In this document: in pieces, positions 1 to 56,441 of the stretch
Position numbering within the stretch: the stretch's first letter is position 1
How the letters are laid out: every line of letters starts with the position of its first letter
NCBI GenBank assembly: GCA_012512805.1
Contig: JAAZDN010000075.1
Coordinates: 1 to 56,441 of the forward strand
Source of the DNA: Erysipelothrix sp.
GTDB taxonomy: Bacteria > Bacillota_I > Bacilli_A > Erysipelotrichales > Erysipelotrichaceae
Direction: 5' to 3'
DNA: 56,441 nucleotides
Position numbers and translations under genes: made by a program
The notes under the pieces: model-generated
Database searches by the model: none
What the model was told of the DNA's origin: nothing
Seen by the model: the letters and a program-made list of their open reading frames with translations, nothing else

Positions 1-717
1 AGTAATATGTGTAACATTTTCATTTTTATTTGCTGCAGCAAGTTGTTCATAGTTATAAACAGTTGCAGTTTTTAAGAATAGATATGTTTGAGTACCATCT
101 TTTACATCTTCTTTTACTACAAATTGAACATTGTTATTTCCTTTTACAACGGTATCCCATTTTCCAGCATTTTCTACCCAAATAGTAGGTGCATTTTCAT
201 GTTCAGTTGAATTTACTAAGGTACCTTCAATAGTTAAATTAAGGTAATCGGATGGATTTTTACCATGTGATACTTCAATTCCACCAAATTCATTGCCTGA
301 TACATCAACAACACCTTTTAAAGTTACTTCTGATGAATTGACAAGCAGTCCAGCATCTCCACCGGTTAATTTAATATCTTTTAAGACAACATCTTTAGTT
401 TTGAATGCTTGAATAATATAATCGCTTTCCCATCCAACTGTATGTGGTGCTGAGAGTGTATGTCCAGCTCCATCAATTGTAAGGGGGCGAGTAATAAGTA
501 GGACATATCTTTCTTTGCTGTTTACTGTTGCTTTTTCAAGTTCAATATCTTTAGCCAAGGTAATATGTGTAACAGTATCATTATCTACAGCTGCCTTTAG
601 TTCAGCGTAGTTTGAAACTGTCTCTGCAGATCCTTCAGCATTTACCTGTACCGATGGTAGTGAGGTAAGTGCTAAAGCAAGGGCAAGTAAAAAAGTAATT
701 CTAAGTTTTTTAATCAT
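1..717 (-). CDS. Secreted or surface protein with a signal peptide and an internally repeated module; 3' part cut by the window edge
   Basis: ATG at 717-715 on the minus strand, preceded by a GGAGGAGG SD (complement of 723-730). Translation starts MIKKLRITFLLALALALTSLPSVQVNA/EGSAE, a Sec-type signal. The motif NY(A/E)(E/Q)L.AA...VTHIT occurs twice. The frame stays open to base 1. It is absent from the ORF track because no stop lies in the window. Confidence 0.6.
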   Translation of the reverse strand, partial: MIKKLRITFLLALALALTSLPSVQVNAEGSAETVSNYAELKAAVDNDTVTHITLAKDIELEKATVNSKERYVLLITRPLTIDGAGHTLSAPHTVGWESDYIIQAFKTKDVVLKDIKLTGGDAGLLVNSSEVTLKGVVDVSGNEFGGIEVSHGKNPSDYLNLTIEGTLVNSTEHENAPTIWVENAGKWDTVVKGNNNVQFVVKEDVKDGTQTYLFLKTATVYNYEQLAAANKNENVTHIT

Positions 718-891
718 AAAATCCTCCTCCAGACTCATGGTCGTCTTTAAAACACCATAAATAAATATATATTTCAAATCAATTTTATGTAAAGTTTATT
801 TTGTGGAAACGATGAGTGTAGTTTTAGCGGAAGTGCTTACAATTTGGTTATTATACGTTGTTTATATTAGTCTCAAAGTTCATGTGAATAT

Positions 892-917
892 AAAAAACGC
901 CATCAATGTGATGGCGC
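892..917 (-). terminator. Intrinsic terminator downstream of pncB
   Basis: Hairpin CGCCATCA/TGATGGCG (898-916) followed by a U-run on the minus strand (A-run 892-897 on plus). Confidence 0.7.
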
Positions 918-941
918 TAAGTGTTTTCAAGTTATAGATTA

Positions 942-2390
942 TTATCGATTTTTACCTTGTGCTCTTTTTTCTTCGACGAGTTGATTTTTTAAATCAAATA
1001 ATTCTTGTGATAGGTCAACGTAGTATTTATGTGGTTTACGTAAACGGGTGACTTCGTCCCATAGTGTTTCCATTTGTTCTTTATGATACTTGCGAACATC
1101 ATCGAGTGATGGAATCTCATATACTAATTTTCCGTTTGTAAAGATGGGTACTTGTAGTTCTTCAATGGTGTAATTTTGAAGAAGTTTACGTTTCCAAGGT
1201 TCAGTTGGACTGAAGATTTCATATTCGTGTGGATCAATCGTTTCATTGTGTAGGGCGATTAAATCTGCCATTGCCTTATGTGTATTTTTATCATAGAAAC
1301 GATAGAGTCGTTTAAATCCTGGGTTAGTTACTTTCTCAATGGTTTCACTAAGCTTAATCGTTGGGATGACATTATTATTTTTATCCATTAGTGCTACAAC
1401 TTTATAGACACCGCCCATAACGGGATGGGATTTAGATGTAATTAAGCGTTCACCAACACCAAAGGTATCAATTGGTGCTTCTTGAAGGAGTAAATCAGTA
1501 ATGGTATGCTCATCTAAAGAGTTACTCACTACGATTTGAGTATCGTGCATACCAGCAGCATCAAGTTGTTTTCTCGCTTGTTTTGAGAGGTAGGCTAAGT
1601 CTCCACTGTCTAAACGAATTGCTTTTAGTTTATAACCATGTGGAATTAAATAATCTTGGGCTACTTTGATGGCATTGGGTACACCTGATTTTAAGGTATT
1701 GTACGTATCAACTAAAAAGACACTATTGTTTGGATGAATTTGGGCAAAGTCCATAAAGGCATCGTATTCTGATTCATACATTTGAATAAAACTATGGGCC
1801 ATTGTTCCCATTACAGGTACTCCATATTTAAGTCCTGCTTCAGTACAGGCAGTACCCGCAAATCCTGCGATGTAGGCAGCACGTGCACCTTCTACAGAGG
1901 CATCATGCCCGTGAGCTCTACGTGTTCCAAATTCAAGGTAATTACGCTCTGGATCAACTTGAACCATGCGTGAGGCCTTCGTTGCTACAAGAGATGAATA
2001 ATTAATCGCTTGTAGAATGAAAGATTCAATAAGTTGTGCTTCAACTAAACTTCCAATAACAGTAAAAACAGGCTCATTTGCAAAGACAGGTGTTCCTTCT
2101 TTAATCGAGTAGATGCTTAATTTTAATTTTAGATGACGAAGATAATCAATAAAGTCATCGTCAAAGTTTCCAGTTTCTTGTAAGTATTTTAATTGTGCTT
2201 CATTAATGTGGTAATTATTAATGTAGTCAATGATTTTATGAAGACCATTAAAGATATAATAGCCGCCCTCATCGGGAATGGTCCTAACAAAAACGTCATA
2301 ATATCCAACGTCATTATGTTTGCCTTTCTTGTATAAAGCATAGACCATTGAAAATTCATAATAGTCGGTAATTAATTCTAATGATTGCAT
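942..2390 (-). CDS. pncB: Nicotinate phosphoribosyltransferase
   Basis: 482 aa of typical length. It has family-typical stretches (GTRRAHG, GTMAHSFIQ, LDSGDL). Confidence 0.9.
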   Translation of the reverse strand: MQSLELITDYYEFSMVYALYKKGKHNDVGYYDVFVRTIPDEGGYYIFNGLHKIIDYINNYHINEAQLKYLQETGNFDDDFIDYLRHLKLKLSIYSIKEGTPVFANEPVFTVIGSLVEAQLIESFILQAINYSSLVATKASRMVQVDPERNYLEFGTRRAHGHDASVEGARAAYIAGFAGTACTEAGLKYGVPVMGTMAHSFIQMYESEYDAFMDFAQIHPNNSVFLVDTYNTLKSGVPNAIKVAQDYLIPHGYKLKAIRLDSGDLAYLSKQARKQLDAAGMHDTQIVVSNSLDEHTITDLLLQEAPIDTFGVGERLITSKSHPVMGGVYKVVALMDKNNNVIPTIKLSETIEKVTNPGFKRLYRFYDKNTHKAMADLIALHNETIDPHEYEIFSPTEPWKRKLLQNYTIEELQVPIFTNGKLVYEIPSLDDVRKYHKEQMETLWDEVTRLRKPHKYYVDLSQELFDLKNQLVEEKRAQGKNR

Positions 2391-2488
2391 TCAATTCACT
2401 TCCTTAGTGGTATTATACAACATGCGCTCTTAGTAAGACAATCTAAATAATATAAGGTATAATATGCAAATAGGAAGTTGGGAATAAT

Positions 2489-3712
2489 GTGAGTAATATA
2501 AATATAATTAAAGAAGAGAAGTTTAAAGATATTTTAATTAGTTTGCGTTTCGCAAGTAAAACGCCAGTTAATCGAAGTGCACGGGCAATATTATCAATAA
2601 TGTTAAGTGATCGAACTGCGAAGTATGATAGTAAGGTAAAGATGAATGAGAAATTGGACCATATGTTTGGAGCGACACTTGCTTCATCCATTTTTAGTTA
2701 TGGCTACAGTAATGTTATTGATCTCTCATCAAGTACCTTAAGTCAACGTTTTGTAAGTGATGATTTATTGGAAGATCATATTGAATTTTTAAGTGAGGTC
2801 GTCTATGCTCCTTTATTAAATGAAGCCGTCTTTAAGGAAGCTAAAATTATGCTCAGTGATATTATAGAACGTGAGAAGGATAACATTGGATCTTATGTCA
2901 TTAATCAAGCTTTAAAAGTCGCAGGAAAGAACTATCCCTTAGAAAATAGTCGATATGGAAGTTTAGAACAACTTAAAAGTTTGACATTGGATGAGGTAAA
3001 AGCAGCGTATGAAGCAATGTTAAATGATGATAGTTTAACAATTATGGTCGTTGGAGATGTTGATGAAGTACATTTTAAATCATTATTTCAAAGCTACTTT
3101 AAAGAGCATACAAGCAAAGAATTTAAGAGCAATTATTTATTAAAGAGTGATGAAGTGAGTGTTGTAGAAAAAACAATGCACGTACCATCGCCAAACTTTG
3201 CACTAATATATAATACACACGTTTTAAATGTAGGTCGTGAGTATTGGGCACTACAGTTAATGAGTATGGTATTGGGACAGCTTCCCAATAGTTATTTATT
3301 CCAAGAGGTTCGTGAAAAGCGCAGTTTAACGTATTCAATCCGCTCAATGGTCGGTGGATACGACGGTATTTTACTCATTTCATCAGGAGTACGCGATGGA
3401 AGTATGGATGAAGCTATTAAGATATCACAAGAACAAATTGCACGTATTCAAGCACATGATGTCAATGAGGTCTTATTTAAGTCAGCTCAAGCCATGTTAA
3501 TTAATAACATGTATCAAGTAGAAGACAGTAATCGTCGGCTTGTAGATCGCAAATATCGAGAAATAATCTTAGATGAAAACTATTCAACAGAAGAACTTAT
3601 TCATCTTGTCAGTACGATTACAATTGATGAAATTGTAGCGGTCGCAAATAAACTTGAATTAAATACAATATATAAAATTAATAAAGGGGGCGATGATGTT
3701 GAAAACATATAA
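2489..3712 (+). CDS. M16-family peptidase-like protein, non-catalytic partner (no HxxEH)
   Basis: 407 aa with a GTG start. It overlaps the next M16 gene by 20 nt, giving a paired arrangement. No zinc-binding HxxEH is visible. Confidence 0.7.
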   Translation: MSNINIIKEEKFKDILISLRFASKTPVNRSARAILSIMLSDRTAKYDSKVKMNEKLDHMFGATLASSIFSYGYSNVIDLSSSTLSQRFVSDDLLEDHIEFLSEVVYAPLLNEAVFKEAKIMLSDIIEREKDNIGSYVINQALKVAGKNYPLENSRYGSLEQLKSLTLDEVKAAYEAMLNDDSLTIMVVGDVDEVHFKSLFQSYFKEHTSKEFKSNYLLKSDEVSVVEKTMHVPSPNFALIYNTHVLNVGREYWALQLMSMVLGQLPNSYLFQEVREKRSLTYSIRSMVGGYDGILLISSGVRDGSMDEAIKISQEQIARIQAHDVNEVLFKSAQAMLINNMYQVEDSNRRLVDRKYREIILDENYSTEELIHLVSTITIDEIVAVANKLELNTIYKINKGGDDVENI

Positions 3713-4976
3713 TAAGCAGTTTAATGAAACATACTATACCAAAAAATTAGACAATGGCTTAACAGTAATACTATTTGAAAAAGCAAACTATCATAGTAAT
3801 TTCTTTACCTTAATTACGCCCTATGGATCAAATGATTTTCAACAAGTTGATGCTTTAGGAAATGCCATTCATTTACCACCAGGAGTAGCACACTTTTTAG
3901 AACACCGTATGTTTGATTATGCTGGTATTGATGTGATGGAACGCTTTAGTGAACTTGGAAGTTCGTCGAATGCGTCCACCGGTTATGATCAAACGCAATA
4001 TTATTTCAGTACAACAAGTGATGATTTTAAAGAATCTTTAGAACTACTCATTAATTTTGTCTTCAATTTAAAAATACCAGAAGCAACGGTAGAAAAAGAA
4101 AAGGGAATTATTATTGAAGAATTGAACATGTATGATGGAATGGCAGACTTTAAACTCTACTTTGGACTTATTAAAAACTTATACCATCATCTACCTTATA
4201 CTCAAGAAATTGGTGGAAGTATTGAAAGTGTGAGTAATACAACATTACAACAATTAGAAACGGCTTATAAGTACAATTATCATCCAGAACAAATGTTCTT
4301 AGTTGGAGCAACGAACAATAATATTGAAGAAACCTTTGCCTTCATTGAATCAACAATGTCTGAGTTTACTTTTGCACCGTATATGAAGATGAGTCGCGAC
4401 TATGCAGAAGAGCCACTACACGTACGTATTGCTGAAGAAAGTGTTGTCATGGACATTAATTCACAGAAGGTAGCACTGGGATACAAATTTAAGCATGGTA
4501 TTAGTGATGTCCTTGAAATCGATAAGATGGAAATATTATTTGATATCTATTTTGACTTATTGTTCTCAGCAGTGAATGAAAACTATCAAACGTGGTTAGA
4601 TCAACAATTGATCAACGACTATTTTGATGTTGAAGTAAGCTTAGATAAAGACTTTGGACATCTGATTATAAGTGGTGAACATGATGATTTAGATCGTTTT
4701 AAAGAATTTGTCGAAGATATATTAAACAATGATGAGCAGTACTTAATACCAGATAAATTTGAACAATTAAAAAAGAAATTTATTGGACGTGCGATTATGG
4801 CACTAGAGCAGCCGGCAACAATTGCCCAAGTATATGGTCGTAATATTGCGAATGGAGTTGATGTTTTCACAAGTATTGAACAGCTTCAAGACTTAAGTTT
4901 AGATGATTTAAAGGCACTCATTGAGCGCATTAACTTAGTCGACAATAGTGCAACATATACGATAATCCCTCGTTAG
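3693..4976 (+). CDS. M16-family zinc peptidase (insulinase-like)
   Basis: 427 aa with the inverted zinc motif HFLEH (in VAHFLEHRMF). SD AAAGGGGG lies upstream. Confidence 0.8.
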   Translation: MMLKTYNKQFNETYYTKKLDNGLTVILFEKANYHSNFFTLITPYGSNDFQQVDALGNAIHLPPGVAHFLEHRMFDYAGIDVMERFSELGSSSNASTGYDQTQYYFSTTSDDFKESLELLINFVFNLKIPEATVEKEKGIIIEELNMYDGMADFKLYFGLIKNLYHHLPYTQEIGGSIESVSNTTLQQLETAYKYNYHPEQMFLVGATNNNIEETFAFIESTMSEFTFAPYMKMSRDYAEEPLHVRIAEESVVMDINSQKVALGYKFKHGISDVLEIDKMEILFDIYFDLLFSAVNENYQTWLDQQLINDYFDVEVSLDKDFGHLIISGEHDDLDRFKEFVEDILNNDEQYLIPDKFEQLKKKFIGRAIMALEQPATIAQVYGRNIANGVDVFTSIEQLQDLSLDDLKALIERINLVDNSATYTIIPR

Positions 4977-5051
4977 TCTCAAGTTTGGCCAAAACACTAG
5001 GTAGTTTCTCTTTCTTATGATACGATTTTTTCATTAGAAAGAGGAGAGACT

Positions 5052-5321
5052 ATGTCAAATAAATATTACATGTTAGGAAAGTTTAAAGCATTAAAAGAAT
5101 CAGAATTAACGTTAGATGTAAGACGTAATTTTCGTGATCATGATGGAGGCTATACACATCATCTCATTAATATTACTGTCGGTGTAGGTGTATCTGAAAT
5201 ACTGATGAGTTCATTAGAAAAAAATGAAATCATACATGTACAGGGACGTATTGAGTTGTGTGAAAATTCCAACCTCAGATTAATAGCAGAACACGTTACA
5301 AAAATTGCATCTCTCAGTTAA
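5052..5321 (+). CDS. Small hypothetical protein, possibly an SSB-like OB fold
   Basis: 89 aa with a GAGGAG SD. The pattern LGKF...L.V.R.FR...G.Y...I.I.V...SE....L.KN..I.V.GRIE loosely resembles the OB core of SSB. This is a weak call. Confidence 0.35.
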   Translation: MSNKYYMLGKFKALKESELTLDVRRNFRDHDGGYTHHLINITVGVGVSEILMSSLEKNEIIHVQGRIELCENSNLRLIAEHVTKIASLS

Positions 5322-5360
5322 TAGCAGTTTTATGTTATACTAAAAAGAGGGGTGATCTTT

Positions 5361-6233
5361 GTGAAACAATACATAGATTTAATTAATACAATTATGGAAA
5401 ATGGGGAAGATCGTTTGGATCGTACGGGTGTTGGAACACGTTCCGTCTTTGGATATCAATCACGATATAATTTACTCGATGGATTCCCATTACTTACGAC
5501 AAAAAAAGTGCATATGCGCTCAATTGTTGAAGAGTTACTTTGGTTTATATCAGGCTCAACGAATATTCGTCCGCTTGTTTTAAAAAATGTAAAAATTTGG
5601 AACGACTGGCCCTATGATATTTTCAAGAAATCAGCAGACTACAATAATGAAAGTTTGGATGAATTTGTTGAAAAGATTAAGGATGATGAAGCCTTCGCAG
5701 TCAAGCATGGTAATTTAGGACCGGTATATGGAAAACAGTGGCGTGATTTTAATGGGGTTGATCAAATTGAGACGCTCATTGATTCACTCGTCAACAATCC
5801 ATTCTCACGTCGTCACATTATTAGTGCTTGGAATCCAGCAGAGGTTGATAATATGGCCTTACCACCATGTCATGCCTTTATGCAATTTTATGTTTCAGCT
5901 GACAAAAAATACTTATCGTGCCAACTGTATCAACGCAGTGCCGATGTATTCTTAGGTGTACCCTTTAATATTGCATCGTATGCGCTATTGTTGGCAATGA
6001 TTGCACAGGTTACAGGCTATGAAGCAAAAGAATTTGTCCATACCTTAGGTGACGCACACATTTATAGTAATCATTTTGAACAAGTAAAACTTCAAGCAAG
6101 TCGAGAACCTTTACCACTTTCAACCTTAAAACTAAATCCAAATATTAAGAGCATCTATGACTTTACAATGGATGATATAAAGGTTGAAGATTATACGTCA
6201 CATCCAGGCATCAAAGGAGCCATAGCTGTTTAA
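5361..6233 (+). CDS. thyA: Thymidylate synthase (ThyA type)
   Basis: Contains RTGVGT, the catalytic LPPCH region and [21 protein letters not shown] prefer the GTG at 5361 (9 nt after SD AGAGGGG) over the track start at 5352. Confidence 0.92.
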
Positions 6234-6697
6234 TGTTTAAGTTAATTGTAGCATTTGATAAAGAGAAAACAATTGGTTATAACGGATGGATGCCGTGGGA
6301 TATAACTGATGATTTACTTCATTTTAAGGAAACAACACTCAATTCAAATATTATTATGGGATCAACAACATTTAATGGACTCCCAGGTCCACTACCAAAA
6401 CGTACGACCTATGTTTTATCATCTAAGCCGGTCGTTGAATCCGATCAATTAAAATGGATTGGAAATCTTGATGACTTTATTCAACAACATCAAAATAGTG
6501 ATGAAATATTCTATGTATGTGGTGGGGCACAAGTATATAAACAATTTTTACCTTATGTTAATGAAATGATTGTCTCACTTGTACATGGTGATTGGCCAAG
6601 TGATACGAAGTTTCCAGACTTTAAGGATGAAGTGTTTACGATTACAACCTTAAAAGAGTATCCTGACTTCACTGTAAAATCATACAAGCGTAAATAA
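6233..6697 (+). CDS. folA: Dihydrofolate reductase
   Basis: 154 aa, coupled to thyA by a TAATG overlap. The thyA-folA pairing is classical. Confidence 0.8.
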   Translation: MFKLIVAFDKEKTIGYNGWMPWDITDDLLHFKETTLNSNIIMGSTTFNGLPGPLPKRTTYVLSSKPVVESDQLKWIGNLDDFIQQHQNSDEIFYVCGGAQVYKQFLPYVNEMIVSLVHGDWPSDTKFPDFKDEVFTITTLKEYPDFTVKSYKRK

Positions 6698-6848
6698 TTA
6701 AATTGAAATCAACATCTGTTGGTTTCTTTTTTTATTGGAAGGTGCCATCTGTCACTTAAAAGATGAAATTACACGTTGAGGCGAAAAATGTAAGGGTGTG
6801 TATGTTATAATTAAGCAGTAGAGAAAACAATAATGGAGGAGATTTTTT

Positions 6849-8147
6849 ATGCGTTTTGTGGATATTATAGAAAAGAAAAAGAATGGTGAATCATTAAGTA
6901 CAGAAGAGATCAATTTTTGGATTGATGGCTTAATGGACAAATCTGTAAAAGATTATCAAACAACAGCCTTACTCATGGCCATAGTTTTAAAAGGGATGGA
7001 TACTCGTGAGACATCTGATCTAACAATGGCAATGTTAAATAGTGGATCAATTATTGATCTGTCATCCATTGAAGGGATTAAAGTAGATAAACATTCAACA
7101 GGTGGAGTCGGTGATAAATCAACAATGGTCTTATCACCAATGGCCGCAGCCAATCATGCAAAGGTTGCGAAAATGTCAGGACGAGGATTAGGACATACAG
7201 GCGGTACGCTTGATAAGTTAGAATCTATTCCAGGATATAACGTATTTTTAACACGTGAACAATTTATTGATCAAGTCAACAATATTGGTATTGCCTTACT
7301 TGGACAAACAGGTGAAAGTGTACCTGCTGATAAGACTATTTATGCCCTACGCGATGTTACCGCAACGGTTGATGCAATGCCATTAATTGCTGCAAGTATT
7401 ATGTCTAAGAAATTAGCATCAGGATCAGATACGATCTTACTTGATGTTAAATACGGTGATGGTGCCTTTATGGAAACAAAAGAAAAGGCGATTGAACTCG
7501 CTACAATAATGATCAACATTGGAGAGCATTTAAATAAGAATGTTCGAGCAATGATTACAAATATGAACGAACCGCTCGGCAATGCAATTGGAAACAGCTT
7601 AGAAATAATTGAGTCCATTGAAACGCTGAAAGGAAAGGGTCCAGCGGATCTTTATGAACTATGTAGTGAAAGTGCCGCAATCATGTTAACGCAGGCAGGG
7701 CTCAGTGAAAATGTTGAGGAAGGTTTAAAACAAATAGCACAATCAATTGAAGATGGTAGTGCCCTAAATAAACTTCGTGAACTTATTGATGCACAAGGTG
7801 GAGACAGTCGTGTTGTCGATGATTATTCAGTGTTTACTCCTGCGAAATATGTCACAACATTGAAATCACCACAAAGTGGATACATCAAAACAATTCATGC
7901 TTCAAATCTTGGAAAACTTGCAATGGAACTTGGAGCAGGACGTGCTACAGCTGAAGACAGTATTAATTTTGCGGTTGGACTTGTCCTTGATGGAAAAATT
8001 AGTGACTACCGAAGTACCCAAGATAATTTAATAACTGTGTATCATGATGCACCTTTAACTGACAATTGGCTAAATAAACTGTATAATAGTTATGAGTTTG
8101 ATTTAAACCCAGTTGAAAAAGCACCAATTATTCATACTGTCCTTTAA
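6849..8147 (+). CDS. pdp: Pyrimidine-nucleoside phosphorylase
   Basis: 432 aa with the DKHSTGGVGDK motif and typical length. Confidence 0.9.
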   Translation: MRFVDIIEKKKNGESLSTEEINFWIDGLMDKSVKDYQTTALLMAIVLKGMDTRETSDLTMAMLNSGSIIDLSSIEGIKVDKHSTGGVGDKSTMVLSPMAAANHAKVAKMSGRGLGHTGGTLDKLESIPGYNVFLTREQFIDQVNNIGIALLGQTGESVPADKTIYALRDVTATVDAMPLIAASIMSKKLASGSDTILLDVKYGDGAFMETKEKAIELATIMINIGEHLNKNVRAMITNMNEPLGNAIGNSLEIIESIETLKGKGPADLYELCSESAAIMLTQAGLSENVEEGLKQIAQSIEDGSALNKLRELIDAQGGDSRVVDDYSVFTPAKYVTTLKSPQSGYIKTIHASNLGKLAMELGAGRATAEDSINFAVGLVLDGKISDYRSTQDNLITVYHDAPLTDNWLNKLYNSYEFDLNPVEKAPIIHTVL

Positions 8148-8176
8148 TCAAACACAGTGAGAGGGGATTTGATGAC

Positions 8177-8902
8177 ATGAAATTTGAAGTAGAAATCGAT
8201 GAATTTGAAGGACCACTTGATTTAATGTTGCATCTCATCTCAAAACAAGAACTAGATTTATTTGATCTGGATATTGTAGAATTAACGAACCAATATATTA
8301 CGTATATTAATAAAGCAATTACGATTCAACTGGAAGTTGCGAGTGAGTATTTAACGATGCTTGCAACGCTCATTGAATATAAAAGTCGTAAACTATTACC
8401 AAAAGAAGTCGAAAAAATGGAAGCAGACTACGAAGAAGACCCCCATGCGATCCTTGTGAAACGCTTGCTCGAGTATCAACAATTTAAAGATGCGAGTGAG
8501 AAGTTAGAGGCGCTATACATGGAGCGTTTAATGCAGTTTTCCACTTCGATGTCACCTATTGTTGAGCGTTTTGCTGAAGATGTAGAAACGCTACCTTTAG
8601 AAGGTGATGTCCTTGACTTATTTAAGGCGATGGAACGTGTCATGCAAAAAATAACGCTCGATAATCCTTTTCAATCACGCATCGCGACCAAAGAAATTAG
8701 TGTCGATGATCGGATTGTAGTGATTACCGAGCGCTTTAAAACGTTCAAGGACTCCTTTAGTTTTAGTGAGATAGTGAATGATTCTCAAGATATACATGTC
8801 TTTATTGTAAGTTTCTTAGCTATTTTGGATTTGATTCGATTAAATTTATTAACGTATGTGCTTGATGATCAAAATGAAATATGGGTAAGGTGGAGTGAAT
8901 AA
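8177..8902 (+). CDS. scpA: Segregation and condensation protein A (kleisin)
   Basis: 241 aa. The N-terminal FEGPLDLMLHLI motif is typical of ScpA, and scpB follows directly. Confidence 0.9.
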   Translation: MKFEVEIDEFEGPLDLMLHLISKQELDLFDLDIVELTNQYITYINKAITIQLEVASEYLTMLATLIEYKSRKLLPKEVEKMEADYEEDPHAILVKRLLEYQQFKDASEKLEALYMERLMQFSTSMSPIVERFAEDVETLPLEGDVLDLFKAMERVMQKITLDNPFQSRIATKEISVDDRIVVITERFKTFKDSFSFSEIVNDSQDIHVFIVSFLAILDLIRLNLLTYVLDDQNEIWVRWSE

Positions 8903-9444
8903 TGGAAGATAAACTAATACAAATATTAGAAGGCATTATTTTTGTCAACGGTGATGAAGGGATTGATAGCGATAGCCTCGTCAATCTTTTAGAAGTGGAT
9001 CGACAAAAGGTGTATGATGCACTTGAAGCACTAAGGCTACGTTATCAAGATGAAGCCTATGGTATTGAACTTGTTCACTACGGTGGGATGTTTAAATTTG
9101 TTTCAAAGGAAAGTGTATATCCATACATTCAAAAACTCTTTCAAGTAACAAAGAAAAACACCTTATCACCAGCTGCCTTAGAGACCTTAGCTATTATTGC
9201 CTATAAACAACCCATTACTCGGGTTGAAATTGAAGAAATTCGTGGTGTAGGAAGTGATGCGATGTTACGTCGCTTAAGTTTACGCAACTTAATTGAAGAA
9301 GTAGGACGAGCAGACAGTCCTGGGATGCCGATTTTATATGGGGTAACGAGTGAGTTCTTAGACATATTTAAACTATTAAGTATTGACGAACTTCCTGATT
9401 TACCAAACTATGATGGACAGATGGAGATGGATTTATATGAGTGA
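8902..9444 (+). CDS. scpB: Segregation and condensation protein B
   Basis: 180 aa with LETLAIIAYKQPITRVEIEEIRGV and a TAATG overlap with scpA. Confidence 0.9.
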   Translation: MEDKLIQILEGIIFVNGDEGIDSDSLVNLLEVDRQKVYDALEALRLRYQDEAYGIELVHYGGMFKFVSKESVYPYIQKLFQVTKKNTLSPAALETLAIIAYKQPITRVEIEEIRGVGSDAMLRRLSLRNLIEEVGRADSPGMPILYGVTSEFLDIFKLLSIDELPDLPNYDGQMEMDLYE

Positions 9445-10171
9445 TAAAATTAGATTACAAAAAGCAATTGCGGAAAGTGGATATTGTTCACGCCGTAAAG
9501 CTGAACAGTTAATGCTTGATAATAAGGTTAAAGTAAATGGAAATATTGTTAATGAATTAGGATTTAAGGTCGGACCTAAAGATCAAATCGAAGTGAATAA
9601 CATCTTACTTGAAAAAGAAGAGCATGTTTACTATTTGATTAACAAACCAAAACAAGTTTTAAGCAGTGTTAGTGATGATCGTGGTCGTGAAGTCATCGTA
9701 GATTACATCGATGAACAACGAAGAATATTCCCAGTTGGTCGTCTTGATTATGATACAACCGGACTTTTAATCTTAACGAATGATGGTGAATTTTCAAATG
9801 CAATGATTCATCCAAAGTTTGAAATGTCAAAAGTATATGATGTTGTCCTTGATAAAATTGTAACGGTCTCAATGATTAAGCAACTTGAATCAGGAATTGA
9901 ACTTGATGGATTTAAAACTATACCAACACGTGTGAAAATCCGTAACTATGATAAGAATAAGCAAATGACAAATTTAACGATTACGCTTCGTGAAGGACGC
10001 AATCGCCAAATTAAGCGAATGTTTGAAGCACTTGGTGTTACCGTAGTACGTTTACACCGTAAACAATTTGGATTCTTAACCTTAGATGGTTTAGATATTA
10101 ATGAATATCGCCGTTTAAAACCCTTTGAAGTGAAGAAATTAATGCAAGCTGCACAGGTAGGTGAGCGATAA
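9437..10171 (+). CDS. rluB: Pseudouridine synthase, RsuA/RluB family, with an S4 domain
   Basis: Contains RLQKAIAESGYCSRRKAE (S4) and the catalytic GRLDYDTTGLLILTNDG motif. The start is moved to ATG 9437 (MSDKIRLQ); the track start at 9383 adds an implausible leader that overlaps scpB. Confidence 0.88.
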   Translation: MSDKIRLQKAIAESGYCSRRKAEQLMLDNKVKVNGNIVNELGFKVGPKDQIEVNNILLEKEEHVYYLINKPKQVLSSVSDDRGREVIVDYIDEQRRIFPVGRLDYDTTGLLILTNDGEFSNAMIHPKFEMSKVYDVVLDKIVTVSMIKQLESGIELDGFKTIPTRVKIRNYDKNKQMTNLTITLREGRNRQIKRMFEALGVTVVRLHRKQFGFLTLDGLDINEYRRLKPFEVKKLMQAAQVGER

Positions 10172-10563
10172 TGTTAAATAAAATTAAGAACTATTTAAGA
10201 TACAGTTATGGCTTTGATCTCTTATCAAAACATCTTTATTCACTCGGACTCATATTTCTATTAACGGCAATTGTAACACGCATAAATATCTTTCGATTTG
10301 TTGCGGTATTTGTTCTGATCATAAGTATGATGAGAACACTATCACATAAGCGTCAAGCACGACTTCGTGAATTAGCATTGTATACGCGCATGATACGAAA
10401 CACAAAGGTCAAATTTAATATACTGAGATTGAATCTTTTTGATCGTCAGTATAAATATATTGCTTGTAAAACGTGTATGAAACAAATGCGAGTACCACGC
10501 AAACAAGGGAATATTGTGATAACATGTCCAAATTGTCAAAGTAAATACGAAACGCGTTCATAA
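10171..10563 (+). CDS. Membrane protein with a C-terminal CxxC...CxxC zinc ribbon (hypothetical)
   Basis: 130 aa with two hydrophobic helices, then CKTC...CPNC. It is coupled to rluB by a TAATG overlap. Confidence 0.5.
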   Translation: MLNKIKNYLRYSYGFDLLSKHLYSLGLIFLLTAIVTRINIFRFVAVFVLIISMMRTLSHKRQARLRELALYTRMIRNTKVKFNILRLNLFDRQYKYIACKTCMKQMRVPRKQGNIVITCPNCQSKYETRS

Positions 10564-10581
10564 TATTAAAGTAGGGATAAA

Positions 10582-11343
10582 ATGGAACATTTATTTAAAA
10601 TCTTAAATAAAGAAAATAAGGAATATTTGATTAATGATAAATCACGATTAAAAGATGTCGAACACTACAATAAACAATGGCAAAAACAAGGCTTAACGAT
10701 TAAGGTTGATAGTGATTTTCGCTACTTTGATTTTATGCTTCAAAAAACAAGTTTCGACAATATGCAAACAATCATGAATACATATTTTGAAATTAAAGAG
10801 GAATTAAGAGAAATATGGGATATTGTTGAGTATAAGGAAAGACACTTTCTTCTCTATCAACAACTCAATCCAATCATTGAGAAACTGACGCCTTTTTATC
10901 GCGGCGAAAAACGATTGTTTATCACATATTTTGATGAACTCATTAACGCCTATTATGATCATGATATGTTAATGTTTGATAATGATAATTTCAGAAAGTA
11001 TTTGTATCATTATGAGTCGCTTGTTGTATCGAATCAATATGGCATTCTGCCATATGAGAGTGGATATGTTGATGTTGACGTAATTGTAGGTGATGATCAT
11101 AATTTTGTCATTTATATGCATGAGACTAAACGTTTTTATTGGAGACAGGTTCGTGATGATCAGCCCATCGATTTAAGTTTTGGTCTTGCATTTCAAATTA
11201 ATATGCGTCAAATACAAGATATTATTACCATAATTCGATCACATAAGAAAGATGAGCTTATTCACTATCTCATTGAAGAACAGCTTATTTATCCAAGTAT
11301 TAAAAAGCAAATTGTAAAGTTATTAGAAAAGGGTAGGGATTAA
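10582..11343 (+). CDS. Hypothetical protein
   Basis: 253-aa ORF with SD GTAGGGA upstream. I recognise no motif. Confidence 0.4.
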   Translation: MEHLFKILNKENKEYLINDKSRLKDVEHYNKQWQKQGLTIKVDSDFRYFDFMLQKTSFDNMQTIMNTYFEIKEELREIWDIVEYKERHFLLYQQLNPIIEKLTPFYRGEKRLFITYFDELINAYYDHDMLMFDNDNFRKYLYHYESLVVSNQYGILPYESGYVDVDVIVGDDHNFVIYMHETKRFYWRQVRDDQPIDLSFGLAFQINMRQIQDIITIIRSHKKDELIHYLIEEQLIYPSIKKQIVKLLEKGRD

Positions 11344-11345
11344 TT

Positions 11346-12812
11346 ATGGTGAATAATCCACAAACACTAAAAACACTCTTTAATATAGAGAGTTCAGTCA
11401 TCATCAATGAGTTAGTTACTGATTCTCGAAAAAAGAGTCAAAACTCTATCTTTTTTTGTGTGCAAGGTATTGCGAATGATGGCCACAAATTTATAGAAGA
11501 TGCGATTGCTAATGGAGCGGTATGTATTGTCCATTCTATGCCACTTACAAACGCTGTTGAAGGAATACACTACATTTTAGTTGACGATGTTTTAAGTGAA
11601 CTCAATCGAGTGGTAAATATCTTTTACAAACATCCTAGTGAAAAGTTAGACGTCTTTGCGATAACAGGTACGAATGGAAAAACGAGTGTGAGCAGGATCA
11701 TTAGCGATATGTTAAATCATGAAGTAAATACTGGCTACATTGGTACGATTAATATTGCCTATAACAATCGTGAAATTACCGCAAACTATACGACACCAGA
11801 AGTTATCGATTTACATCATGTCATGAATGATATGGTCAACGATAATGTTAAGGCCTTAGCCATCGAAGTGTCCAGCCATTCGATCGTACAACGCCGTGTT
11901 GAAGCTTTGGCCTATGATTATGCAATCTTTACTAACTTAACACACGAGCACTTAGACTATCATGGGACTATTGAAAACTACTTTGCGGCGAAAGCACAGC
12001 TATTTGAACATTTGAATGAGGATCAAGTAGCAATTATTAATATTGATGATGAGTATGGACTAAAATTAATGGACTATGATATTAAACATAAAATATCATA
12101 TGCTATTGATAAAGAAGCTGATTATCAAGCGATCAATGTTGTATATGGCATTAATGATACACAATTTGATGTCTTATATAAGGGTGAGATTTATCCTTTT
12201 GTTACAAATCTTGTTGCAAAATTTAACGTTTCTAATTTATTAGCAGCCATTGCAGCACTCCATCACTATGGTATAAGTATGATAAATCTTCAAGCTTATG
12301 CTAAAATGATTAAGCAAATTAGTGGACGTGTTGAGAAGATTAGTTTTAATGATCGCTTCCAAGTTATTGTCGATTATGCGCATACACCCGATGGTTTCTT
12401 AAAACTCTTTACCTATGCTAAAGACATTGCGAAAGATCATCGTGTTATTAGTGTATTTGGTAGTGCGGGTGAACGAGATATTTTAAAACGCAGTATTCTA
12501 GGAGAAATTGCTGATAAGTATAGTGATATGATTATCTTAACAGCTGATGATCCTCGTAAGGAAAATGTTATGGATATTTCAAAGCAAATCGCTGAAAAAA
12601 TCAGACAAAACTATATTGTAATAGAAAACCGATATGATGCAATATATCAGGCGATAGAACTTGCGAATACCGGAGACATTGTCTTAGTACTCGGTAAGGG
12701 AAATGACCAGTATATGGCCCTGCAAAATGGGAAAGAACCGTACATAGGTGATGTCGAAATTGTAAAAGAAATATTAGAAGAATATTTAGATAAGGAGCAA
12801 AATTATGAATAA
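11346..12812 (+). CDS. murE: UDP-N-acetylmuramoyl-L-alanyl-D-glutamate ligase (MurE); amino-acid specificity not assigned
   Basis: 488 aa with the GTNGKTS P-loop, a DYAHTPDG-type motif and TADDPR where DAP-type enzymes have DNPR. Confidence 0.88.
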   Translation: MVNNPQTLKTLFNIESSVIINELVTDSRKKSQNSIFFCVQGIANDGHKFIEDAIANGAVCIVHSMPLTNAVEGIHYILVDDVLSELNRVVNIFYKHPSEKLDVFAITGTNGKTSVSRIISDMLNHEVNTGYIGTINIAYNNREITANYTTPEVIDLHHVMNDMVNDNVKALAIEVSSHSIVQRRVEALAYDYAIFTNLTHEHLDYHGTIENYFAAKAQLFEHLNEDQVAIINIDDEYGLKLMDYDIKHKISYAIDKEADYQAINVVYGINDTQFDVLYKGEIYPFVTNLVAKFNVSNLLAAIAALHHYGISMINLQAYAKMIKQISGRVEKISFNDRFQVIVDYAHTPDGFLKLFTYAKDIAKDHRVISVFGSAGERDILKRSILGEIADKYSDMIILTADDPRKENVMDISKQIAEKIRQNYIVIENRYDAIYQAIELANTGDIVLVLGKGNDQYMALQNGKEPYIGDVEIVKEILEEYLDKEQNYE

Positions 12813-13461
12813 ATATATAGATCATACAATGTTAGCTGCAACAGCTACAGAAGAAGATATTAAGAAATTATGTAATGAGGCGATTGAATACAACTTTAAG
12901 GCAGTCTGTGTTAATCCAACTAACGTTGCTTTAGCAAAACAACTTTTAGAAGGTACAGACATCCTCGTATGTACAGTTGTTGGATTTCCATTAGGTGCGA
13001 ATACTACAGCTACAAAAGTATTTGAAGTAAAAGATGCAATTGCGAATGGTGCAGAAGAAATCGATATGGTCATTAACAGTGGTAAATTTAAAGATAAAGA
13101 CTATGCATATGTAATTGAAGAAATTAAAGCATTAAAAGCTGCGTGTGGAGATGTTACACTAAAGGTTATTGTTGAAACTGCGTACTTAGATGATGCTGAA
13201 ATCTTAAAAGTATCAGAATGTGTTAAAGAAGCAAAGGCTGACTTTATTAAAACAAGTACAGGATTCGCAAGCCGTGGTGCAACAATTAAAGATGTTGAAC
13301 TGATGAAATCGGTCGTTAAAGATGATGTCTTAATTAAAGCAGCTGGTGGTGTACGTACTCCAGAAGATTTAGAAAAAATAGTCGCAGCAGGTGCAAACAG
13401 AATCGGAACATCAAGTGGTGTTAAACTTGTCTCGGGAAATAAGGCTGAAGGCGGATATTAA
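12805..13461 (+). CDS. deoC: Deoxyribose-phosphate aldolase
   Basis: 218 aa with the FIKTSTGF Schiff-base lysine region and KAAGGVR. Confidence 0.9.
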   Translation: MNKYIDHTMLAATATEEDIKKLCNEAIEYNFKAVCVNPTNVALAKQLLEGTDILVCTVVGFPLGANTTATKVFEVKDAIANGAEEIDMVINSGKFKDKDYAYVIEEIKALKAACGDVTLKVIVETAYLDDAEILKVSECVKEAKADFIKTSTGFASRGATIKDVELMKSVVKDDVLIKAAGGVRTPEDLEKIVAAGANRIGTSSGVKLVSGNKAEGGY

Positions 13462-13471
13462 TAAAACATTA

Positions 13472-13524
13472 AAGCAACCGTTTTAGGTTGCTAATGGCTA
13501 AAGCAACCTGATTTGGTTGCTTTT
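13472..13524 (+). terminator. Tandem pair of near-identical hairpins; the second is an intrinsic terminator after deoC
   Basis: AAGCAACC-loop-GGTTGCT occurs at 13472-13492 and again at 13500-13523. Only the second copy is followed by a T-run. Confidence 0.65.
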
Positions 13525-13670
13525 GATATGTGAAAATTCACCATATCATGCTTTTATTCTCGATTTTCCAAACATGTAAAAGTCCTGTATATTAATTCTT
13601 GATTTATTGTTGAAAATTCGTTATAATAGTATACGTAAATAGGAATGTAATCCCAGAAGGGAGGGTTTAT

Positions 13671-13859
13671 ATGTCAAAAGTAGTAATCAAAAACAACGAA
13701 GAATTTGATGACGCAATGCGTCGTTTTAAACGTCAAGTATCACGTAATGGTACCCTTGCCGAAGCTCGTAAACGTGAATTCTACGTTAAGCCAGCAATCA
13801 AACGTAAAGAAAAATCAGACGCAGCACGCAAGGCTAATCGTAAAAAGAGTAGATATTAA
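13671..13859 (+). CDS. rpsU: 30S ribosomal protein S21
   Basis: 62 aa, basic, with [24 protein letters not shown]. The promoter TTGATT-17-TATAAT (about 13598-13626) lies upstream, and the hairpin AAAGATGTATATACATCTTT plus T-run follows. Confidence 0.92.
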
Positions 13860-13936
13860 AAAGATGTATATACATCTTTTTTTATGATTTGATATTAATG
13901 GTGTATAATTTATTTAGAATCGAGGTGGATTAAATT

Positions 13937-14878
13937 ATGGATAAGACAATTGTTATTGAAGATATCACAATTGATGAACTCCAAGTATTAATTGGAGTAA
14001 ATAATACATTCTTAAAAGTCATTGAGGACTATTTTGAAACTGAAGTTATTTTAATTCATAATGAAATCTTTGTAAAAGATGCACAATATAAAGATATGAT
14101 TGAACGCGTCTTAAATGTAATGCTTATTGAAATACGTAAACATCAAAGTTTAAAAACAAGTGATATTATTTATATATGTAATTTAGTCAAACAAAACAAG
14201 GAAAACTTATATGCAGATTTACGCAAAAAGGTCATTGCGACAACACGCAGTGGTAAAAATGTTTTTCCTAAGACCATAGGTCAAAAAGAATTTGTTGATC
14301 AAATGTTGCTCCGTGACATTATATTTTCAATTGGTCCTGCAGGTACAGGTAAAACATTTTTATCTGTTGCCTACGCAACATACTTATTGAAAAATAAATT
14401 TATTAATAAAATAATCCTAACAAGACCTGCTGTTGAAGCGGGTGAAAATCTTGGTTTTCTACCAGGAGATTTAAAAGAAAAGGTTGATCCTTATTTAATC
14501 CCGCTTTATGATGGTTTAAATGAGATGTTGGGAGCAGAACAAGTTGAGAAGTATATTGAGAATGGTGTCATTGAAATTGCGCCACTAGCCTATATGCGTG
14601 GTCGAACCTTAAATGATGCCTTTATTATTTTAGATGAGGCACAAAATGCGACCGCAACTCAAATTAAGATGTTTCTAACACGCTTAGGATTTAATTCTAA
14701 AATGGTCATTAATGGTGATATTACACAAATTGACTTAAAGAATCAACGTGAATCGGGTCTTCAAGATGCATTCACATTATTAAAAGATATCGATGATATT
14801 GCCTTTGTCTTATTGAGCAGTAAAGATGTTGTCCGACATCCTTTAGTTCAAAAGATAATTGATGCATATGAAAAATAG
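13937..14878 (+). CDS. phoH: PhoH-family ATPase
   Basis: 313 aa with Walker A GPAGTGKT, ILDEAQN and GDITQIDL. Confidence 0.9.
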   Translation: MDKTIVIEDITIDELQVLIGVNNTFLKVIEDYFETEVILIHNEIFVKDAQYKDMIERVLNVMLIEIRKHQSLKTSDIIYICNLVKQNKENLYADLRKKVIATTRSGKNVFPKTIGQKEFVDQMLLRDIIFSIGPAGTGKTFLSVAYATYLLKNKFINKIILTRPAVEAGENLGFLPGDLKEKVDPYLIPLYDGLNEMLGAEQVEKYIENGVIEIAPLAYMRGRTLNDAFIILDEAQNATATQIKMFLTRLGFNSKMVINGDITQIDLKNQRESGLQDAFTLLKDIDDIAFVLLSSKDVVRHPLVQKIIDAYEK

Positions 14879-14893
14879 ATTAGGTGGGGTTTT

Positions 14894-16690
14894 ATGATAC
14901 AAAGTAAGGTTCGGAATTTTTCCATTATTGCACATATTGATCATGGGAAAAGTACATTAGCCGATCGAATATTAGAGAAAACAGAAACAGTTGCGAAACG
15001 TGATATGCAGTCGCAACTTTTAGACAGTTTAGATTTAGAGCGTGAACGTGGTATTACGATTAAATTAACAGCCGTAGAATTAACGTATAAGGCTAAAGAT
15101 GGTGAAGATTATACACTTCACTTAATTGATACACCAGGCCATGTTGACTTTACCTATGAGGTATCCCGTTCCTTAGCGGCCTGTGAAGGTGCTATTTTAG
15201 TTGTGGATGCAGCTCAAGGTATTGAAGCACAGACGCTTGCTAACGTTTATTTAGCACTTGAAAATGATTTAGAAATCATTCCTGTTATTAATAAAATTGA
15301 TTTACCAAATGCAAATATTGAGCGTGTCTCAAAAGAAATTGAAGATCTTTTAGGCTTTCCAAAGGAAGACATCCCTTTAATTTCTGCAAAAAATGGTATT
15401 GGAATAGATGAGGTACTTGAAGCAATCGTTGAATTTGTCCCAGCACCTAAGGGTGATGTTGAGGCACCTTTAAAAGCACTTGTTTTTGATTCAAACTATG
15501 ATAGTTATCGTGGTGTCATCGTTAATGTTCGTGTTATGGAAGGATCAATCAAGGTTGGTGATGAAATTAAGTTTATGGCCAACAATAAGGTTCATGAAGT
15601 TGTTGAAGTCGGAATTTATTCACCAGGAGAAGTGAAGCGTAAATCACTCGATGCAGGAGCAGTAGGTTGGTTTAGTGCTGCGATTAAAACGATTAAAGAT
15701 GTTAACGTTGGAGATACTGTCACAACAAAGGCAAACCCAACAGCTGAACACTTAGCGGGATATCGTAAATTGAATCCAATGGTATATGCTGGATTCTATC
15801 CTACAGATAATCAACGCTATAATGATCTTCGTGATGCCTTAGAAAAGATGCAACTGAACGATGCGGCCTTACAATTTGAAGCAGAATCATCACAAGCTCT
15901 AGGTTTTGGATTTAGATGTGGATTCTTAGGACTCTTACATATGGATGTTATTCAAGAACGATTAGAACGTGAATATGATCTTGATCTTATCGCAACGGCA
16001 CCTTCAGTTATTTATCATGTATATAAGACAAATGGTGAAATGAAAAAGGTTGATAACCCGGCATTTTTACCACAGCTTCAAAGTATTGAACGTATTGAAG
16101 AACCTTACGTTAAGGCTACAATTTTAACACCACAAGAATATGTCGGATCTGTTATGGAACTGTGTCAAAGTAAACGTGGTGAATATGTTGATATGCAAGT
16201 TGAACATGGACGTAATGTAATCATTTATAAATTACCACTCGCTGAAATTGTCTTAGACTTCTTTGATAAGTTAAAATCAGGGACAAAGGGCTATGCCTCA
16301 CTAGACTATGAAATGGTTGGATATCAAACAAGTAAACTTGTGAAGATGGATATTCTTATTAATAGTGAACCTGTTGATGCCCTAGCACTTATTGTTCATA
16401 ATGACTTTGCCTTTAACCGAGGAAACGCTATGGCTATTAAATTAAAAGAACTCATTCCACAACATCAATTTGAAGTTCCAATCCAAGCTGCTGTTAATGG
16501 TCGTATCATTGCACGTACAAACATTAAAGCCTTACGAAAAAACGTTATTGCGAAATGTTATGGTGGAGATATTACCCGTAAGAAGAAATTACTTGAACAA
16601 CAGAAAAAAGGTAAAAAGCGAATGAAGTCAGTGGGTAGTGTTGAAATACCACAAGATGCATTCATGGCTGTTTTATCAATGGAAGACTAA
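14894..16690 (+). CDS. lepA: Elongation factor 4 (LepA)
   Basis: 598 aa with [17 protein letters not shown] and NKID, plus the LepA-specific C terminus. Confidence 0.95.
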
Positions 16691-17781
16691 TGGCACGCGG
16701 ACTCTACGTTCACATTCCATTTTGTGATGCCATTTGTGCCTACTGTGACTTTGCACGGGTATTAAATAAGCCACAGCTTGTTGATCAATATCTTGATGTC
16801 TTAAAAGAAGATGTATTAAAGCAAAACTTAGAGCACATTGAGACTATTTATATTGGTGGCGGAACACCGTCTGCTCTCACTGAATCACAACTTGAAGTAC
16901 TCTTTAAAATACTACAACCGTATACACACAATATAAAAGAATATACAATTGAAATAAATCCTGAGTCGATTACCTTAGAAAAGGCTAAACTCATGCATAA
17001 GTATGGAGTAAATCGTGCCAGTTTAGGGATGCAGGTTACACAGGAGCGTTTATTAAAAATTATTAACCGTCGTCATACTGTTGAACAGGTAAAACAGGCA
17101 ATAGCTTGGCTACACGAGGCAAACATTCATCATATTTCAGTGGACTTAATGTATGGTATTCCTACACAAACATTAGCGGACTTTGAAGCATCGATTCAAA
17201 CCATTTTAAGCTTTGATATTGATCACATTAGTCTCTATGCCTTAACAATTGAGCCAGATTCTATTTTTGGACATTTGGGCTATGAAGCTGCGGAACACGA
17301 ATTAGATGCTGATATGTATGAGATGGCTATTGATCGTTTAAAACAAAAAGATTTTAATCGTTATGAAATCAGTAACTTTGCGAAAGCAAACGGTGAATCA
17401 TTACACAATCAAATCTATTGGGAGTATGATGATTTTGTTGGAGTGGGTCTACATGCATCAGGAAAAGAGAAGGGGACTCGCTATACTAACGTAAAAAACC
17501 TTCGTCGTTATCTAAATGGTGATAATGAACAAGAAATCATTAACTTAGATCATGATGAGCAGATGTTTGAGTTTATTATGATGAATCTTCGTATGCAAAA
17601 AGGTTTTGAAATACGTCGTTTCAATCAATTGTACAATACAGACTTCTTAAAGAAATATGCAGAACCCATTAAAAAATGTGTTAATAATGAACTGCTTGCA
17701 GTTACAAATGATAGAATAAAGGCAACAGATAAGGGCTTAGATCTTTTATTTAGTGTACTCGAAGAGTTTATGGAGGTATAA
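16690..17781 (+). CDS. hemW: Radical-SAM heme chaperone HemW (HemN-like)
   Basis: 363 aa with the CDAICAYCDF radical-SAM cluster motif. The lepA-hemW synteny is conserved. Confidence 0.85.
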   Translation: MARGLYVHIPFCDAICAYCDFARVLNKPQLVDQYLDVLKEDVLKQNLEHIETIYIGGGTPSALTESQLEVLFKILQPYTHNIKEYTIEINPESITLEKAKLMHKYGVNRASLGMQVTQERLLKIINRRHTVEQVKQAIAWLHEANIHHISVDLMYGIPTQTLADFEASIQTILSFDIDHISLYALTIEPDSIFGHLGYEAAEHELDADMYEMAIDRLKQKDFNRYEISNFAKANGESLHNQIYWEYDDFVGVGLHASGKEKGTRYTNVKNLRRYLNGDNEQEIINLDHDEQMFEFIMMNLRMQKGFEIRRFNQLYNTDFLKKYAEPIKKCVNNELLAVTNDRIKATDKGLDLLFSVLEEFMEV

Positions 17782-17782
17782 A

Positions 17783-18433
17783 ATGCGTGAAACAATGAAG
17801 GAAATTATTGACAGTCAATCATCGGCAGTCATTATGAATGTAAAAGAAGATGTCTTAAATGATGTCATTGACTTTATAAAATCCTATGATTATAAATACT
17901 ATGTTTTAAACAGTGAAGGTGTGCACGGAACGGTACGTCTCGGTTTTATTAATGGAATTAATGAGTATACAGGCAGTGAAAAATTTGTTAAGAATCGTGT
18001 CTTTCAAGAGTTAAATTTAATCAATAAGTTGTATAAGGTTGGCTTGGACAATTATTATTTAGAATATATTGTTGAATGGGTACATTGGATTTATACAATG
18101 AGTACACCGCTAAACTATTTAGATAATGATGGGGTTCTCTTTGATTACTTAATTGAATTTTTTGAGAATAAGTATTATGAAGATGAAAATACTGAAGATG
18201 AGATAGCGATTAAATTTTTAAGAGTTTTAGAAGAAATCTTAGCTGCGGATACTGATCTTCCGATTCTTTGGATTCGTGATCGACTCTTTAAACAGCCCGC
18301 AATCCTCATTGTTGTTGAAGATAATCAAGTCAAAGAAACATATGTTGAAGCGCTCGTTAAACAATACTATGATGAATATGTTGAAATTGAAGGAAGTAGT
18401 AAGCCCTTGTTATTTGTTCGTTTACAAAATTAA
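17783..18433 (+). CDS. Hypothetical acidic cytoplasmic protein
   Basis: 216 aa from ATG 17783, which follows SD GGAGG immediately after the hemW stop. The track start at 17753 overlaps hemW. No motif recognised. Confidence 0.45.
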   Translation: MRETMKEIIDSQSSAVIMNVKEDVLNDVIDFIKSYDYKYYVLNSEGVHGTVRLGFINGINEYTGSEKFVKNRVFQELNLINKLYKVGLDNYYLEYIVEWVHWIYTMSTPLNYLDNDGVLFDYLIEFFENKYYEDENTEDEIAIKFLRVLEEILAADTDLPILWIRDRLFKQPAILIVVEDNQVKETYVEALVKQYYDEYVEIEGSSKPLLFVRLQN

Positions 18434-18515
18434 TAAACTTTTAACAATCCATTGTGCACTTTAGTTGACATATGATATAATATATGTGTAATTACTTAAG
18501 GAATGGAGGATTAAT

Positions 18516-18689
18516 ATGGCAGTTACTGTTAATCAAGACACATGTGCTGGAGTTCAAGCTTGTATTGGCGTATGTCCAACAGGCGCGTTATCAATGAATC
18601 CAGACAATAAAGCAGAATGTGATGCAGAACTTTGCATCGATTGCGGCGTATGTATTGAAGTATGCCCAATGCAAGCAATCAGCTTCTAG
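18516..18689 (+). CDS. Small ferredoxin (57 aa) with two Fe-S cluster motifs
   Basis: Not in the ORF track because it is under 60 aa. SD GGAGG precedes MAVTVNQDTCAGVQACIGVCP...CIDCGVCIEVCP. One motif is canonical (CxxCxxCxxxCP) and one is atypical (Cx5Cx3CP), which resembles a 7Fe-type ferredoxin. Confidence 0.8.
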   Translation: MAVTVNQDTCAGVQACIGVCPTGALSMNPDNKAECDAELCIDCGVCIEVCPMQAISF

Positions 18690-18693
18690 TCAT

Positions 18694-18722
18694 AAAGACA
18701 AGTTTAGGTACTTGTCTTTTTT
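18694..18722 (+). terminator. Intrinsic terminator after the ferredoxin gene
   Basis: AAAGACAAGT-loop-ACTTGTCTTT followed by a T-run. Confidence 0.8.
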
Positions 18723-18745
18723 ATGAGAAAAAAGAGCTCTAATTA

Positions 18746-18900
18746 TTGACACAGTCCGTAATAAGTGCTATGATTATCGAAGAAATAGAATAGTAGAAAG
18801 AAGAAGCAATTCTCACCTGATAGCCAATGGCTTTAGGTACACGCTACATAACAACTTGGAATTATGTTATTTAGTGGAGGCTTCATGTCCACTTTTTTAT
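18746..18900 (+). promoter_or_regulatory. Promoter plus L20-leader-type attenuator of the infC-rpmI-rplT operon
   Basis: TTGACA (18746-18751), 17 nt, then TATGAT (18769-18774). A leader of about 135 nt ends in the hairpin AGTGGA/TCCACT (18873-18892) plus T6, directly before the infC SD. This matches the L20-mediated attenuation layout known in Bacillus. Confidence 0.65.
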
Positions 18901-18916
18901 TTTATACAGGAGGTGT

Positions 18917-19447
18917 ATGAATATTTCAAATAGAAAAAGAGTTCAAGGGGATTTAGTTAATGATAAAATACCTTTTAAAGAAATGATGGTCATCACTGGT
19001 GACGGTGAAAAACTTGGCGTTTTAAGTAAAGCAGCGGCATTAGCAGAAGCAAACAAACTAAATTTAGACTTATTAGTCGTTTCTCCGAATACTGATCCCG
19101 TTGTTGCACGTTTACTTGATTATGGTAAACACAAGTATGAACAACAAAAGAAACAACGTGAACAAAAGAAACATCAAGTCGTCCAGGAGCTCAAAGCAAC
19201 AAGACTTTCACCTGTAATTGATATTGGTGATTTCAATACCAAAGTGAAGCAAGCAACAGGCTGGCTAAAAGATGGTAACAAAGTAAAAGTCGATATGCGA
19301 TTTAGAGGACGTCAAATTACACGTCAGGCAGTTGGACGCGAAATCATGAACGATTTCTTAGATGCACTCAAGGAATTTGGGGAGCCAACAAATCGACCAA
19401 AAATCGAAGGATATACGATGTCAGTCGTTATTAATCCGAAAAAATAG
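18917..19447 (+). CDS. infC: Translation initiation factor IF-3
   Basis: 176 aa of the IF-3 family (INDKIPFKE..., LLDYGK). The ATG at 18917 lies only 3 nt after GGAGG. An in-frame ATT at 18923 has 9-nt spacing and may be the true start. Confidence 0.9.
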
Positions 19448-19461
19448 AAAGAGGTATTGAC

Positions 19462-19662
19462 ATGGCAAAAATTAAAATGAAAACTAAAAAATCAGTTGCT
19501 AAACGTTTCAAAAAAACTGGTTCAGGACAATTAAAGAGATCACAAGGATTTAGATCTCATAAGGCAAGTCATAAGACGCAAAAACAAAAACGTCAGTTAA
19601 GAAAATCTGCATTGGTTCACCCATCAGATCAAAAGAGAATTGATTCTTTATTACAGAATTAA
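19462..19662 (+). CDS. rpmI: 50S ribosomal protein L35
   Basis: 66 aa, [22 protein letters not shown]... Confidence 0.95.
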
Positions 19663-19686
19663 TTACGAAAATAGGAGGAAGAAACA

Positions 19687-20358
19687 ATGGCAAGAGTAAA
19701 ATCAAACGTAGCAAGTAGAGCTCGTAAAAAGAAAGTATTAAAATTAGCTAAAGGATATTTTGGCTCAAAACACCGTTTATATAGAACTGCTAACGAACAA
19801 GTTATGCGTTCACAACGTTATGCATTTATTGGACGTAAACAAGTTAAACGTGAAATGCGTAAACTTTGGATCACAAGAATTAATGCTGGTGCTAGATTAA
19901 ACGGAATTTCATATTCACAATTAACATTCGGATTAAGATTAGCTGATATCCAAATCAACCGTAAAATGTTATCAGAAATGGCAATTCACGATGCAGCTGG
20001 ATTTACAGCAATCGTAGAAATCGCTAAAAATGCAATTGCTAACCAGGCAAACGCTCCAAAAGCTGTTAAAGAAGTAGTAGTTGAAGAAGTAGTTGCTACA
20101 CCTGCAGTTGAAGAAAACGTAACTGTTGATACAGCTGATTACGGAAGCAACTGGGCAGATGTTGTTTACAACATTATTGACCGTCATGTTAACGATGACT
20201 TCACAACTGAAGACGTCTTAGCACACTCACACATCGCTGCAGCAATCTATCCAAAAAATACAACAATCGAAGCTACAATCAAACGTAACATCGCAAGTCT
20301 TGTAAAAGATGGTAAAGTTGTTGAAGTTGAAGTTGACAGCTATAAAAAAGTAAAATAG
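19687..20358 (+). CDS. rplT: 50S ribosomal protein L20 fused to a roughly 105-aa C-terminal extension
   Basis: Residues 1 to about 118 are canonical L20 ([15 protein letters not shown]...[10 protein letters not shown]...NRKMLSEMA). The same frame continues without a stop through a Val/Glu-rich linker into a folded-looking domain of about 65 aa. Confidence 0.85.
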
Positions 20359-20384
20359 TTTTTACAACATTATATCTAAACATC

Positions 20385-20407
20385 AAAACCGAGAAATCGG
20401 TTTTTTA
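20385..20407 (+). terminator. Intrinsic terminator after rplT
   Basis: AAAACCGA-GAAA-TCGGTTTTTT. Confidence 0.8.
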
Positions 20408-20479
20408 CACTTATTTACTGCATAATCATGTTATAAAGCTGGATATTATTTTAAAATACACTTGTAAGAGGAATTTATT

Positions 20480-22549
20480 ATGAAATTTAGTAAACGATTT
20501 TTTCTTTTGCTACTGACAATGACTTTATTTTTAAGTCCAACTGTGTTAAATGTCAGTGCAGCATCAGCTGATAGTAAAAATTTTTATTATCCATACAAAC
20601 GACTTACACGGACAAATTGATCCTAAAGTTCAAGAATTGGCATACCTCACAACATACTACAAACAGCATGGTGATATTTTATTAGATGCTGGGGACGCGT
20701 CACAAGGTCTTCCAATAAACAATATTTCTGAAGGTGCTGAAATGGGGTGTTTAATGAGTGAGATGGGATACAATGCGATGACGATTGGTAATCATGAATT
20801 TGACTACACACTCAACCATGTTATTGATCCTAACCAAGATGGTTTCTTCAAATCATCAACTGCAATTACCAAACTGGCGAGTAATGTATATTATGAAGGT
20901 ACAGAAAATAATGTCTTTGAACTAAGTAAGATTGAAATGATTAAGGGAATTCAATTTAGTATGTTTGGACTTGCTACACCTGAAACGAAGACAAAGGCAG
21001 ACCCTCGTAACAGTAGCGGTATTGAATTTAGAGATCCAATTGATGCACTAAGATGTGAAATTAATAAATCTGAACATAATGACTCAAAATACTTTATTAT
21101 TCTTGAACACTTAGGGGATGATCCGGTGACAAAAGAAGAGTGGAGAGGCGATACTTTAGCAAATACTTTAGCTACAGATCCTGATTTTGTTGGAAAGAAG
21201 TTTATCGTCATTGATGGTCACTCTCATTCAGAATATGCAAACGGTGAAAAATACGGAAGTAATGTAATTTATGGACAGACAAAAGGGACATTAGAAACCT
21301 TCGGACAAATTACTATTGATTTATCGAATTTCGAAGCATCTGAGGCTAAAACAATAAAAATGCGTGCACAATATGCCTTAACAGAAACAATGAAGGCCTA
21401 TACTACTGATCCAACGATTGTTGCGAAACTTAAGGATATAAATGATGCATTCGAACTTGCGACATCAAAGGTTGTTCTGCCTAACTTAATGGTTGATCTT
21501 AATGGGGAACGTGCTGATGTCCGTACGGGTGAAACCAATTTAGGAAACTTAATATCAGATTCAATGTTTGAGTATACAACGAATACATTTTCAGTAAAAC
21601 CTGACCTTGCGGTTATGAACGGTGGAGGAATCAGAGCATCAATTAAGCCGGGATCTGTAAGTATAAAAGAAATCATTACAACAATGCCCTATGGTAACCG
21701 TGTTGTTCAAATTGATGTTTTAGGTTCTGACATTTATAAGATGTTTGAACACGGACTTAAGGCTCCAATTGCCTTTGATCCAGAAGGAAATATGCTCTTT
21801 GATGAAAATGGTCAACCAAAATTATCACAAGATCCTTCGATCCTTCACGTATCTGATACGGTCAAATTAAAGTTTGATCCACGTCGTGCTGCAGGAGATC
21901 GAATCACAAGTTTAGAAATTTTAGATCAAGACACACAGCAATTTGAAATCGTTGATTTAAATCGTACATATAAACTCGTAACACTTGAATTCTTAGCAGT
22001 AGGTGGAGATGGCTTTACGATGTTAAGTGGAGCGCGTCAAGAGGGGAAAACAGATTCTGATATCTTTGCAGATCACTTTGAGTTAAATACGATTGACTGG
22101 ACTAAATATGCTCAAGATGCACCAAAGCGTGTTGCACCATTAAGTTTTGCAAATCTAGATGTTACAAAAACATACTTAGCATCACTTAAAAGTGCAAACA
22201 CAGCACTCACAAATACGAAATTCACAAAAGCATACGCGATGTATTGGCAGTTGTTCTTGCTGAATATGAAGCAATAACAAACAAGGTTAAAGGAGTTGGA
22301 GACGATAAGCTCGTTATCAATGCAGAGTATTCAACAGCACTTGTTGCAATCAATGAGGCAGTTTCAAATCTAGTTAAAGAAGTTGAAAAACCTGTTGAAC
22401 CATCTGATACAAATGAGAGTGCCACTGATAGACCAGATGTAAACACTGGTATTCATCAAGACTATCCACTATTTGGACTTGGACTTTCAATCATCAGTCT
22501 TGCTGGATATGTACACCTTAGAAAACGTAAAATGACAGCTGAAAATTAG
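20480..22549 (+). pseudogene. Cell-surface 5'-nucleotidase / 2',3'-cyclic-nucleotide phosphodiesterase (UshA/CpdB-like) broken by two frameshifts
   Basis: The signal peptide MKFSKRFFLLLLTMTLFLSPTVLNVSA/AS (frame of 20480) stops at 20618-20620. The catalytic body (IIHTNDLHG, GNHEFD, GHSH) runs in the frame of 20550-22277. The C-terminal sorting-signal segment (DVNTG, hydrophobic helix, RKRK) is in a third frame, 22244-22549. Confidence 0.8.
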
Positions 22550-22587
22550 GTTATCTTTTCGCATAGTAATATTAGTATTTAAATATG

Positions 22588-22654
22588 AAAAAAAGTTAAG
22601 ACGTTACTCTATCATCTATCCAATGGATTCAGAGTATTAATCTTAACTTTTTTA
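22588..22654. terminator. Long bidirectional hairpin between convergent genes
   Basis: AGTTAAGA..TACTCT (594-610) pairs with AGAGTA..TCTTAACT (631-648). An A-run lies on the left and a T-run on the right. Confidence 0.6.
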
Positions 22655-23497
22655 CTATTTGTTTTTAAAGGTAAAGACATTGATTTCAGCCGGTGCATTG
22701 ATACGGACATCGCTTTCTTTTGTTCCAACACCATTGCTGATGTAAAGTTGAATTCCACGCACATTGTGACTCTTAGCGTAATACAGTTCCGCAAGTGGTT
22801 GGTTAAAGATTTGGCCAAGAAGAGGAATATTTATTTGTCCTCCATGACTATGTCCAGCGATAACAAGTTCTGTATGTTGCGGTACATCATCAATAGTATC
22901 AGGTGTATGTACGATTGTTAAGGTGTAATTTTGATCATCAATATCTTTGTACGCCTCATTAATGTTATCACGTTTATTCAGTGGGCTATCAATCCCTATT
23001 AAATTCATCCCGTGAACTGTTTTATTTGTAATGAGTACAGATGAATTCTTTAGGACTTCGAAGTCACTTTCAAATAAAATACGTTCAGTCTGTGTATTAA
23101 TTGCTTCACTTGCATAATCTGCTTCACCAAGTACTGCGAATTTACCATGTGATGCATCTAAACTCTTAAGGTGTTTAATAAGTTCAACTTCCTGTTCTTC
23201 ACTTAATTCTTTACTGAGTAAATCACCACCGAAGATGATGACATCTCCATTTACAGCTTGCAGTGTTTCAATCAATTGTGCGAGTCTATTTTCGTCAAAG
23301 AATTCCAAATAGTGAAGATCACTAACGTATGCAATTTGAAGATCATCAAGTTCTTTATCAATTTTATCGTCAATAATCGTATGATAATTTATTCTTAAAC
23401 GCTCGGAAGCATGATTAATCCCATCATATATGTAGTATCCTGTACCGATCATTAGTAGGCTTAATACTAATAGGATTTTTGTTTTTGTTTTCATCAT
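22655..23497 (-). CDS. Membrane-anchored metallophosphoesterase (YkuE-like)
   Basis: 280 aa with an N-terminal TM helix and the motifs SDLH, GGDL and GHSHGGQ. Confidence 0.8.
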   Translation of the reverse strand: MMKTKTKILLVLSLLMIGTGYYIYDGINHASERLRINYHTIIDDKIDKELDDLQIAYVSDLHYLEFFDENRLAQLIETLQAVNGDVIIFGGDLLSKELSEEQEVELIKHLKSLDASHGKFAVLGEADYASEAINTQTERILFESDFEVLKNSSVLITNKTVHGMNLIGIDSPLNKRDNINEAYKDIDDQNYTLTIVHTPDTIDDVPQHTELVIAGHSHGGQINIPLLGQIFNQPLAELYYAKSHNVRGIQLYISNGVGTKESDVRINAPAEINVFTFKNK

Positions 23498-23715
23498 CTG
23501 CCACCTCTTAATAATTCTAGCATATTATTATTTATACTGCTCTAAAAGGGTTCTTTTTATACATTTTAATAAATATTAAACAAAATTACATTGCATACGA
23601 CAATACTTAATACAAATAATATATGTTTTTGCAAATATGATGCATTTTTCACAAATATTTTACACTATTACGTATAGGTTGTGATATAATAAATTAATAG
23701 AAGGGGTTGAGTCGA

Positions 23716-25005
23716 ATGTCTTTAATATTTTCAAAAATGCAAAAACATATTGATGGCTTTAAAAGTCTAACGGCAAACAAAAATGTCTTAGATGTAAATG
23801 ACGTTGCTCAAGTATTTATTCCATTAGCGAATGGGATGAGCACCGCTGTTGAATTAAAGGTCAATGTTGGAGATAGAGTAAAAGTAGGGAGTTTGATTGG
23901 ACATCGTAATGATTTCTTTTACGTGCCAATTTTTTCAAGTGTATCTGGAACTGTTGTTGCGATTGAAAAACGAACACATGGAGCCGGACAAATTGATCAC
24001 GTTGTAGTTGAGAATGACTTTAAGTTTGAACAGGCTGAATTAGATACGATTAATTATGAAACAGCTTCACGAGAAGAACTTGTTGAATTTGTCAAAAACA
24101 AAGGGATTGTTGGATGTGGGGGAGCTGGCTTCCCAACATATGTTAAATATCAAAAGCCAGAAGGTATTAATAAGGTTATTATTAATGCTGTTGAATGTGA
24201 ACCATTCATTACTGCAGACTATAAAGAAATTGAAGATAACGTCCGTTACTTAATGACCGGAGTACTTGCTATGCAAAAGATGGCAGAAGCAAAAGAAGTC
24301 GTTATTGCAATTAAAACAGGTAAAAAACTTGTCACTGATATTATGAATAAAGCATTACCAAATGCGAGTGTTTCAGTTGTAGAAGTACCTGATGCATATC
24401 CAATGGGTTGGGAAAGAACATTAATTCGTCATTTAGAGAAAAAAGAATATGAAAATATTCCATCTGAAATAGGCTTAATTGTTAACAACTCAACGACAGC
24501 AATTTCACTCGGTATGGCAATGGAAACAGGGATGCCAATTGTTAATAAATTTGTAACAGTAAGTGGAGATGCTTTAAAAGATCCAGTAAACGTTAATGTT
24601 TTAGTCGGAACGCCAGTCAGTAAATTACTTGAAATTACAAAATTAAATCGTGATGAAGTCGTACTCATTAATGGTGGACCAATGATGGGTAACTCTATGG
24701 AAACAGATGAGTTTGTCATTACACCAAACACTAATGCGATTACAGTAATGGCAGAAGTTGTTACTGAAGCAATTTCATGTTTAAGATGTGGTTCTTGTAG
24801 TGACCACTGTCCAGCAGGTTTACAGCCTGTTCGAATTATGGAAGCATATAAGAGTCAAGATTGGGATGAAGTACGTAAGCTAAGAGCGGATAAGTGTATT
24901 GAATGTGGATTATGTTCATACGTATGTCCTTCTAAAATTGAAGTTTCTAACCAAGTAATTCTTGCGAAAAGAACGATCGCAAGTCTTGATAAAAATAGGA
25001 GGTAA
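23716..25005 (+). CDS. rnfC: Rnf complex subunit C (NADH-binding, 2x[4Fe-4S])
   Basis: Contains GGAGFPT, CLRCGSCSDHCP and CIECGLCSYVCP. ATG 23716 is preferred (9 nt after SD GAAGGGG); the track TTG at 23707 abuts the SD. An extended -10 TGATATAAT lies at 23682-23690. Confidence 0.9.
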   Translation: MSLIFSKMQKHIDGFKSLTANKNVLDVNDVAQVFIPLANGMSTAVELKVNVGDRVKVGSLIGHRNDFFYVPIFSSVSGTVVAIEKRTHGAGQIDHVVVENDFKFEQAELDTINYETASREELVEFVKNKGIVGCGGAGFPTYVKYQKPEGINKVIINAVECEPFITADYKEIEDNVRYLMTGVLAMQKMAEAKEVVIAIKTGKKLVTDIMNKALPNASVSVVEVPDAYPMGWERTLIRHLEKKEYENIPSEIGLIVNNSTTAISLGMAMETGMPIVNKFVTVSGDALKDPVNVNVLVGTPVSKLLEITKLNRDEVVLINGGPMMGNSMETDEFVITPNTNAITVMAEVVTEAISCLRCGSCSDHCPAGLQPVRIMEAYKSQDWDEVRKLRADKCIECGLCSYVCPSKIEVSNQVILAKRTIASLDKNRR

Positions 25006-25008
25006 GTT

Positions 25009-26502
25009 GTGAAGTATATTACACGAATAAGACCAAATTTCCGTGATCGCATTTCTACAATGCGCATCATGCTTGATTTAACACTTGGATTGCTCATCTT
25101 AACAATCGTAGCAGCTGTATTTTATAGCCAAACTGTTAGTTTAAGTGTTGGACTACGCGTTGTCTACGTTGTAGCAACAGCTGTTATTACAAATATTGTT
25201 TTAGAACTATTATTTGGAATGGCTCGTAAGAAAACCATAAAACAAGTTTTCAAACAACAATTCCCATGGGTAACGGGATTAATCTTAGCCTTAGCCGTTC
25301 CGGTTACAACTAACTTATACGTTGTCGCAATGACGACTGCAATTTCTGTTATATTTGGAAAAATAGTTTACGGTGGTTTTGGACAAAACGTCTTTAACCC
25401 AGCGGGTATTGGACGTGCGATTGTATTCTCAAGTTTTGCACGACCAGTTGTTGAAAGTATTACAAAAACTAGTGACATTTTTACAAGTGCTACACCAGCC
25501 AACCTAATGAACTCATTTGGATGGTTACCAACTGTAGAAGCTTTTAATTCGAAAGCCTTTGCTCATATTGATTTAAAAGGATTACTCTTTGGAAATCACT
25601 TCGGTACAATCGGTGAAACCTTTGCAATTGTAATTATTTTAGTAGCAATGTATTTAATTGCTCGCCGTGTTATTGATTGGAGAATTCCAGTTGTTTATGT
25701 TGGAACACTCTTTATTGCAGCATGGATTATTGGAGCAGTAAATGGTTTAGGTATTTGGTATCCATTAACATTCGTCTTAAGTGGTGGAGTCCTCTTTGGA
25801 GCAGTCTTCATGTTAACAGATCCTGTTACATGTCCAACCCAAGTAACAGGCCGTGTTGTCTTTGCAATGGGTGCTGCTGTTATTACACTTTTAATTCGAT
25901 TCTTAGCAAATGCACCAGAAGGTGTTGTATTCTCAATCTTAATTATGAATATGTTGACACCATTAATTGAAGATTTCTTAAATGGTCAACAAACACGTAT
26001 GAAAAAACGTTACGTATCAATCGTTGTCTCAATGGTTGTCGTCGTAGGCTTAAGCATTGTTTGGGTTACACAATCCGTTGATGCAGTTGCACCAACACTT
26101 GACTTAGGTGAACAGGTCACATCAGACATTGAAGATGTTGATCGTTATGGACTAACATCAATCGAAAGTAAGGCAGATGGGGCAAATACACTTTATACAG
26201 TCGCAGTTGAAGGATATGGACTACGTGATTCAGAATATCAAAATCCAAAATATCAAGAAAATATTATTGAAGTTGTAGTCGATAGTAACAACATTATTGT
26301 CTCTGCTAAAATGACGCAGTTTGGTGATACTGAAGGTATTGGTGATCTTGTGAATGATGATCTCTACTTTGAAACATTTGTAGGCAAAGATCTCAGTAAG
26401 GCAGATGAAATGTATGATACAGTGTCAACAGCTACGAAAACAAGTTATTCATTTATTCGTGCACTTCGCGCAATAAGTGATGAAATCGGAGGCGACAAAT
26501 AA
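25009..26502 (+). CDS. rnfD: Rnf subunit D with an additional C-terminal TM helix and FMN_bind-like domain
   Basis: The core has SGGVLFGAVFMLTDPVT (the covalent-FMN site region). The protein is 497 aa. After about residue 330 come a hydrophobic helix (RYVSIVVSMVVVVGLSIVWV) and a domain of about 110 aa ending DTVSTATKTS. Confidence 0.88.
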   Translation: MKYITRIRPNFRDRISTMRIMLDLTLGLLILTIVAAVFYSQTVSLSVGLRVVYVVATAVITNIVLELLFGMARKKTIKQVFKQQFPWVTGLILALAVPVTTNLYVVAMTTAISVIFGKIVYGGFGQNVFNPAGIGRAIVFSSFARPVVESITKTSDIFTSATPANLMNSFGWLPTVEAFNSKAFAHIDLKGLLFGNHFGTIGETFAIVIILVAMYLIARRVIDWRIPVVYVGTLFIAAWIIGAVNGLGIWYPLTFVLSGGVLFGAVFMLTDPVTCPTQVTGRVVFAMGAAVITLLIRFLANAPEGVVFSILIMNMLTPLIEDFLNGQQTRMKKRYVSIVVSMVVVVGLSIVWVTQSVDAVAPTLDLGEQVTSDIEDVDRYGLTSIESKADGANTLYTVAVEGYGLRDSEYQNPKYQENIIEVVVDSNNIIVSAKMTQFGDTEGIGDLVNDDLYFETFVGKDLSKADEMYDTVSTATKTSYSFIRALRAISDEIGGDK

Positions 26503-27413
26503 TGAAAAGAACCTTATATTTAGCATTATTCTTAGCAGTAGTTGCGGGCTTAGCGGGTGGACTGTTAACCTTAGTCGACTCTGTAACTCGTGATAAAATT
26601 GCTGAAGCTGAAATTTCAAAAGAATTAGTATACTTAGAAGTGATTTTCCCAGGTGGAACCTTCACCAAAGAAACTGAAAAATTAGAAGGAGCAGCTGGAC
26701 TGCTTGACCTCTATACAGTTGAAGGAAAAGGAACGGTATACAAGGTTGAAGAAACTGGATTTGGTGGAACAATTGTGTATCTCGTCGGTTTTGATACAGA
26801 TCAAAAAATTGTTGGTACTTCAGTGATCAGTCATACTGAAACACCAGGTTTTGGTGATGTTATTGAAACGGATACATTTAGTAGTGCAAACAGCGGTAAA
26901 AAAGCAACTGATCAATTATATATTTCATCTGGAGCAACTGTTTCATCTAAGGCAGTTAACCGTGGTATTTTAGCTGCTGCATCACATCTTTCTGGTGGTG
27001 AACTGGTAGCAGAACCTGAACAGCCAACCTTAGGCGATAAGGTCAGTCTCTCTGATGAAAAATTAAGTAAGTATCCAGCAACCATCGAATCAACAGAAGA
27101 AGATGGAGACAACGTAGTTTATCGTGTTAAAGCTGAAGGATACGGTCTTGTAGCCTCAGAATATCCAAGTCCTGATTATAAAGAAAACCTCTTTGTAATA
27201 ACAATCAATAAAGAAACAAGATCAATTGTCTCAATTGAACTTGAAGAATTTGGAGATACAAAAAATATTGGAGATGTCATTGACAATCCATTATACTTTG
27301 AATTATTTGTAGGTGTTAATTCACTTGACGCAGAAGTTGATACATACTCAAATGCGACGATCACGAGTTATTCACTCTTTAGTGCCATTAACGCGGTCTT
27401 AGCAGATCAATAG
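26502..27413 (+). CDS. rnfG: Rnf subunit G with two FMN_bind domains
   Basis: It has an N-terminal TM helix. The first domain carries the canonical SSGATVSS. The second domain (residues about 171-303) ends DTYSNATITS and is paralogous to the RnfD extension. Confidence 0.88.
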   Translation: MKRTLYLALFLAVVAGLAGGLLTLVDSVTRDKIAEAEISKELVYLEVIFPGGTFTKETEKLEGAAGLLDLYTVEGKGTVYKVEETGFGGTIVYLVGFDTDQKIVGTSVISHTETPGFGDVIETDTFSSANSGKKATDQLYISSGATVSSKAVNRGILAAASHLSGGELVAEPEQPTLGDKVSLSDEKLSKYPATIESTEEDGDNVVYRVKAEGYGLVASEYPSPDYKENLFVITINKETRSIVSIELEEFGDTKNIGDVIDNPLYFELFVGVNSLDAEVDTYSNATITSYSLFSAINAVLADQ

Positions 27414-27423
27414 GGAGGGTACA

Positions 27424-28071
27424 ATGTTTAAAAAAATTAAAGATAGTTTAGTTAACAATAATCCTGTCTTCTCATTATTTTTAGGATTATGTAGTGCCCT
27501 AGCGATTTCATCATCACTTGATAATGCGTTAGGGATGGGAGTTGGAGTCATTGTTGTACTCTTTATGAGTAACACTGTTATTTCATTAATTAGAAAAATT
27601 ACTCCAGACGAAATTAGAATTCCAGTATATATTGTAATTATTGCGGCTTTAACAAAATCACTTGATTTAATGATGGCTGCATATACGCCGATGTTGCACA
27701 GCTCACTTGGTACATTTATTCAACTTATTGCGGTAAACTGTATTATTCTTGGACGAGCTGAAAGTTTCGCATCTAAGAATGGAGTCTTTGCTTCAATGAA
27801 AGATGCATTAACAATAGGACTTGGCTTTACAGTATCACTTGTCTTAATATCAGTTACTCGTGAATTCTTAAGTACGGGTGGTTTGATCTTGAGTAATCCA
27901 TTTACAGGACTTCAAGTTGTTCAATTAGGCTTACCAGAAGCCTTAGCAAGTGATCTTAGTATTACACTCTTTAGAGCGCCTGCTGGAGCCTTCTTCACAT
28001 TTGCACTCTTTGCAGCATTATTTGCCTTTATTGGTGATGATAAGCGTAAACAGAAAGGGGTCTCTAAATAA
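27424..28071 (+). CDS. rnfE: Rnf subunit E
   Basis: 215-aa polytopic membrane protein at the expected position in C-D-G-E-A-B order. It resembles the RnfE/NqrD type (NNPVFSLFLGLCSALA). Confidence 0.88.
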   Translation: MFKKIKDSLVNNNPVFSLFLGLCSALAISSSLDNALGMGVGVIVVLFMSNTVISLIRKITPDEIRIPVYIVIIAALTKSLDLMMAAYTPMLHSSLGTFIQLIAVNCIILGRAESFASKNGVFASMKDALTIGLGFTVSLVLISVTREFLSTGGLILSNPFTGLQVVQLGLPEALASDLSITLFRAPAGAFFTFALFAALFAFIGDDKRKQKGVSK

Positions 28072-28637
28072 TGCATTATTTATCAATTTTCTTTGGAGCA
28101 ATGATTATCGAAAATATTGTTCTTACACGATTCTTAGGACTTTGTCCTTTCTTAGGTGTATCTAAAGATAAGAAGTCAGCGGTCGGAATGGGCTTAGCAG
28201 TAACCTTTGTTATCTTTGTATCTAGTGTCTTATCATATTTCTTAAGTCAAGTATTATCTAAGTATAACATTCAATATTTAGACCTTGTCTTATATATTTT
28301 AATTATTGCGGCATTTGTTCAACTTGTTGAACTCTTCTTAAAAGTTAAGATGCCAACCCTTTATAAGAGTTTAGGAATTTATTTACCACTCATTACAACA
28401 AATTGTGCGGTACTCTATGTTGCACTCACAACAGCTCGTATGAGTGATTTTGTTGAAGTTATCGTTTATTCATTAGGTGTTCCACTTGGATTTATGTTGA
28501 TGCTCTTCTTATTCTCAAGCATTCGTGCACGTTTAAAAGCATCATCTGTACCAAAATACTTTATTGGAAATCCAATTGCCCTAATTACAGCAGGACTTAT
28601 GGCCATTGCCTTTAGCGGTTTAGCAGGAATTATTTAA
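28071..28637 (+). CDS. rnfA: Rnf subunit A
   Basis: 188-aa polytopic protein of RnfA/NqrE type (ENIVLTRFLGLCPFLGVS, LPLITTNCAVL). Confidence 0.88.
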   Translation: MHYLSIFFGAMIIENIVLTRFLGLCPFLGVSKDKKSAVGMGLAVTFVIFVSSVLSYFLSQVLSKYNIQYLDLVLYILIIAAFVQLVELFLKVKMPTLYKSLGIYLPLITTNCAVLYVALTTARMSDFVEVIVYSLGVPLGFMLMLFLFSSIRARLKASSVPKYFIGNPIALITAGLMAIAFSGLAGII

Positions 28638-28780
28638 TGCTAGCAGGCCTTGTTCTAGCACTTATTGGAGGACTTTACGCACTGCTCTATTTTCTAAATG
28701 GACGTGCAAAAATGCCAGAAGGAGTCTCAGTCGTTACCGGATGTTCGATGTGTAATGATGAGCACTGCTCGAGACATTAA
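28637..28780 (+). CDS. 47-aa membrane micro-protein with a C-terminal Cys cluster
   Basis: Not in the ORF track. It has a TAATG overlap with rnfA. The translation is MLAGLVLALIGGLYALLYFLNGRAKMPEGVSVVTGCSMCNDEHCSRH. The architecture (one TM helix, a basic patch, CxxCxxxxC) resembles FeoB-associated Cys-rich membrane proteins. Confidence 0.55.
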   Translation: MLAGLVLALIGGLYALLYFLNGRAKMPEGVSVVTGCSMCNDEHCSRH

Positions 28781-28797
28781 ACGATGATGGAGGATAT

Positions 28798-29109
28798 ATG
28801 TTTATTTATGCTTTAAGTATTATGGTGGGATCAGGTTTAGTTTTAGGTTTTATATTAGGCTTTGCAGCATTTAAACTGCAGGTCATTGAGGATCCGCTCG
28901 TTGAACAACTAACAACTCTTTTACCAGGTATTAACTGTGGTGGTTGTGGCTATGCAGGATGTGAGGCATTTGCTAACGGTATTGTTGATGGTGACGTTAA
29001 AAAGATTTCGCAATGTCGTCCATCAAATGATGAACAAAGATCAAGTATTTCAGAATTATTAAAAAACACCCCAAATCAAAAGGGTGAATTCATTGATATT
29101 AAGATTTAA
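28798..29109 (+). CDS. rnfB: Truncated-format Rnf subunit B: membrane anchor plus a single Fe-S module, no ferredoxin domains
   Basis: 103 aa with a TM helix, then NCGGCGYAGCEAFANGIV...C. The ORF ends in TAA and is followed immediately by a strong terminator, so the short length is encoded rather than an edge artefact. Confidence 0.75.
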   Translation: MFIYALSIMVGSGLVLGFILGFAAFKLQVIEDPLVEQLTTLLPGINCGGCGYAGCEAFANGIVDGDVKKISQCRPSNDEQRSSISELLKNTPNQKGEFIDIKI

Positions 29110-29113
29110 ATTT

Positions 29114-29138
29114 AAAAGCTGAATAATCAGCTTTTTTT
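29114..29138. terminator. Bidirectional terminator between rnfB and alr
   Basis: AAAAGCTGA-ATAA-TCAGCTTTTTTT. It overlaps the alr stop codon. Confidence 0.85.
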
Positions 29139-30180
29139 ACTTGTATACTCGTTGTATTCGTTGTGAGAGTAGTGTTAAAACTTCATAATTTATTGTATCT
29201 CGTTTAAGGGCATATGCCTCTACACTTTGATTGTGTCCAAACAACTCAACTTCATCATGGTCTGATACACGATCATCAACCATGACCATTAATTGGTCCA
29301 TACAGACGTTACCAACAATAGGGTAGGCAACGTTATTAATAAAGACGTTCTGTTGCTTATCTGAGCGTAAAATGCCATCTCCATACCCAATGGGTATAGT
29401 TGCGATTTTTGTTGGTGTATGTGCAGCAAAGATACCGTTATATCCAACAGTTTCACCACTTTGAATGGTACGTAGAGCAACGACTTCACTTACTAATCGT
29501 ACGACAGGCTTTAATGCTTCATGCAAATCATTATCATAGAGTCCAATACCAATACGGACAGCCGTCGTAAAGTCTTCACTTAACATGAGTGAGTTTTTAC
29601 TACTTTTTGCATGAATACTTTTAAAACTAAAGTCTAATGAGATTACATAATTTTTAAAAAGTTGAAACGCTGAAGCTAAAGCAGTCATTTCATTAATTGC
29701 GAAATGGGTGAAAATCCCCTCAATTGAATGTGTTTTAGATACATGATGAATTAAAGGTTTTAAACGCTCATCATTAAGTTCTATGCCTAAGCGGTTCATA
29801 CTTGTATTAATTTTAAGATGTAATAATAGATCAGTGAGACTAGACATCTTTATTGCCTCAAGTTGTTCAATGCTAGTAATCGTTAAGTGAATTGAAGATT
29901 CTTTTGCTAAATGAAAGCTATCAAGGGGTGTATATCCCATAACTAGAATCGGTGTTTTAATCTTTGCTTCACGTAGCTCTAGCGCTTCATCTAAGGTTGC
30001 GACACAGAGCATAGTCACATTTTCAGACTCAAACACTTCTGCGACCTTTATCATACCAAGACCATAGGCATTGGCCTTCACAACGGCATAGACATCCTTT
30101 TGTGTGAGCTTTTCATACGTTTTATAATTATGCACTAGTGCAACAGTGTCGACTTCAAGTATTGTAGATCTTGTGTTCAT
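29137..30180 (-). CDS. alr: Alanine racemase
   Basis: 347 aa with the AVVKANAYGLG PLP-lysine motif and typical length. Confidence 0.88.
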   Translation of the reverse strand: MNTRSTILEVDTVALVHNYKTYEKLTQKDVYAVVKANAYGLGMIKVAEVFESENVTMLCVATLDEALELREAKIKTPILVMGYTPLDSFHLAKESSIHLTITSIEQLEAIKMSSLTDLLLHLKINTSMNRLGIELNDERLKPLIHHVSKTHSIEGIFTHFAINEMTALASAFQLFKNYVISLDFSFKSIHAKSSKNSLMLSEDFTTAVRIGIGLYDNDLHEALKPVVRLVSEVVALRTIQSGETVGYNGIFAAHTPTKIATIPIGYGDGILRSDKQQNVFINNVAYPIVGNVCMDQLMVMVDDRVSDHDEVELFGHNQSVEAYALKRDTINYEVLTLLSQRIQRVYK

Positions 30181-30599
30181 TAGCGTGAACCAACCGTTGC
30201 TTGACTGATCGCAACAAAAACTGCAAAGCCGATTTCAATAAGTGAAAAATACCCGTTAACAAGTCCAAACATTTTACTAAATACGTTCAATGGTAATAAA
30301 AAACCTAGGTTATATGATACTGAAATATAGAAAGAAAGTAATACGGAAACAACTGTAAAGATGGCCGCAATGATCATAAATTCACTCGTTAAACCACGAC
30401 CTATTTTACGCACCATTGATCCGATAATAAAACCAATTCCTAGTACAACAGCATAATATAGGATATTCACGCCTAGTCTTTGAACAAAGAGAAGCGAGAT
30501 TGCACCTCCTAGTGAAATAAGTAGGGTGTAAGGAATACCTAAGACTAAGGTCTTTATAATTCTATCTTTTTTACTAACTGCTCGATAGTTAAATTTCAT
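30180..30599 (-). CDS. Hypothetical polytopic membrane protein co-transcribed with alr
   Basis: 139 aa with about four hydrophobic helices. Its stop overlaps the alr start. Confidence 0.45.
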   Translation of the reverse strand: MKFNYRAVSKKDRIIKTLVLGIPYTLLISLGGAISLLFVQRLGVNILYYAVVLGIGFIIGSMVRKIGRGLTSEFMIIAAIFTVVSVLLSFYISVSYNLGFLLPLNVFSKMFGLVNGYFSLIEIGFAVFVAISQATVGSR

Positions 30600-30763
30600 T
30601 CAATCAACTCCTCTAAATAGTATAACATAAAGTATTATATTTACTTAGTGTGCAAAAAAATAAATTGAATAAAATGGTGAATGAGATGATTAACATCTTG
30701 GTGAGAGATTATCTAAGATTGTTAAAGCATAAAAAAACTCAAGATTGACTTGAGTTTGTAATG

Positions 30764-31945
30764 TTATTTTGTTGAATAGTTGTCAAAGTATCCTTGAACA
30801 AGTACAACAGGAGTACCCTTATCACCACTACCACTTGTAAGGTCACAAAGACTTGCCACAAGATCACTAATTTGACGTGGGGTTGTACCTTCAGATAATT
30901 CTTTATCAGCAGATTCCATATCCGTTGTTTCTAAGGTCTCAATGATTGCTTTTGTTAATTGTTCACCGCGAATATCTTTGAATTGATTATCGGCAATATA
31001 CTTAATCTTTATTTCATTAGGTGTACCGCGTAAACCATCTGTAAATGCGACTGCAGATACTGGATCGGCTAACTCCCAAATACCACCTACAGGATCTTTA
31101 AAGGCTCCATCACCATAAACAAGTATTTCAATATTCTTATGTGTCATTGCCTTAAGTTTAACTTGAAGTGCTGCTACAACATCTTCACTTGATCTTGGGA
31201 ATAACTTAATTTCAGAATCTGTTGCCTTATTTGAGCCTAACAGTCCAAAACGTTCATTGTATCCATGTTGATCATTTTCTTCGTTTAAGATTTCTGCGAG
31301 TGTTAATACTCTTTTAACACCTGCGTTTTCTAAGATTTTTTTATCAGCATCACGGGTGTGAATGCTTGCGACAATGACTTGATCAGTATATTTTAAAATA
31401 GCCTTTGGATCATTTGAAAATATAATTTCAATATTATCTGAAATTGATTTATAAAACTCAATATAATCGAGTCCTGTGAAAAGATGTTTTGTATCGTATC
31501 CAAATGTTTCTCTGAATTCACTTTCAGTTAAAACATCTGAAAAGGGGTTTACATTCTTTTCAAGAATTAATTCATTGCTCACAAGACGGTTTCCAACTTC
31601 ATCTGTTGGATAACTCAATTGTAAGACAACTTTATTTGCGCCTTTAGCTAAACCTTCTAGTAAGACGGAAAAACGGTTACGTGATTGAATCGGGAATATA
31701 ATGCCTAATACATCGGTATTAAACTTTTTTCTGACGTCATTTGCGATATCTTCGGTTGTAGCATAGTTACTTTCAGTACGAGCAACGAGTGCTTCTGTAA
31801 TTCCGACAATATCTCCATCAGCGAGTGTAATGTTCTCTGCTTCTACTGCAGCCATTAAACTTTCTGAAACGGTACTGATTAAATCATCTTTTCTTTGCAT
31901 AATTGGAAGTCTAATTCCAAATGCTTTTGTTGTTGTTTTTCTCAT
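30764..31945 (-). CDS. CofE-like (F420-0:gamma-glutamyl ligase family) protein, long Firmicutes form
   Basis: 393 aa. The N-terminal pattern (IRLPIMQRKDDL...ADGDIVGITEALVARTE) and GDGAFKDP are typical of the F420_ligase fold. A minus-strand terminator ACTCAAG/CTTGAGT lies at about 30733-30757. Confidence 0.55.
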   Translation of the reverse strand: MRKTTTKAFGIRLPIMQRKDDLISTVSESLMAAVEAENITLADGDIVGITEALVARTESNYATTEDIANDVRKKFNTDVLGIIFPIQSRNRFSVLLEGLAKGANKVVLQLSYPTDEVGNRLVSNELILEKNVNPFSDVLTESEFRETFGYDTKHLFTGLDYIEFYKSISDNIEIIFSNDPKAILKYTDQVIVASIHTRDADKKILENAGVKRVLTLAEILNEENDQHGYNERFGLLGSNKATDSEIKLFPRSSEDVVAALQVKLKAMTHKNIEILVYGDGAFKDPVGGIWELADPVSAVAFTDGLRGTPNEIKIKYIADNQFKDIRGEQLTKAIIETLETTDMESADKELSEGTTPRQISDLVASLCDLTSGSGDKGTPVVLVQGYFDNYSTK

Positions 31946-32036
31946 GGTTCACCTTCCTTGAATATTATAGACGTAAGTTAGTTAAAAATCAAATAGGAAT
32001 AACTTTTAAAGGTACATATATTATGATGGTGATACA

Positions 32037-32759
32037 ATGAAAAGACGATTATTATATTATACAATTAAATATAAGGCGGATTATACAAAAATAAGTAAAG
32101 CAATAATGAACAATGAACCATTTAAAAATATTGAATCAACGTGTCAGTATATTACGATATGTGATGCAGACTATCCAGATCGTTTACGTGAGTTAGTAAA
32201 ACCACCGTACGTACTTTTTTACAAAGGAAATATTGAAATATTAAATGATGCTGCAGTGAGTATTGTTGGAAGTCGAGATGCGATTGACTACGCCATTGAA
32301 AAAACAAAAAGTTGTATTATGAATATGAATGATGACATTGTCATTGTTTCAGGTCTTGCAAAAGGAATTGATGCTACAGCACATCAAACAGCTCTACAAT
32401 CAAATAGAAAAACGATTGCTGTTTTAGGTTGTGGCATTGATTATATCTATCCATATTCTAATCGAGATTTGTATCACACGATATGTACATCGTTCAACGG
32501 TTTAGTCATCAGTGAGTTTTATGGTGACTTGAAACCAAAACCATATTATTTTCCATATCGTAATCGTATTATTGCGGCTCTAGGTGAAAAATTGTATGTA
32601 ATGCAGGCAAGTTTACGGAGTGGAACCTTGCATACAGTGAACGAAGCATTAGAATTAAACCGAGAAATTTATGTGTTACCATATCGTACTAATGATGAAT
32701 TTGGTATCGGATGTAACTATTTAATTCAACAAGGTGCAAATATAATATTTGACAATTAA
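32037..32759 (+). CDS. dprA: DNA-processing protein DprA (short form)
   Basis: 240 aa with SIVGSRDA...GLAKGIDATAHQ and FPYRNRIIA. The dprA-topA synteny is conserved. Confidence 0.85.
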   Translation: MKRRLLYYTIKYKADYTKISKAIMNNEPFKNIESTCQYITICDADYPDRLRELVKPPYVLFYKGNIEILNDAAVSIVGSRDAIDYAIEKTKSCIMNMNDDIVIVSGLAKGIDATAHQTALQSNRKTIAVLGCGIDYIYPYSNRDLYHTICTSFNGLVISEFYGDLKPKPYYFPYRNRIIAALGEKLYVMQASLRSGTLHTVNEALELNREIYVLPYRTNDEFGIGCNYLIQQGANIIFDN

Positions 32760-32831
32760 CGTAAAATATCGTTATATTGACATATAGATAAATGAAATTG
32801 ACAAAAACAAATGGATGAAAAGGATGATTTT

Positions 32832-35054
32832 ATGAAAAAATTAGTCATCGTTGAATCGCCATCAAAGGCGAAAACGATTGGGAAATACTTAGGAGAAGAT
32901 TATGTTGTACTATCTTCAGTTGGCCATGTCCGTGATCTTGCGACGAGTGGCAAGGGTGGACTAGGTGTCGATGTTGAAGATGAGTTTCAAGCTAAATATG
33001 TAATCAGTAAGGATAAGAAAAAAGTAGTAACACAGTTGAAAAAAGAAGCAAAAAAGGCTGATGAAGTTTTACTTGCGACCGACCTTGACCGTGAAGGGGA
33101 AGCAATTTCTTGGCACTTGGCACAACTTTTAGACTTAGATTTAGATCTAGACAATAGAATTGTATTTAATGAAATTACTAAAAAGGCAATTTTAGATGCA
33201 GTTGAAAAGCCACGTAAGATTGATATGGAACTTGTTGAATCACAAGAAACACGCCGTATTGTTGACCGTATTATTGGATTTAGACTATCAACCTTATTAA
33301 AATCAAAAATTAAGAGTCGATCAGCGGGTCGTGTACAGTCGGTTGCTTTAAAATTGATTGCGGATCGTGAAGCTGAAATTAATGCCTTTGTTAGTGAAGA
33401 ATATTGGAGTGTCCATGCTAACTTCACGAAAGATAATTTTGGTGTTGAAAGTGAACTGGTTGCAATTAACAATGAAAAACCTGACTTAAAGAATGAAGAT
33501 GATGCGAATGATGTCATTCAACAATGTCAAAATGAATTTGTTGTATCTAAGATAGAACGTAAGGAAAGATCTAAGGCATCAAAACTACCATTTATAACGT
33601 CAACATTACAACAAGAAGCATCCACTAAACTACGTTTTGCAGCACGTAAAACGATGAGTGTTGCCCAAAGTTTATATGAGGGTGTTCAACTTGAATCTGA
33701 AGTTGAAGGATTGATTACGTATATGCGTACCGACTCTTATCGCTTAAGTCCAATTTTCTATAATGATGCTTTTGAACATATAAGTCAAACCTATGGTAAA
33801 GAGTATGTAGGGAAGTATCGCCCAGCTAAAAATGAATCTGCACAAGATGCGCATGAGGCTATTCGTGTTACAGATCCAACAATTACGCCACTTTCAATTA
33901 AAAAATATTTAGCGAATGATCAATATAAATTATACAGTTTAATTTATGCACGTACGATGGCATCACTGATGAAGGAAGCTAAGGTTGAAGTGAATACAGT
34001 TACTTTTAGTCAAAATAAAAATGACTTTAGAGCACGTGGATCTCGTATTCTTTTCGATGGATACTTAAAAGTATACAGTCAATACGAACAAGTAAATGAA
34101 CAATCATTGCCAGCGTTTAGTGAAAATGAAGTCATTAAGGCTGATATTGTTGAGGGTAAACAACATTTTACCCAACCACCAGCTCGCTATACAGAAGCAC
34201 GCTTAATTAAAACCTTAGAAGAAAATGGCATTGGACGACCAAGTACGTATGCTTCAATTATTGATGCGATTACTAAACGTAATTATACTGAATATAAATC
34301 GAGCACTGAAAGCTCAAGTACTAAGGTATTTTTCACGACAGAACGCGGTTTACTAACGAATACTGAACTTCAAAAATATTTTAATCCAATTATAAATGAA
34401 GACTATACTGCACAAATGGAAAATGATCTGGATGCCATTGCGACCGGAGAGCAAAAACGTTTGGTTGTATTGAATGAGTTCTATGAACCTTTTAGTAAAT
34501 TAATGGATCATGCATATGAAAATATGGAAAAAGTTGAGCCAGAGAAAACAGGTGAAAAATGTCCAGATTGTGAAGAGGGGATGCTCGTCATTCGTGAAGG
34601 TCGTTATGGTAAGTTTATTTCCTGCGATCAATTCCCAACGTGCAAGTATACTCGTGCACTTGAAGAAAACAAGAAGGAACAACCTGAGTTATTAGAAGAA
34701 GTCTGTCCTGATTGTGGATCACCCTTAGTAAAACGTAAAAACCGTTTTGGTAAATACTTTATCGGATGTTCGACCTTCCCTAAATGTCGTTATTTAAGAA
34801 ATATTAATGAAGATGGTAGTGAACTTACTGAAGAGCAAAAAAATGAACAAGCTAAGAATGCCCGACCAAAACCAGAACTGTTGGATGAAAAGTGTCCAGA
34901 TTGTGGACTTCCTTTAGTGAAGCGAAAAAATCGTAGTGGTAATTACTTTATTGGATGTTCTGGATTCCCTAAATGTCGTCATATTCGAAATATTGAAGAT
35001 GAAGAAACTGAAGATCAATCAGAAGAGACACCAGTAAGTGATGCAGTAGAATAA
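32832..35054 (+). CDS. topA: DNA topoisomerase I with three C-terminal C4 zinc ribbons
   Basis: MKKLVIVESPSKAKTIGKYLG (Toprim), YMRTDS active-site Tyr region, and three copies of CPDC...C..FP.C. The start is moved to ATG 32832. Confidence 0.95.
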   Translation: MKKLVIVESPSKAKTIGKYLGEDYVVLSSVGHVRDLATSGKGGLGVDVEDEFQAKYVISKDKKKVVTQLKKEAKKADEVLLATDLDREGEAISWHLAQLLDLDLDLDNRIVFNEITKKAILDAVEKPRKIDMELVESQETRRIVDRIIGFRLSTLLKSKIKSRSAGRVQSVALKLIADREAEINAFVSEEYWSVHANFTKDNFGVESELVAINNEKPDLKNEDDANDVIQQCQNEFVVSKIERKERSKASKLPFITSTLQQEASTKLRFAARKTMSVAQSLYEGVQLESEVEGLITYMRTDSYRLSPIFYNDAFEHISQTYGKEYVGKYRPAKNESAQDAHEAIRVTDPTITPLSIKKYLANDQYKLYSLIYARTMASLMKEAKVEVNTVTFSQNKNDFRARGSRILFDGYLKVYSQYEQVNEQSLPAFSENEVIKADIVEGKQHFTQPPARYTEARLIKTLEENGIGRPSTYASIIDAITKRNYTEYKSSTESSSTKVFFTTERGLLTNTELQKYFNPIINEDYTAQMENDLDAIATGEQKRLVVLNEFYEPFSKLMDHAYENMEKVEPEKTGEKCPDCEEGMLVIREGRYGKFISCDQFPTCKYTRALEENKKEQPELLEEVCPDCGSPLVKRKNRFGKYFIGCSTFPKCRYLRNINEDGSELTEEQKNEQAKNARPKPELLDEKCPDCGLPLVKRKNRSGNYFIGCSGFPKCRHIRNIEDEETEDQSEETPVSDAVE

Positions 35055-35071
35055 GCGGGTAACTATCTACG

Positions 35072-35968
35072 ATGTATAATTTACTGTCTGATTACTTAAA
35101 ACACTTAAAAGTATTTCAAAATGCATCAGATCATACCTTAAGTGCATATGAACATGATATTCAACGCTTCCTTGATTTTCTCCAAAGTGAAGGGATCGAG
35201 GACATGAATAAGGTTGATAATTTAATAGTGCGTACGTTTATTTCAAAATTACGTTTAGGTGAAATTGCCTTAGTTGAAATATCTGATAATTCACTTGCTC
35301 GCAATATTTCATCACTTCGTTCATTTTACTATTATTTAATAGAATTTAAAGGATATGATAAAAATCCATTTATTCATGTTAAGCAAGTGAAACAGTCTAA
35401 AAAGATTCCTGAGTTTCTATTTTTCAATGAGATTGAACAATTACTTGATTCTATTGAAGTTGATGATTTTATGGGAGAGCGTAATAAGGTGATGTTTGAA
35501 CTTATGTATGGCTGTGGATTGCGTGTTTCAGAACTTGTAAATTTGAAAGTATCAAATATTAATAGTGGTGATCGTATTGTTACCATATTTGGTAAAGGAA
35601 ATAAGGAACGGATTGTACCATTCCATGTAAAACTCCAAAGCTTATTAGAAGATTATTTACTAAAACGAGCTGGATGTTCCATTGAACATGATTATGTCTT
35701 TTTCAATAAAAATAAAAAACAGTTAACATCTCGCGGTATTCAATATATACTTGATCAACTTGTGATCAAAAGTGGCTTGAATAAAAAGGTATCTCCGCAT
35801 ATGCTCAGACATTCCTTTGCAACGCATCTTTTGGATAATGGGGCTGATATTCGTATTGTTCAAGAATTATTGGGACATGAGAATATCTCAACGACTCAGA
35901 TTTATACGCACGTATCGATTGATAAGTTAAAATCAGTGTATCAAAGTGCACATCCTCGTAATCAATAG
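35072..35968 (+). CDS. xerC: Tyrosine recombinase XerC/XerD family
   Basis: 298 aa with HMLRHSFATHLL and LLGHENISTTQIYTHV. It sits in the housekeeping position after topA. Confidence 0.85.
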   Translation: MYNLLSDYLKHLKVFQNASDHTLSAYEHDIQRFLDFLQSEGIEDMNKVDNLIVRTFISKLRLGEIALVEISDNSLARNISSLRSFYYYLIEFKGYDKNPFIHVKQVKQSKKIPEFLFFNEIEQLLDSIEVDDFMGERNKVMFELMYGCGLRVSELVNLKVSNINSGDRIVTIFGKGNKERIVPFHVKLQSLLEDYLLKRAGCSIEHDYVFFNKNKKQLTSRGIQYILDQLVIKSGLNKKVSPHMLRHSFATHLLDNGADIRIVQELLGHENISTTQIYTHVSIDKLKSVYQSAHPRNQ

Positions 35969-35992
35969 AAAAAGAGCCGTATGGCTCTTTTT
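35969..35992. terminator. Bidirectional terminator
   Basis: AAAAAGAGCC-GTAT-GGCTCTTTTT between convergent genes. Confidence 0.85.
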
Positions 35993-37648
35993 CTATTGAT
36001 TTTGAAATTTATTTACTGCGGCTGCGATATTTGGAATAATTTGTTTCTTACGAGATAAGACACCTGGGATAAATTGGATATCCTCAACATCTTTTTTCTC
36101 ACCTTCAAAGGCATAGTCAAATATTTGAGCTGCACTTCCGGCTGTAATGACATAGGATCCCTTATCTTTAATGTCGGTAATCATTACTAGACCAAGATCA
36201 TATTTATTTTCATCGCATAAGGTATTCAGATGAGTACGAATGTCATCTTTAATTTCGAATACCTTATCACTGTCTACAACATTAATTTGTGAGATTGCGA
36301 CATCATAGCCTTCAATATCAAATTCTTTGAAGTCAGTTAAAATCACTTCTTCAATCGATTTGTTTGAAAGGGTGGCACTGGCGTTAAAGATTTCGGCAGC
36401 GTACTCTTCAATATCAACTTCTGCAATTTCTGATTAGTATTTACCTAGCTCTACATCTTGTTTTGTGCAAGTTGGTGAATTAAAGTTCACTGTATCAGAA
36501 ATGATTGCCCCAAGTAAGATACCTGCGATATCATGTGATGGTTTGATCTTATTTTCAATAAACATTTTTGTAATGATGGAATAAGTACTACCAATTATTT
36601 CATTTCTAAACATGACCGGGGCATTTGTGACGATATCGCCAATACGATGATGATCGATAATTTCAACTACATCAGCATCTTCAATTCCTTTGATACTTTG
36701 ATTTGTTTCATTGTGGTCAACAAGAATTAATTTCATCTTGTCATAATTCCATAAGTGATAACGTGAGATAAAACCGGTTAAACGGTTTGCGTTATCAATA
36801 ACAGGATACGTTCTAAAACGAGATTTTGAGATGATAGATGTGACTTCTTCAAGTGAATCTGAAGTATGGAAGCTTACAAGATCTTTTGTCATAATGAGTT
36901 TAATTGGAATCGCTTGGGCGATGGATTGAGACGTATTGAAAATATCTAGGGTTGTGTAAATGAGACCACAGTTATGATCTTTTGCTAACTGTTGAATTTC
37001 TTCTGATATTTGTTCGAGTTTAGCAAAACAAATAATAATGAGTGAAGCACCCGTTTCAATTGCTTTACGAATTGAGTGTTCTCGTGTACTCGATATTACA
37101 ATTTTACGGTCATATCCAATTTCCTTCTTATCTACAAGTACTCCGGAACTGATTGAAATAATTCCAGAAGGGTTATAGTTTTTAGGTTCAACTAAGACAT
37201 TTCCCCATACAACTTCAGCAAAGTTTTCAAAGGGTGTTTGAGCCATTAGTGTAAAGTCATTTTTAATAAGACTTAAAAGGACATCTGAAATCTGTCCTAG
37301 TGTTGCCATTCCTAAGAGATTTTTTTTCTCATTTACAATGGCAATGGCTTTGCGGTTATGATAACTCATAAGATCCCATGCTGATTTAATCGTCGCATCT
37401 TCACCAACAGTGAGTGAGCTGTCTATTTCAATATCTTTAAGTTGCATTGTTAACTTGGGCATTAAGCGTGGAGCGTCCATATTAAAACGATTTAAAATGT
37501 ACGTTGTTTCTTGATTTAATTTCCCTAAACGTATTGGTAAAACATACTCACCAAGTTGTTGTTTTAAATTAGCATAGGCTAGGGTTGCACATATACTGTC
37601 TGAATCTGGATTTCGATGGCCAGTAATTAAAGTAGGATTGTTCATCAT
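35993..37648 (-). pseudogene. CBS-domain family II (DHH/DHHA2) inorganic pyrophosphatase interrupted by one in-frame TAA
   Basis: Track ORFs 36434-37648 (DHH motifs HRNPDSDS, VDHNE, DHHRIG, plus a CBS pair) and 35993-36346 (DHHA2, GVLSRKKQIIP) are in the same frame. The 29 codons between them read SEIAEVDIEEYAAEIF... and continue the family sequence. The only break is TAA at 36436-36434. Confidence 0.8.
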
Positions 37649-37820
37649 ATCCCTCCTGTTTCAATAATTATAGCATAAAGCAAGTCATATTAAATCAGAT
37701 TAAAAGTAAAAATAAACTAAATATTCTATATTTATAAAAATGTGGTATTATATAATAACTATAGCGAATACATTTTTGTATATATGGTATAATATGCGTA
37801 AGTTTATAAGGAGGCTTATT

Positions 37821-38216
37821 ATGGGATTTAAAGAAAAAATGAAGAATTTTATAGCGCCAGAAGATGAAATGTTAGAACTTGATGATTATGATGTTTCAAC
37901 AGCACTCAGTGATTATGAAAAACCTCGTAATAAAAATGCATCAAAATTAAGTAATAATGTAACGATGAAATTATATGAACCACGTTCATTTGATGAAACA
38001 GAAGTCATTGCAGCAGATCTAAAAAATCGAAAAGCGGTCTTCGTTAATTTCCATAGACTCCAAAAAGATTATGCTCAAAGAACGATTGATTTCTTAACTG
38101 GAGTTACCTTCGCCTTAGATGGTAAAATCGAAAAGGTTGGCCATAATACAATTTTATGTACACCTAGAACGATGGAAATTGAAGGTGAAATTAATTTAGA
38201 TTTAGACGAACTATAA
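37821..38216 (+). CDS. sepF: Cell division protein SepF
   Basis: 131 aa from ATG 37821, which follows SD AGGAGG. It contains VFVNFHRLQKDYAQRTIDFLTGVTFALDG. An extended -10 TGGTATAAT lies at about 37783-37791. The track start at 37740 is an artefact. Confidence 0.88.
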   Translation: MGFKEKMKNFIAPEDEMLELDDYDVSTALSDYEKPRNKNASKLSNNVTMKLYEPRSFDETEVIAADLKNRKAVFVNFHRLQKDYAQRTIDFLTGVTFALDGKIEKVGHNTILCTPRTMEIEGEINLDLDEL

Positions 38217-38241
38217 GTTAAAGATAGAAGGAGACGATCAC

Positions 38242-38703
38242 ATGTCAAAAAAAGAATCATTTGATATAAAACGTAAAGGTTATGATCGTTTTGCTGTCGA
38301 TGCTTATGTAAGTCGTGTGAACCAAGAAAAAGAATTTTCACACGCTAAGTTAAATGTATACCGTAAGCAATTGGATTTTCTCAGTGAGCAGTTAGAACTG
38401 AAGCAAAATCAGAACATCCAACTGCTTAATGAAATTAAAAATGTTAATGATGTGATTGAGCAACATCAGCTCAATAATGACACTAGGAATAAATTAATTA
38501 CAGAAGCTCAAATGGCTGCTGATAAGATTATCTTAGAGTCATTACAAATAGCTAAAGAAGTACTTGATACAGTGAACATGACATCGTATAATACTAGTGA
38601 GTATAAACAGGAGTTATTAGCTGTTATTGATCGGGTTCGAAATTCAGTGTCAGAAATTGAAATTATGAAGCCAATCGAAGTAGATTTAGATTTAGAACGT
38701 TGA
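38242..38703 (+). CDS. DivIVA-domain coiled-coil protein
   Basis: 153 aa with the N-terminal F.I.RKGYDRFAVDAYV DivIVA motif, followed by heptad-rich sequence. Confidence 0.75.
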   Translation: MSKKESFDIKRKGYDRFAVDAYVSRVNQEKEFSHAKLNVYRKQLDFLSEQLELKQNQNIQLLNEIKNVNDVIEQHQLNNDTRNKLITEAQMAADKIILESLQIAKEVLDTVNMTSYNTSEYKQELLAVIDRVRNSVSEIEIMKPIEVDLDLER

Positions 38704-38727
38704 ACAAGCCATTTATTTTAAATAATT

Positions 38728-38902
38728 ATTAGAGACTTCATGGGTGGTGAAAATGAAGAATTATGAAATAATGTATCACTTGGGAGTTAACAATAGAAAT
38801 ATTGTCGCAGACGCTGCGTTAAAGCAAATGAGTGTGTAATAGTAATATTACAAATTTAGGTGGTAACACGCTAAAAGCGTCCTTTAGTGAGACGTTTTTT
38901 TT
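38728..38902 (+). promoter_or_regulatory. T-box leader (Ile specifier) controlling ileS
   Basis: AGAGA (38731-735) marks the base of stem I. A candidate specifier ATC plus A lies at 38775-38778. The T-box sequence AAATTTAGGTGGTAACACG is at 38852-38870, and the terminator AAAAGCGTC/GACGTTTTTTTT at 38873-38902. Confidence 0.8.
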
Positions 38903-38919
38903 ATGAAAGAGGATGAAAT

Positions 38920-41631
38920 ATGAATTATAAAGATACACTATTAATGCCGAAGACTGATTTTGAAATGCGTGCAGGTTTAGTAAAGAAGGAACCTGTCTTT
39001 TTAGAACGATGGGCAAACAATGACTACTATGCTAAGTTTTTAGCTAAAAACGAAGGAAAGCCAAGCTTTGTGCTCCATGATGGTCCACCATATGCCAATG
39101 GAGATCTTCACTCAGGTACAGCAATGAACCGTATTTTAAAAGACTTTGTTGTGAGATCGAAAGCAATGGCTGGATACTATACACCATTCTATCCAGGATG
39201 GGATACACATGGATTACCCATTGAAAATGCAATTATTAAAACTGGAATTGACTACAAGAAAATTTCTGTAGTTGCTTTTAGAGAAGCATGTGAAGCCTAT
39301 GCTTATGAACAAATTGCAAAGCAAAAAGAAACGATGAAACGCATGGGTACTGTTGCGGACTATAATAATCCATACATTACCTTAACAAAAGATTATGAAG
39401 CAGATCAGATTGCTACCTTTGGTAAAATGGCACAAGCTGGATTAATTTACCAAGGTCATAAGCCGGTTATTTGGTCACCAGCATCTGAAAGTGCACTTGC
39501 TGAATCAGAAGTTGTTTATAATGATCGTACAGATACTGCAATTTATGTTGCCTTTGATATTGTTGAGGGAAATGATGTATTAGAACATGGTAAGTTTGTT
39601 ATTTGGACAACAACTCCTTGGACCATTCCAGCAAACTTAGGAATTTCATTAAACCCTGCATTTAACTATGCTGTTGTTGAAACAAAAATTGGAAATCTTA
39701 TCCTACTTGAAGATAATGTTGATGCCTTATTAGCGAAATTCGAACTTGAAAACTTAGGTGTTAAAAAAGTTGTAAAAGGTGCACAGTTAGAATACATCAA
39801 AGCACAACATCCACTATATGAAGATGTTCAATCATTAGTAATGGTTGGAAATCACGTTAGTGCTGAAGAAGGTACAGGATGTGTACATACGGCTCCAGGA
39901 CACGGTGCTGATGACTACAACATCGGTGTAAAATATGGTTTAAAACCTTATTCACCTGTTGATGCCCAAGGACACTTAACTGAAGAAGCCGGTGACTTTG
40001 TTGCGGGTCAATATTATGAAAAAGCGAACAAAACAGTAGTTAATAAACTGGATGAAGTTGGAGCCTTAGTGCTTCAAGAGAAAATTACCCATAGTTATCC
40101 ATATGATGAACGTATGAAAACACCAATTATTTATCGTGCAACGGTTCAATGGTTTGCATCAATCGATAAGATTCGTGAAAAAGCACTTGCTGAAATTGCG
40201 AATGTTGATTGGAAAAATGAATGGGGAGAAGTACGTCTACACAACATGATCAAAGATCGTGGTGACTGGACAATTTCACGTCAAAGACAATGGGGACTAC
40301 CAATTCCAATTATTTATGCAGAAGATGATACACCTATTTTTGATAAGGAAGTTTTTGATCATCTAGAAACCTTATTTAGAGAACATGGTTCAAAAGTATG
40401 GTATGAGCTTTCTGCGAATGAACTTTTACCAGATGGCTACACACATCCAAATTCACCAAACAATGTCTTTACAAAAGAAAAAGATATCTTAGATGTTTGG
40501 TTTGATTCAGGATCATCATTCAACACCTTAAAAAATCGTGGTCTTGGAAGTCAAGCCGATCTTTATTTAGAAGGTAGTGATCAATACCGTGGTTGGTTTA
40601 ACTCTTCACTTATCTTAAGTATCGCAACAAACAACCAAGCACCTTACAAATCAGTCTTATCACACGGATATGTCTTAGACCGTTCAGGAGATAAGATGAG
40701 TAAATCGGTTGGAAATGTCATCGATCCTAACGATGTGATCTCACAAAATGGAGCGGATGTTTTAAGAATGTGGGCTGCTAGTATTGAATTTAAACAAGAT
40801 GTTCGCTTTGCGGATGACGTTATTAAACAGGCAAGTGATGCATACCGTAAGGTACGTAATACGTTTAGATTTATGCTGGGGAATGTTTCAGACTTTGATA
40901 TTACTAAGGATGAAGTTGCGTTTAATCAACTTAACAAATTTGATCAAGTCATGATGTATAAACTTAATGAATTAAACAAGAAAGTTCAAGCGGACTATGC
41001 AAACTTTGAATTCCAACAAGCAACCATTGCACTTTCACTCTTTTTAAACAATGAGTTAAGTTCATACTACTTAGATATTGCGAAAGATATCTTATATATT
41101 GAAAAGGCAGATTCACTACGCCGTCGCCAAGTTCAAACTGTTTTATGGTACACACTAGATACCCTAGTTAAACTCTATTCACCTGTTCTTGTCTTTACTA
41201 CTGAAGAAATTAATGATCATTTCATGAAGCATGATTCAATTCATAATACACACTTTAATGAGGTAGCAGACTATAGTAGTATTGAAGCATTAGTATCTGA
41301 GTTAAGTGAGCTTGAAGTCTTACGTGATGAGGTCTTAAAAGCCTTAGAAGTTAAACGTGAATTAAAAGAAATCGGAAAACCACTTGAAGCTCATGTTTCA
41401 TTTAATGTATCAAAAGAACAACAAGCTTCACTGACAAACTTCTTTGGAAATGACATTCACCAATGGTTAACCGTTTCAAGTGTTAGTTTTGAAGGAAATC
41501 AAGCTGAAAAAATTGTTGTAACAAAGGCCGTTGGTGAAGTATGTCCACGTTGTTGGAATGTCACTGCATCAAGTGCTGAAGATCATTTATGTTCACGTTG
41601 TGCTACTGTAATTAGTGCTGATCATGAGTAA
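38920..41631 (+). CDS. ileS: Isoleucyl-tRNA synthetase
   Basis: 903 aa with the HIGH-type motif PYANGDLHSGT, KMSKS, and a C-terminal CPRC...CSRC zinc motif. Confidence 0.95.
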   Translation: MNYKDTLLMPKTDFEMRAGLVKKEPVFLERWANNDYYAKFLAKNEGKPSFVLHDGPPYANGDLHSGTAMNRILKDFVVRSKAMAGYYTPFYPGWDTHGLPIENAIIKTGIDYKKISVVAFREACEAYAYEQIAKQKETMKRMGTVADYNNPYITLTKDYEADQIATFGKMAQAGLIYQGHKPVIWSPASESALAESEVVYNDRTDTAIYVAFDIVEGNDVLEHGKFVIWTTTPWTIPANLGISLNPAFNYAVVETKIGNLILLEDNVDALLAKFELENLGVKKVVKGAQLEYIKAQHPLYEDVQSLVMVGNHVSAEEGTGCVHTAPGHGADDYNIGVKYGLKPYSPVDAQGHLTEEAGDFVAGQYYEKANKTVVNKLDEVGALVLQEKITHSYPYDERMKTPIIYRATVQWFASIDKIREKALAEIANVDWKNEWGEVRLHNMIKDRGDWTISRQRQWGLPIPIIYAEDDTPIFDKEVFDHLETLFREHGSKVWYELSANELLPDGYTHPNSPNNVFTKEKDILDVWFDSGSSFNTLKNRGLGSQADLYLEGSDQYRGWFNSSLILSIATNNQAPYKSVLSHGYVLDRSGDKMSKSVGNVIDPNDVISQNGADVLRMWAASIEFKQDVRFADDVIKQASDAYRKVRNTFRFMLGNVSDFDITKDEVAFNQLNKFDQVMMYKLNELNKKVQADYANFEFQQATIALSLFLNNELSSYYLDIAKDILYIEKADSLRRRQVQTVLWYTLDTLVKLYSPVLVFTTEEINDHFMKHDSIHNTHFNEVADYSSIEALVSELSELEVLRDEVLKALEVKRELKEIGKPLEAHVSFNVSKEQQASLTNFFGNDIHQWLTVSSVSFEGNQAEKIVVTKAVGEVCPRCWNVTASSAEDHLCSRCATVISADHE

Positions 41632-42331
41632 ATTAATCACATCTGTAAATAACGATCAGGTTATTAAATGGAGTAAGCTTAAACAATCTAAATATCAAAA
41701 GAAACTTCAGATGTATATTATTGAAGGGCGCCACATCATTGATGAGGCACTCAAAGCTAATCTTGAACTAGAAATTATTGTTACCGAAGAGAGTGGACTT
41801 GGTGGCGATTATATCGTTTCAAATGCAGTTATGAAGAAAATCTCTCAAAATGAATCGTCAAATGATATAGTTGCGATTGTGAAGATGAGTGATATTGATC
41901 GTCCACTGGGTAATAAGGTGGTCTACTTAGACAATATCCAAGATCCAGGTAATGCAGGAACGATCATTCGTACTGCGCTTGCCTTCGGATATGATACTGT
42001 TGTTTTAAGTGAAGGTGTTAATCGCTACAATCATAAACTCATTAATGCAAGTAAAGGGGCTGTCTTTAACATTAATATTGTTTCATCTTTACAATTAAAT
42101 GCAGTCAGTGATGACTATCAAATCATTGGAACCTTAATTGATGAGAGTGCGCATGCACTTGACTCGATTGTACCAAGTGAAAAAATGATTGTTATCTTTG
42201 GTAATGAAGGTGTTGGAATAAGTGATGATATTATTGCCTTACTTGATCATAAGGTGTATATTCCAATGCATAACTTTGATTCTCTGAATGTCGGAATTAC
42301 TGCAGGTATAATTTTGTATCATTTAAAGTAG
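41624..42331 (+). CDS. TrmH/SpoU-family RNA 2'-O-methyltransferase
   Basis: Contains LDNIQDPGNAGTIIRTA, FGNEGVGIS and SLNVGITAGIILY. ATG 41624 overlaps the ileS stop. Confidence 0.8.
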   Translation: MSKLITSVNNDQVIKWSKLKQSKYQKKLQMYIIEGRHIIDEALKANLELEIIVTEESGLGGDYIVSNAVMKKISQNESSNDIVAIVKMSDIDRPLGNKVVYLDNIQDPGNAGTIIRTALAFGYDTVVLSEGVNRYNHKLINASKGAVFNINIVSSLQLNAVSDDYQIIGTLIDESAHALDSIVPSEKMIVIFGNEGVGISDDIIALLDHKVYIPMHNFDSLNVGITAGIILYHLK

Positions 42332-42337
42332 GTGTCT

Positions 42338-44101
42338 ATGCAAACAAAAAAAGTATCAACAAAATATTTATTTAAGGTATTCTTTAATTATTTCAAACCA
42401 TACAAAAAGATCTTATTTTTAGATCTTTTTTGTGCGTCTTTAACGACAGTTTCAGCTTTAATGTTACCCTTGCTCGTTAAAACAATTACGAACACTGCGA
42501 CGGAAGATTTGAGCAAACTCACATTAAAGCTCATATCAACAATAGGGCTTATTTATATTGGACTTGTGCTCATTGAAACCATTGCTAAGTTTGTTATGGA
42601 CTCATGGGGCCATATTATGGGAGCCTTTATTGAAACGGATATGCGTCAAGACTTGTTTAAACATATTCAAAGTATGTCAATGCAATTCTTCAATAATACG
42701 AAGGTAGGACATTTAATGTCACGAATTACATCAGATCTTTCTGATATTTCTGAGTTTGCGCATCATGGTCCAGAAGAACTTGTTATATCATTTGTAACCA
42801 TTGTGACAACATTCATCATTTTAAGTACGATGAGTTTAAGTCTTACGCTCATAATTTTTATATTTTTACCGTTTATGATTTATTTTTCTTCGAAGCTAAA
42901 TGTACGTATGCGAGCAAGTTTTAAACGTCAAAGACAAATTGTAGGATCATTGAATGCGGATGTCGAAGATACTTTTCTTGGAATTCAAGTCGTTAAATCA
43001 TTTGCCAATGAAAATATTGAAGTGAATAAGTTTGCGAAAAGTAATGAAGAATTTATTAAAGTTAAAAAAGATGTATATTTTACCTTAGCAGAATTTCAAA
43101 GTATCGTAAGAATTTTCGATGGTTTAATGTATATTGTTGTCGTAGTAGTAGGGGCACTGTATGTTAAAAACGCCCACATTGGTGTTGGTGATTATTTAGC
43201 CTATTTACTGTATGTTACAACACTTTTAACAAGTTTACGCCGTATTGTTCAATTTGCAGAACAGTTCCAACGGGGAATGAGTGGAATTGAGCGATTTGTT
43301 GAAATTATGGACACCCCCATTGATATTAAAGATAAGGTTGATGCCATTGAATTGCATGATGTAAAAGGTGATATTGCCTTCAATAATGTCGACTTTGCCT
43401 ATGAAGATGGAAAAATGGTGCTTGAGGACTTTGATTTACACATTAAATCAGGCGATAGTATTGCCCTTGTTGGACCATCAGGTGGCGGTAAAACAACAAT
43501 ATCAAGTCTCATTCAACGCTTCTATGAAATAAGTAGTGGGAGTATTACGATTGATGAGCATAACATTCAAGATATTAGCTTAAGTAGTTTACGTGATAAT
43601 ATTGGTGTTGTTCAACAAGATGTCTATTTGTTCTCAGGGACAGTCTTTGACAATATTGTTTATGGACGACCAAAGGCTAAAATTAGTGATGTCATTAGTG
43701 CTGCGAAACTTGCAGGGGCAGATGATTTTATTAATGAGCTTGAGTATGGGTATGATACGTATGTTGGTGAGCGTGGTGTGAAACTATCGGGTGGTCAGAA
43801 GCAACGGATTAGTATTGCCCGCTTGTTCTTAAAAAATCCACCAATACTAATTTTAGACGAGGCGACAAGTGCCTTAGATAATGAAAATGAGCGTCTCATC
43901 CAACAATCTTTAAATGATCTCTCTCAAAATAGAACAACAATTACGATCGCGCATCGATTGACAACGATCAAAGATGTCGATAAAATTGTAGTAATTGATC
44001 AAAGAGGGATTGTAGAAGTTGGAAGTCATCAAACTTTGATGGATAAACAAGGATATTATTATGATTTATATAAACTATATGAATCAACTAATGGAGAGTG
44101 A
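42338..44101 (+). CDS. ABC exporter, fused permease and ATPase (MsbA/multidrug type)
   Basis: A six-helix TMD is followed by Walker A GPSGGGKTT, the signature LSGGQKQR and Walker B ILILDEATSALD. The start could be GTG 42332 or ATG 42338. Confidence 0.88.
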   Translation: MQTKKVSTKYLFKVFFNYFKPYKKILFLDLFCASLTTVSALMLPLLVKTITNTATEDLSKLTLKLISTIGLIYIGLVLIETIAKFVMDSWGHIMGAFIETDMRQDLFKHIQSMSMQFFNNTKVGHLMSRITSDLSDISEFAHHGPEELVISFVTIVTTFIILSTMSLSLTLIIFIFLPFMIYFSSKLNVRMRASFKRQRQIVGSLNADVEDTFLGIQVVKSFANENIEVNKFAKSNEEFIKVKKDVYFTLAEFQSIVRIFDGLMYIVVVVVGALYVKNAHIGVGDYLAYLLYVTTLLTSLRRIVQFAEQFQRGMSGIERFVEIMDTPIDIKDKVDAIELHDVKGDIAFNNVDFAYEDGKMVLEDFDLHIKSGDSIALVGPSGGGKTTISSLIQRFYEISSGSITIDEHNIQDISLSSLRDNIGVVQQDVYLFSGTVFDNIVYGRPKAKISDVISAAKLAGADDFINELEYGYDTYVGERGVKLSGGQKQRISIARLFLKNPPILILDEATSALDNENERLIQQSLNDLSQNRTTITIAHRLTTIKDVDKIVVIDQRGIVEVGSHQTLMDKQGYYYDLYKLYESTNGE

Positions 44102-44106
44102 TTGTA

Positions 44107-44679
44107 ATGCAACCTAAGTACTTAGTTGCGATTGACTTTGAAACAGCAAATAGTAATCCACACAGTGTATGTCAAGTTGGTCTTTTAGTATTCGAAGAGG
44201 GAGAACTCATTTTTGAATATGCGACGTACTTGAAGCCACCACTTGAGTACAATGAGTTTAATTACTATAACATTCAAGTCCATGGTATTACTGAACATAT
44301 GGTTAAGAATGCTCCAACGTGGAAACAGGTGTATGGAAATTTCAAACAGTATTTTGATGATGCGATGTTTGTTGCACATAATGCATCATTTGATATGAAC
44401 GTTTTAAAAAACATTAACCAGTATTACAACATTTCTTTACGACCATCACCATATTAATGTACGGTTGAACTTTCAAGAAAAGTTTATCCATATTTACCCA
44501 ATCATAAACTAAATACAGTCAGTGAATATTTGGAAATTGATCTGAAACATCATGATGCGCATAGTGATGCATATGCAAGTGCGATGATCGTTTTTAAGAC
44601 ATTACAGAATGTTGATGAGAAACTTGTTTCATCTTTATTTGAAAAAACTAACATGAAGAAGAAAATATTGTCAATTTAG
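44107..44679 (+). pseudogene. DnaQ-like DEDDh 3'-5' exonuclease interrupted by one in-frame TAA
   Basis: Exo I (AIDFET) and Exo II (HNASFD) precede the stop. The same frame continues after TAA 44455-44457 as CTVELSRKVYPYLPNHKLNTVSEYLEIDLKHHDAHSDA (Exo III, H-x4-D) to TAG 44677-44679. Confidence 0.8.
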
Positions 44680-44730
44680 TTACATTTAACTTACATTATG
44701 ATACAATAGATTGTGACTTGGAGGTTGTTT

Positions 44731-45114
44731 ATGGAAAAATTCTTAAATAACGCCTTATTTTGGCAAAAATTAGATACAATTTATTTATCAAGTGAATTGG
44801 TCATTGATAAACCAAAAGGATATGTTCATCCACTGTATGCAAATTTAATTTATCCTGTAGATTATGGGTACTTAAAAGATACGCTTTCATTTAATGAAGG
44901 TATCTCAACTAATCGCGGAACTGGTAACAACGGTCTACAGCATTTAATTATTACAGGTGATATCTTAAAAAAAGATATTGAAGTCAAATTATTAGTTAAT
45001 TGTGTTGAGACTGAAGTGAGAGAAATATTAACATTTTTAAATCAAACTGATTTACAAAAAGCGGTATTAATTACGCGTGATAATATTATCCCAAGTTGGG
45101 GCGAAACAGATTAG
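44731..45114 (+). CDS. Small inorganic-pyrophosphatase-like protein (uncharacterised family)
   Basis: 127 aa from ATG 44731, which follows GGAGG. DKPKGYVHPLY...YPVDYGYLKDT resembles the beta-barrel core of family I PPases. Confidence 0.4.
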   Translation: MEKFLNNALFWQKLDTIYLSSELVIDKPKGYVHPLYANLIYPVDYGYLKDTLSFNEGISTNRGTGNNGLQHLIITGDILKKDIEVKLLVNCVETEVREILTFLNQTDLQKAVLITRDNIIPSWGETD

Positions 45115-45157
45115 GAAAAACTAAAATTCATCTTAATATTATATTGAGGTGTTAATT

Positions 45158-45523
45158 ATGAAGGGAGTAGTATTCAGTACTACTTTTTTTGTACTCATAT
45201 TTGTGATCTTTCTTAGTTTTAGTAATTATATTTACTTTGATCATAACCGGAGCTTGATTAATCGATCCTTTAAATCTGCACTTATTCAAACAGCAGAAAT
45301 TCAAAGTGAGTCTCAAGATAACTTTGATACGATTCTGGATACGTTTTTATTAATCATTGAAGATAATCTCCCCAAAGGATTTGATTATTCATTTAGCTTA
45401 TATGGCTATCATCAAGATCCTTTACTTATTCGCATTAAGCTGAGTGCGAAAAGTAAGCATGGAAATTATCATTATGAGATGGAAGAAACAATAGTACAAA
45501 AGGAGGCAGAAACAAATGAATAA
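45158..45523 (+). CDS. Tad-locus small membrane-anchored protein (candidate minor pilin, TadE/F-like)
   Basis: 121 aa. MKGVVFSTTFFVLIFVIFLSF has an N-terminal hydrophobic helix right after MKG. It is the first gene of the coupled operon. Confidence 0.45.
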   Translation: MKGVVFSTTFFVLIFVIFLSFSNYIYFDHNRSLINRSFKSALIQTAEIQSESQDNFDTILDTFLLIIEDNLPKGFDYSFSLYGYHQDPLLIRIKLSAKSKHGNYHYEMEETIVQKEAETNE

Positions 45524-46217
45524 AAATAATGTGAAAATTGGATTAGGTTTAATTGGATTATTTGTTGTTAATTTCTTAGTCTTTAAAATCGCAGTAAGCC
45601 GTGAGATTGGTTTAATCGAAATTCCAGTAGTAAAGCAAGTCATTTTTCCAAGAACTAAAATAGAGGATTCAATGATTAAAATGTTAGAAGTCCCATCAAG
45701 TTTTGTATCAGATGCAATGTATACCGATAAAGAAGATATATTAAATCTTTACAGTGACATTCAAACGATGATACCAATAGGTTCACCATTTTATAAAAGT
45801 GTGCTCTTTAATGAGTCTGAACTTCCAGATTATCCTAAAATTCTATTGAAGGAAAATCAAGTTGTCTATACCTTAGATACAAATCTTGTGAAACTATCTG
45901 GAAATAGTATTGTGGTAAATCAAAAAGTTGATTTAATTACGACCTATCGAAATAAGAACGAGTCACCCCTTGTTGATGTTTTAGTATCATCGGTACGTGT
46001 AATCGGGGTTAAAGATAAAAAAGGTATTGATGTCTTGAATCCTAAGAGTTCAGGGACGCCCCATCTAGTCCTCTTAGCGCTCGATAGTGATTTACTTGCA
46101 ATTGTTAGAGCAGCAGATGAAATTGCATCCTTAGAATTGTTTGCACATTCAAAAGTTTTAAATGAAGAATCTGTTTTGAATACTGAGGCCAAAATTTTGG
46201 AGGTTATTAATGAGTAA
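45516..46217 (+). CDS. CpaB/RcpC-like pilus assembly protein (SAF plus beta-clip domains)
   Basis: 233 aa with an N-terminal TM helix. The periplasmic-type domain has the CpaB-like pattern (VV.Q.I...T.I...M...EVP.....). It overlaps the upstream gene by 8 nt. Confidence 0.6.
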   Translation: MNKNNVKIGLGLIGLFVVNFLVFKIAVSREIGLIEIPVVKQVIFPRTKIEDSMIKMLEVPSSFVSDAMYTDKEDILNLYSDIQTMIPIGSPFYKSVLFNESELPDYPKILLKENQVVYTLDTNLVKLSGNSIVVNQKVDLITTYRNKNESPLVDVLVSSVRVIGVKDKKGIDVLNPKSSGTPHLVLLALDSDLLAIVRAADEIASLELFAHSKVLNEESVLNTEAKILEVINE

Positions 46218-47160
46218 TTTTGATTTTGGTAAATTTCAAGCGTACATTGATGAAGAACATATTACGGACATTAATTACAATGGACATGAGATTTGGATTG
46301 ATCACATTGAAAAGGGAAGATATAAGGTAAGTGATGTCATGAGTGCACATGAGGTTGAAAACTTTTGTTATCGCTTTGCAAACTATGCCAATAAACAGTT
46401 TAATTACTCATATCCAATACTTGAAAGTGAGACGGATACCTTACGCATTAGTTTGATTCATAATAGCATTGCAAAGTCTGGATACTCAATATCAATCCGT
46501 AAAACACCCCCATATCTTCGACTACATACTGAGGAACTTATCGCATCAAACTATGCAACAAAACAACTTGTTGAATATTTAGAATCAAAGGTAAAAAAAC
46601 GCAAAAATATACTCATCAGTGGTTTACCTGGTGTTGGAAAAACAGAATTATTAAAATACTTAACAACATTCATTGTTGGGCGTGAGCGCGTCATTACGAT
46701 TGAAGATAACCTTGAAATAAGATACAACGTCATCCACAAGGATAAGGATAGTGTTGTGCTTAAAATCAATCAAAACGTTGATTATCGAGATGCAATCAAG
46801 GCCAGTCTTAGACAGCGCGTAGATTGGTTACTCTTAAGTGAAGTTCGAGGACAAGAAGTTGTGGAGCTTTTACAAGCAGTCTCAACGGGATCATCACTCA
46901 TTAGTACTATTCATGCGGAAAGTGCTAAACTCATCCCAAAACGTCTGTTACATATGTTTCCAGGTAATGAAATTGCAAATGAGAAAATAATGTATCGCAT
47001 CTTTGAAACAATTGATGTAGGTATTCATATTGAATCATTAATTAGTGAAGCTGGGATTCAAAGATACATCCAAGAAGTAGTAACGTATCATATTGATGAA
47101 TTTGATCAATTTCAAACAGAAGTAATATATGAACATTCAAAAGGGATGGTGAAAAAGTGA
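46210..47160 (+). CDS. tadA: TadA/CpaF-like secretion ATPase (T2SSE/VirB11 superfamily)
   Basis: 316 aa with Walker A GLPGVGKT, Asp box ITIED, Walker B DWLLLSEVRG and His box STIHA. Confidence 0.8.
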   Translation: MSNFDFGKFQAYIDEEHITDINYNGHEIWIDHIEKGRYKVSDVMSAHEVENFCYRFANYANKQFNYSYPILESETDTLRISLIHNSIAKSGYSISIRKTPPYLRLHTEELIASNYATKQLVEYLESKVKKRKNILISGLPGVGKTELLKYLTTFIVGRERVITIEDNLEIRYNVIHKDKDSVVLKINQNVDYRDAIKASLRQRVDWLLLSEVRGQEVVELLQAVSTGSSLISTIHAESAKLIPKRLLHMFPGNEIANEKIMYRIFETIDVGIHIESLISEAGIQRYIQEVVTYHIDEFDQFQTEVIYEHSKGMVKK

Positions 47161-48023
47161 TCGTTAGTTTTGGAGTACTAGCAACATGTTTTATCCTCTT
47201 CTTTCTTTACAATCAATTTTTTGAACTTAAACAAATTATGAAGCGACCCAAGTCAGTCATTGTTAGTCTATATGATCAACATTTCAACTTTCAAAGTCAA
47301 ATGACGCTCATCAAATTTTATCTTCCGCTGTTTACAATTATCATTTTTGTAACGGCACTGGCGAAATTATTAAACTTAAACAATGTGTACACCATATTAT
47401 TTGTACTTATTCAAATTAGTTTTATACCACTCATCTTATTGTTTAATATGTCCTATTTAAAAAGTATGAGTGAATATCGAAATTTAACGACATACTTAAC
47501 ACAATTTATACTCGTATTTAAATCGTTTGGTAAGGTTGTGCAAACTTTAGAACAGTTAGACCAAACACTCGATACGAAAACAAATGATGTTATATCAACA
47601 ATGATTGATCAATTAAAAAGTGGTGAAAGTTTAAAAACAGCTTTCAATATTCATATAAAAATGTATCCTCACTTCATCGTCAACAATCTTTATGCACTTG
47701 TTGAAAATATTGAAAAGTATGGAACCCATAATTATTTTGATGCACTCAATCTGATTCAAGATGATATTGATGATTGGTTGGATGATCTGGATGAGTACTA
47801 TACGCAAAAAAAGCAGGTCGTTTACAAAATTAATACCTTAATCATCTTTGCCTTTGTTATTGCTTTAATTGCAATGCGCATGCTCTTTTCAGTGTCATTG
47901 AGTACAAATACAAATCTATATCAAAGTGTCATTTTTAGTTTTTGTCTCATTGAGTATTTTACGTATGTGTTCGGACAATATTATTTACAGGGGGATTTTA
48001 TTGATGAGAGTGAAATTGTATGA
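47157..48023 (+). CDS. tadB: TadB-like platform protein (T2SSF-type)
   Basis: 288 aa with N- and C-terminal TM helices flanking a helical cytoplasmic domain (MIDQLKSGESLKTAF...). It has a GTGA overlap with tadA. Confidence 0.65.
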   Translation: MIVSFGVLATCFILFFLYNQFFELKQIMKRPKSVIVSLYDQHFNFQSQMTLIKFYLPLFTIIIFVTALAKLLNLNNVYTILFVLIQISFIPLILLFNMSYLKSMSEYRNLTTYLTQFILVFKSFGKVVQTLEQLDQTLDTKTNDVISTMIDQLKSGESLKTAFNIHIKMYPHFIVNNLYALVENIEKYGTHNYFDALNLIQDDIDDWLDDLDEYYTQKKQVVYKINTLIIFAFVIALIAMRMLFSVSLSTNTNLYQSVIFSFCLIEYFTYVFGQYYLQGDFIDESEIV

Positions 48024-48787
48024 GTATTCTATTATTTTATGCTCTTGTTATTCTCGCATACTTTTTCTTTGAACATGCTATTGCACAAACTGTAAAGAAA
48101 TACATATATGAGGATAATTTAGAGTTAATCCTTAAAATTACTACAGATCAACATTTGGATGAGTTTCAAAATTTACGATATAAAAAGATGAGTCAAATTG
48201 TACTTTTTGGACTTTTATTTCCACTCTTAAAGTTTAATGTATATTTTATATTAACCATTGTTATCGCAAGTATTTATTCGTATAAACTACCATATTTGCG
48301 ACTAAATAAACAATATAAGCATAATATTGCTCTACTTCGTTTTAGTTTTCCAGTGTGGTTACGTCAAATTCAAATACTTCTTTATAATCACAATGTTATT
48401 AATGCAATTGAGTTAACGATAGATAATGCACCACACATATTGAGTGATCAGCTGGAAAGTCTTGTTAAAAGTTTAAAGAAGAATCCAAATGATCTGGATG
48501 CCTTTAATCAATTTATGATTGAATATCGCATTCTTGAAATAGATCGTGCTATGAAACTCTTATATCGAGCATATACTGTTGAACAAGACGATACGCGCAT
48601 ACAATTATCTCGTATGATTGAGTCAACAACTAAGTGGATGAAACAAGAGCGAAGAAAACGTAATGAAGCTGTATTGAAACAATACGAATGGCTTGGAATT
48701 CTACCGTTATTAAGTGTCACCGTCATCTTTATGATTATGATGGTTGGACTTATTAATAATTTATTTGGAAAGGGGGGTGGAATATGA
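48020..48787 (+). CDS. tadC: TadC-like platform protein (T2SSF-type)
   Basis: 255 aa with the same architecture as the preceding gene and an ATGA overlap. Confidence 0.65.
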   Translation: MSILLFYALVILAYFFFEHAIAQTVKKYIYEDNLELILKITTDQHLDEFQNLRYKKMSQIVLFGLLFPLLKFNVYFILTIVIASIYSYKLPYLRLNKQYKHNIALLRFSFPVWLRQIQILLYNHNVINAIELTIDNAPHILSDQLESLVKSLKKNPNDLDAFNQFMIEYRILEIDRAMKLLYRAYTVEQDDTRIQLSRMIESTTKWMKQERRKRNEAVLKQYEWLGILPLLSVTVIFMIMMVGLINNLFGKGGGI

Positions 48788-48930
48788 AAGCATTCTTTGA
48801 AGAATATGGACTTGTATTAATTGTAATTGTCTTAGCGACTGCAATGTTAAGTTTCTCTACTGATTTCGGGAAAACGATGCAAGGATCATTAAATGACATG
48901 TGGGACAGCATGACTGAAGGTGATGTCTAG
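48784..48930 (+). CDS. Flp-family-like pilin (48 aa)
   Basis: Not in the ORF track. It has an ATGA overlap with tadC. The translation is MKAFFEEYGLVLIVIVLATAMLSFSTDFGKTMQGSLNDMWDSMTEGDV. An EY plus hydrophobic helix resembles the Flp motif (xxxxEYGLI). Confidence 0.6.
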   Translation: MKAFFEEYGLVLIVIVLATAMLSFSTDFGKTMQGSLNDMWDSMTEGDV

Positions 48931-49259
48931 TGAAAGGCGCCTATGAGTATTTTGTCTTAGTTTTCTTAGGTATGACCTTTGTGTTAATGGGGTTTTCAAT
49001 GGTTGAAGTTATGTTAGATTACAATCAAGCTCGACTGTATCAGGAAACAATTGTTTCACTCATTGAACGACATCATCGCTTTGACGAAGATATCGCAAAC
49101 CTCATTAAAGAGCGACAGAAAATATGTAATAAATGTCAATATCAAGTCATAAAAAATGCTGAACATTACGAAGTGAGTGTACTGTTTAAACTTGACATTA
49201 AAATCTTAGCTTACAAGAAAAATGCCTTGATAAAGACTTATACCCAAAGAATATTGTAG
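48930..49259 (+). CDS. Candidate minor pilin (TadE-like N terminus)
   Basis: 109 aa, starting MKGAYEYFVLVFLGMTFVLMGFSMVEVML. The GTG start overlaps the pilin stop by 1 nt. Confidence 0.45.
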   Translation: MKGAYEYFVLVFLGMTFVLMGFSMVEVMLDYNQARLYQETIVSLIERHHRFDEDIANLIKERQKICNKCQYQVIKNAEHYEVSVLFKLDIKILAYKKNALIKTYTQRIL

Positions 49260-49274
49260 CTTTGGGTATTTTTT
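49242..49274 (+). terminator. Intrinsic terminator closing the Tad-like operon
   Basis: ACCCAAAG-loop-CTTTGGGT followed by a T-run. The stop codon of the last gene lies in the loop. Confidence 0.75.
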
Positions 49275-49320
49275 ATTGAAGTTAGCGTAAAAAAAGATTA
49301 GAATACGTATAGGTGATATT

Positions 49321-50067
49321 ATGTTAATTACAGTAGATATAGGCAATACCGATATCGTAACCGTTTTATTTGATGAAAACAAGCACATTGTAAAACAAGA
49401 TCGTATTAATTTAAAAAGTGTTTTAGTGAATAGTAATTTAGATTATTTTGATAATCTTTTTGTTGAATGGAATTTAAAAAACATTAACTACATCGTTGCG
49501 TGTGTTGTTCCTGATATTCTCAAAAGTGTTGAAGATAAATTTTTAGAATTGAGTAATGCACGTGGAATCATTCTTGAATCTCACATGTTACCTAATTTTA
49601 CGAACGATAAGTCTGAGGTTGGAACCGATTTAATTGCGGTAAGTTTCCCATTTCGAAAAGAAGCAATTCCAACTGTTGTAGTAGATATGGGAAGTGCCAG
49701 TAAAATAATTCTAGTTTTAGATGGACAACTAAAAAGTGTCGCTATTATGTTAGGTGTTCAAAATACAATGCTCGCATTAGCGAGTCGGATCAAACATCTT
49801 CCTGAAGTTAAGTTAGAATTTCCTGATGAACTTTTAGGAGAAACAACGGTTACAGCAATTCAGGCTGGACTCATGTATTCGCAAGCTTATGGTATCAGAG
49901 GTTATGTAGATGAGATTGAACAATCACTAAAACAGCCTATTAAGCGAATTCTAACCGGAGGAATTGGTGCGATATTCAAGGATAAACTAACAGAATTTAC
50001 GTATGAGCCAACCTTATTAAATGATGGTTTATATGCTATTTATCAAGAGGTCATTCAAAATGATTAA
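49321..50067 (+). CDS. coaX: Type III pantothenate kinase
   Basis: 248 aa with the MLITVDIGNTDIV phosphate-1 motif and DMGSA. Confidence 0.85.
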   Translation: MLITVDIGNTDIVTVLFDENKHIVKQDRINLKSVLVNSNLDYFDNLFVEWNLKNINYIVACVVPDILKSVEDKFLELSNARGIILESHMLPNFTNDKSEVGTDLIAVSFPFRKEAIPTVVVDMGSASKIILVLDGQLKSVAIMLGVQNTMLALASRIKHLPEVKLEFPDELLGETTVTAIQAGLMYSQAYGIRGYVDEIEQSLKQPIKRILTGGIGAIFKDKLTEFTYEPTLLNDGLYAIYQEVIQND

Positions 50068-50680
50068 TATCGGTATATCCATCGTAACAACAATAATGTC
50101 TCTATTATGTTTAATCATGATCATAAGAATTAAGTTGAACACAAAAGGGAGTATGTTATTTCAACAGTTTAGCCTCGTTATTTTAAGTGGGATCTTATTA
50201 ATAATTAACAGTGTTGTTTCATTATATGTTCAACATCAATATTTTGAACTGCTTAATACCTTGAGTTTTATACTTTTAAATTGGTTTTTAATCAAAGCAT
50301 GGGCTACAACCTATAATCAAATTAGAAAGCAAAAGGTTACATTATTTTTAAAGGTTTTATTAATGTTTGAATGTATTGTTGCACTATTAAATATTTTTGA
50401 TTTAAATATGGAAGTAATTGTTAATGTGAGTACATATAATATATTGAATACAATGGTCTTATTTTTTATCATGATACTTTTCATTCGTTATCAAACAATA
50501 AAGAGTAGTATTAACTCACGTTCTGTTATTATTACATTAGTCGGTTTTATGATGGCTTTAATGGGTGTGAATGGCTTATTGTATCCGTATCATCTTATAT
50601 TTTTAACACTATTTAGCATCTTATTGTTTATCTTTAGTTTGAATATTTGGGATGATGTTAAACAATCATCGTATTATTAA
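50060..50680 (+). CDS. Hypothetical polytopic membrane protein
   Basis: 206 aa from ATG 50060 (overlaps the coaX stop), with about six or seven hydrophobic helices. No catalytic motif recognised. Confidence 0.45.
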   Translation: MINIGISIVTTIMSLLCLIMIIRIKLNTKGSMLFQQFSLVILSGILLIINSVVSLYVQHQYFELLNTLSFILLNWFLIKAWATTYNQIRKQKVTLFLKVLLMFECIVALLNIFDLNMEVIVNVSTYNILNTMVLFFIMILFIRYQTIKSSINSRSVIITLVGFMMALMGVNGLLYPYHLIFLTLFSILLFIFSLNIWDDVKQSSYY

Positions 50681-50715
50681 ATTGCATTTTTCAATAATTA
50701 GCGTATAATGTATTT

Positions 50716-50845
50716 ATTCATATCAAGAATGAGGGAGAGAGTTAGCTCATAGAACTCATACCAACCTGCAATGCAAGGTGGTAATGCTAACGTCGATAGT
50801 TATATTTCGTCAACATCTCTTTCTTGGGGTGTTTTTTAATGAAAG
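50716..50845 (+). promoter_or_regulatory. SAM (S-box / SAM-I-like) riboswitch candidate upstream of metK
   Basis: The promoter TTGCAT-16-TATAAT (50682-50709) precedes ATCAAGAATGAGGGAG...CCAACC-TGCAATGCA-AGGTGGTAATGC...GATAG. This echoes the SAM-I conserved blocks AUCAAGAG..GAGGGA, GCAACC..GGUGCUAA and GAUGAG. A downstream CTCTTTCTT is complementary to the metK SD GAAAGAAGGG. Confidence 0.6.
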
Positions 50846-50855
50846 AAGGGTTAAA

Positions 50856-51956
50856 ATGAGTTATTTATTTACAAGTGAGTCCATTACGCCAGGTCATCCA
50901 GATAAATTGTGTGATCAAATAGCGGATACAATATTAGATGAAGCTTTACGACAAGATAAGTACAGTAAGGTCGCGATTGAGTGTTCAATCAAAGATGAAT
51001 TGATTATGATTTTTGGAGAGATTACATCAGAAGCAACAATTGACTATGCAGCGATTGCAAAAGATGTTGTGAAATCAGTAGGGTACACTGAAGAGTATGA
51101 AGTAATTACTAAAATATCAGCACAATCTTCAGAAATTAATACTGCTGTTGTGAAGTCAAATGAAATTGCAGCAGGAGATCAAGGGTTAATGTTTGGTTAT
51201 GCTGTAAATGAAACAGAAAACTATATGCCTCTTTCTATCGAACTTGCGCATAATCTTTCACGTCAATTAACAAAGGTATTTCAAGAGCAATCAGAAAATA
51301 TTCTAAAGCCTGATGGTAAAACACAGGTTACGGTTGAATATAAAGATAATGAAATACACCGTATTGATACAATAGTATTATCAACACAACATTATGCTGA
51401 GATTACACAAGAATTTTTAAGAGACTATATATTAGAACATGTTATTCTTCCAATTGTAGATTCATCATTAATAGATGATCAAACAAAAATAATTATTAAT
51501 CCAAGTGGTTCCTTTATTGTTGGAGGATCATTCGGTGATAGTGGGACGACGGGTCGTAAGATAGTTGTAGATACATACGGAGGACATGGACGAATTGGTG
51601 GAGGCGCTTTAAGTACGAAAGATCCATCAAAAGTTGATCGTAGTGCAGCATATTATGCACGTTATGTCGCTAAGAATATTGTTGCGAATAAACTTGCTGA
51701 TCGCTGTGAAATTCAAGTTGCGTATGCAATAGGACTTGTTGATCCTGTATCAGTGTATATTGAAACATATGGTACTCATAAAATTCCCGTTCATGAAATT
51801 TTGGAAATCGTTAACAATAATTTTGATTTCTCAGTAAATAACATTATTACTGAACTTGATTTACTCCGTCCAATCTATGCTGATACGGCTAATTTTGGTC
51901 ACTTTGGACGTGCTGATATTAAATTCCCATGGGAAAATGTAAAAGACTTAAAATAA
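50856..51956 (+). CDS. metK: S-adenosylmethionine synthetase
   Basis: MSYLFTSESITPGHPDKLCDQIAD, GDQGLMFGYA, GGGALSTKDPSKVDRSAAY. The start is set at ATG 50856; the track start at 50778 runs through the riboswitch. Confidence 0.95.
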   Translation: MSYLFTSESITPGHPDKLCDQIADTILDEALRQDKYSKVAIECSIKDELIMIFGEITSEATIDYAAIAKDVVKSVGYTEEYEVITKISAQSSEINTAVVKSNEIAAGDQGLMFGYAVNETENYMPLSIELAHNLSRQLTKVFQEQSENILKPDGKTQVTVEYKDNEIHRIDTIVLSTQHYAEITQEFLRDYILEHVILPIVDSSLIDDQTKIIINPSGSFIVGGSFGDSGTTGRKIVVDTYGGHGRIGGGALSTKDPSKVDRSAAYYARYVAKNIVANKLADRCEIQVAYAIGLVDPVSVYIETYGTHKIPVHEILEIVNNNFDFSVNNIITELDLLRPIYADTANFGHFGRADIKFPWENVKDLK

Positions 51957-52077
51957 ATAATTATTGTGTGCATGTTTCAACCATGTGTGCTATAATATAA
52001 AAGAATAAGTCTTATACGGTATGTTAGGTTAAATAACGCTTCTATATACTACTTATTTAGAAATGGAGGTAGTAATT

Positions 52078-52281
52078 ATGGAAACTGGTACTGTTAAATT
52101 TTTTGACAACGCAAAAGGATTTGGTTTTATTACAATTGATGGAACTGAAAAAGATGTATTTGTTCACTTCACAGCAATCGCTGCTGACGGATACAAATCA
52201 TTAAACGATGGAGATCGCGTTGAGTTTGAACTAGTAACTGGAGATCGTGGCGAACAAGCAGCGAACGTCTCAGTTATCTAA
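52078..52281 (+). CDS. cspA: Cold-shock protein (CspA family)
   Basis: 67 aa, [18 protein letters not shown]...VFVHF (RNP1/RNP2). SD GGAGG is present. The terminator GAGAAGG-GTAA-CCTTCTC plus T-run lies at 52308-52331. Confidence 0.92.
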
Positions 52282-52375
52282 TTAGACAACTAAAACAGAA
52301 AAGAAGGGAGAAGGGTAACCTTCTCTTTTTTAATTGTTTAATGGTTTAAAAAAAGGAAGTTTTCACTTCCTTAGC

Positions 52376-53209
52376 TTATTTCAATTTTTTGTAAACACCA
52401 AATGCAATCGTTTGTGGACCAGTATGCGTTAGAATTAATGGATACAATTGTTTAACAACAATATTTATTCCTTTTTCTTTAAACCATTCAGCATAGTGTT
52501 CTGCCTCATCTTCAAGATCAGAGTGTAATAAGTACCAAACGTAATCATCTGAATTTGGATATTTTTCAACAAGTTGTTCAGCAGCCTTTAAAACAGCCTT
52601 CTTACGTGTTCTTACCTTATCATGGGCATCGATAACACCGTTATCAAGACTGAGTATCGGATTAATCTTTAATAGATTAGCTAGAGCTGCAGCCTGTGAT
52701 GAAATACGTCCACCTTTTTTAAGGTGATTAATATCAAAGGGAACAATGTGAGCATACATCTTTTCATTTAATTCGACAATTTCTTTAATTTCAGCTATTG
52801 ATTTTCCTTCATTTACAAAGTTAACAACTGCTTCATAAATAACATAGAGTGGATAAGCAACCGCATCAGTATCTAAAACGGTAACACGACCATTGTATTC
52901 TTGTGACAAAGCATAGGCACTTGAATATGAACCACTAAGGCTCTTAGATAAGGTTATATAAATAATTTCATCATGTGTTTTTAAAGCTTCATCCCACATT
53001 TGCATTAACAATCCGATGGATGCTTGTGACGTTGACATATCGCGACCTTCATTTAAAAAGGTCTTATATTTATCTAATGATAATTCCTCTTCATCAATAT
53101 ATTCTTTACCGTCAACAGTAATTGTAAAACGGGCAACGGTTAAATTTTCTTTAACTTCTAACTCTTTCGGAATATCTGCCGAAGAATCTAACATAACTTT
53201 AATTTTCAT
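52376..53209 (-). CDS. DegV-family fatty-acid-binding protein
   Basis: 277 aa from MKIKVMLDSSADIP. It has the typical DegV N terminus and GPQTIAFG near the C terminus. A minus-strand terminator GGAAGT/ACTTCC lies at 52348-52371. Confidence 0.85.
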   Translation of the reverse strand: MKIKVMLDSSADIPKELEVKENLTVARFTITVDGKEYIDEEELSLDKYKTFLNEGRDMSTSQASIGLLMQMWDEALKTHDEIIYITLSKSLSGSYSSAYALSQEYNGRVTVLDTDAVAYPLYVIYEAVVNFVNEGKSIAEIKEIVELNEKMYAHIVPFDINHLKKGGRISSQAAALANLLKINPILSLDNGVIDAHDKVRTRKKAVLKAAEQLVEKYPNSDDYVWYLLHSDLEDEAEHYAEWFKEKGINIVVKQLYPLILTHTGPQTIAFGVYKKLK

Positions 53210-53478
53210 AATTCTCTCCAATCTAAGTTAATTATAACAAATTAATTAAAATTAACACTAATTTCGAGTGTATTCACAAAACGTTCACTTAACGATTATT
53301 AAATTAATGTTTATTTTATTTGATAATTTCAAACTTAAAAGATGTTGATTAATAGAAATGAAAGAAGTGCTTGTCTTATTTTTGTCGTAAAAGTAAAATT
53401 AGAGAAGAAAAGTACTTTTATAGTTTACTTTTATATTCAAATAGTGTAATATACTTAGAGTACCGATTAGGTATTAAT

Positions 53479-53555
53479 GGCGGTCGTGGTGAAGCGGTCA
53501 ACACACCGGATTGTGGCTCCGGCACTCGCGGGTTCAAATCCCGTCGGTCGCCCCA
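53479..53555 (+). tRNA. tRNA-His (anticodon GTG) with genome-encoded G-1 and CCA
   Basis: Hand fold: G-1, acceptor GCGGTCG/CGGTCGC, anticodon stem CCGGA/TCCGG with loop TTGTGGC, T arm GCGGG-TTCAAAT-CCCGT, then discriminator C and CCA. The hairpin AGAGAGA/TCTCTCT plus T-run follows (53569-53608). Confidence 0.9.
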
Positions 53556-53833
53556 TTAAAAAAATAACAGAGAGATGACTATTTACAAATGGTTTTCTCT
53601 CTTTTTTATTGTACTGATCATAAGAGTACTAAGGTGATCAATCATCATTTAATACAAATTAATGCGTCGATATGAGTGGTACATATTTACATAAATCTTA
53701 GGATAAAACACAATATTTCGCAATTTTTAGATTATAATTATGAAGATACATTTATAATGTATACATAACACTATAATAGATAGTCTTAAAATTTAGGGAA
53801 TATGCTAAAATATATAAGTTATCGGAGGTAAGA

Positions 53834-54511
53834 ATGAATATAAAAAGAAAACAAAAAATCTTTTTGCCAAATGTTATTTTACTGATCACAGGTTTGATTG
53901 TAATTACATTTAGTGTAATTGGAATCTTATTATTGAGCTTTGAAAAAACACAGGCACCAACAGTCTTGAATTCACAGTCAAATGAGTTCTATGTGATTGG
54001 TAAAGATCCAACAGCAATTCAAAAAGAAAAATTTACTGAATTAACGAAGCAATTAAATGAAAAAGAAGTTAACTATGTGACGGTTTCTGATCTTGTTGCC
54101 CAATCATTTGTTATTGACTTTTTTAACTGGTCAAATAAAGATGCAGCATATGATGTTGGTGGACTTCAGTACATGTTTGATCCAAGTACTTTTAATAAGG
54201 TGGCACATTTTGATTATTATCAAAAGGTTGATGTTTTTAAAGAAGCATATGGAAGTGCAAACTTACCAACTGTTAAAAGTGTCGTAAGTAAAACAGACAG
54301 TGCGGATGATTATGAAATAGAAGGTCAAATGTATAAGGCATATAGTTCAACTGTGAAGTGGGACTATGCAGCTGCAAATGGGATAGATATTTCAAAATTT
54401 GTATCAGAATGTGAATTATTAATGATCAACGTCGATGGAAAAATTGTTATTGTTGAAGTATCAATGATGGATAATCAAAGTGTAAATAATGGAGCGAAAC
54501 AATATGAATAG
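53834..54511 (+). CDS. Membrane-anchored extracytoplasmic protein (hypothetical)
   Basis: 225 aa with an N-terminal TM helix followed by a soluble domain. It is translationally coupled (8-nt overlap) to the downstream LCP gene. Confidence 0.45.
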   Translation: MNIKRKQKIFLPNVILLITGLIVITFSVIGILLLSFEKTQAPTVLNSQSNEFYVIGKDPTAIQKEKFTELTKQLNEKEVNYVTVSDLVAQSFVIDFFNWSNKDAAYDVGGLQYMFDPSTFNKVAHFDYYQKVDVFKEAYGSANLPTVKSVVSKTDSADDYEIEGQMYKAYSSTVKWDYAAANGIDISKFVSECELLMINVDGKIVIVEVSMMDNQSVNNGAKQYE

Positions 54512-56441
54512 AAATCAAAAACAATTTGCTTGGATAAGTACATTACTTACTATTTTTCCAATTATTTTACTTGGGCTCATAATTATTGGAGTTTCACGTT
54601 ACAGTTCGATTTCTAAAAAGATCTTTATTGCCATTTATATTGTTTACCTTATTGTCTCATTAGCACTACTTGTAATGACAATTCGTGTTAATGCTTCACA
54701 ATCAAAACGGATTAGATCGGCATTCTTAGGAGCTGTTTTAGTTTTTACAGCGTTAACAGGCTATGGCTTTTATATCGTTAACGTTGTAAATAGTAATGTT
54801 GATCAAATTGTTCGACAAGGTAAGTATCAGACGTATGAGGCAGCTTTTGTCGTTAAGAAGGGCTCGTATACTCATGTTGATGAATTAAAAGATAAAAAAA
54901 TTGGTATTATCGAAAGTGAAAATTTCATCGAAGGACATATTATGCCGATTGATGAGAATGAACAACTAAAATATGAAAATAATGAAGTTAAAACGTATCT
55001 TTCATATTCACGTTTAATGAATGCACTTGCAAATGAAGAGGTTGATTATATTTCATTACCAGCCAATTATTCTACACTTTATGCAAATGATGAACAACTC
55101 TCTGAATTAGTTGAAAATTTTGAAACAATACATAGCTTTACTCGTGAATACGAATTAAAGACAAATGTAACAAATGTTGATATAAATGTTTCACAAGAAC
55201 CATTTACAATGCTCATTATGGGAAATGATGGTGGCCGAACAGATTCACTCATGCTAGCAACTGTAAATCCTAGAAATATGCAAATCACACTAACAAGTAT
55301 TGCTCGTGATAGTTATGTACCAATAGCGTGTTATCCAAATCAAAGCTATGATAAGATTAACCATGCTCGTACTATCAGCCGTGATTGTACACTTAAAACG
55401 GTTGAAAATTTAATGGACATTTCAATTGACTTTTATGTTGAAGTTAGCTTCCAAGGATTACTCGATATTGTAGATGCTTTAGGAACGATCCCAATTGATT
55501 CTCCAGCTACCTTCCATGGTAATATTGTCCGTAAGGGTGTTGTTGGTGGGGTTACTGTTCATAAGGGTTTACATGATCTCAATGCGGATCAAGTCTTAGC
55601 CTTTGTCCGTGAGCGTAGTAGTTTTGTCGGGGGAGACTTCCAACGTCAAATAAATCAACAACAGGCAATATCTTCGCTCATCAGTTCAATTGCGGAAACA
55701 CGTGATATTAATGTCCTTTTAAACATCATTAAAGCAACAAGTAATAATGTTGAGACAAACATGTCAGTCTCACAGTTAACAAGTTTAATGAATTTAGCGA
55801 TCAATCGTATGGAAAGTACGTATCTTGGTGCGAAAGATATTATGACAATATATGGTAGTCGAATTACGGGTCAATCCACAATGCACTATTCACCAGATTT
55901 TGATTTTGATCTGTATTATTATGTTCCTTACAAAGGATCAATCGCAGATAATAAAAAATTAATCAGTATGAACATGCGTGAAGATGGACTCTTAGAAATT
56001 CCTAAGGCCTTTAGTTACAGCGCAAAAGAAGAGTACAGTGCACCTGTGTTCACCAGTGATTTTTATTATGAAGCGATTGACACAAGCATCTTTGGAGATG
56101 CGAAACGTCCTGAAACATCTGATGAAGAGAAGGAAGTAACATTAATTGAATTAAAAGGGAAGACAATAGAAGAGGCTGGTGCTTACTTAGAAGAGCATGG
56201 ATTCACATATACAGTTGTAGCTGAAGATATTGTCATTACGGATAAGGACTATCTTGACGGTGTTGTCATTGTAGATAGTGTGACAGAAGGCATCGTAATG
56301 GATGAAGAAAACTCACATATTAATCTAAAGGTCATTAAATATAAATATGAAGGTCAAACTGTAAATCCAGATCCAGAAGTCGATCCTGAAAATCCTGAAG
56401 TTCCTGAAAATCCTGAAGTTCCAGAAACACCGGAAAATCCA
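54504..56441 (+). CDS. LytR-CpsA-Psr (LCP) family cell-wall glycopolymer transferase with N-terminal TM region, PASTA-like module and Pro/Glu repeat; 3' end cut by window
   Basis: ATG 54504, with the frame open to the window end. The LCP core shows LIMGNDGGRTDSLMLATVNPRN, DKINHA and RERSSFVGGDFQRQINQQ. It is not in the ORF track because no stop lies in the window. Confidence 0.8.
   Translation, partial: MNRNQKQFAWISTLLTIFPIILLGLIIIGVSRYSSISKKIFIAIYIVYLIVSLALLVMTIRVNASQSKRIRSAFLGAVLVFTALTGYGFYIVNVVNSNVDQIVRQGKYQTYEAAFVVKKGSYTHVDELKDKKIGIIESENFIEGHIMPIDENEQLKYENNEVKTYLSYSRLMNALANEEVDYISLPANYSTLYANDEQLSELVENFETIHSFTREYELKTNVTNVDINVSQEPFTMLIMGNDGGRTDSLMLATVNPRNMQITLTSIARDSYVPIACYPNQSYDKINHARTISRDCTLKTVENLMDISIDFYVEVSFQGLLDIVDALGTIPIDSPATFHGNIVRKGVVGGVTVHKGLHDLNADQVLAFVRERSSFVGGDFQRQINQQQAISSLISSIAETRDINVLLNIIKATSNNVETNMSVSQLTSLMNLAINRMESTYLGAKDIMTIYGSRITGQSTMHYSPDFDFDLYYYVPYKGSIADNKKLISMNMREDGLLEIPKAFSYSAKEEYSAPVFTSDFYYEAIDTSIFGDAKRPETSDEEKEVTLIELKGKTIEEAGAYLEEHGFTYTVVAEDIVITDKDYLDGVVIVDSVTEGIVMDEENSHINLKVIKYKYEGQTVNPDPEVDPENPEVPENPEVPETPENP
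56367..56441 (+). repeat. Tandem Pro-Glu-rich coding repeat (PENPEV units) at the C-terminal part of the LCP protein
   Basis: CCTGAAAATCCTGAAGTT is repeated with variants. It translates to PDPEVDPENPEVPENPEVPETPENP and continues beyond the window. Confidence 0.8.

Follow-up and report, generated by a model that had tools for sequence, protein, structure and literature searches.

The rnf locus of this Erysipelothrix-like, Gram-positive bacterium encodes a genuine Rnf membrane redox pump. Our reading, to which we give a probability of about 0.55, is that it is a functional, lineage-specific Rnf ferredoxin (or flavodoxin):NAD+ oxidoreductase carrying two independent elaborations: an input side made of a minimal RnfB and a micro-protein, here called X, and an outward flavin branch. 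The operon occupies positions 23716-29109 of the window (the whole stretch of DNA analysed, 56,441 nt) and comprises seven genes in the order rnfC-D-G-E-A-X-B, all on the + strand (Table 1). Much of what a first-pass annotation had read from the letters holds, including the gene order with a micro-protein, the extra FMN_bind domains on RnfD and within RnfG, and an RnfB with a single Fe-S module.

Core subunits and the ferredoxin path

Domains were assigned by Pfam and NCBIfam profile searches of all operon products, and all six Rnf subunits are present with scores at family level. The genes are spaced by -1 to 17 nt, rnfB has a ribosome-binding site (GGAGG) 7 nt upstream, and the gene 3' of the operon is a convergent alanine racemase (alr). 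RnfC, for which a TTG at 23707 is an alternative start (432 aa), contains RnfC_N, Complex1_51K (E 3.4e-34), SLBB and two Fer4 domains (Fer4 dicluster), scores 340.8 bits against TIGR01945 rnfC, and carries the motif CxxCxxCxxxCP twice (C358-368 and C397-407). In RnfD, the core threonine T162 is at least 90% conserved across 76 homologues, and Foldseek places the model with the RnfD chains 7ZC6_D, 9ERI_D and 8AHX_D (target-normalised TM-score 0.73-0.82).

The small RnfB scores 74.3 bits against TIGR01944 rnfB (cut-off 68.7). Its sole Pfam domain is 'FeS' (PF04060, residues 42-75, E 1.6e-12), and the Pfam profile search found no polyferredoxin domain in it. The four [4Fe-4S] ligands (C47, C50, C55 and C73) are invariant across 20 mini RnfBs. 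In solved complexes, this single-[4Fe-4S] domain passes electrons to the intramembrane [2Fe-2S] cluster of RnfA/E. All four cysteines of that cluster are present here (RnfE C23 and C106, RnfA C25 and C112), their role as ligands being known from solved Rnf/Nqr structures (reviewed in PMC12174285). With this quartet, the RnfB cluster ligands and RnfC all in place, the predicted core path from ferredoxin to NAD+ is unbroken. A gene for a 57-aa ferredoxin with two [4Fe-4S] clusters (18516-18689) lies 5 kb upstream of the operon.

Table 1. Positions of the rnf operon features in the window.
Feature	Position	Strand	Description
rnfC	23716..25005	+	429 aa from ATG; NAD(H)-binding subunit, FMN/NADH domain, two [4Fe-4S] motifs
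rnfD (whole gene)	25009-26502	+	NQR2_RnfD_RnfE residues 7-325 and FMN_bind 421-488
rnfD core, residues 1-335	25009..26013	+	PF03116, E 2.8e-74; predicted flavinylation site DIFTSAT, T162 (nt 25492-25494)
Added 11th transmembrane helix of RnfD, residues 332-356	26002..26076	+	Hydropathy, AlphaFold
Accessory FMN_bind module on RnfD, residues 375-497	26131..26499	+	PF04205, 27.5 bits; predicted flavinylation motif DTVSTAT, T476 (nt 26434-26436)
rnfG (whole gene)	26502-27413	+	Two FMN_bind stretches (Pfam)
rnfG membrane anchor and canonical FMN_bind domain 1	26502..27005	+	PF04205, 54.0 bits; TIGR01947, E 1e-20; predicted flavinylation motif YISSGAT, T146 (nt 26937-26939)
Accessory FMN_bind domain 2 of RnfG, residues 177-303	27030..27410	+	PF04205, 26.3 bits; predicted flavinylation motif DTYSNAT, T286 (nt 27357-27359)
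rnfE	27424..28071	+	PF02508 (Rnf-Nqr), E 9e-56; NF009070, 222 bits
rnfA	28071..28637	+	PF02508 (Rnf-Nqr), E 1.8e-54; TIGR01943, 219 bits
Gene X, between rnfA and rnfB	28637..28780	+	47 aa, one N-terminal helix, cysteine tail
rnfB	28798..29109	+	103 aa: transmembrane helix, 'FeS' domain, conserved 30-aa tail
Terminator-like hairpin	29114..29135	+	9 bp stem, then T run; ends operon

Minimal RnfB and its partner X

Protein X is a membrane protein that consists of an N-terminal helix, basic residues and a tail with C36-x2-C39-x4-C44 and a histidine; the tail probably faces the cytoplasm. Because its start overlaps the rnfA stop (TAATG) and an AGGA lies upstream, the sequence suggests that X is translationally coupled to rnfA. 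Across 36 relatives, N21, P27, C36, C39 and C44 are invariant. All 253 homologues are annotated as 'hypothetical' and have no Pfam domain. The family spans 424 clusters among 1.84 billion representatives, and the 150 clusters listed are all small stand-alone proteins of 49-95 aa. In a reciprocal check, all three sampled family members sit between rnfA and rnfB. The micro-protein flagged as Cys-rich in the first reading is thus real and conserved, with the correction that the window copy has three cysteines and a histidine, where most relatives have four cysteines. The CxxCxxxxC motif, usually with its fourth cysteine, probably binds a metal or an Fe-S centre.

Among 80 related genome loci with rnf, X is found in 67 of the 68 operons with a mini RnfB versus none of the six with a long RnfB, L077 being the sole exception. 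The mini RnfBs measure 91-130 aa and their X partners 47-60 aa. This pairing occurs in Erysipelotrichales, Izemoplasmatales and Anaeroplasma regardless of the number of flavin modules, and Izemoplasmatales, Anaeroplasma and Sharpea combine mini RnfB and X with unexpanded RnfD and RnfG. RnfB reduction and the gain of flavin modules are therefore evolutionarily independent. This contradicts the first-pass annotation, in which the two together marked a single move away from ferredoxin:NAD+ activity: RnfB type does not follow flavin-module count, and the ferredoxin path is intact. The association of X with mini RnfB may itself reflect one evolutionary event rather than functional coupling.

On the input side, RnfB is cut down to a membrane anchor and a mobile single-[4Fe-4S] domain and lacks the polyferredoxin docking domain. 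We propose that X would be an additional subunit or an assembly factor, so that soluble ferredoxin, the putative partner, would feed the small RnfB domain directly. A possible though less favoured account, which concerns the X part of the model only, is that X is not a subunit but a maturation factor resembling NqrM of Na+-NQR, bringing iron to the RnfA/E or RnfB cluster and then leaving. NqrM has one transmembrane helix and conserved cysteines and is encoded beside its operon, an architecture that X shares. Five of 36 X members also weakly match the FeoB-associated Cys-rich membrane protein family, and L077 has a mini RnfB without X. However, none of the 36 members matches Pfam NqrM at E <= 1, and X follows RnfB type rather than the RnfA/E cluster common to every Rnf. 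In profile comparison, moreover, X aligns to the RnfB anchor and CxxCxxxxC motif (54% probability), which hints that X may be an RnfB-derived piece.

Accessory flavin modules on the predicted outer side

The FMN_bind domains were scored one by one against PF04205. All three (RnfD C-terminus, RnfG 1 and RnfG 2) exceed the Pfam gathering cut-off of 22 bits and keep the flavinylation threonine. AlphaFold models of RnfD and RnfG (pLDDT 82.8 and 86.7) give FMN_bind folds whose last helix begins with this threonine, and domain 2 of RnfG forms a second b-b-a-b-b-a-b-a module (pLDDT mostly 75-96). In Foldseek, the RnfG model matches 9ERI_G and 7ZC6_G, and the RnfD accessory module gives secondary matches to RnfG chains. 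A hydropathy peak at residues 336-354 coincides with the added AlphaFold helix of RnfD (332-356, pLDDT 84-95), which should lead the polypeptide from the core's cytoplasmic end across to the outside. These profiles and models identify the extra modules as genuine FMN_bind domains that are predicted to be outward-facing and have conserved predicted flavinylation threonines.

In the RnfD module, A475 is invariant and D470 and T476 are at least 90% conserved across 76 homologues; in RnfG domain 2, D280, A285 and T286 are invariant. Conservation of the accessory Ala, Thr and Asp holds in homologues down to 35-40% identity, and nearly all accessory modules in the 80 loci retain D-x-x-[ST]-x-A-[TS]. 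In the canonical domain of RnfG, G144, A145 and T146 are invariant across 22 homologues, and the window species has Tyr where all the other homologues have Asp. The motif Gly position is substituted in both accessory modules (T in RnfD, N in RnfG). Together with the canonical Tyr, these replacements could lower flavin occupancy; for Gly-position and Asp substitutions, only partial loss of flavinylation has been reported (PMC12052999). The same non-canonical residues, and accessory Pfam scores only 4-5 bits over the cut-off, are what one might cite for decaying duplications with neither cofactor nor function. We consider this highly improbable: homologues at 35-70% identity show no or almost no change at the flavinylation Thr, the Ala before it or the Asp, the modules have been kept and multiplied in many lineages, and their predicted folds are confident.

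The two accessory modules of the window are 42% identical to each other and only 25% to the canonical RnfG domain. Among relatives, operons carry one to four FMN_bind domains, and in otherwise similar operons copy number ranges from 0 to 3 on RnfD, in some as three tandem modules, and from 1 to 4 on RnfG. Because copy number varies and identity to the canonical domain is low, the accessory modules resemble additions to the complex more than parts of its core. The expanded RnfD/RnfG design is common in the lineage: RnfD has 637 homologues (E <= 0.001), and among the 120 listed most carry FMN_bind and span 450-720 aa.

A proposed outward branch and its relation to known systems

Of the two paralogous modules, one is tethered by the added RnfD helix and the other is appended to RnfG, next to the canonical flavins of these subunits. 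We propose that they would form a short covalent-flavin relay branching from the RnfG/RnfD FMNs. Electrons from NADH or ferredoxin could then pass to, or arrive from, partners in the cell-wall space, with the core reaction preserved. The organism has a cell wall: its genes include those for an LCP protein, MurE and alanine racemase. Méheust et al. 2021 (PMC8238504) have already proposed a second, outward electron pathway where RNF clusters encode a multi-flavinylated RnfG, and the midpoint potential of one purified protein with three FMNs is -184 mV, which lies downhill from NADH (PMC10339131). Transfer to an external acceptor, suggested in the first-pass annotation, is thus a reasonable reading with precedent, but no acceptor gene accompanies it: the window encodes no extracellular acceptor, PplA, Ndh2, EetAB, or flavin or iron reductase, and within 8 kb of rnf in the 80 relatives the only candidate is one extra FMN_bind protein (L059). 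The window also lacks ApbE flavin transferase, as noted earlier, and ApbE adjoins rnf in 31 related loci.

The lack of co-located acceptor genes would also suit a purely internal role, in which the modules link the RnfA/E cluster with the FMNs of RnfG and RnfD, either as additional stepping stones or by buffering electrons, and no external partner exists; they would tune kinetics or replace the large swinging movement of RnfG. Each module is tethered directly to a subunit that holds a core periplasmic flavin, and in solved Rnf/Nqr complexes RnfG/NqrC must shuttle between A/E and D (PMC12174285). Yet close relatives with conserved cores have anywhere between 0 and 3-4 copies, which is hard to reconcile with an obligatory in-line function, and triple tandem RnfD modules, like beads on a string, suggest reach rather than a fixed relay (PMC11334425); we regard this role as unlikely.

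Somewhat less likely still is that the complex is now mainly an exporter from NADH to the outside (RnfC to RnfD to RnfG to accessory flavins to an extracellular acceptor), with RnfB, RnfA and RnfE vestigial or structural. Outward FMN_bind modules do number three, and the domain missing from RnfB was named the ferredoxin acceptor in a 2025 review (PMC12174285). Two-subunit Nqr/Rnf-like systems have been proposed as one-way NAD(P)H-to-outside conduits (PMC8238504, PMC11334425), and Erysipelotrichaceae encode extracellular flavin reductases in large numbers (bioRxiv 10.1101/2022.12.26.521950). However, the cluster ligands of RnfB and RnfA/E are all retained, a ferredoxin gene is close by, and mini RnfB and X are conserved across orders even without accessory flavins; in Izemoplasmatales, Anaeroplasma and Sharpea the ferredoxin/NAD+ reaction is the one possible role of the complex.

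The RnfD-FMN_bind fusion and the conserved X/mini-RnfB pair are unreported before. The first-pass annotation had asked whether the architecture is common and already characterised; common it is, and the literature searched held no experimental work on any member of this Rnf subtype. Set against solved complexes, the window RnfB aligns to residues ~10-88 of RnfB chains that are 174-333 aa long; solved RnfD chains (304-349 aa) are too short for the C-terminal extension seen here.

Gene content and core ligands of the operon

Seven successive forward-strand ORFs between 23.7 and 29.1 kb, with intergenic gaps of −1 to 17 nt, form the operon, and six of the seven are assigned by Pfam and NCBIfam to RnfC, RnfD, RnfG, RnfE, RnfA and RnfB, in the clostridial order C-D-G-E-A-B that the first-pass annotation had read from the sequence. 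The seventh encodes a micro-protein, here called X; its start ATG overlaps the rnfA stop codon (TAATG), and a GGAGG ribosome-binding site lies upstream of rnfB. The next gene after the operon, for alanine racemase, is convergent with it. Because MurE, this alanine racemase and an LCP-family protein are encoded in the window, the host has a cell wall. The G+C content of the window is ~34%, and the nearest genome matches are uncultured "Erysipelothrix sp." MAGs, with RnfD identities of 64–69%.

Coordinates of the features discussed, in the window and in related loci
Feature	Sequence	Position	Strand	Description
rnf operon	window	23716-29109	+	rnfC-D-G-E-A-X-B
X	window	28637-28780	+	47 aa, between rnfA and rnfB
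Hairpin and T-run	window	29114-29135		closes the operon
RnfD family core	RnfD, 497 aa	residues 7-325		flavinylation site DIFTSAT (T162)
RnfD added helix	RnfD	residues 332-356		hydrophobic, after the core
RnfD FMN_bind domain	RnfD	after the added helix		motif DTVSTAT (T476)
RnfG membrane anchor and canonical FMN_bind domain	RnfG, 303 aa	motif residues 140-146; T146 codon 26937-26939		motif YISSGAT (T146)
RnfG second FMN_bind domain	RnfG			motif DTYSNAT (T286)
Ferredoxin gene	window	18516-18689	+	57 aa, 2x[4Fe-4S], clostridial type; 5 kb upstream of rnfC
Overlapping ORFs	window	20550-22549	+	5'-nucleotidase/metallophosphatase (575 aa) overlapping an ORF of 101 aa whose end resembles a membrane anchor
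F420-0:gamma-glutamyl ligase homologue	window	30764-31945	-	393 aa (PF01996, E 2.2e-48)
Secretion-type cluster	window	45149-48787	+	RcpC/CpaB-like protein, T2SSE ATPase, then two membrane proteins without significant Pfam match
ORFs matching neither Pfam nor a relative's ApbE	window	47157-48023; 50021-50680; 53834-54511
Two rnf sets	L064, uncultured Tenericutes	170-1838 and 6646-11393		second, partial set (rnfE, rnfA, 99-aa rnfB) ~5 kb upstream of the complete operon; minimal RnfB in both sets
FMN_bind-like protein and ApbE	L059, "Defluviitaleaceae" MAG	3466-6245		398-aa protein and ApbE just upstream of the rnf operon
Genes directly downstream of rnfB	L090, related locus	6568-8607		ApbE, NusG_II-domain protein, Hpre_diP_synt_I-family membrane protein
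Flavodiiron-type protein and rubredoxin	L086 and L088, Erysipelotrichaceae	14244-15561 (L086); 6613-7930 (L088)		Lactamase_B plus flavodoxin, and rubredoxin; directly after rnfB

Many anaerobes rely on Rnf as their main energy-coupling redox pump, and every solved or biochemically studied Rnf that we know of has a multi-cluster RnfB and a single-flavin RnfD and RnfG. In our operon RnfC is ordinary, with RnfC_N, Complex1_51K (E 3.4e-34) and SLBB domains, and carries the NADH/FMN-binding domain together with two 4Fe-4S motifs of the form CxxCxxCxxxCP. All four cysteines for the intramembrane [2Fe-2S] cluster are kept (C23 and C106 in RnfE, C25 and C112 in RnfA), and each defining Rnf feature that we tested is present except the polyferredoxin domain of RnfB. 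By gene content the operon belongs to Rnf (RnfABCDGE-type), and a ferredoxin:NAD+ activity with Na+/H+ transport is predicted from its sequence; our literature search found no biochemical study of this Rnf subtype. In the core path set out in a 2025 review, electrons pass from the small RnfB cluster through the RnfA/E [2Fe-2S] cluster, the RnfG FMN, the RnfD FMN and RnfC to NAD+ (PMC12174285), and ligands for this whole path are present here.

Other genes of the window were noted alongside the operon. The position of the F420-0:gamma-glutamyl ligase homologue downstream of rnf is kept in L085, a locus from an Erysipelothrix MAG; to our knowledge, F420 is not expected in a Bacillota genome. The overlap at the 5'-nucleotidase/metallophosphatase gene may be a frameshift or an assembly difference, and the region is called differently (166 aa plus 474 aa) in L081, a locus from another assembly. 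The genes from the RcpC/CpaB-like protein onward resemble a pilus or secretion cluster of the Tad/Flp type.

Minimal RnfB and the micro-protein X

RnfB consists of one N-terminal helix and a PF04060 "FeS" domain (E 1.6e-12) with four invariant cysteines, C47, C50, C55 and C73. Its alignment with solved RnfB proteins (174–333 aa) covers their residues ~10–88, and the chain of the window then ends at residue 103, with no Fer4 match in Pfam or NCBIfam and no polyferredoxin domain, so that the reduction to one Fe-S module proposed at first pass holds. According to the review, the retained piece is a flexible single-cluster domain that contacts RnfA/E, and the missing C-terminal part, with its 2–7 [4Fe-4S] clusters, is the ferredoxin acceptor (PMC12174285). 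Beyond the last cluster ligand, the minimal RnfB has a conserved tail of ~30 aa (residues 74–103 in the window; consensus …EYLNxTPGPDGxxxxV, with G96 invariant), which might serve for docking.

A scan of species-representative genomes gave 80 loci with a related RnfD, whose operons we annotated using the window's proteins as queries. An RnfB of 91–130 aa is found in 68 operons among these loci, and the absence of the C-terminal ferredoxin-like domain is common to all 68; their labels include Erysipelotrichaceae, Solobacterium, Anaerorhabdus, Beduini, Coprobacillaceae and Sharpea, as well as Izemoplasmatales, Anaeroplasma, Haloplasmataceae and some "Defluviitaleaceae" MAGs. An X homologue occupies the rnfA–rnfB gap in all but one of them (67/68). 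In the six operons whose RnfB is 285 aa long (Fusobacteria and other Bacillota), rnfA overlaps rnfB and the X ORF is absent. That a minimal RnfB and a conserved, unannotated Cys-rich micro-protein go strictly together throughout a large Bacillota branch is the most original result of this analysis.

In an alignment of 36 relatives of X, residues N21, P27, C36, C39 and C44 are invariant, and the consensus has one helix and then YxLNKKTPxPEGCE…CxGCxxxxCxH; most relatives have a further cysteine upstream, the fourth, which is missing from X of the window and of its nearest relatives. The helix is followed by basic residues, a sign that the Cys tail may lie on the cytoplasmic side, like the RnfB domain. 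A profile search returned 253 homologues, all unnamed and none with a Pfam domain, and a HMMER search of 1.84 billion representatives gave 424 clusters; the best 150 of the 424 are all stand-alone proteins of 49–95 aa, with no fused form among them. Three family members, taken as a sample from long contigs, all lie between rnfA and an rnfB of ~100 aa, and the genomic context was rnf in all 70 cases examined.

Several affiliations for X were considered. The NqrM profile (PF04400) matches none of the 36 family members at E ≤ 1. The FeoB-associated Cys-rich family PF12669 gives sub-threshold matches to five of the 36 (best E 0.0058) and none to the window's own X, and the genes sit in rnf operons, not beside feoB. 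X could also be a fragment of RnfB: its CxxCxxxxC spacing is that of the RnfB FeS domain (CGGCGYAGC), and a profile–profile alignment of helix and motif gives 54% probability, which is suggestive but not conclusive. Searches with X against Pfam, NCBIfam, PDB sequences and the mini-RnfB profile yielded no convincing family assignment. X would best be read as a subunit that binds a metal or an Fe-S centre, or else as an assembly factor, linked to the mini-RnfB input design, in which a soluble carrier presumably has direct access to the small RnfB domain. One published account of a related Rnf cluster from a mollicute names six rnf genes, with locus tags skipped inside the cluster (PMC11122141); we infer that the skipped tags fit an extra gene, X, having gone unremarked.

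The ferredoxin gene upstream of rnfC is a candidate for the redox partner of the minimal RnfB. The first cluster motif of this ferredoxin is oddly spaced (CxxxxxCxxxCP), and L085 has no ferredoxin gene at the corresponding position. A one-cluster RnfB and an unnamed seventh protein characterise a whole Bacillota branch (Erysipelotrichales, Izemoplasmatales, Anaeroplasma and relatives) that includes common gut and oral genera, which bears on how ferredoxin feeds the pump there. The micro-protein family, with its 424 clusters, always bears the label "hypothetical" and is passed over where such operons have been described in print; it merits a name and a test.

Accessory flavin modules on RnfD and RnfG

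The first-pass annotation had named extra FMN_bind modules, one on RnfD and a second copy on RnfG, and in separate scans every segment scores above the Pfam cut-off of 22 bits (RnfD 27.5, RnfG domain 1 54.0, RnfG domain 2 26.3). More than one predicted flavinylation motif is found in each subunit: T146 and T286 in RnfG, the core site and T476 in RnfD. Among 76 aligned RnfD and 22 aligned RnfG homologues, the putative flavin-carrying threonine and the alanine before it either never vary or are conserved in at least 90%; the aspartate at the head of the motif is likewise conserved in both accessory modules, and the glycine of the D-x-x-[ST]-G-A-[ST]-like motif is replaced there by N or T. The modules might have been dead duplicates, a reading that we reject given the invariance of the flavinylation residues, and conservation of these predicted residues points to a redox role. 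In the canonical RnfG motif of this species, the usual aspartate is a tyrosine, which is also present in an independent assembly (P0241); it is aspartate in 21 of 21 aligned relatives.

AlphaFold models built on homologue alignments have a mean pLDDT of 82.8 for RnfD and 86.7 for RnfG, and each FMN_bind module is modelled as β-β-α-β-β-α…α with its threonine at the N-terminus of the last helix. By Foldseek, the RnfD core matches solved RnfD chains and the RnfG model matches solved RnfG and NqrC chains; the solved chains, of 304–349 aa (RnfD) and 187–207 aa (RnfG), are too short for the window's extensions. The two accessory modules share 42% identity with each other and only 25% with the canonical RnfG domain, which makes them paralogues of a single accessory type. 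Judged from hydropathy and AlphaFold, an outward location would fit both the anchor helix of RnfG and the helix added to RnfD.

The related operons have between one and four FMN_bind modules each; a single one is canonical and is what Izemoplasmatales, Anaeroplasma and Sharpea typically show. RnfD carries 0, 1, 2 or 3 extra modules and RnfG has 1, 2, 3 or 4 FMN_bind domains, the window's pattern (RnfD +1, RnfG 2) being the commonest among its nearer relatives, and D-x-x-[ST]-x-A-[TS] is kept in nearly all modules. A search of the protein database gave 637 homologues of RnfD at E ≤ 0.001; of the 120 listed, most are 450–720 aa long and include FMN_bind. The RnfD–FMN_bind fusion is widespread there, annotated merely as "subunit D", and the double RnfG as "FMN-binding protein". 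This modular flavin extension of RnfD and RnfG, with its variable copy number, is second in originality.

As stated at first pass, the window holds no ApbE: the Pfam context (~1.3–36.5 kb), the other ORFs of at least 219 aa and a query with a relative's ApbE were all blank. In 31 related loci ApbE lies within 8 kb of rnf, which fits a redox role of the accessory modules. An FMN_bind HMM made from 133 domains and run over all ORFs of 87 loci matched only RnfD, RnfG and the 398-aa protein of L059, and in the window only RnfD and RnfG; no secreted flavin reductase gene was found near rnf in the window or its relatives. RnfD of the L090 operon has three FMN_bind modules. The L086/L088 genome has an RnfD of 618 aa with FMN_bind, likely two modules by length, and the flavodiiron-type protein and rubredoxin encoded directly after rnfB hint at a link to O2/NO detoxification.

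Proposed electron routes and relation to known systems

While the first-pass annotation was confirmed in every particular of its anatomy, and what it described is real and accurately described, its mechanism fared less evenly. It had downgraded the ferredoxin:NAD+ role, which was overstated, given that the core ligands are intact; since mini-RnfB and X also occur in lineages without accessory flavins, their job would be the ordinary ferredoxin (or flavodoxin)/NAD+ reaction. An outward branch to an extracellular acceptor is reasonable and partly anticipated in the literature. The link it drew between RnfB reduction and flavin gain does not stand: the mini-RnfB/X pattern is independent of the FMN_bind number pattern, and we reject a coordinated rewiring because the two features differ in their phylogenetic distribution.

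The accessory flavin modules would be add-ons attached alongside the two outer flavins of the core. Their number differs between operons, which speaks for a side branch or "antenna" rather than a compulsory step in the main path. A protein with three FMNs, once purified, showed a midpoint potential of −184 mV and reacted with O2 (PMC10339131), and from this potential electron flow from NADH or ferredoxin to the modules would be downhill. Erysipelotrichaceae are reported to carry many secreted flavin reductases (bioRxiv 10.1101/2022.12.26.521950), and these would be candidate electron partners. If the flavins are an outlet, they would allow quinone-free Gram-positives to send electrons of NADH or ferredoxin straight to acceptors outside the cell in an ion-coupled manner, and this would help explain how the many extracellular reductases of Erysipelotrichaceae are powered. 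The two parts may be joined in a single reading, in which the minimal RnfB and X form an unrecognised two-piece input module and the RnfD/RnfG flavins a quinone-independent respiratory hub. X would then carry a separate centre, Fe-S or metal, at the surface of the membrane, and the hub would feed the Erysipelotrichaceae extracellular flavin reductases, with export directly coupled to ion pumping; we consider this joint reading unlikely, at roughly one chance in five.

Canonical Rnf complexes (Acetobacterium woodii 9ERI, Clostridium tetanomorphum 7ZC6, Azotobacter vinelandii 8AHX) share with ours the same six subunit families and the clostridial gene order, the RnfC NADH/FMN domain with two [4Fe-4S] clusters, the RnfD and RnfG flavinylation threonines, the four RnfA/E cysteines, and the RnfB anchor with its small [4Fe-4S] domain. 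They differ in RnfB (103 aa here vs. 174–333 aa, without the 2–7 further clusters), in RnfD (497 vs. 304–349 aa, with an extra helix and FMN_bind module here), in RnfG (303 vs. 187–207 aa, with a second FMN_bind domain here) and in lacking the seventh gene between rnfA and rnfB. NqrM, which serves Na+-NQR maturation, and the PF12669 proteins are very small, with a single transmembrane helix and a short Cys-rich tail. X is likewise very small, with one helix and a Cys-rich tail, and is encoded beside a metal-dependent membrane system; however, it has no significant sequence match to either, and its gene lies inside rnf operons, not next to feoB or nqr.

A survey of genomes that included no experiments has already described multi-flavinylated RnfG in RNF clusters and proposed that electrons may take a second path, to acceptors outside the cytosol (Méheust et al. 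2021, eLife, PMC8238504). Its RNF clusters share with ours an RnfG with more than one FMN_bind domain, and the function it proposes is the one favoured here; in its passages on these clusters it describes RnfG only, and not the RnfD–FMN_bind fusion, the minimal RnfB or the micro-protein (PMC8238504). The structural heterogeneity of multi-flavinylated proteins was described in 2024 (PMC11334425). The literature that we searched, which is incomplete in coverage and offers absence of evidence only, makes no mention of RnfD–FMN_bind fusions, a one-cluster RnfB or a seventh gene, and gave nothing specific on truncated RnfB, RnfD fusions, or Rnf in Erysipelotrichaceae or Acholeplasma.

PplA of Listeria monocytogenes is likewise outward-facing, with two FMN_bind domains flavinylated by ApbE/FmnB, and passes electrons beyond the membrane; the analogy is limited to the logic of the cofactors. 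As a free lipoprotein, PplA receives its electrons from Ndh2, demethylmenaquinone and EetA/EetB, whereas the annotated products of our window include no PplA-like lipoprotein, Ndh2, EetA/EetB or quinone synthesis genes; as the flavin modules are fused to ion-pump subunits, no quinone need be involved. The Rnf of Methanosarcina acetivorans has also added an outward multi-cofactor subunit, the multihaem cytochrome MmcA, which is thought to be a second electron exit. In that archaeon the cofactors are c-type haems on a separate subunit, whereas here they are predicted covalent flavins fused to RnfD and RnfG.

Follow-up and report, generated by a model that had tools for sequence, protein, structure and literature searches.

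The locus described here raises the question of what a compact, Tad/Flp-like operon would build when no gene for a prepilin peptidase, TadZ or a secretin is found beside it. The window, a stretch of 56,441 nucleotides of an Erysipelothrix contig (JAAZDN010000075.1), carries this operon among the housekeeping genes ileS, a SpoU methylase gene, an ABC transporter, coaX and metK. A preliminary description, made from the letters alone, had seen in it a minimal, divergent filament system of type IVc-like character, and the analysis bears this out: an RcpC homologue (g2), a T2SSE ATPase (g3), two paralogous proteins (g4 and g5), a Flp-like pilin (g6) and two pilin-like proteins (g1 and g7) were recognised. 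In our judgment, this is probably the full gene set of a minimal type IV filament machine of the Tad (type IVc) kind, suited to a cell with one membrane. Its features are as follows.

45146..45151, +, Shine-Dalgarno GAGGTG of g1, read from the sequence
45158-45523, +, g1, 121-aa pilin-like protein
45516-46217, +, g2, 233-aa CpaB/RcpC-family bitopic protein
46210-47160, +, g3, 316-aa secretion ATPase, CpaF/VirB11 clade
47157-48023, +, g4, 288-aa polytopic platform protein, TadB-like
48020-48787, +, g5, 255-aa polytopic platform protein, TadC-like
48770..48780, +, Shine-Dalgarno AAGGGGGGTGG of g6, read from the sequence
48784-48930, +, g6, 48-aa Flp-like major pilin, MKAFFEEYGLV..., predicted to lack a leader peptide
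48930-49259, +, g7, 109-aa pilin-like protein, MKGAYEY...
49240..49275, +, intrinsic terminator overlapping the g7 stop codon, 10-bp stem, 10-nt loop, T6

Organisation, conservation and chromosomal site

The seven chained ORFs reported earlier, spanning 45158-49259 of the + strand, were all recovered, and the overlaps between successive genes were identical (8, 8, 4, 4, 4 and 1 nt from g1 to g7, the 4-nt overlaps reading GTGA, ATGA and ATGA and the last one TAG/GTG). The single terminator proposed for the end of the operon was also found. The hairpin (10-bp stem followed by T6) has a folding energy of -16.7 kcal/mol with a z of -3.45, and none of 200 shuffles was equally stable; a simple scan overlooked it because its loop is 10 nt long. 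SD-like motifs lie 5' of g1 in 39 of 41 orthologous loci and 5' of g6 in 67 of 68.

The same seven-gene order recurs in about 60 related Erysipelotrichales genomes (loci L001-L061), which places the operon far beyond chance. Its site is conserved as well, with the rnf operon on the upstream side and coaX on the downstream side: of 46 loci, 36 have coaX directly behind the operon, and of 41, 22 have rnfB no more than 2.6 kb upstream of it. The region had been thought visibly AT-rich and compatible with horizontal acquisition. Its GC content is indeed low, at 32.0% compared with 34.4 ± 1.1% in other 4.1-kb windows, but only marginally so (4% of the windows are as low), and their GC3 shows the operon genes to be ordinary (0.23-0.37), with values not below those of the neighbours (0.19-0.34). 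Given the conserved chromosomal position and the ordinary GC3, recent horizontal acquisition found no support. The operon is vertically inherited across the whole order Erysipelotrichales, which comprises gut and animal Gram-positive bacteria, and it behaves like a core trait.

ATPase, platform and CpaB/RcpC proteins

The g3 product belongs to the T2SSE superfamily (Pfam T2SSE; score 95.8 bits, cut-off 24.9). All four motifs claimed for it were located, namely Walker A GLPGVGKTE (138-146), the Asp box RVITIEDNLE (160-169), Walker B DWLLLSEVRG (205-214) and the His box LISTIHA (230-236). The suspicion that 316 aa is short for such an ATPase was equally justified: the best PDB match of g3 is CpaF 8rkd (E 1.7e-21), and since this match is restricted to residues 148-444 of the 501-aa CpaF chain, g3 is truly short and retains nothing beyond the core N-terminal and C-terminal domains. 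Unlike CpaF, it has neither the N-terminal extension nor the three-helix bundle. Its scores for the NCBIfam equivalogs were all under the cut-offs, the highest being that for VirB11 (TIGR02788, 127.5 bits, cut-off 249.95); TadA-conjugal scored 126.8 bits, and ComGA (NF041000) 71 bits against a cut-off of 300. In an NJ tree, built without an archaeal or PilB/PilT outgroup, the ATPases of Erysipelotrichales and Lachnospiraceae formed a clade with 100% support, which was sister to the ATPases of pLS20, pXO2 and Peribacillus (86% bootstrap) and lay in a separate Firmicute clade outside the proteobacterial VirB11, TrbB and CpaF groups.

The two platform proteins had been described as being of the T2SSF type. 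The two proteins, g4 and g5, are paralogous over the T2SSF-like region (hhalign 88%, E 2.9e-6), but their T2SSF scores always remained under the cut-off of 25.2 bits even though T2SSF was the top Pfam family. The match of g4 (E 0.004) covered model positions 2-122 of 125, with T2SSF as the top Pfam family of its orthologues (6 of 46); that of g5 was weak (E 0.31, with E <0.01 in 2 of 44 orthologues). Neither protein gave an hhalign match to single Rhizobium TadB and TadC sequences. In Lachnospiraceae, the two are fused into a single protein of ~450-500 aa.

For g2, the earlier assignment as a CpaB-like protein was supported. Its matches to Pfam RcpC (E 2.1e-5) and TIGR03177 (E 7e-8) are both under their cut-offs; the family profile has one PDB match only, RcpC 9gzr (E 1.3e-6), and the annotated CpaB of pXO1 is homologous to it (hhalign 99.5%, E 8e-23). 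From these profile comparisons, g2 is the CpaB/RcpC component of the operon. The gene has been lost from six Erysipelotrichaceae loci.

In common with the Tad/Flp systems of Caulobacter (Cpa), Aggregatibacter (Tad) and Bifidobacterium breve (Tad), the operon has a CpaB/RcpC protein, a single ATPase that would be of the CpaF/TadA clade, two paralogous, putative platform proteins, small accessory proteins of predicted pilin-like architecture and a pilin of ~45-50 aa that contains an EYG motif but lacks a globular domain. Unlike in them, no TadZ or TadV was found at the loci searched and the pilins are without a class III leader and Gly(-1); the ATPase lies outside the proteobacterial CpaF clade, and the platform, pilin and minor-pilin proteins are all under the Pfam cut-offs. 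The Tad-like locus of pXO1 (cpaB, an AAA ATPase and a CpaF/VirB11 family protein) shares the CpaB homologue; its secretion ATPase falls within the same Firmicute clade as g3 (87%), and its platform protein, like g4, matches T2SSF only weakly. Unlike the operon, pXO1 has a TadZ-like AAA ATPase, and its pilins, unlike g6, carry a normal leader whose last residue is Gly (MLTKMKNWLKNEDSQLSSENG/MLIAL).

The position of the ATPase also bears on a different explanation, in which the operon would descend from the conjugation (type IV secretion) apparatus of a Gram-positive bacterium, as a remnant or as a chromosomal derivative, with g3 as its VirB11 and the small proteins as channel parts and not pilins. 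The plasmids pLS20 and pXO2 are conjugative plasmids of Bacillus. Genes 36-41 in the conjugation operon of pLS20-family plasmids, like their counterparts in pXO2 and a Peribacillus plasmid, form a collinear module of a DUF5411-like protein, an ATPase, two polytopic proteins of ~250-280 aa, a DUF4320-like 120-aa protein and a ~47-aa hydrophobic protein, the operon being collinear with pLS20 genes 36-40. The pLS20 proteins p36, p38, p39 and p40 align with their operon counterparts at hhalign values of 60-88% (76% for p36 with g1, 88% for p39 with g5 and 68% for p40 with g7). Based on the collinearity, the shared DUF5411 and DUF4320 and the sister relationship of the ATPases at 86%, the plasmid module is homologous to the operon. 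Gene 37 of pLS20 has been published as 'putative VirB11' and the remaining genes of the module as 'unknown', and the published gene table lists no prepilin peptidase (PMC8557374). The top NCBIfam score of g3 is likewise for VirB11; however, it is far under the cut-off. As to the possibility raised earlier that the ATPase would cluster with VirB11/T4SS proteins, g3 lies outside the proteobacterial VirB11, TrbB and CpaF groups; the sister clade bears the VirB11 label in the literature, but its own partner genes are of the Tad type. The partners of g3 are of the CpaB, T2SSF-like and Flp-like types, which are absent from T4SSs. The plasmid module is without CpaB and sits among VirB4, VirD4, VirB6 and VirB8 genes, a conjugation context absent here: housekeeping genes flank the operon, the annotated loci L001 and L002 showed neither VirB4 nor VirD4 nor a relaxase, and the chromosomal site is kept across the whole order. 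The plasmid-module ATPases measure 400-440 aa and have an N-terminal extension, in contrast to the 316 aa of g3, and the 47-aa plasmid protein (MLDQNADRMYW...) has no detectable similarity to g6. We consider a conjugation remnant very improbable.

Pilin-like proteins and their N-termini

The g6 product is a Flp homologue, as its earlier designation as a 48-aa Flp-like pilin implied: the two best PDB matches of the g6 profile, although weak, are Tad pilins, 8u1k (E 0.054) and 8u2b (E 0.51). Pfam Flp_Fap did not match the g6 of the window and matched 2 of 24 orthologues (E 0.034). The N-terminus, MK[AS]F[FL]EEYG, is constant, and M1, K2, F4, E6, E7 and G9 do not vary across 24 diverse orthologues. 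The E7-Y8 pair is aligned to E5-Y6 of mature Flp pilins (EYG on E5-Y6-G7), a register in which residue 3 corresponds to +1, not -1; because of it, a leader could be 2-3 residues long at most, and there is no Gly(-1) at which to cleave. Neither a class III leader nor a G/XXXXEY processing site is present in g6.

All three pilin-like proteins begin with Met-Lys (MKAFFEEYG in g6, MKGAYEY in g7 and MKGVVFS in g1) and are without a class III leader, and an upstream in-frame start is impossible in 34 of 68 loci for g6, 56 of 59 for g7 and 31 of 41 for g1. Judging by the predicted starts, the pilins of the operon would be made without a cleavable leader peptide. To our knowledge, all known type IV pilins carry one.

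The absence of a leader from three proteins is consistent with the absence of a linked peptidase gene. Just as had been noted before, the operon comes without an A24 peptidase, TadZ and a secretin: Peptidase_A24 had no match among the polytopic ORFs of the window, no TadZ (ParA/MinD-type) was found in the operon, the window ORFs flanking it or the Pfam-annotated loci L001 and L002, and no secretin matched among the operon-flanking ORFs of the window. A scan of 82 related loci (916 kb), reaching ~6 kb to the sides of the operon, covered 92 distinct small polytopic ORFs, and none of them matched an A24 peptidase; 12 families occurred among them, such as Rnf, ECF and LrgA/B. From these sequence data, we would give an even chance that the pilins need no prepilin peptidase at all.

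The short N-termini could instead belong to an ordinary Tad pilus, in which an MK[G/A/S] leader would be cut by an A24 peptidase encoded elsewhere, such as ComC. In most orthologues of g1, g6 and g7, the third residue is Gly, Ala or Ser, and the leaders of Firmicute ComG prepilins can be as short as ~5 residues. What makes ComC a candidate is the reported vertical inheritance of comG in Erysipelotrichales (PMC12786226), and systems that share one peptidase are known, MSH loci being an example (PMC6668835). However, three loci (L006, L008 and L059) have Ile, Met or Leu at this position in g6 as well as in g7, a Lachnospiraceae pilin-LRR protein has Val there, the Flp alignment sets residue 3 at +1, and an A24 gene was linked to the operon in none of the 82 loci. 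We know of no A24 substrate with a 3-residue leader. Such processing by a peptidase encoded elsewhere seems rather unlikely to us.

With the ComG pseudopilus of Firmicutes, the operon has in common that it would encode a monoderm type IV filament, forms a compact single operon and has, at most, short leaders. ComG differs in that ComGB is a single fused platform protein and the ComGC-type pilins have a G/FTLxE site and depend on ComC. Identity with ComG was rejected on the ComGA score of g3 and on the N-termini of g6, g7 and g1, which lack G/FTLxE.

The pilin-like N-terminal helix expected of the small proteins is predicted in both g1 and g7, each AF2 model showing a helix of ~50 residues and a three-stranded sheet. 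In g1 (pLDDT 82), helices span 2-51 and 56-70 and strands 75-85, 89-99 and 105-114; in g7 (pLDDT 86), helices span 2-48 and 53-61 and strands 70-76, 79-90 and 95-104. The g1 protein begins with MKG, has one N-terminal transmembrane helix and has no conserved Glu; in 42 orthologues of g7, M1, K2 and E6 are invariant. For the g1 orthologues, DUF5411 is the top Pfam family (matched by 8 of 39, at E 1.2e-6 for the best), also matched by pLS20 gene 36, and that of the g7 orthologues is DUF4320 (14 of 42), also matched by pLS20 p40 and its pXO2 counterpart. Foldseek gave no significant match for g7, nor for g1 against the PDB, and Pfam TadE did not match either protein of the window. On the predicted models, g1 is a candidate minor or tip pilin and g7 a candidate minor pilin. 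This architecture is an addition to the preliminary description, in which both were 'small anchored proteins'.

Proposed assembly and function of the filament

In the minimal Tad-type machine that we favour, a hexameric g3, reduced to the catalytic core, would dock on a TadB/TadC-like heterodimer of g4 and g5. ATPase and platform together would extract the 48-aa g6 from the membrane into a helical fibre, which g1 and g7 may prime or cap, and g2 would form an extracytoplasmic collar round it. On this reading, conjugation operons of pLS20/pXO2-type plasmids would have taken up the module or have been its source.

Adhesion is the general role of Tad pili. From this role and from the fusion of pilin and LRR in Lachnospiraceae, our best guess, a tentative one, is that the g6 fibre may serve as an adhesin. 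The Lachnospiraceae variant combines the fused platform with an adhesin-tipped pilin: in L070 (8720-9844), the pilin N-terminus MKVFIQEYG is followed by BspA-type LRR repeats, and in L069, a secreted LRR/fn3 protein adjoins the operon. The filament might otherwise be a pseudopilus that takes up DNA or exports proteins, and not an adhesive pilus. A tiny, highly conserved pilin in a core, vertically inherited operon would suit this role, and natural transformation of Micrococcus luteus is reported to be driven by Tad-type pili (PMC4322843). Yet comG competence operons are already reported from Erysipelotrichales as vertically inherited (PMC12786226), neither the flanks scanned nor loci L001 and L002 showed comEA- or comEC-type genes beside the operon, and the LRR modules of the Lachnospiraceae variant are of the adhesin type. 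A pseudopilus is unlikely in our estimate.

The automatic names of the Dielma orthologues agree, being RcpC/CpaB family for g2 (NCBI) and, in UniRef, TadB for g4, 'GspF domain-containing' for g5, 'Flp family type IVb pilin' for g6 and 'TadE-like' for g7.

Operon layout and pilin start sites

Seven plus-strand ORFs occupy positions 45158-49259 and, as read from the sequence, their start and stop codons overlap by 8, 8, 4, 4, 4 and 1 nt, which bears out the chained arrangement given in the preliminary description.

45158-45523, + strand: g1, small pilin-like protein
45516-46217, + strand: g2, predicted CpaB/RcpC protein
46210-47160, + strand: g3, ATPase
47157-48023, + strand: g4, putative platform protein (TadB-like)
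48020-48787, + strand: g5, putative platform protein (TadC-like)
48784-48930, + strand: g6, predicted Flp-like pilin
48930-49259, + strand: g7, small pilin-like protein
49240-49275, + strand: intrinsic terminator, a 10-bp hairpin with T6 that overlaps the last stop codon

The terminator hairpin folds at -16.7 kcal/mol (z = -3.45), in agreement with the single terminator said to close the operon; the consensus terminator scan missed this real terminator at 49240-49275. Strong Shine-Dalgarno (SD) sequences precede g1 and g6. The promoter may be located 5' of a 133-aa ORF at 44713.

The 48-aa g6 product had been called Flp-like. The two best matches of its profile among 177,635 PDB sequences were the Tad pilins 8u1k (E 0.054) and 8u2b (E 0.51), and on this profile evidence we assign g6 as a Flp-like pilin. 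The models of g7 (pLDDT 86) and g1 (pLDDT 82) both have a ~50-residue helix, a short second helix and a three-stranded sheet, a predicted architecture that is that of a pilin. Their alignments were shallow, because the word-based homologue search returned just 10 matches for g7 and 2 for g1. Foldseek comparison of the two models with the PDB gave no significant match.

The start sites of the three genes were then compared among orthologues. g6 orthologues start MK[A/S]F[F/L]EEYG, with M1, K2, F4, E6, E7 and G9 invariant; g7 orthologues start MK[G/A]x[F/I/V/L]E, with E6 invariant; and most g1 orthologues start MK[G/S]. No in-frame upstream start occurs before a stop codon at 34/68 g6, 56/59 g7 and 31/41 g1 loci, and an SD-like motif lies 5' of g6 in 67/68 loci. 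An exhaustive representative search with g6 yielded 7 clusters, all of the MKAFFEEYG type. The longer g6 N-termini in some of these clusters and in protein databases were rejected: such gene calls run through the 3' end of tadC and the SD sequence and are artefacts. For the g7 of the window itself, the public gene call (P0121) is just 86 aa long and begins at an internal Met; translation of the conserved MKGAYEY N-terminus (48930-49259) starts at a GTG overlapping the g6 TAG stop. In P0136, a relative of g6, KAFFEEYG is preceded by a codon translated as Ile, and this pilin may start on a non-canonical ATA/ATT codon or at another site.

In the profile alignment, the E7-Y8 pair of g6 corresponds to E5-Y6 in mature Caulobacter PilA; therefore, g6 has just Met-Lys where other Flp prepilins have a leader ending in Gly. 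The pXO1 pilin, unlike g6, represents the normal case, with a Gly-ending leader (MLTKMKNWLKNEDSQLSSENG/MLIAL).

To our knowledge, processing by a prepilin peptidase of the A24 family (TadV/CpaA, ComC) is treated as a defining step for every type IV filament. The reported lack of such a peptidase was upheld for the sequences scanned: the polytopic ORFs of the window gave no Peptidase_A24 match, and neither did 92 distinct small polytopic ORFs from the operon flanks of 82 loci (916 kb). For Denise et al. (PMC6668835), the prepilin peptidase is ancestral to the superfamily and universal in it as a core component; loci that lack one are assumed to borrow it. A peptidase whose gene lies elsewhere could possibly remove a 3-residue leader, since position 3 is mostly occupied by Gly, Ala or Ser, although several orthologues carry Ile, Met, Leu or Val there. 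The probable topology places the Met-Lys end of the pilins in the cytoplasm, and assembly may proceed without cleavage.

ATPase, CpaB-like protein and putative platform

The g3 product (316 aa) belongs to the T2SSE superfamily (95.8 bits) and has all four motifs, as the preliminary description stated. Its NCBIfam scores were 127.5 for VirB11, 126.8 for TadA-conjugal, 105 for TrbB, 81 for FlaI and 71 for ComGA, every equivalog scoring it far under its cut-off. The closest solved structures were CpaF (E 1.7e-21), followed by archaeal GspE, HP0525 VirB11 and FlaI. Since the match is confined to residues 148-444 of the 501-aa CpaF chain, g3 lacks the N-terminal extension of CpaF, and the earlier impression that it is short was correct. 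The family has >1,200 relatives in a large protein collection, the best of which carry the names Erysipelothrix sp., Erysipelotrichaceae and Dielma. In an NJ tree (297 columns, 500 bootstraps), the Erysipelotrichales and Lachnospiraceae ATPases grouped at 100%, as did those of pLS20, pXO2 and a Peribacillus plasmid; these two clades joined at 86% and pXO1 joined at 87%, all these Firmicute ATPases being apart from proteobacterial CpaF, TrbB and VirB11.

The CpaB-like assignment of g2 was sustained. The sole PDB match of its family profile was RcpC 9gzr (E 1.3e-6), and comparison with the annotated pXO1 CpaB gave an hhalign probability of 99.5%; by these profile matches, g2 is taken as CpaB/RcpC. 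Six loci (L022, L026, L029, L038, L043 and L045) have six-gene operons that lack g2, with g1 directly abutting the ATPase gene, and CpaB therefore appears dispensable in some Erysipelotrichaceae.

The g4 and g5 products are polytopic and are distant paralogues across ~130 residues (hhalign 88%, E 2.9e-6). T2SSF was the top Pfam family of both, although always under the cut-off. Profile searches of the PDB with g4 and g5 gave only irrelevant coiled-coil matches, such as CENP-Q and Sin3, and the comparison of their profiles with single Rhizobium TadB and TadC sequences gave hhalign probabilities of <1%. The orthologues of Dielma fastidiosa carry the automatic UniRef/NCBI names CpaB, TadB, GspF domain, Flp type IVb pilin and TadE-like, which point the same way as our assignments; NCBI labels most of them hypothetical.

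Plasmid relatives and the proposed filament machine

A tblastn search of plasmids gave as top matches (32% identity) two plasmids, one of Peribacillus and one of the pLS20 type from B. subtilis, then pXO2 and pXO1. Gene 37 of pLS20 has been published as 'putative VirB11', and genes 36, 38, 39, 40 and 41 as 'unknown' (PMC8557374). The pLS20-type set is collinear with the operon and comprises a 126-aa protein that starts MKG and contains a transmembrane helix, the ATPase (gene 37), two proteins (~268 and ~245 aa), one of 120 aa, and 47-aa proteins. Collinear homologous modules were located as follows.

L084, 6353-10441: pLS20-type plasmid NZ_CP125813.1
L086, 4343-8229: pXO2
L083, 6368-10223: Peribacillus plasmid

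The hhalign probabilities for the window proteins and the pLS20 products (p36-p41, genes 36-41) were 76% for g1-p36, 60% for g4-p38, 88% for g5-p39 and 68% for g7-p40; the g6 profile showed no similarity to the 47-aa protein (p41). Independently, DUF5411 is common to g1 orthologues and p36, and DUF4320 to g7 orthologues and p40. Judged from sequence homology, the pLS20/pXO2/Peribacillus module appears to be a Tad-like machine that has gone unrecognised within a Gram-positive T4SS operon. On its housekeeping flanks, its conserved site and the annotated loci L001 and L002, the window operon itself is not part of a conjugative element, and a conjugation-related role for it is unlikely. The homology re-labels five pLS20 'unknown' or 'VirB11' genes as a Tad-like module and makes a hypothesis on Gram-positive mating-pair formation testable; if the module builds a Tad-like fibre, this would bear on whether Gram-positive conjugation systems make pilus-like structures.

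The Lachnospiraceae variant of the operon (e.g., Robinsoniella, Lactonifactor) has 43-46% ATPase identity, a single fused platform protein of 450-500 aa and no CpaB, and its pilins start MKSFLEEYG or MKAFLEEYG. LRR proteins belong to or adjoin the variant.

L070, 8720-9844: 374-aa protein, leaderless pilin N-terminus (MKVFIQEYG) joined to LRR repeats of the BspA type
L069, 10260-12047: secreted LRR/fn3 protein adjoining a Lachnospiraceae-variant locus

The best reading of the operon is a minimal Tad-like filament machine, and the minimal, divergent type IVc-like system of the preliminary description is retained in this form. Its parts are recognisable, some already under automatic Tad-type names. 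In this machine, g3, seated on the g4/g5 platform, would polymerise g6, and g2 would form an optional extracytoplasmic collar. g1 and g7 would serve as minor pilins, g7 with the conserved Glu; g1 might sit at the fibre tip, because it lacks this Glu. The machine would work like a Tad pilus, yet three defining features of the canonical one were not found: the prepilin site and, in the loci and flanks scanned, TadV and TadZ. By analogy with the Lachnospiraceae variant, in which a pilin N-terminus is fused to LRR repeats and a secreted LRR/fn3 protein adjoins the locus, we favour an adhesive function. DNA uptake, which has a precedent in Micrococcus luteus (PMC4322843), is a possible alternative.

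We further propose, tentatively and as a possibility that we consider on balance doubtful, that this family is the first among type IV filaments to make and assemble its pilins without a class III signal peptide or an A24 peptidase, and that the module of pLS20/pXO2-type genes 36-40 builds a Tad-like fibre. If so, prepilin processing would be shown to be dispensable by a system, conserved order-wide, in which the pilins start two residues ahead of the mature Flp N-terminus, and leaderless systems would escape pilin finders keyed to leader and cleavage site. Our literature search found no paper that describes this operon or leaderless type IV pilins, or that reads pLS20 genes 36-41 as Tad-like. 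Having six or seven genes and a 316-aa motor, the filament machine is very small and offers an experimental handle, and its carriers include cultured gut and animal-host organisms (Dielma, several Erysipelothrix species).

Distribution, inheritance and neighbouring genes

The seven-gene order was found in ~60 Erysipelotrichales loci in one-genome-per-species data, including E. inopinata, E. urinaevulpis, E. aquatica, Traorella and Dielma. The operon is directly followed by coaX in 36/46 loci, and rnfB is found ≤2.6 kb upstream of it in 22/41. The 13-gene tad locus of Bulleidia (PMC12786226) was considered and rejected as the same locus; it is different and canonical, and contains tadV.

Window GC is ~34%, and the source is an Erysipelotrichales organism close to Erysipelothrix. 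The AT-richness noted previously is marginal: operon GC was slightly low (32.0% versus 34.4 ± 1.1%), but GC3 was not, a pattern that would be expected of AT-rich codons for hydrophobic membrane-protein residues. With coaX/rnfB synteny conserved and GC3 ordinary, horizontal acquisition, with which the AT-richness had been thought compatible, is unsupported and was rejected. In many relatives (cf. L001, L002, L007, L011), the rnf operon is immediately upstream of the pilus operon, whereas in the window ~16 kb, including topA-like, ileS and ABC genes, separates rnf (23707-29109) from it, pointing to a rearrangement or an insertion along this lineage.

The placement among housekeeping genes held on both flanks, which carry T-box-ileS, SpoU methylase, ABC exporter, exonuclease, coaX, SAM-riboswitch-metK, DegV and tRNA-His, with lepA and the rnf operon farther upstream. 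The T-box leader (38691-38887, 105 bits) lies directly 5' of the isoleucyl-tRNA synthetase gene (38920-41631). The SAM riboswitch (50717-50802, 46.3 bits) upstream of metK overlaps the start of the longest ORF (50778-51956) at 50778, so metK translation probably begins at the ATG near 50856 (MSYLFTSE). The RNase_T/DnaQ-type exonuclease is apparently split into two ORFs, 44098-44457, which covers model positions 1-101 of 164, and 44530-44679, which carries an H-x-A-x-x-D-like motif; a frameshift, pseudogene or assembly error is possible across 44098-44679. ORF 50021-50680 (219 aa, six predicted transmembrane helices) shares 47 nt with the end of coaX, has no match in Pfam and, at 25.6% GC, is the most AT-rich among the ORFs listed. 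Since the gene after coaX in relatives encodes an ECF-transporter S component, this ORF may be a divergent copy of it.
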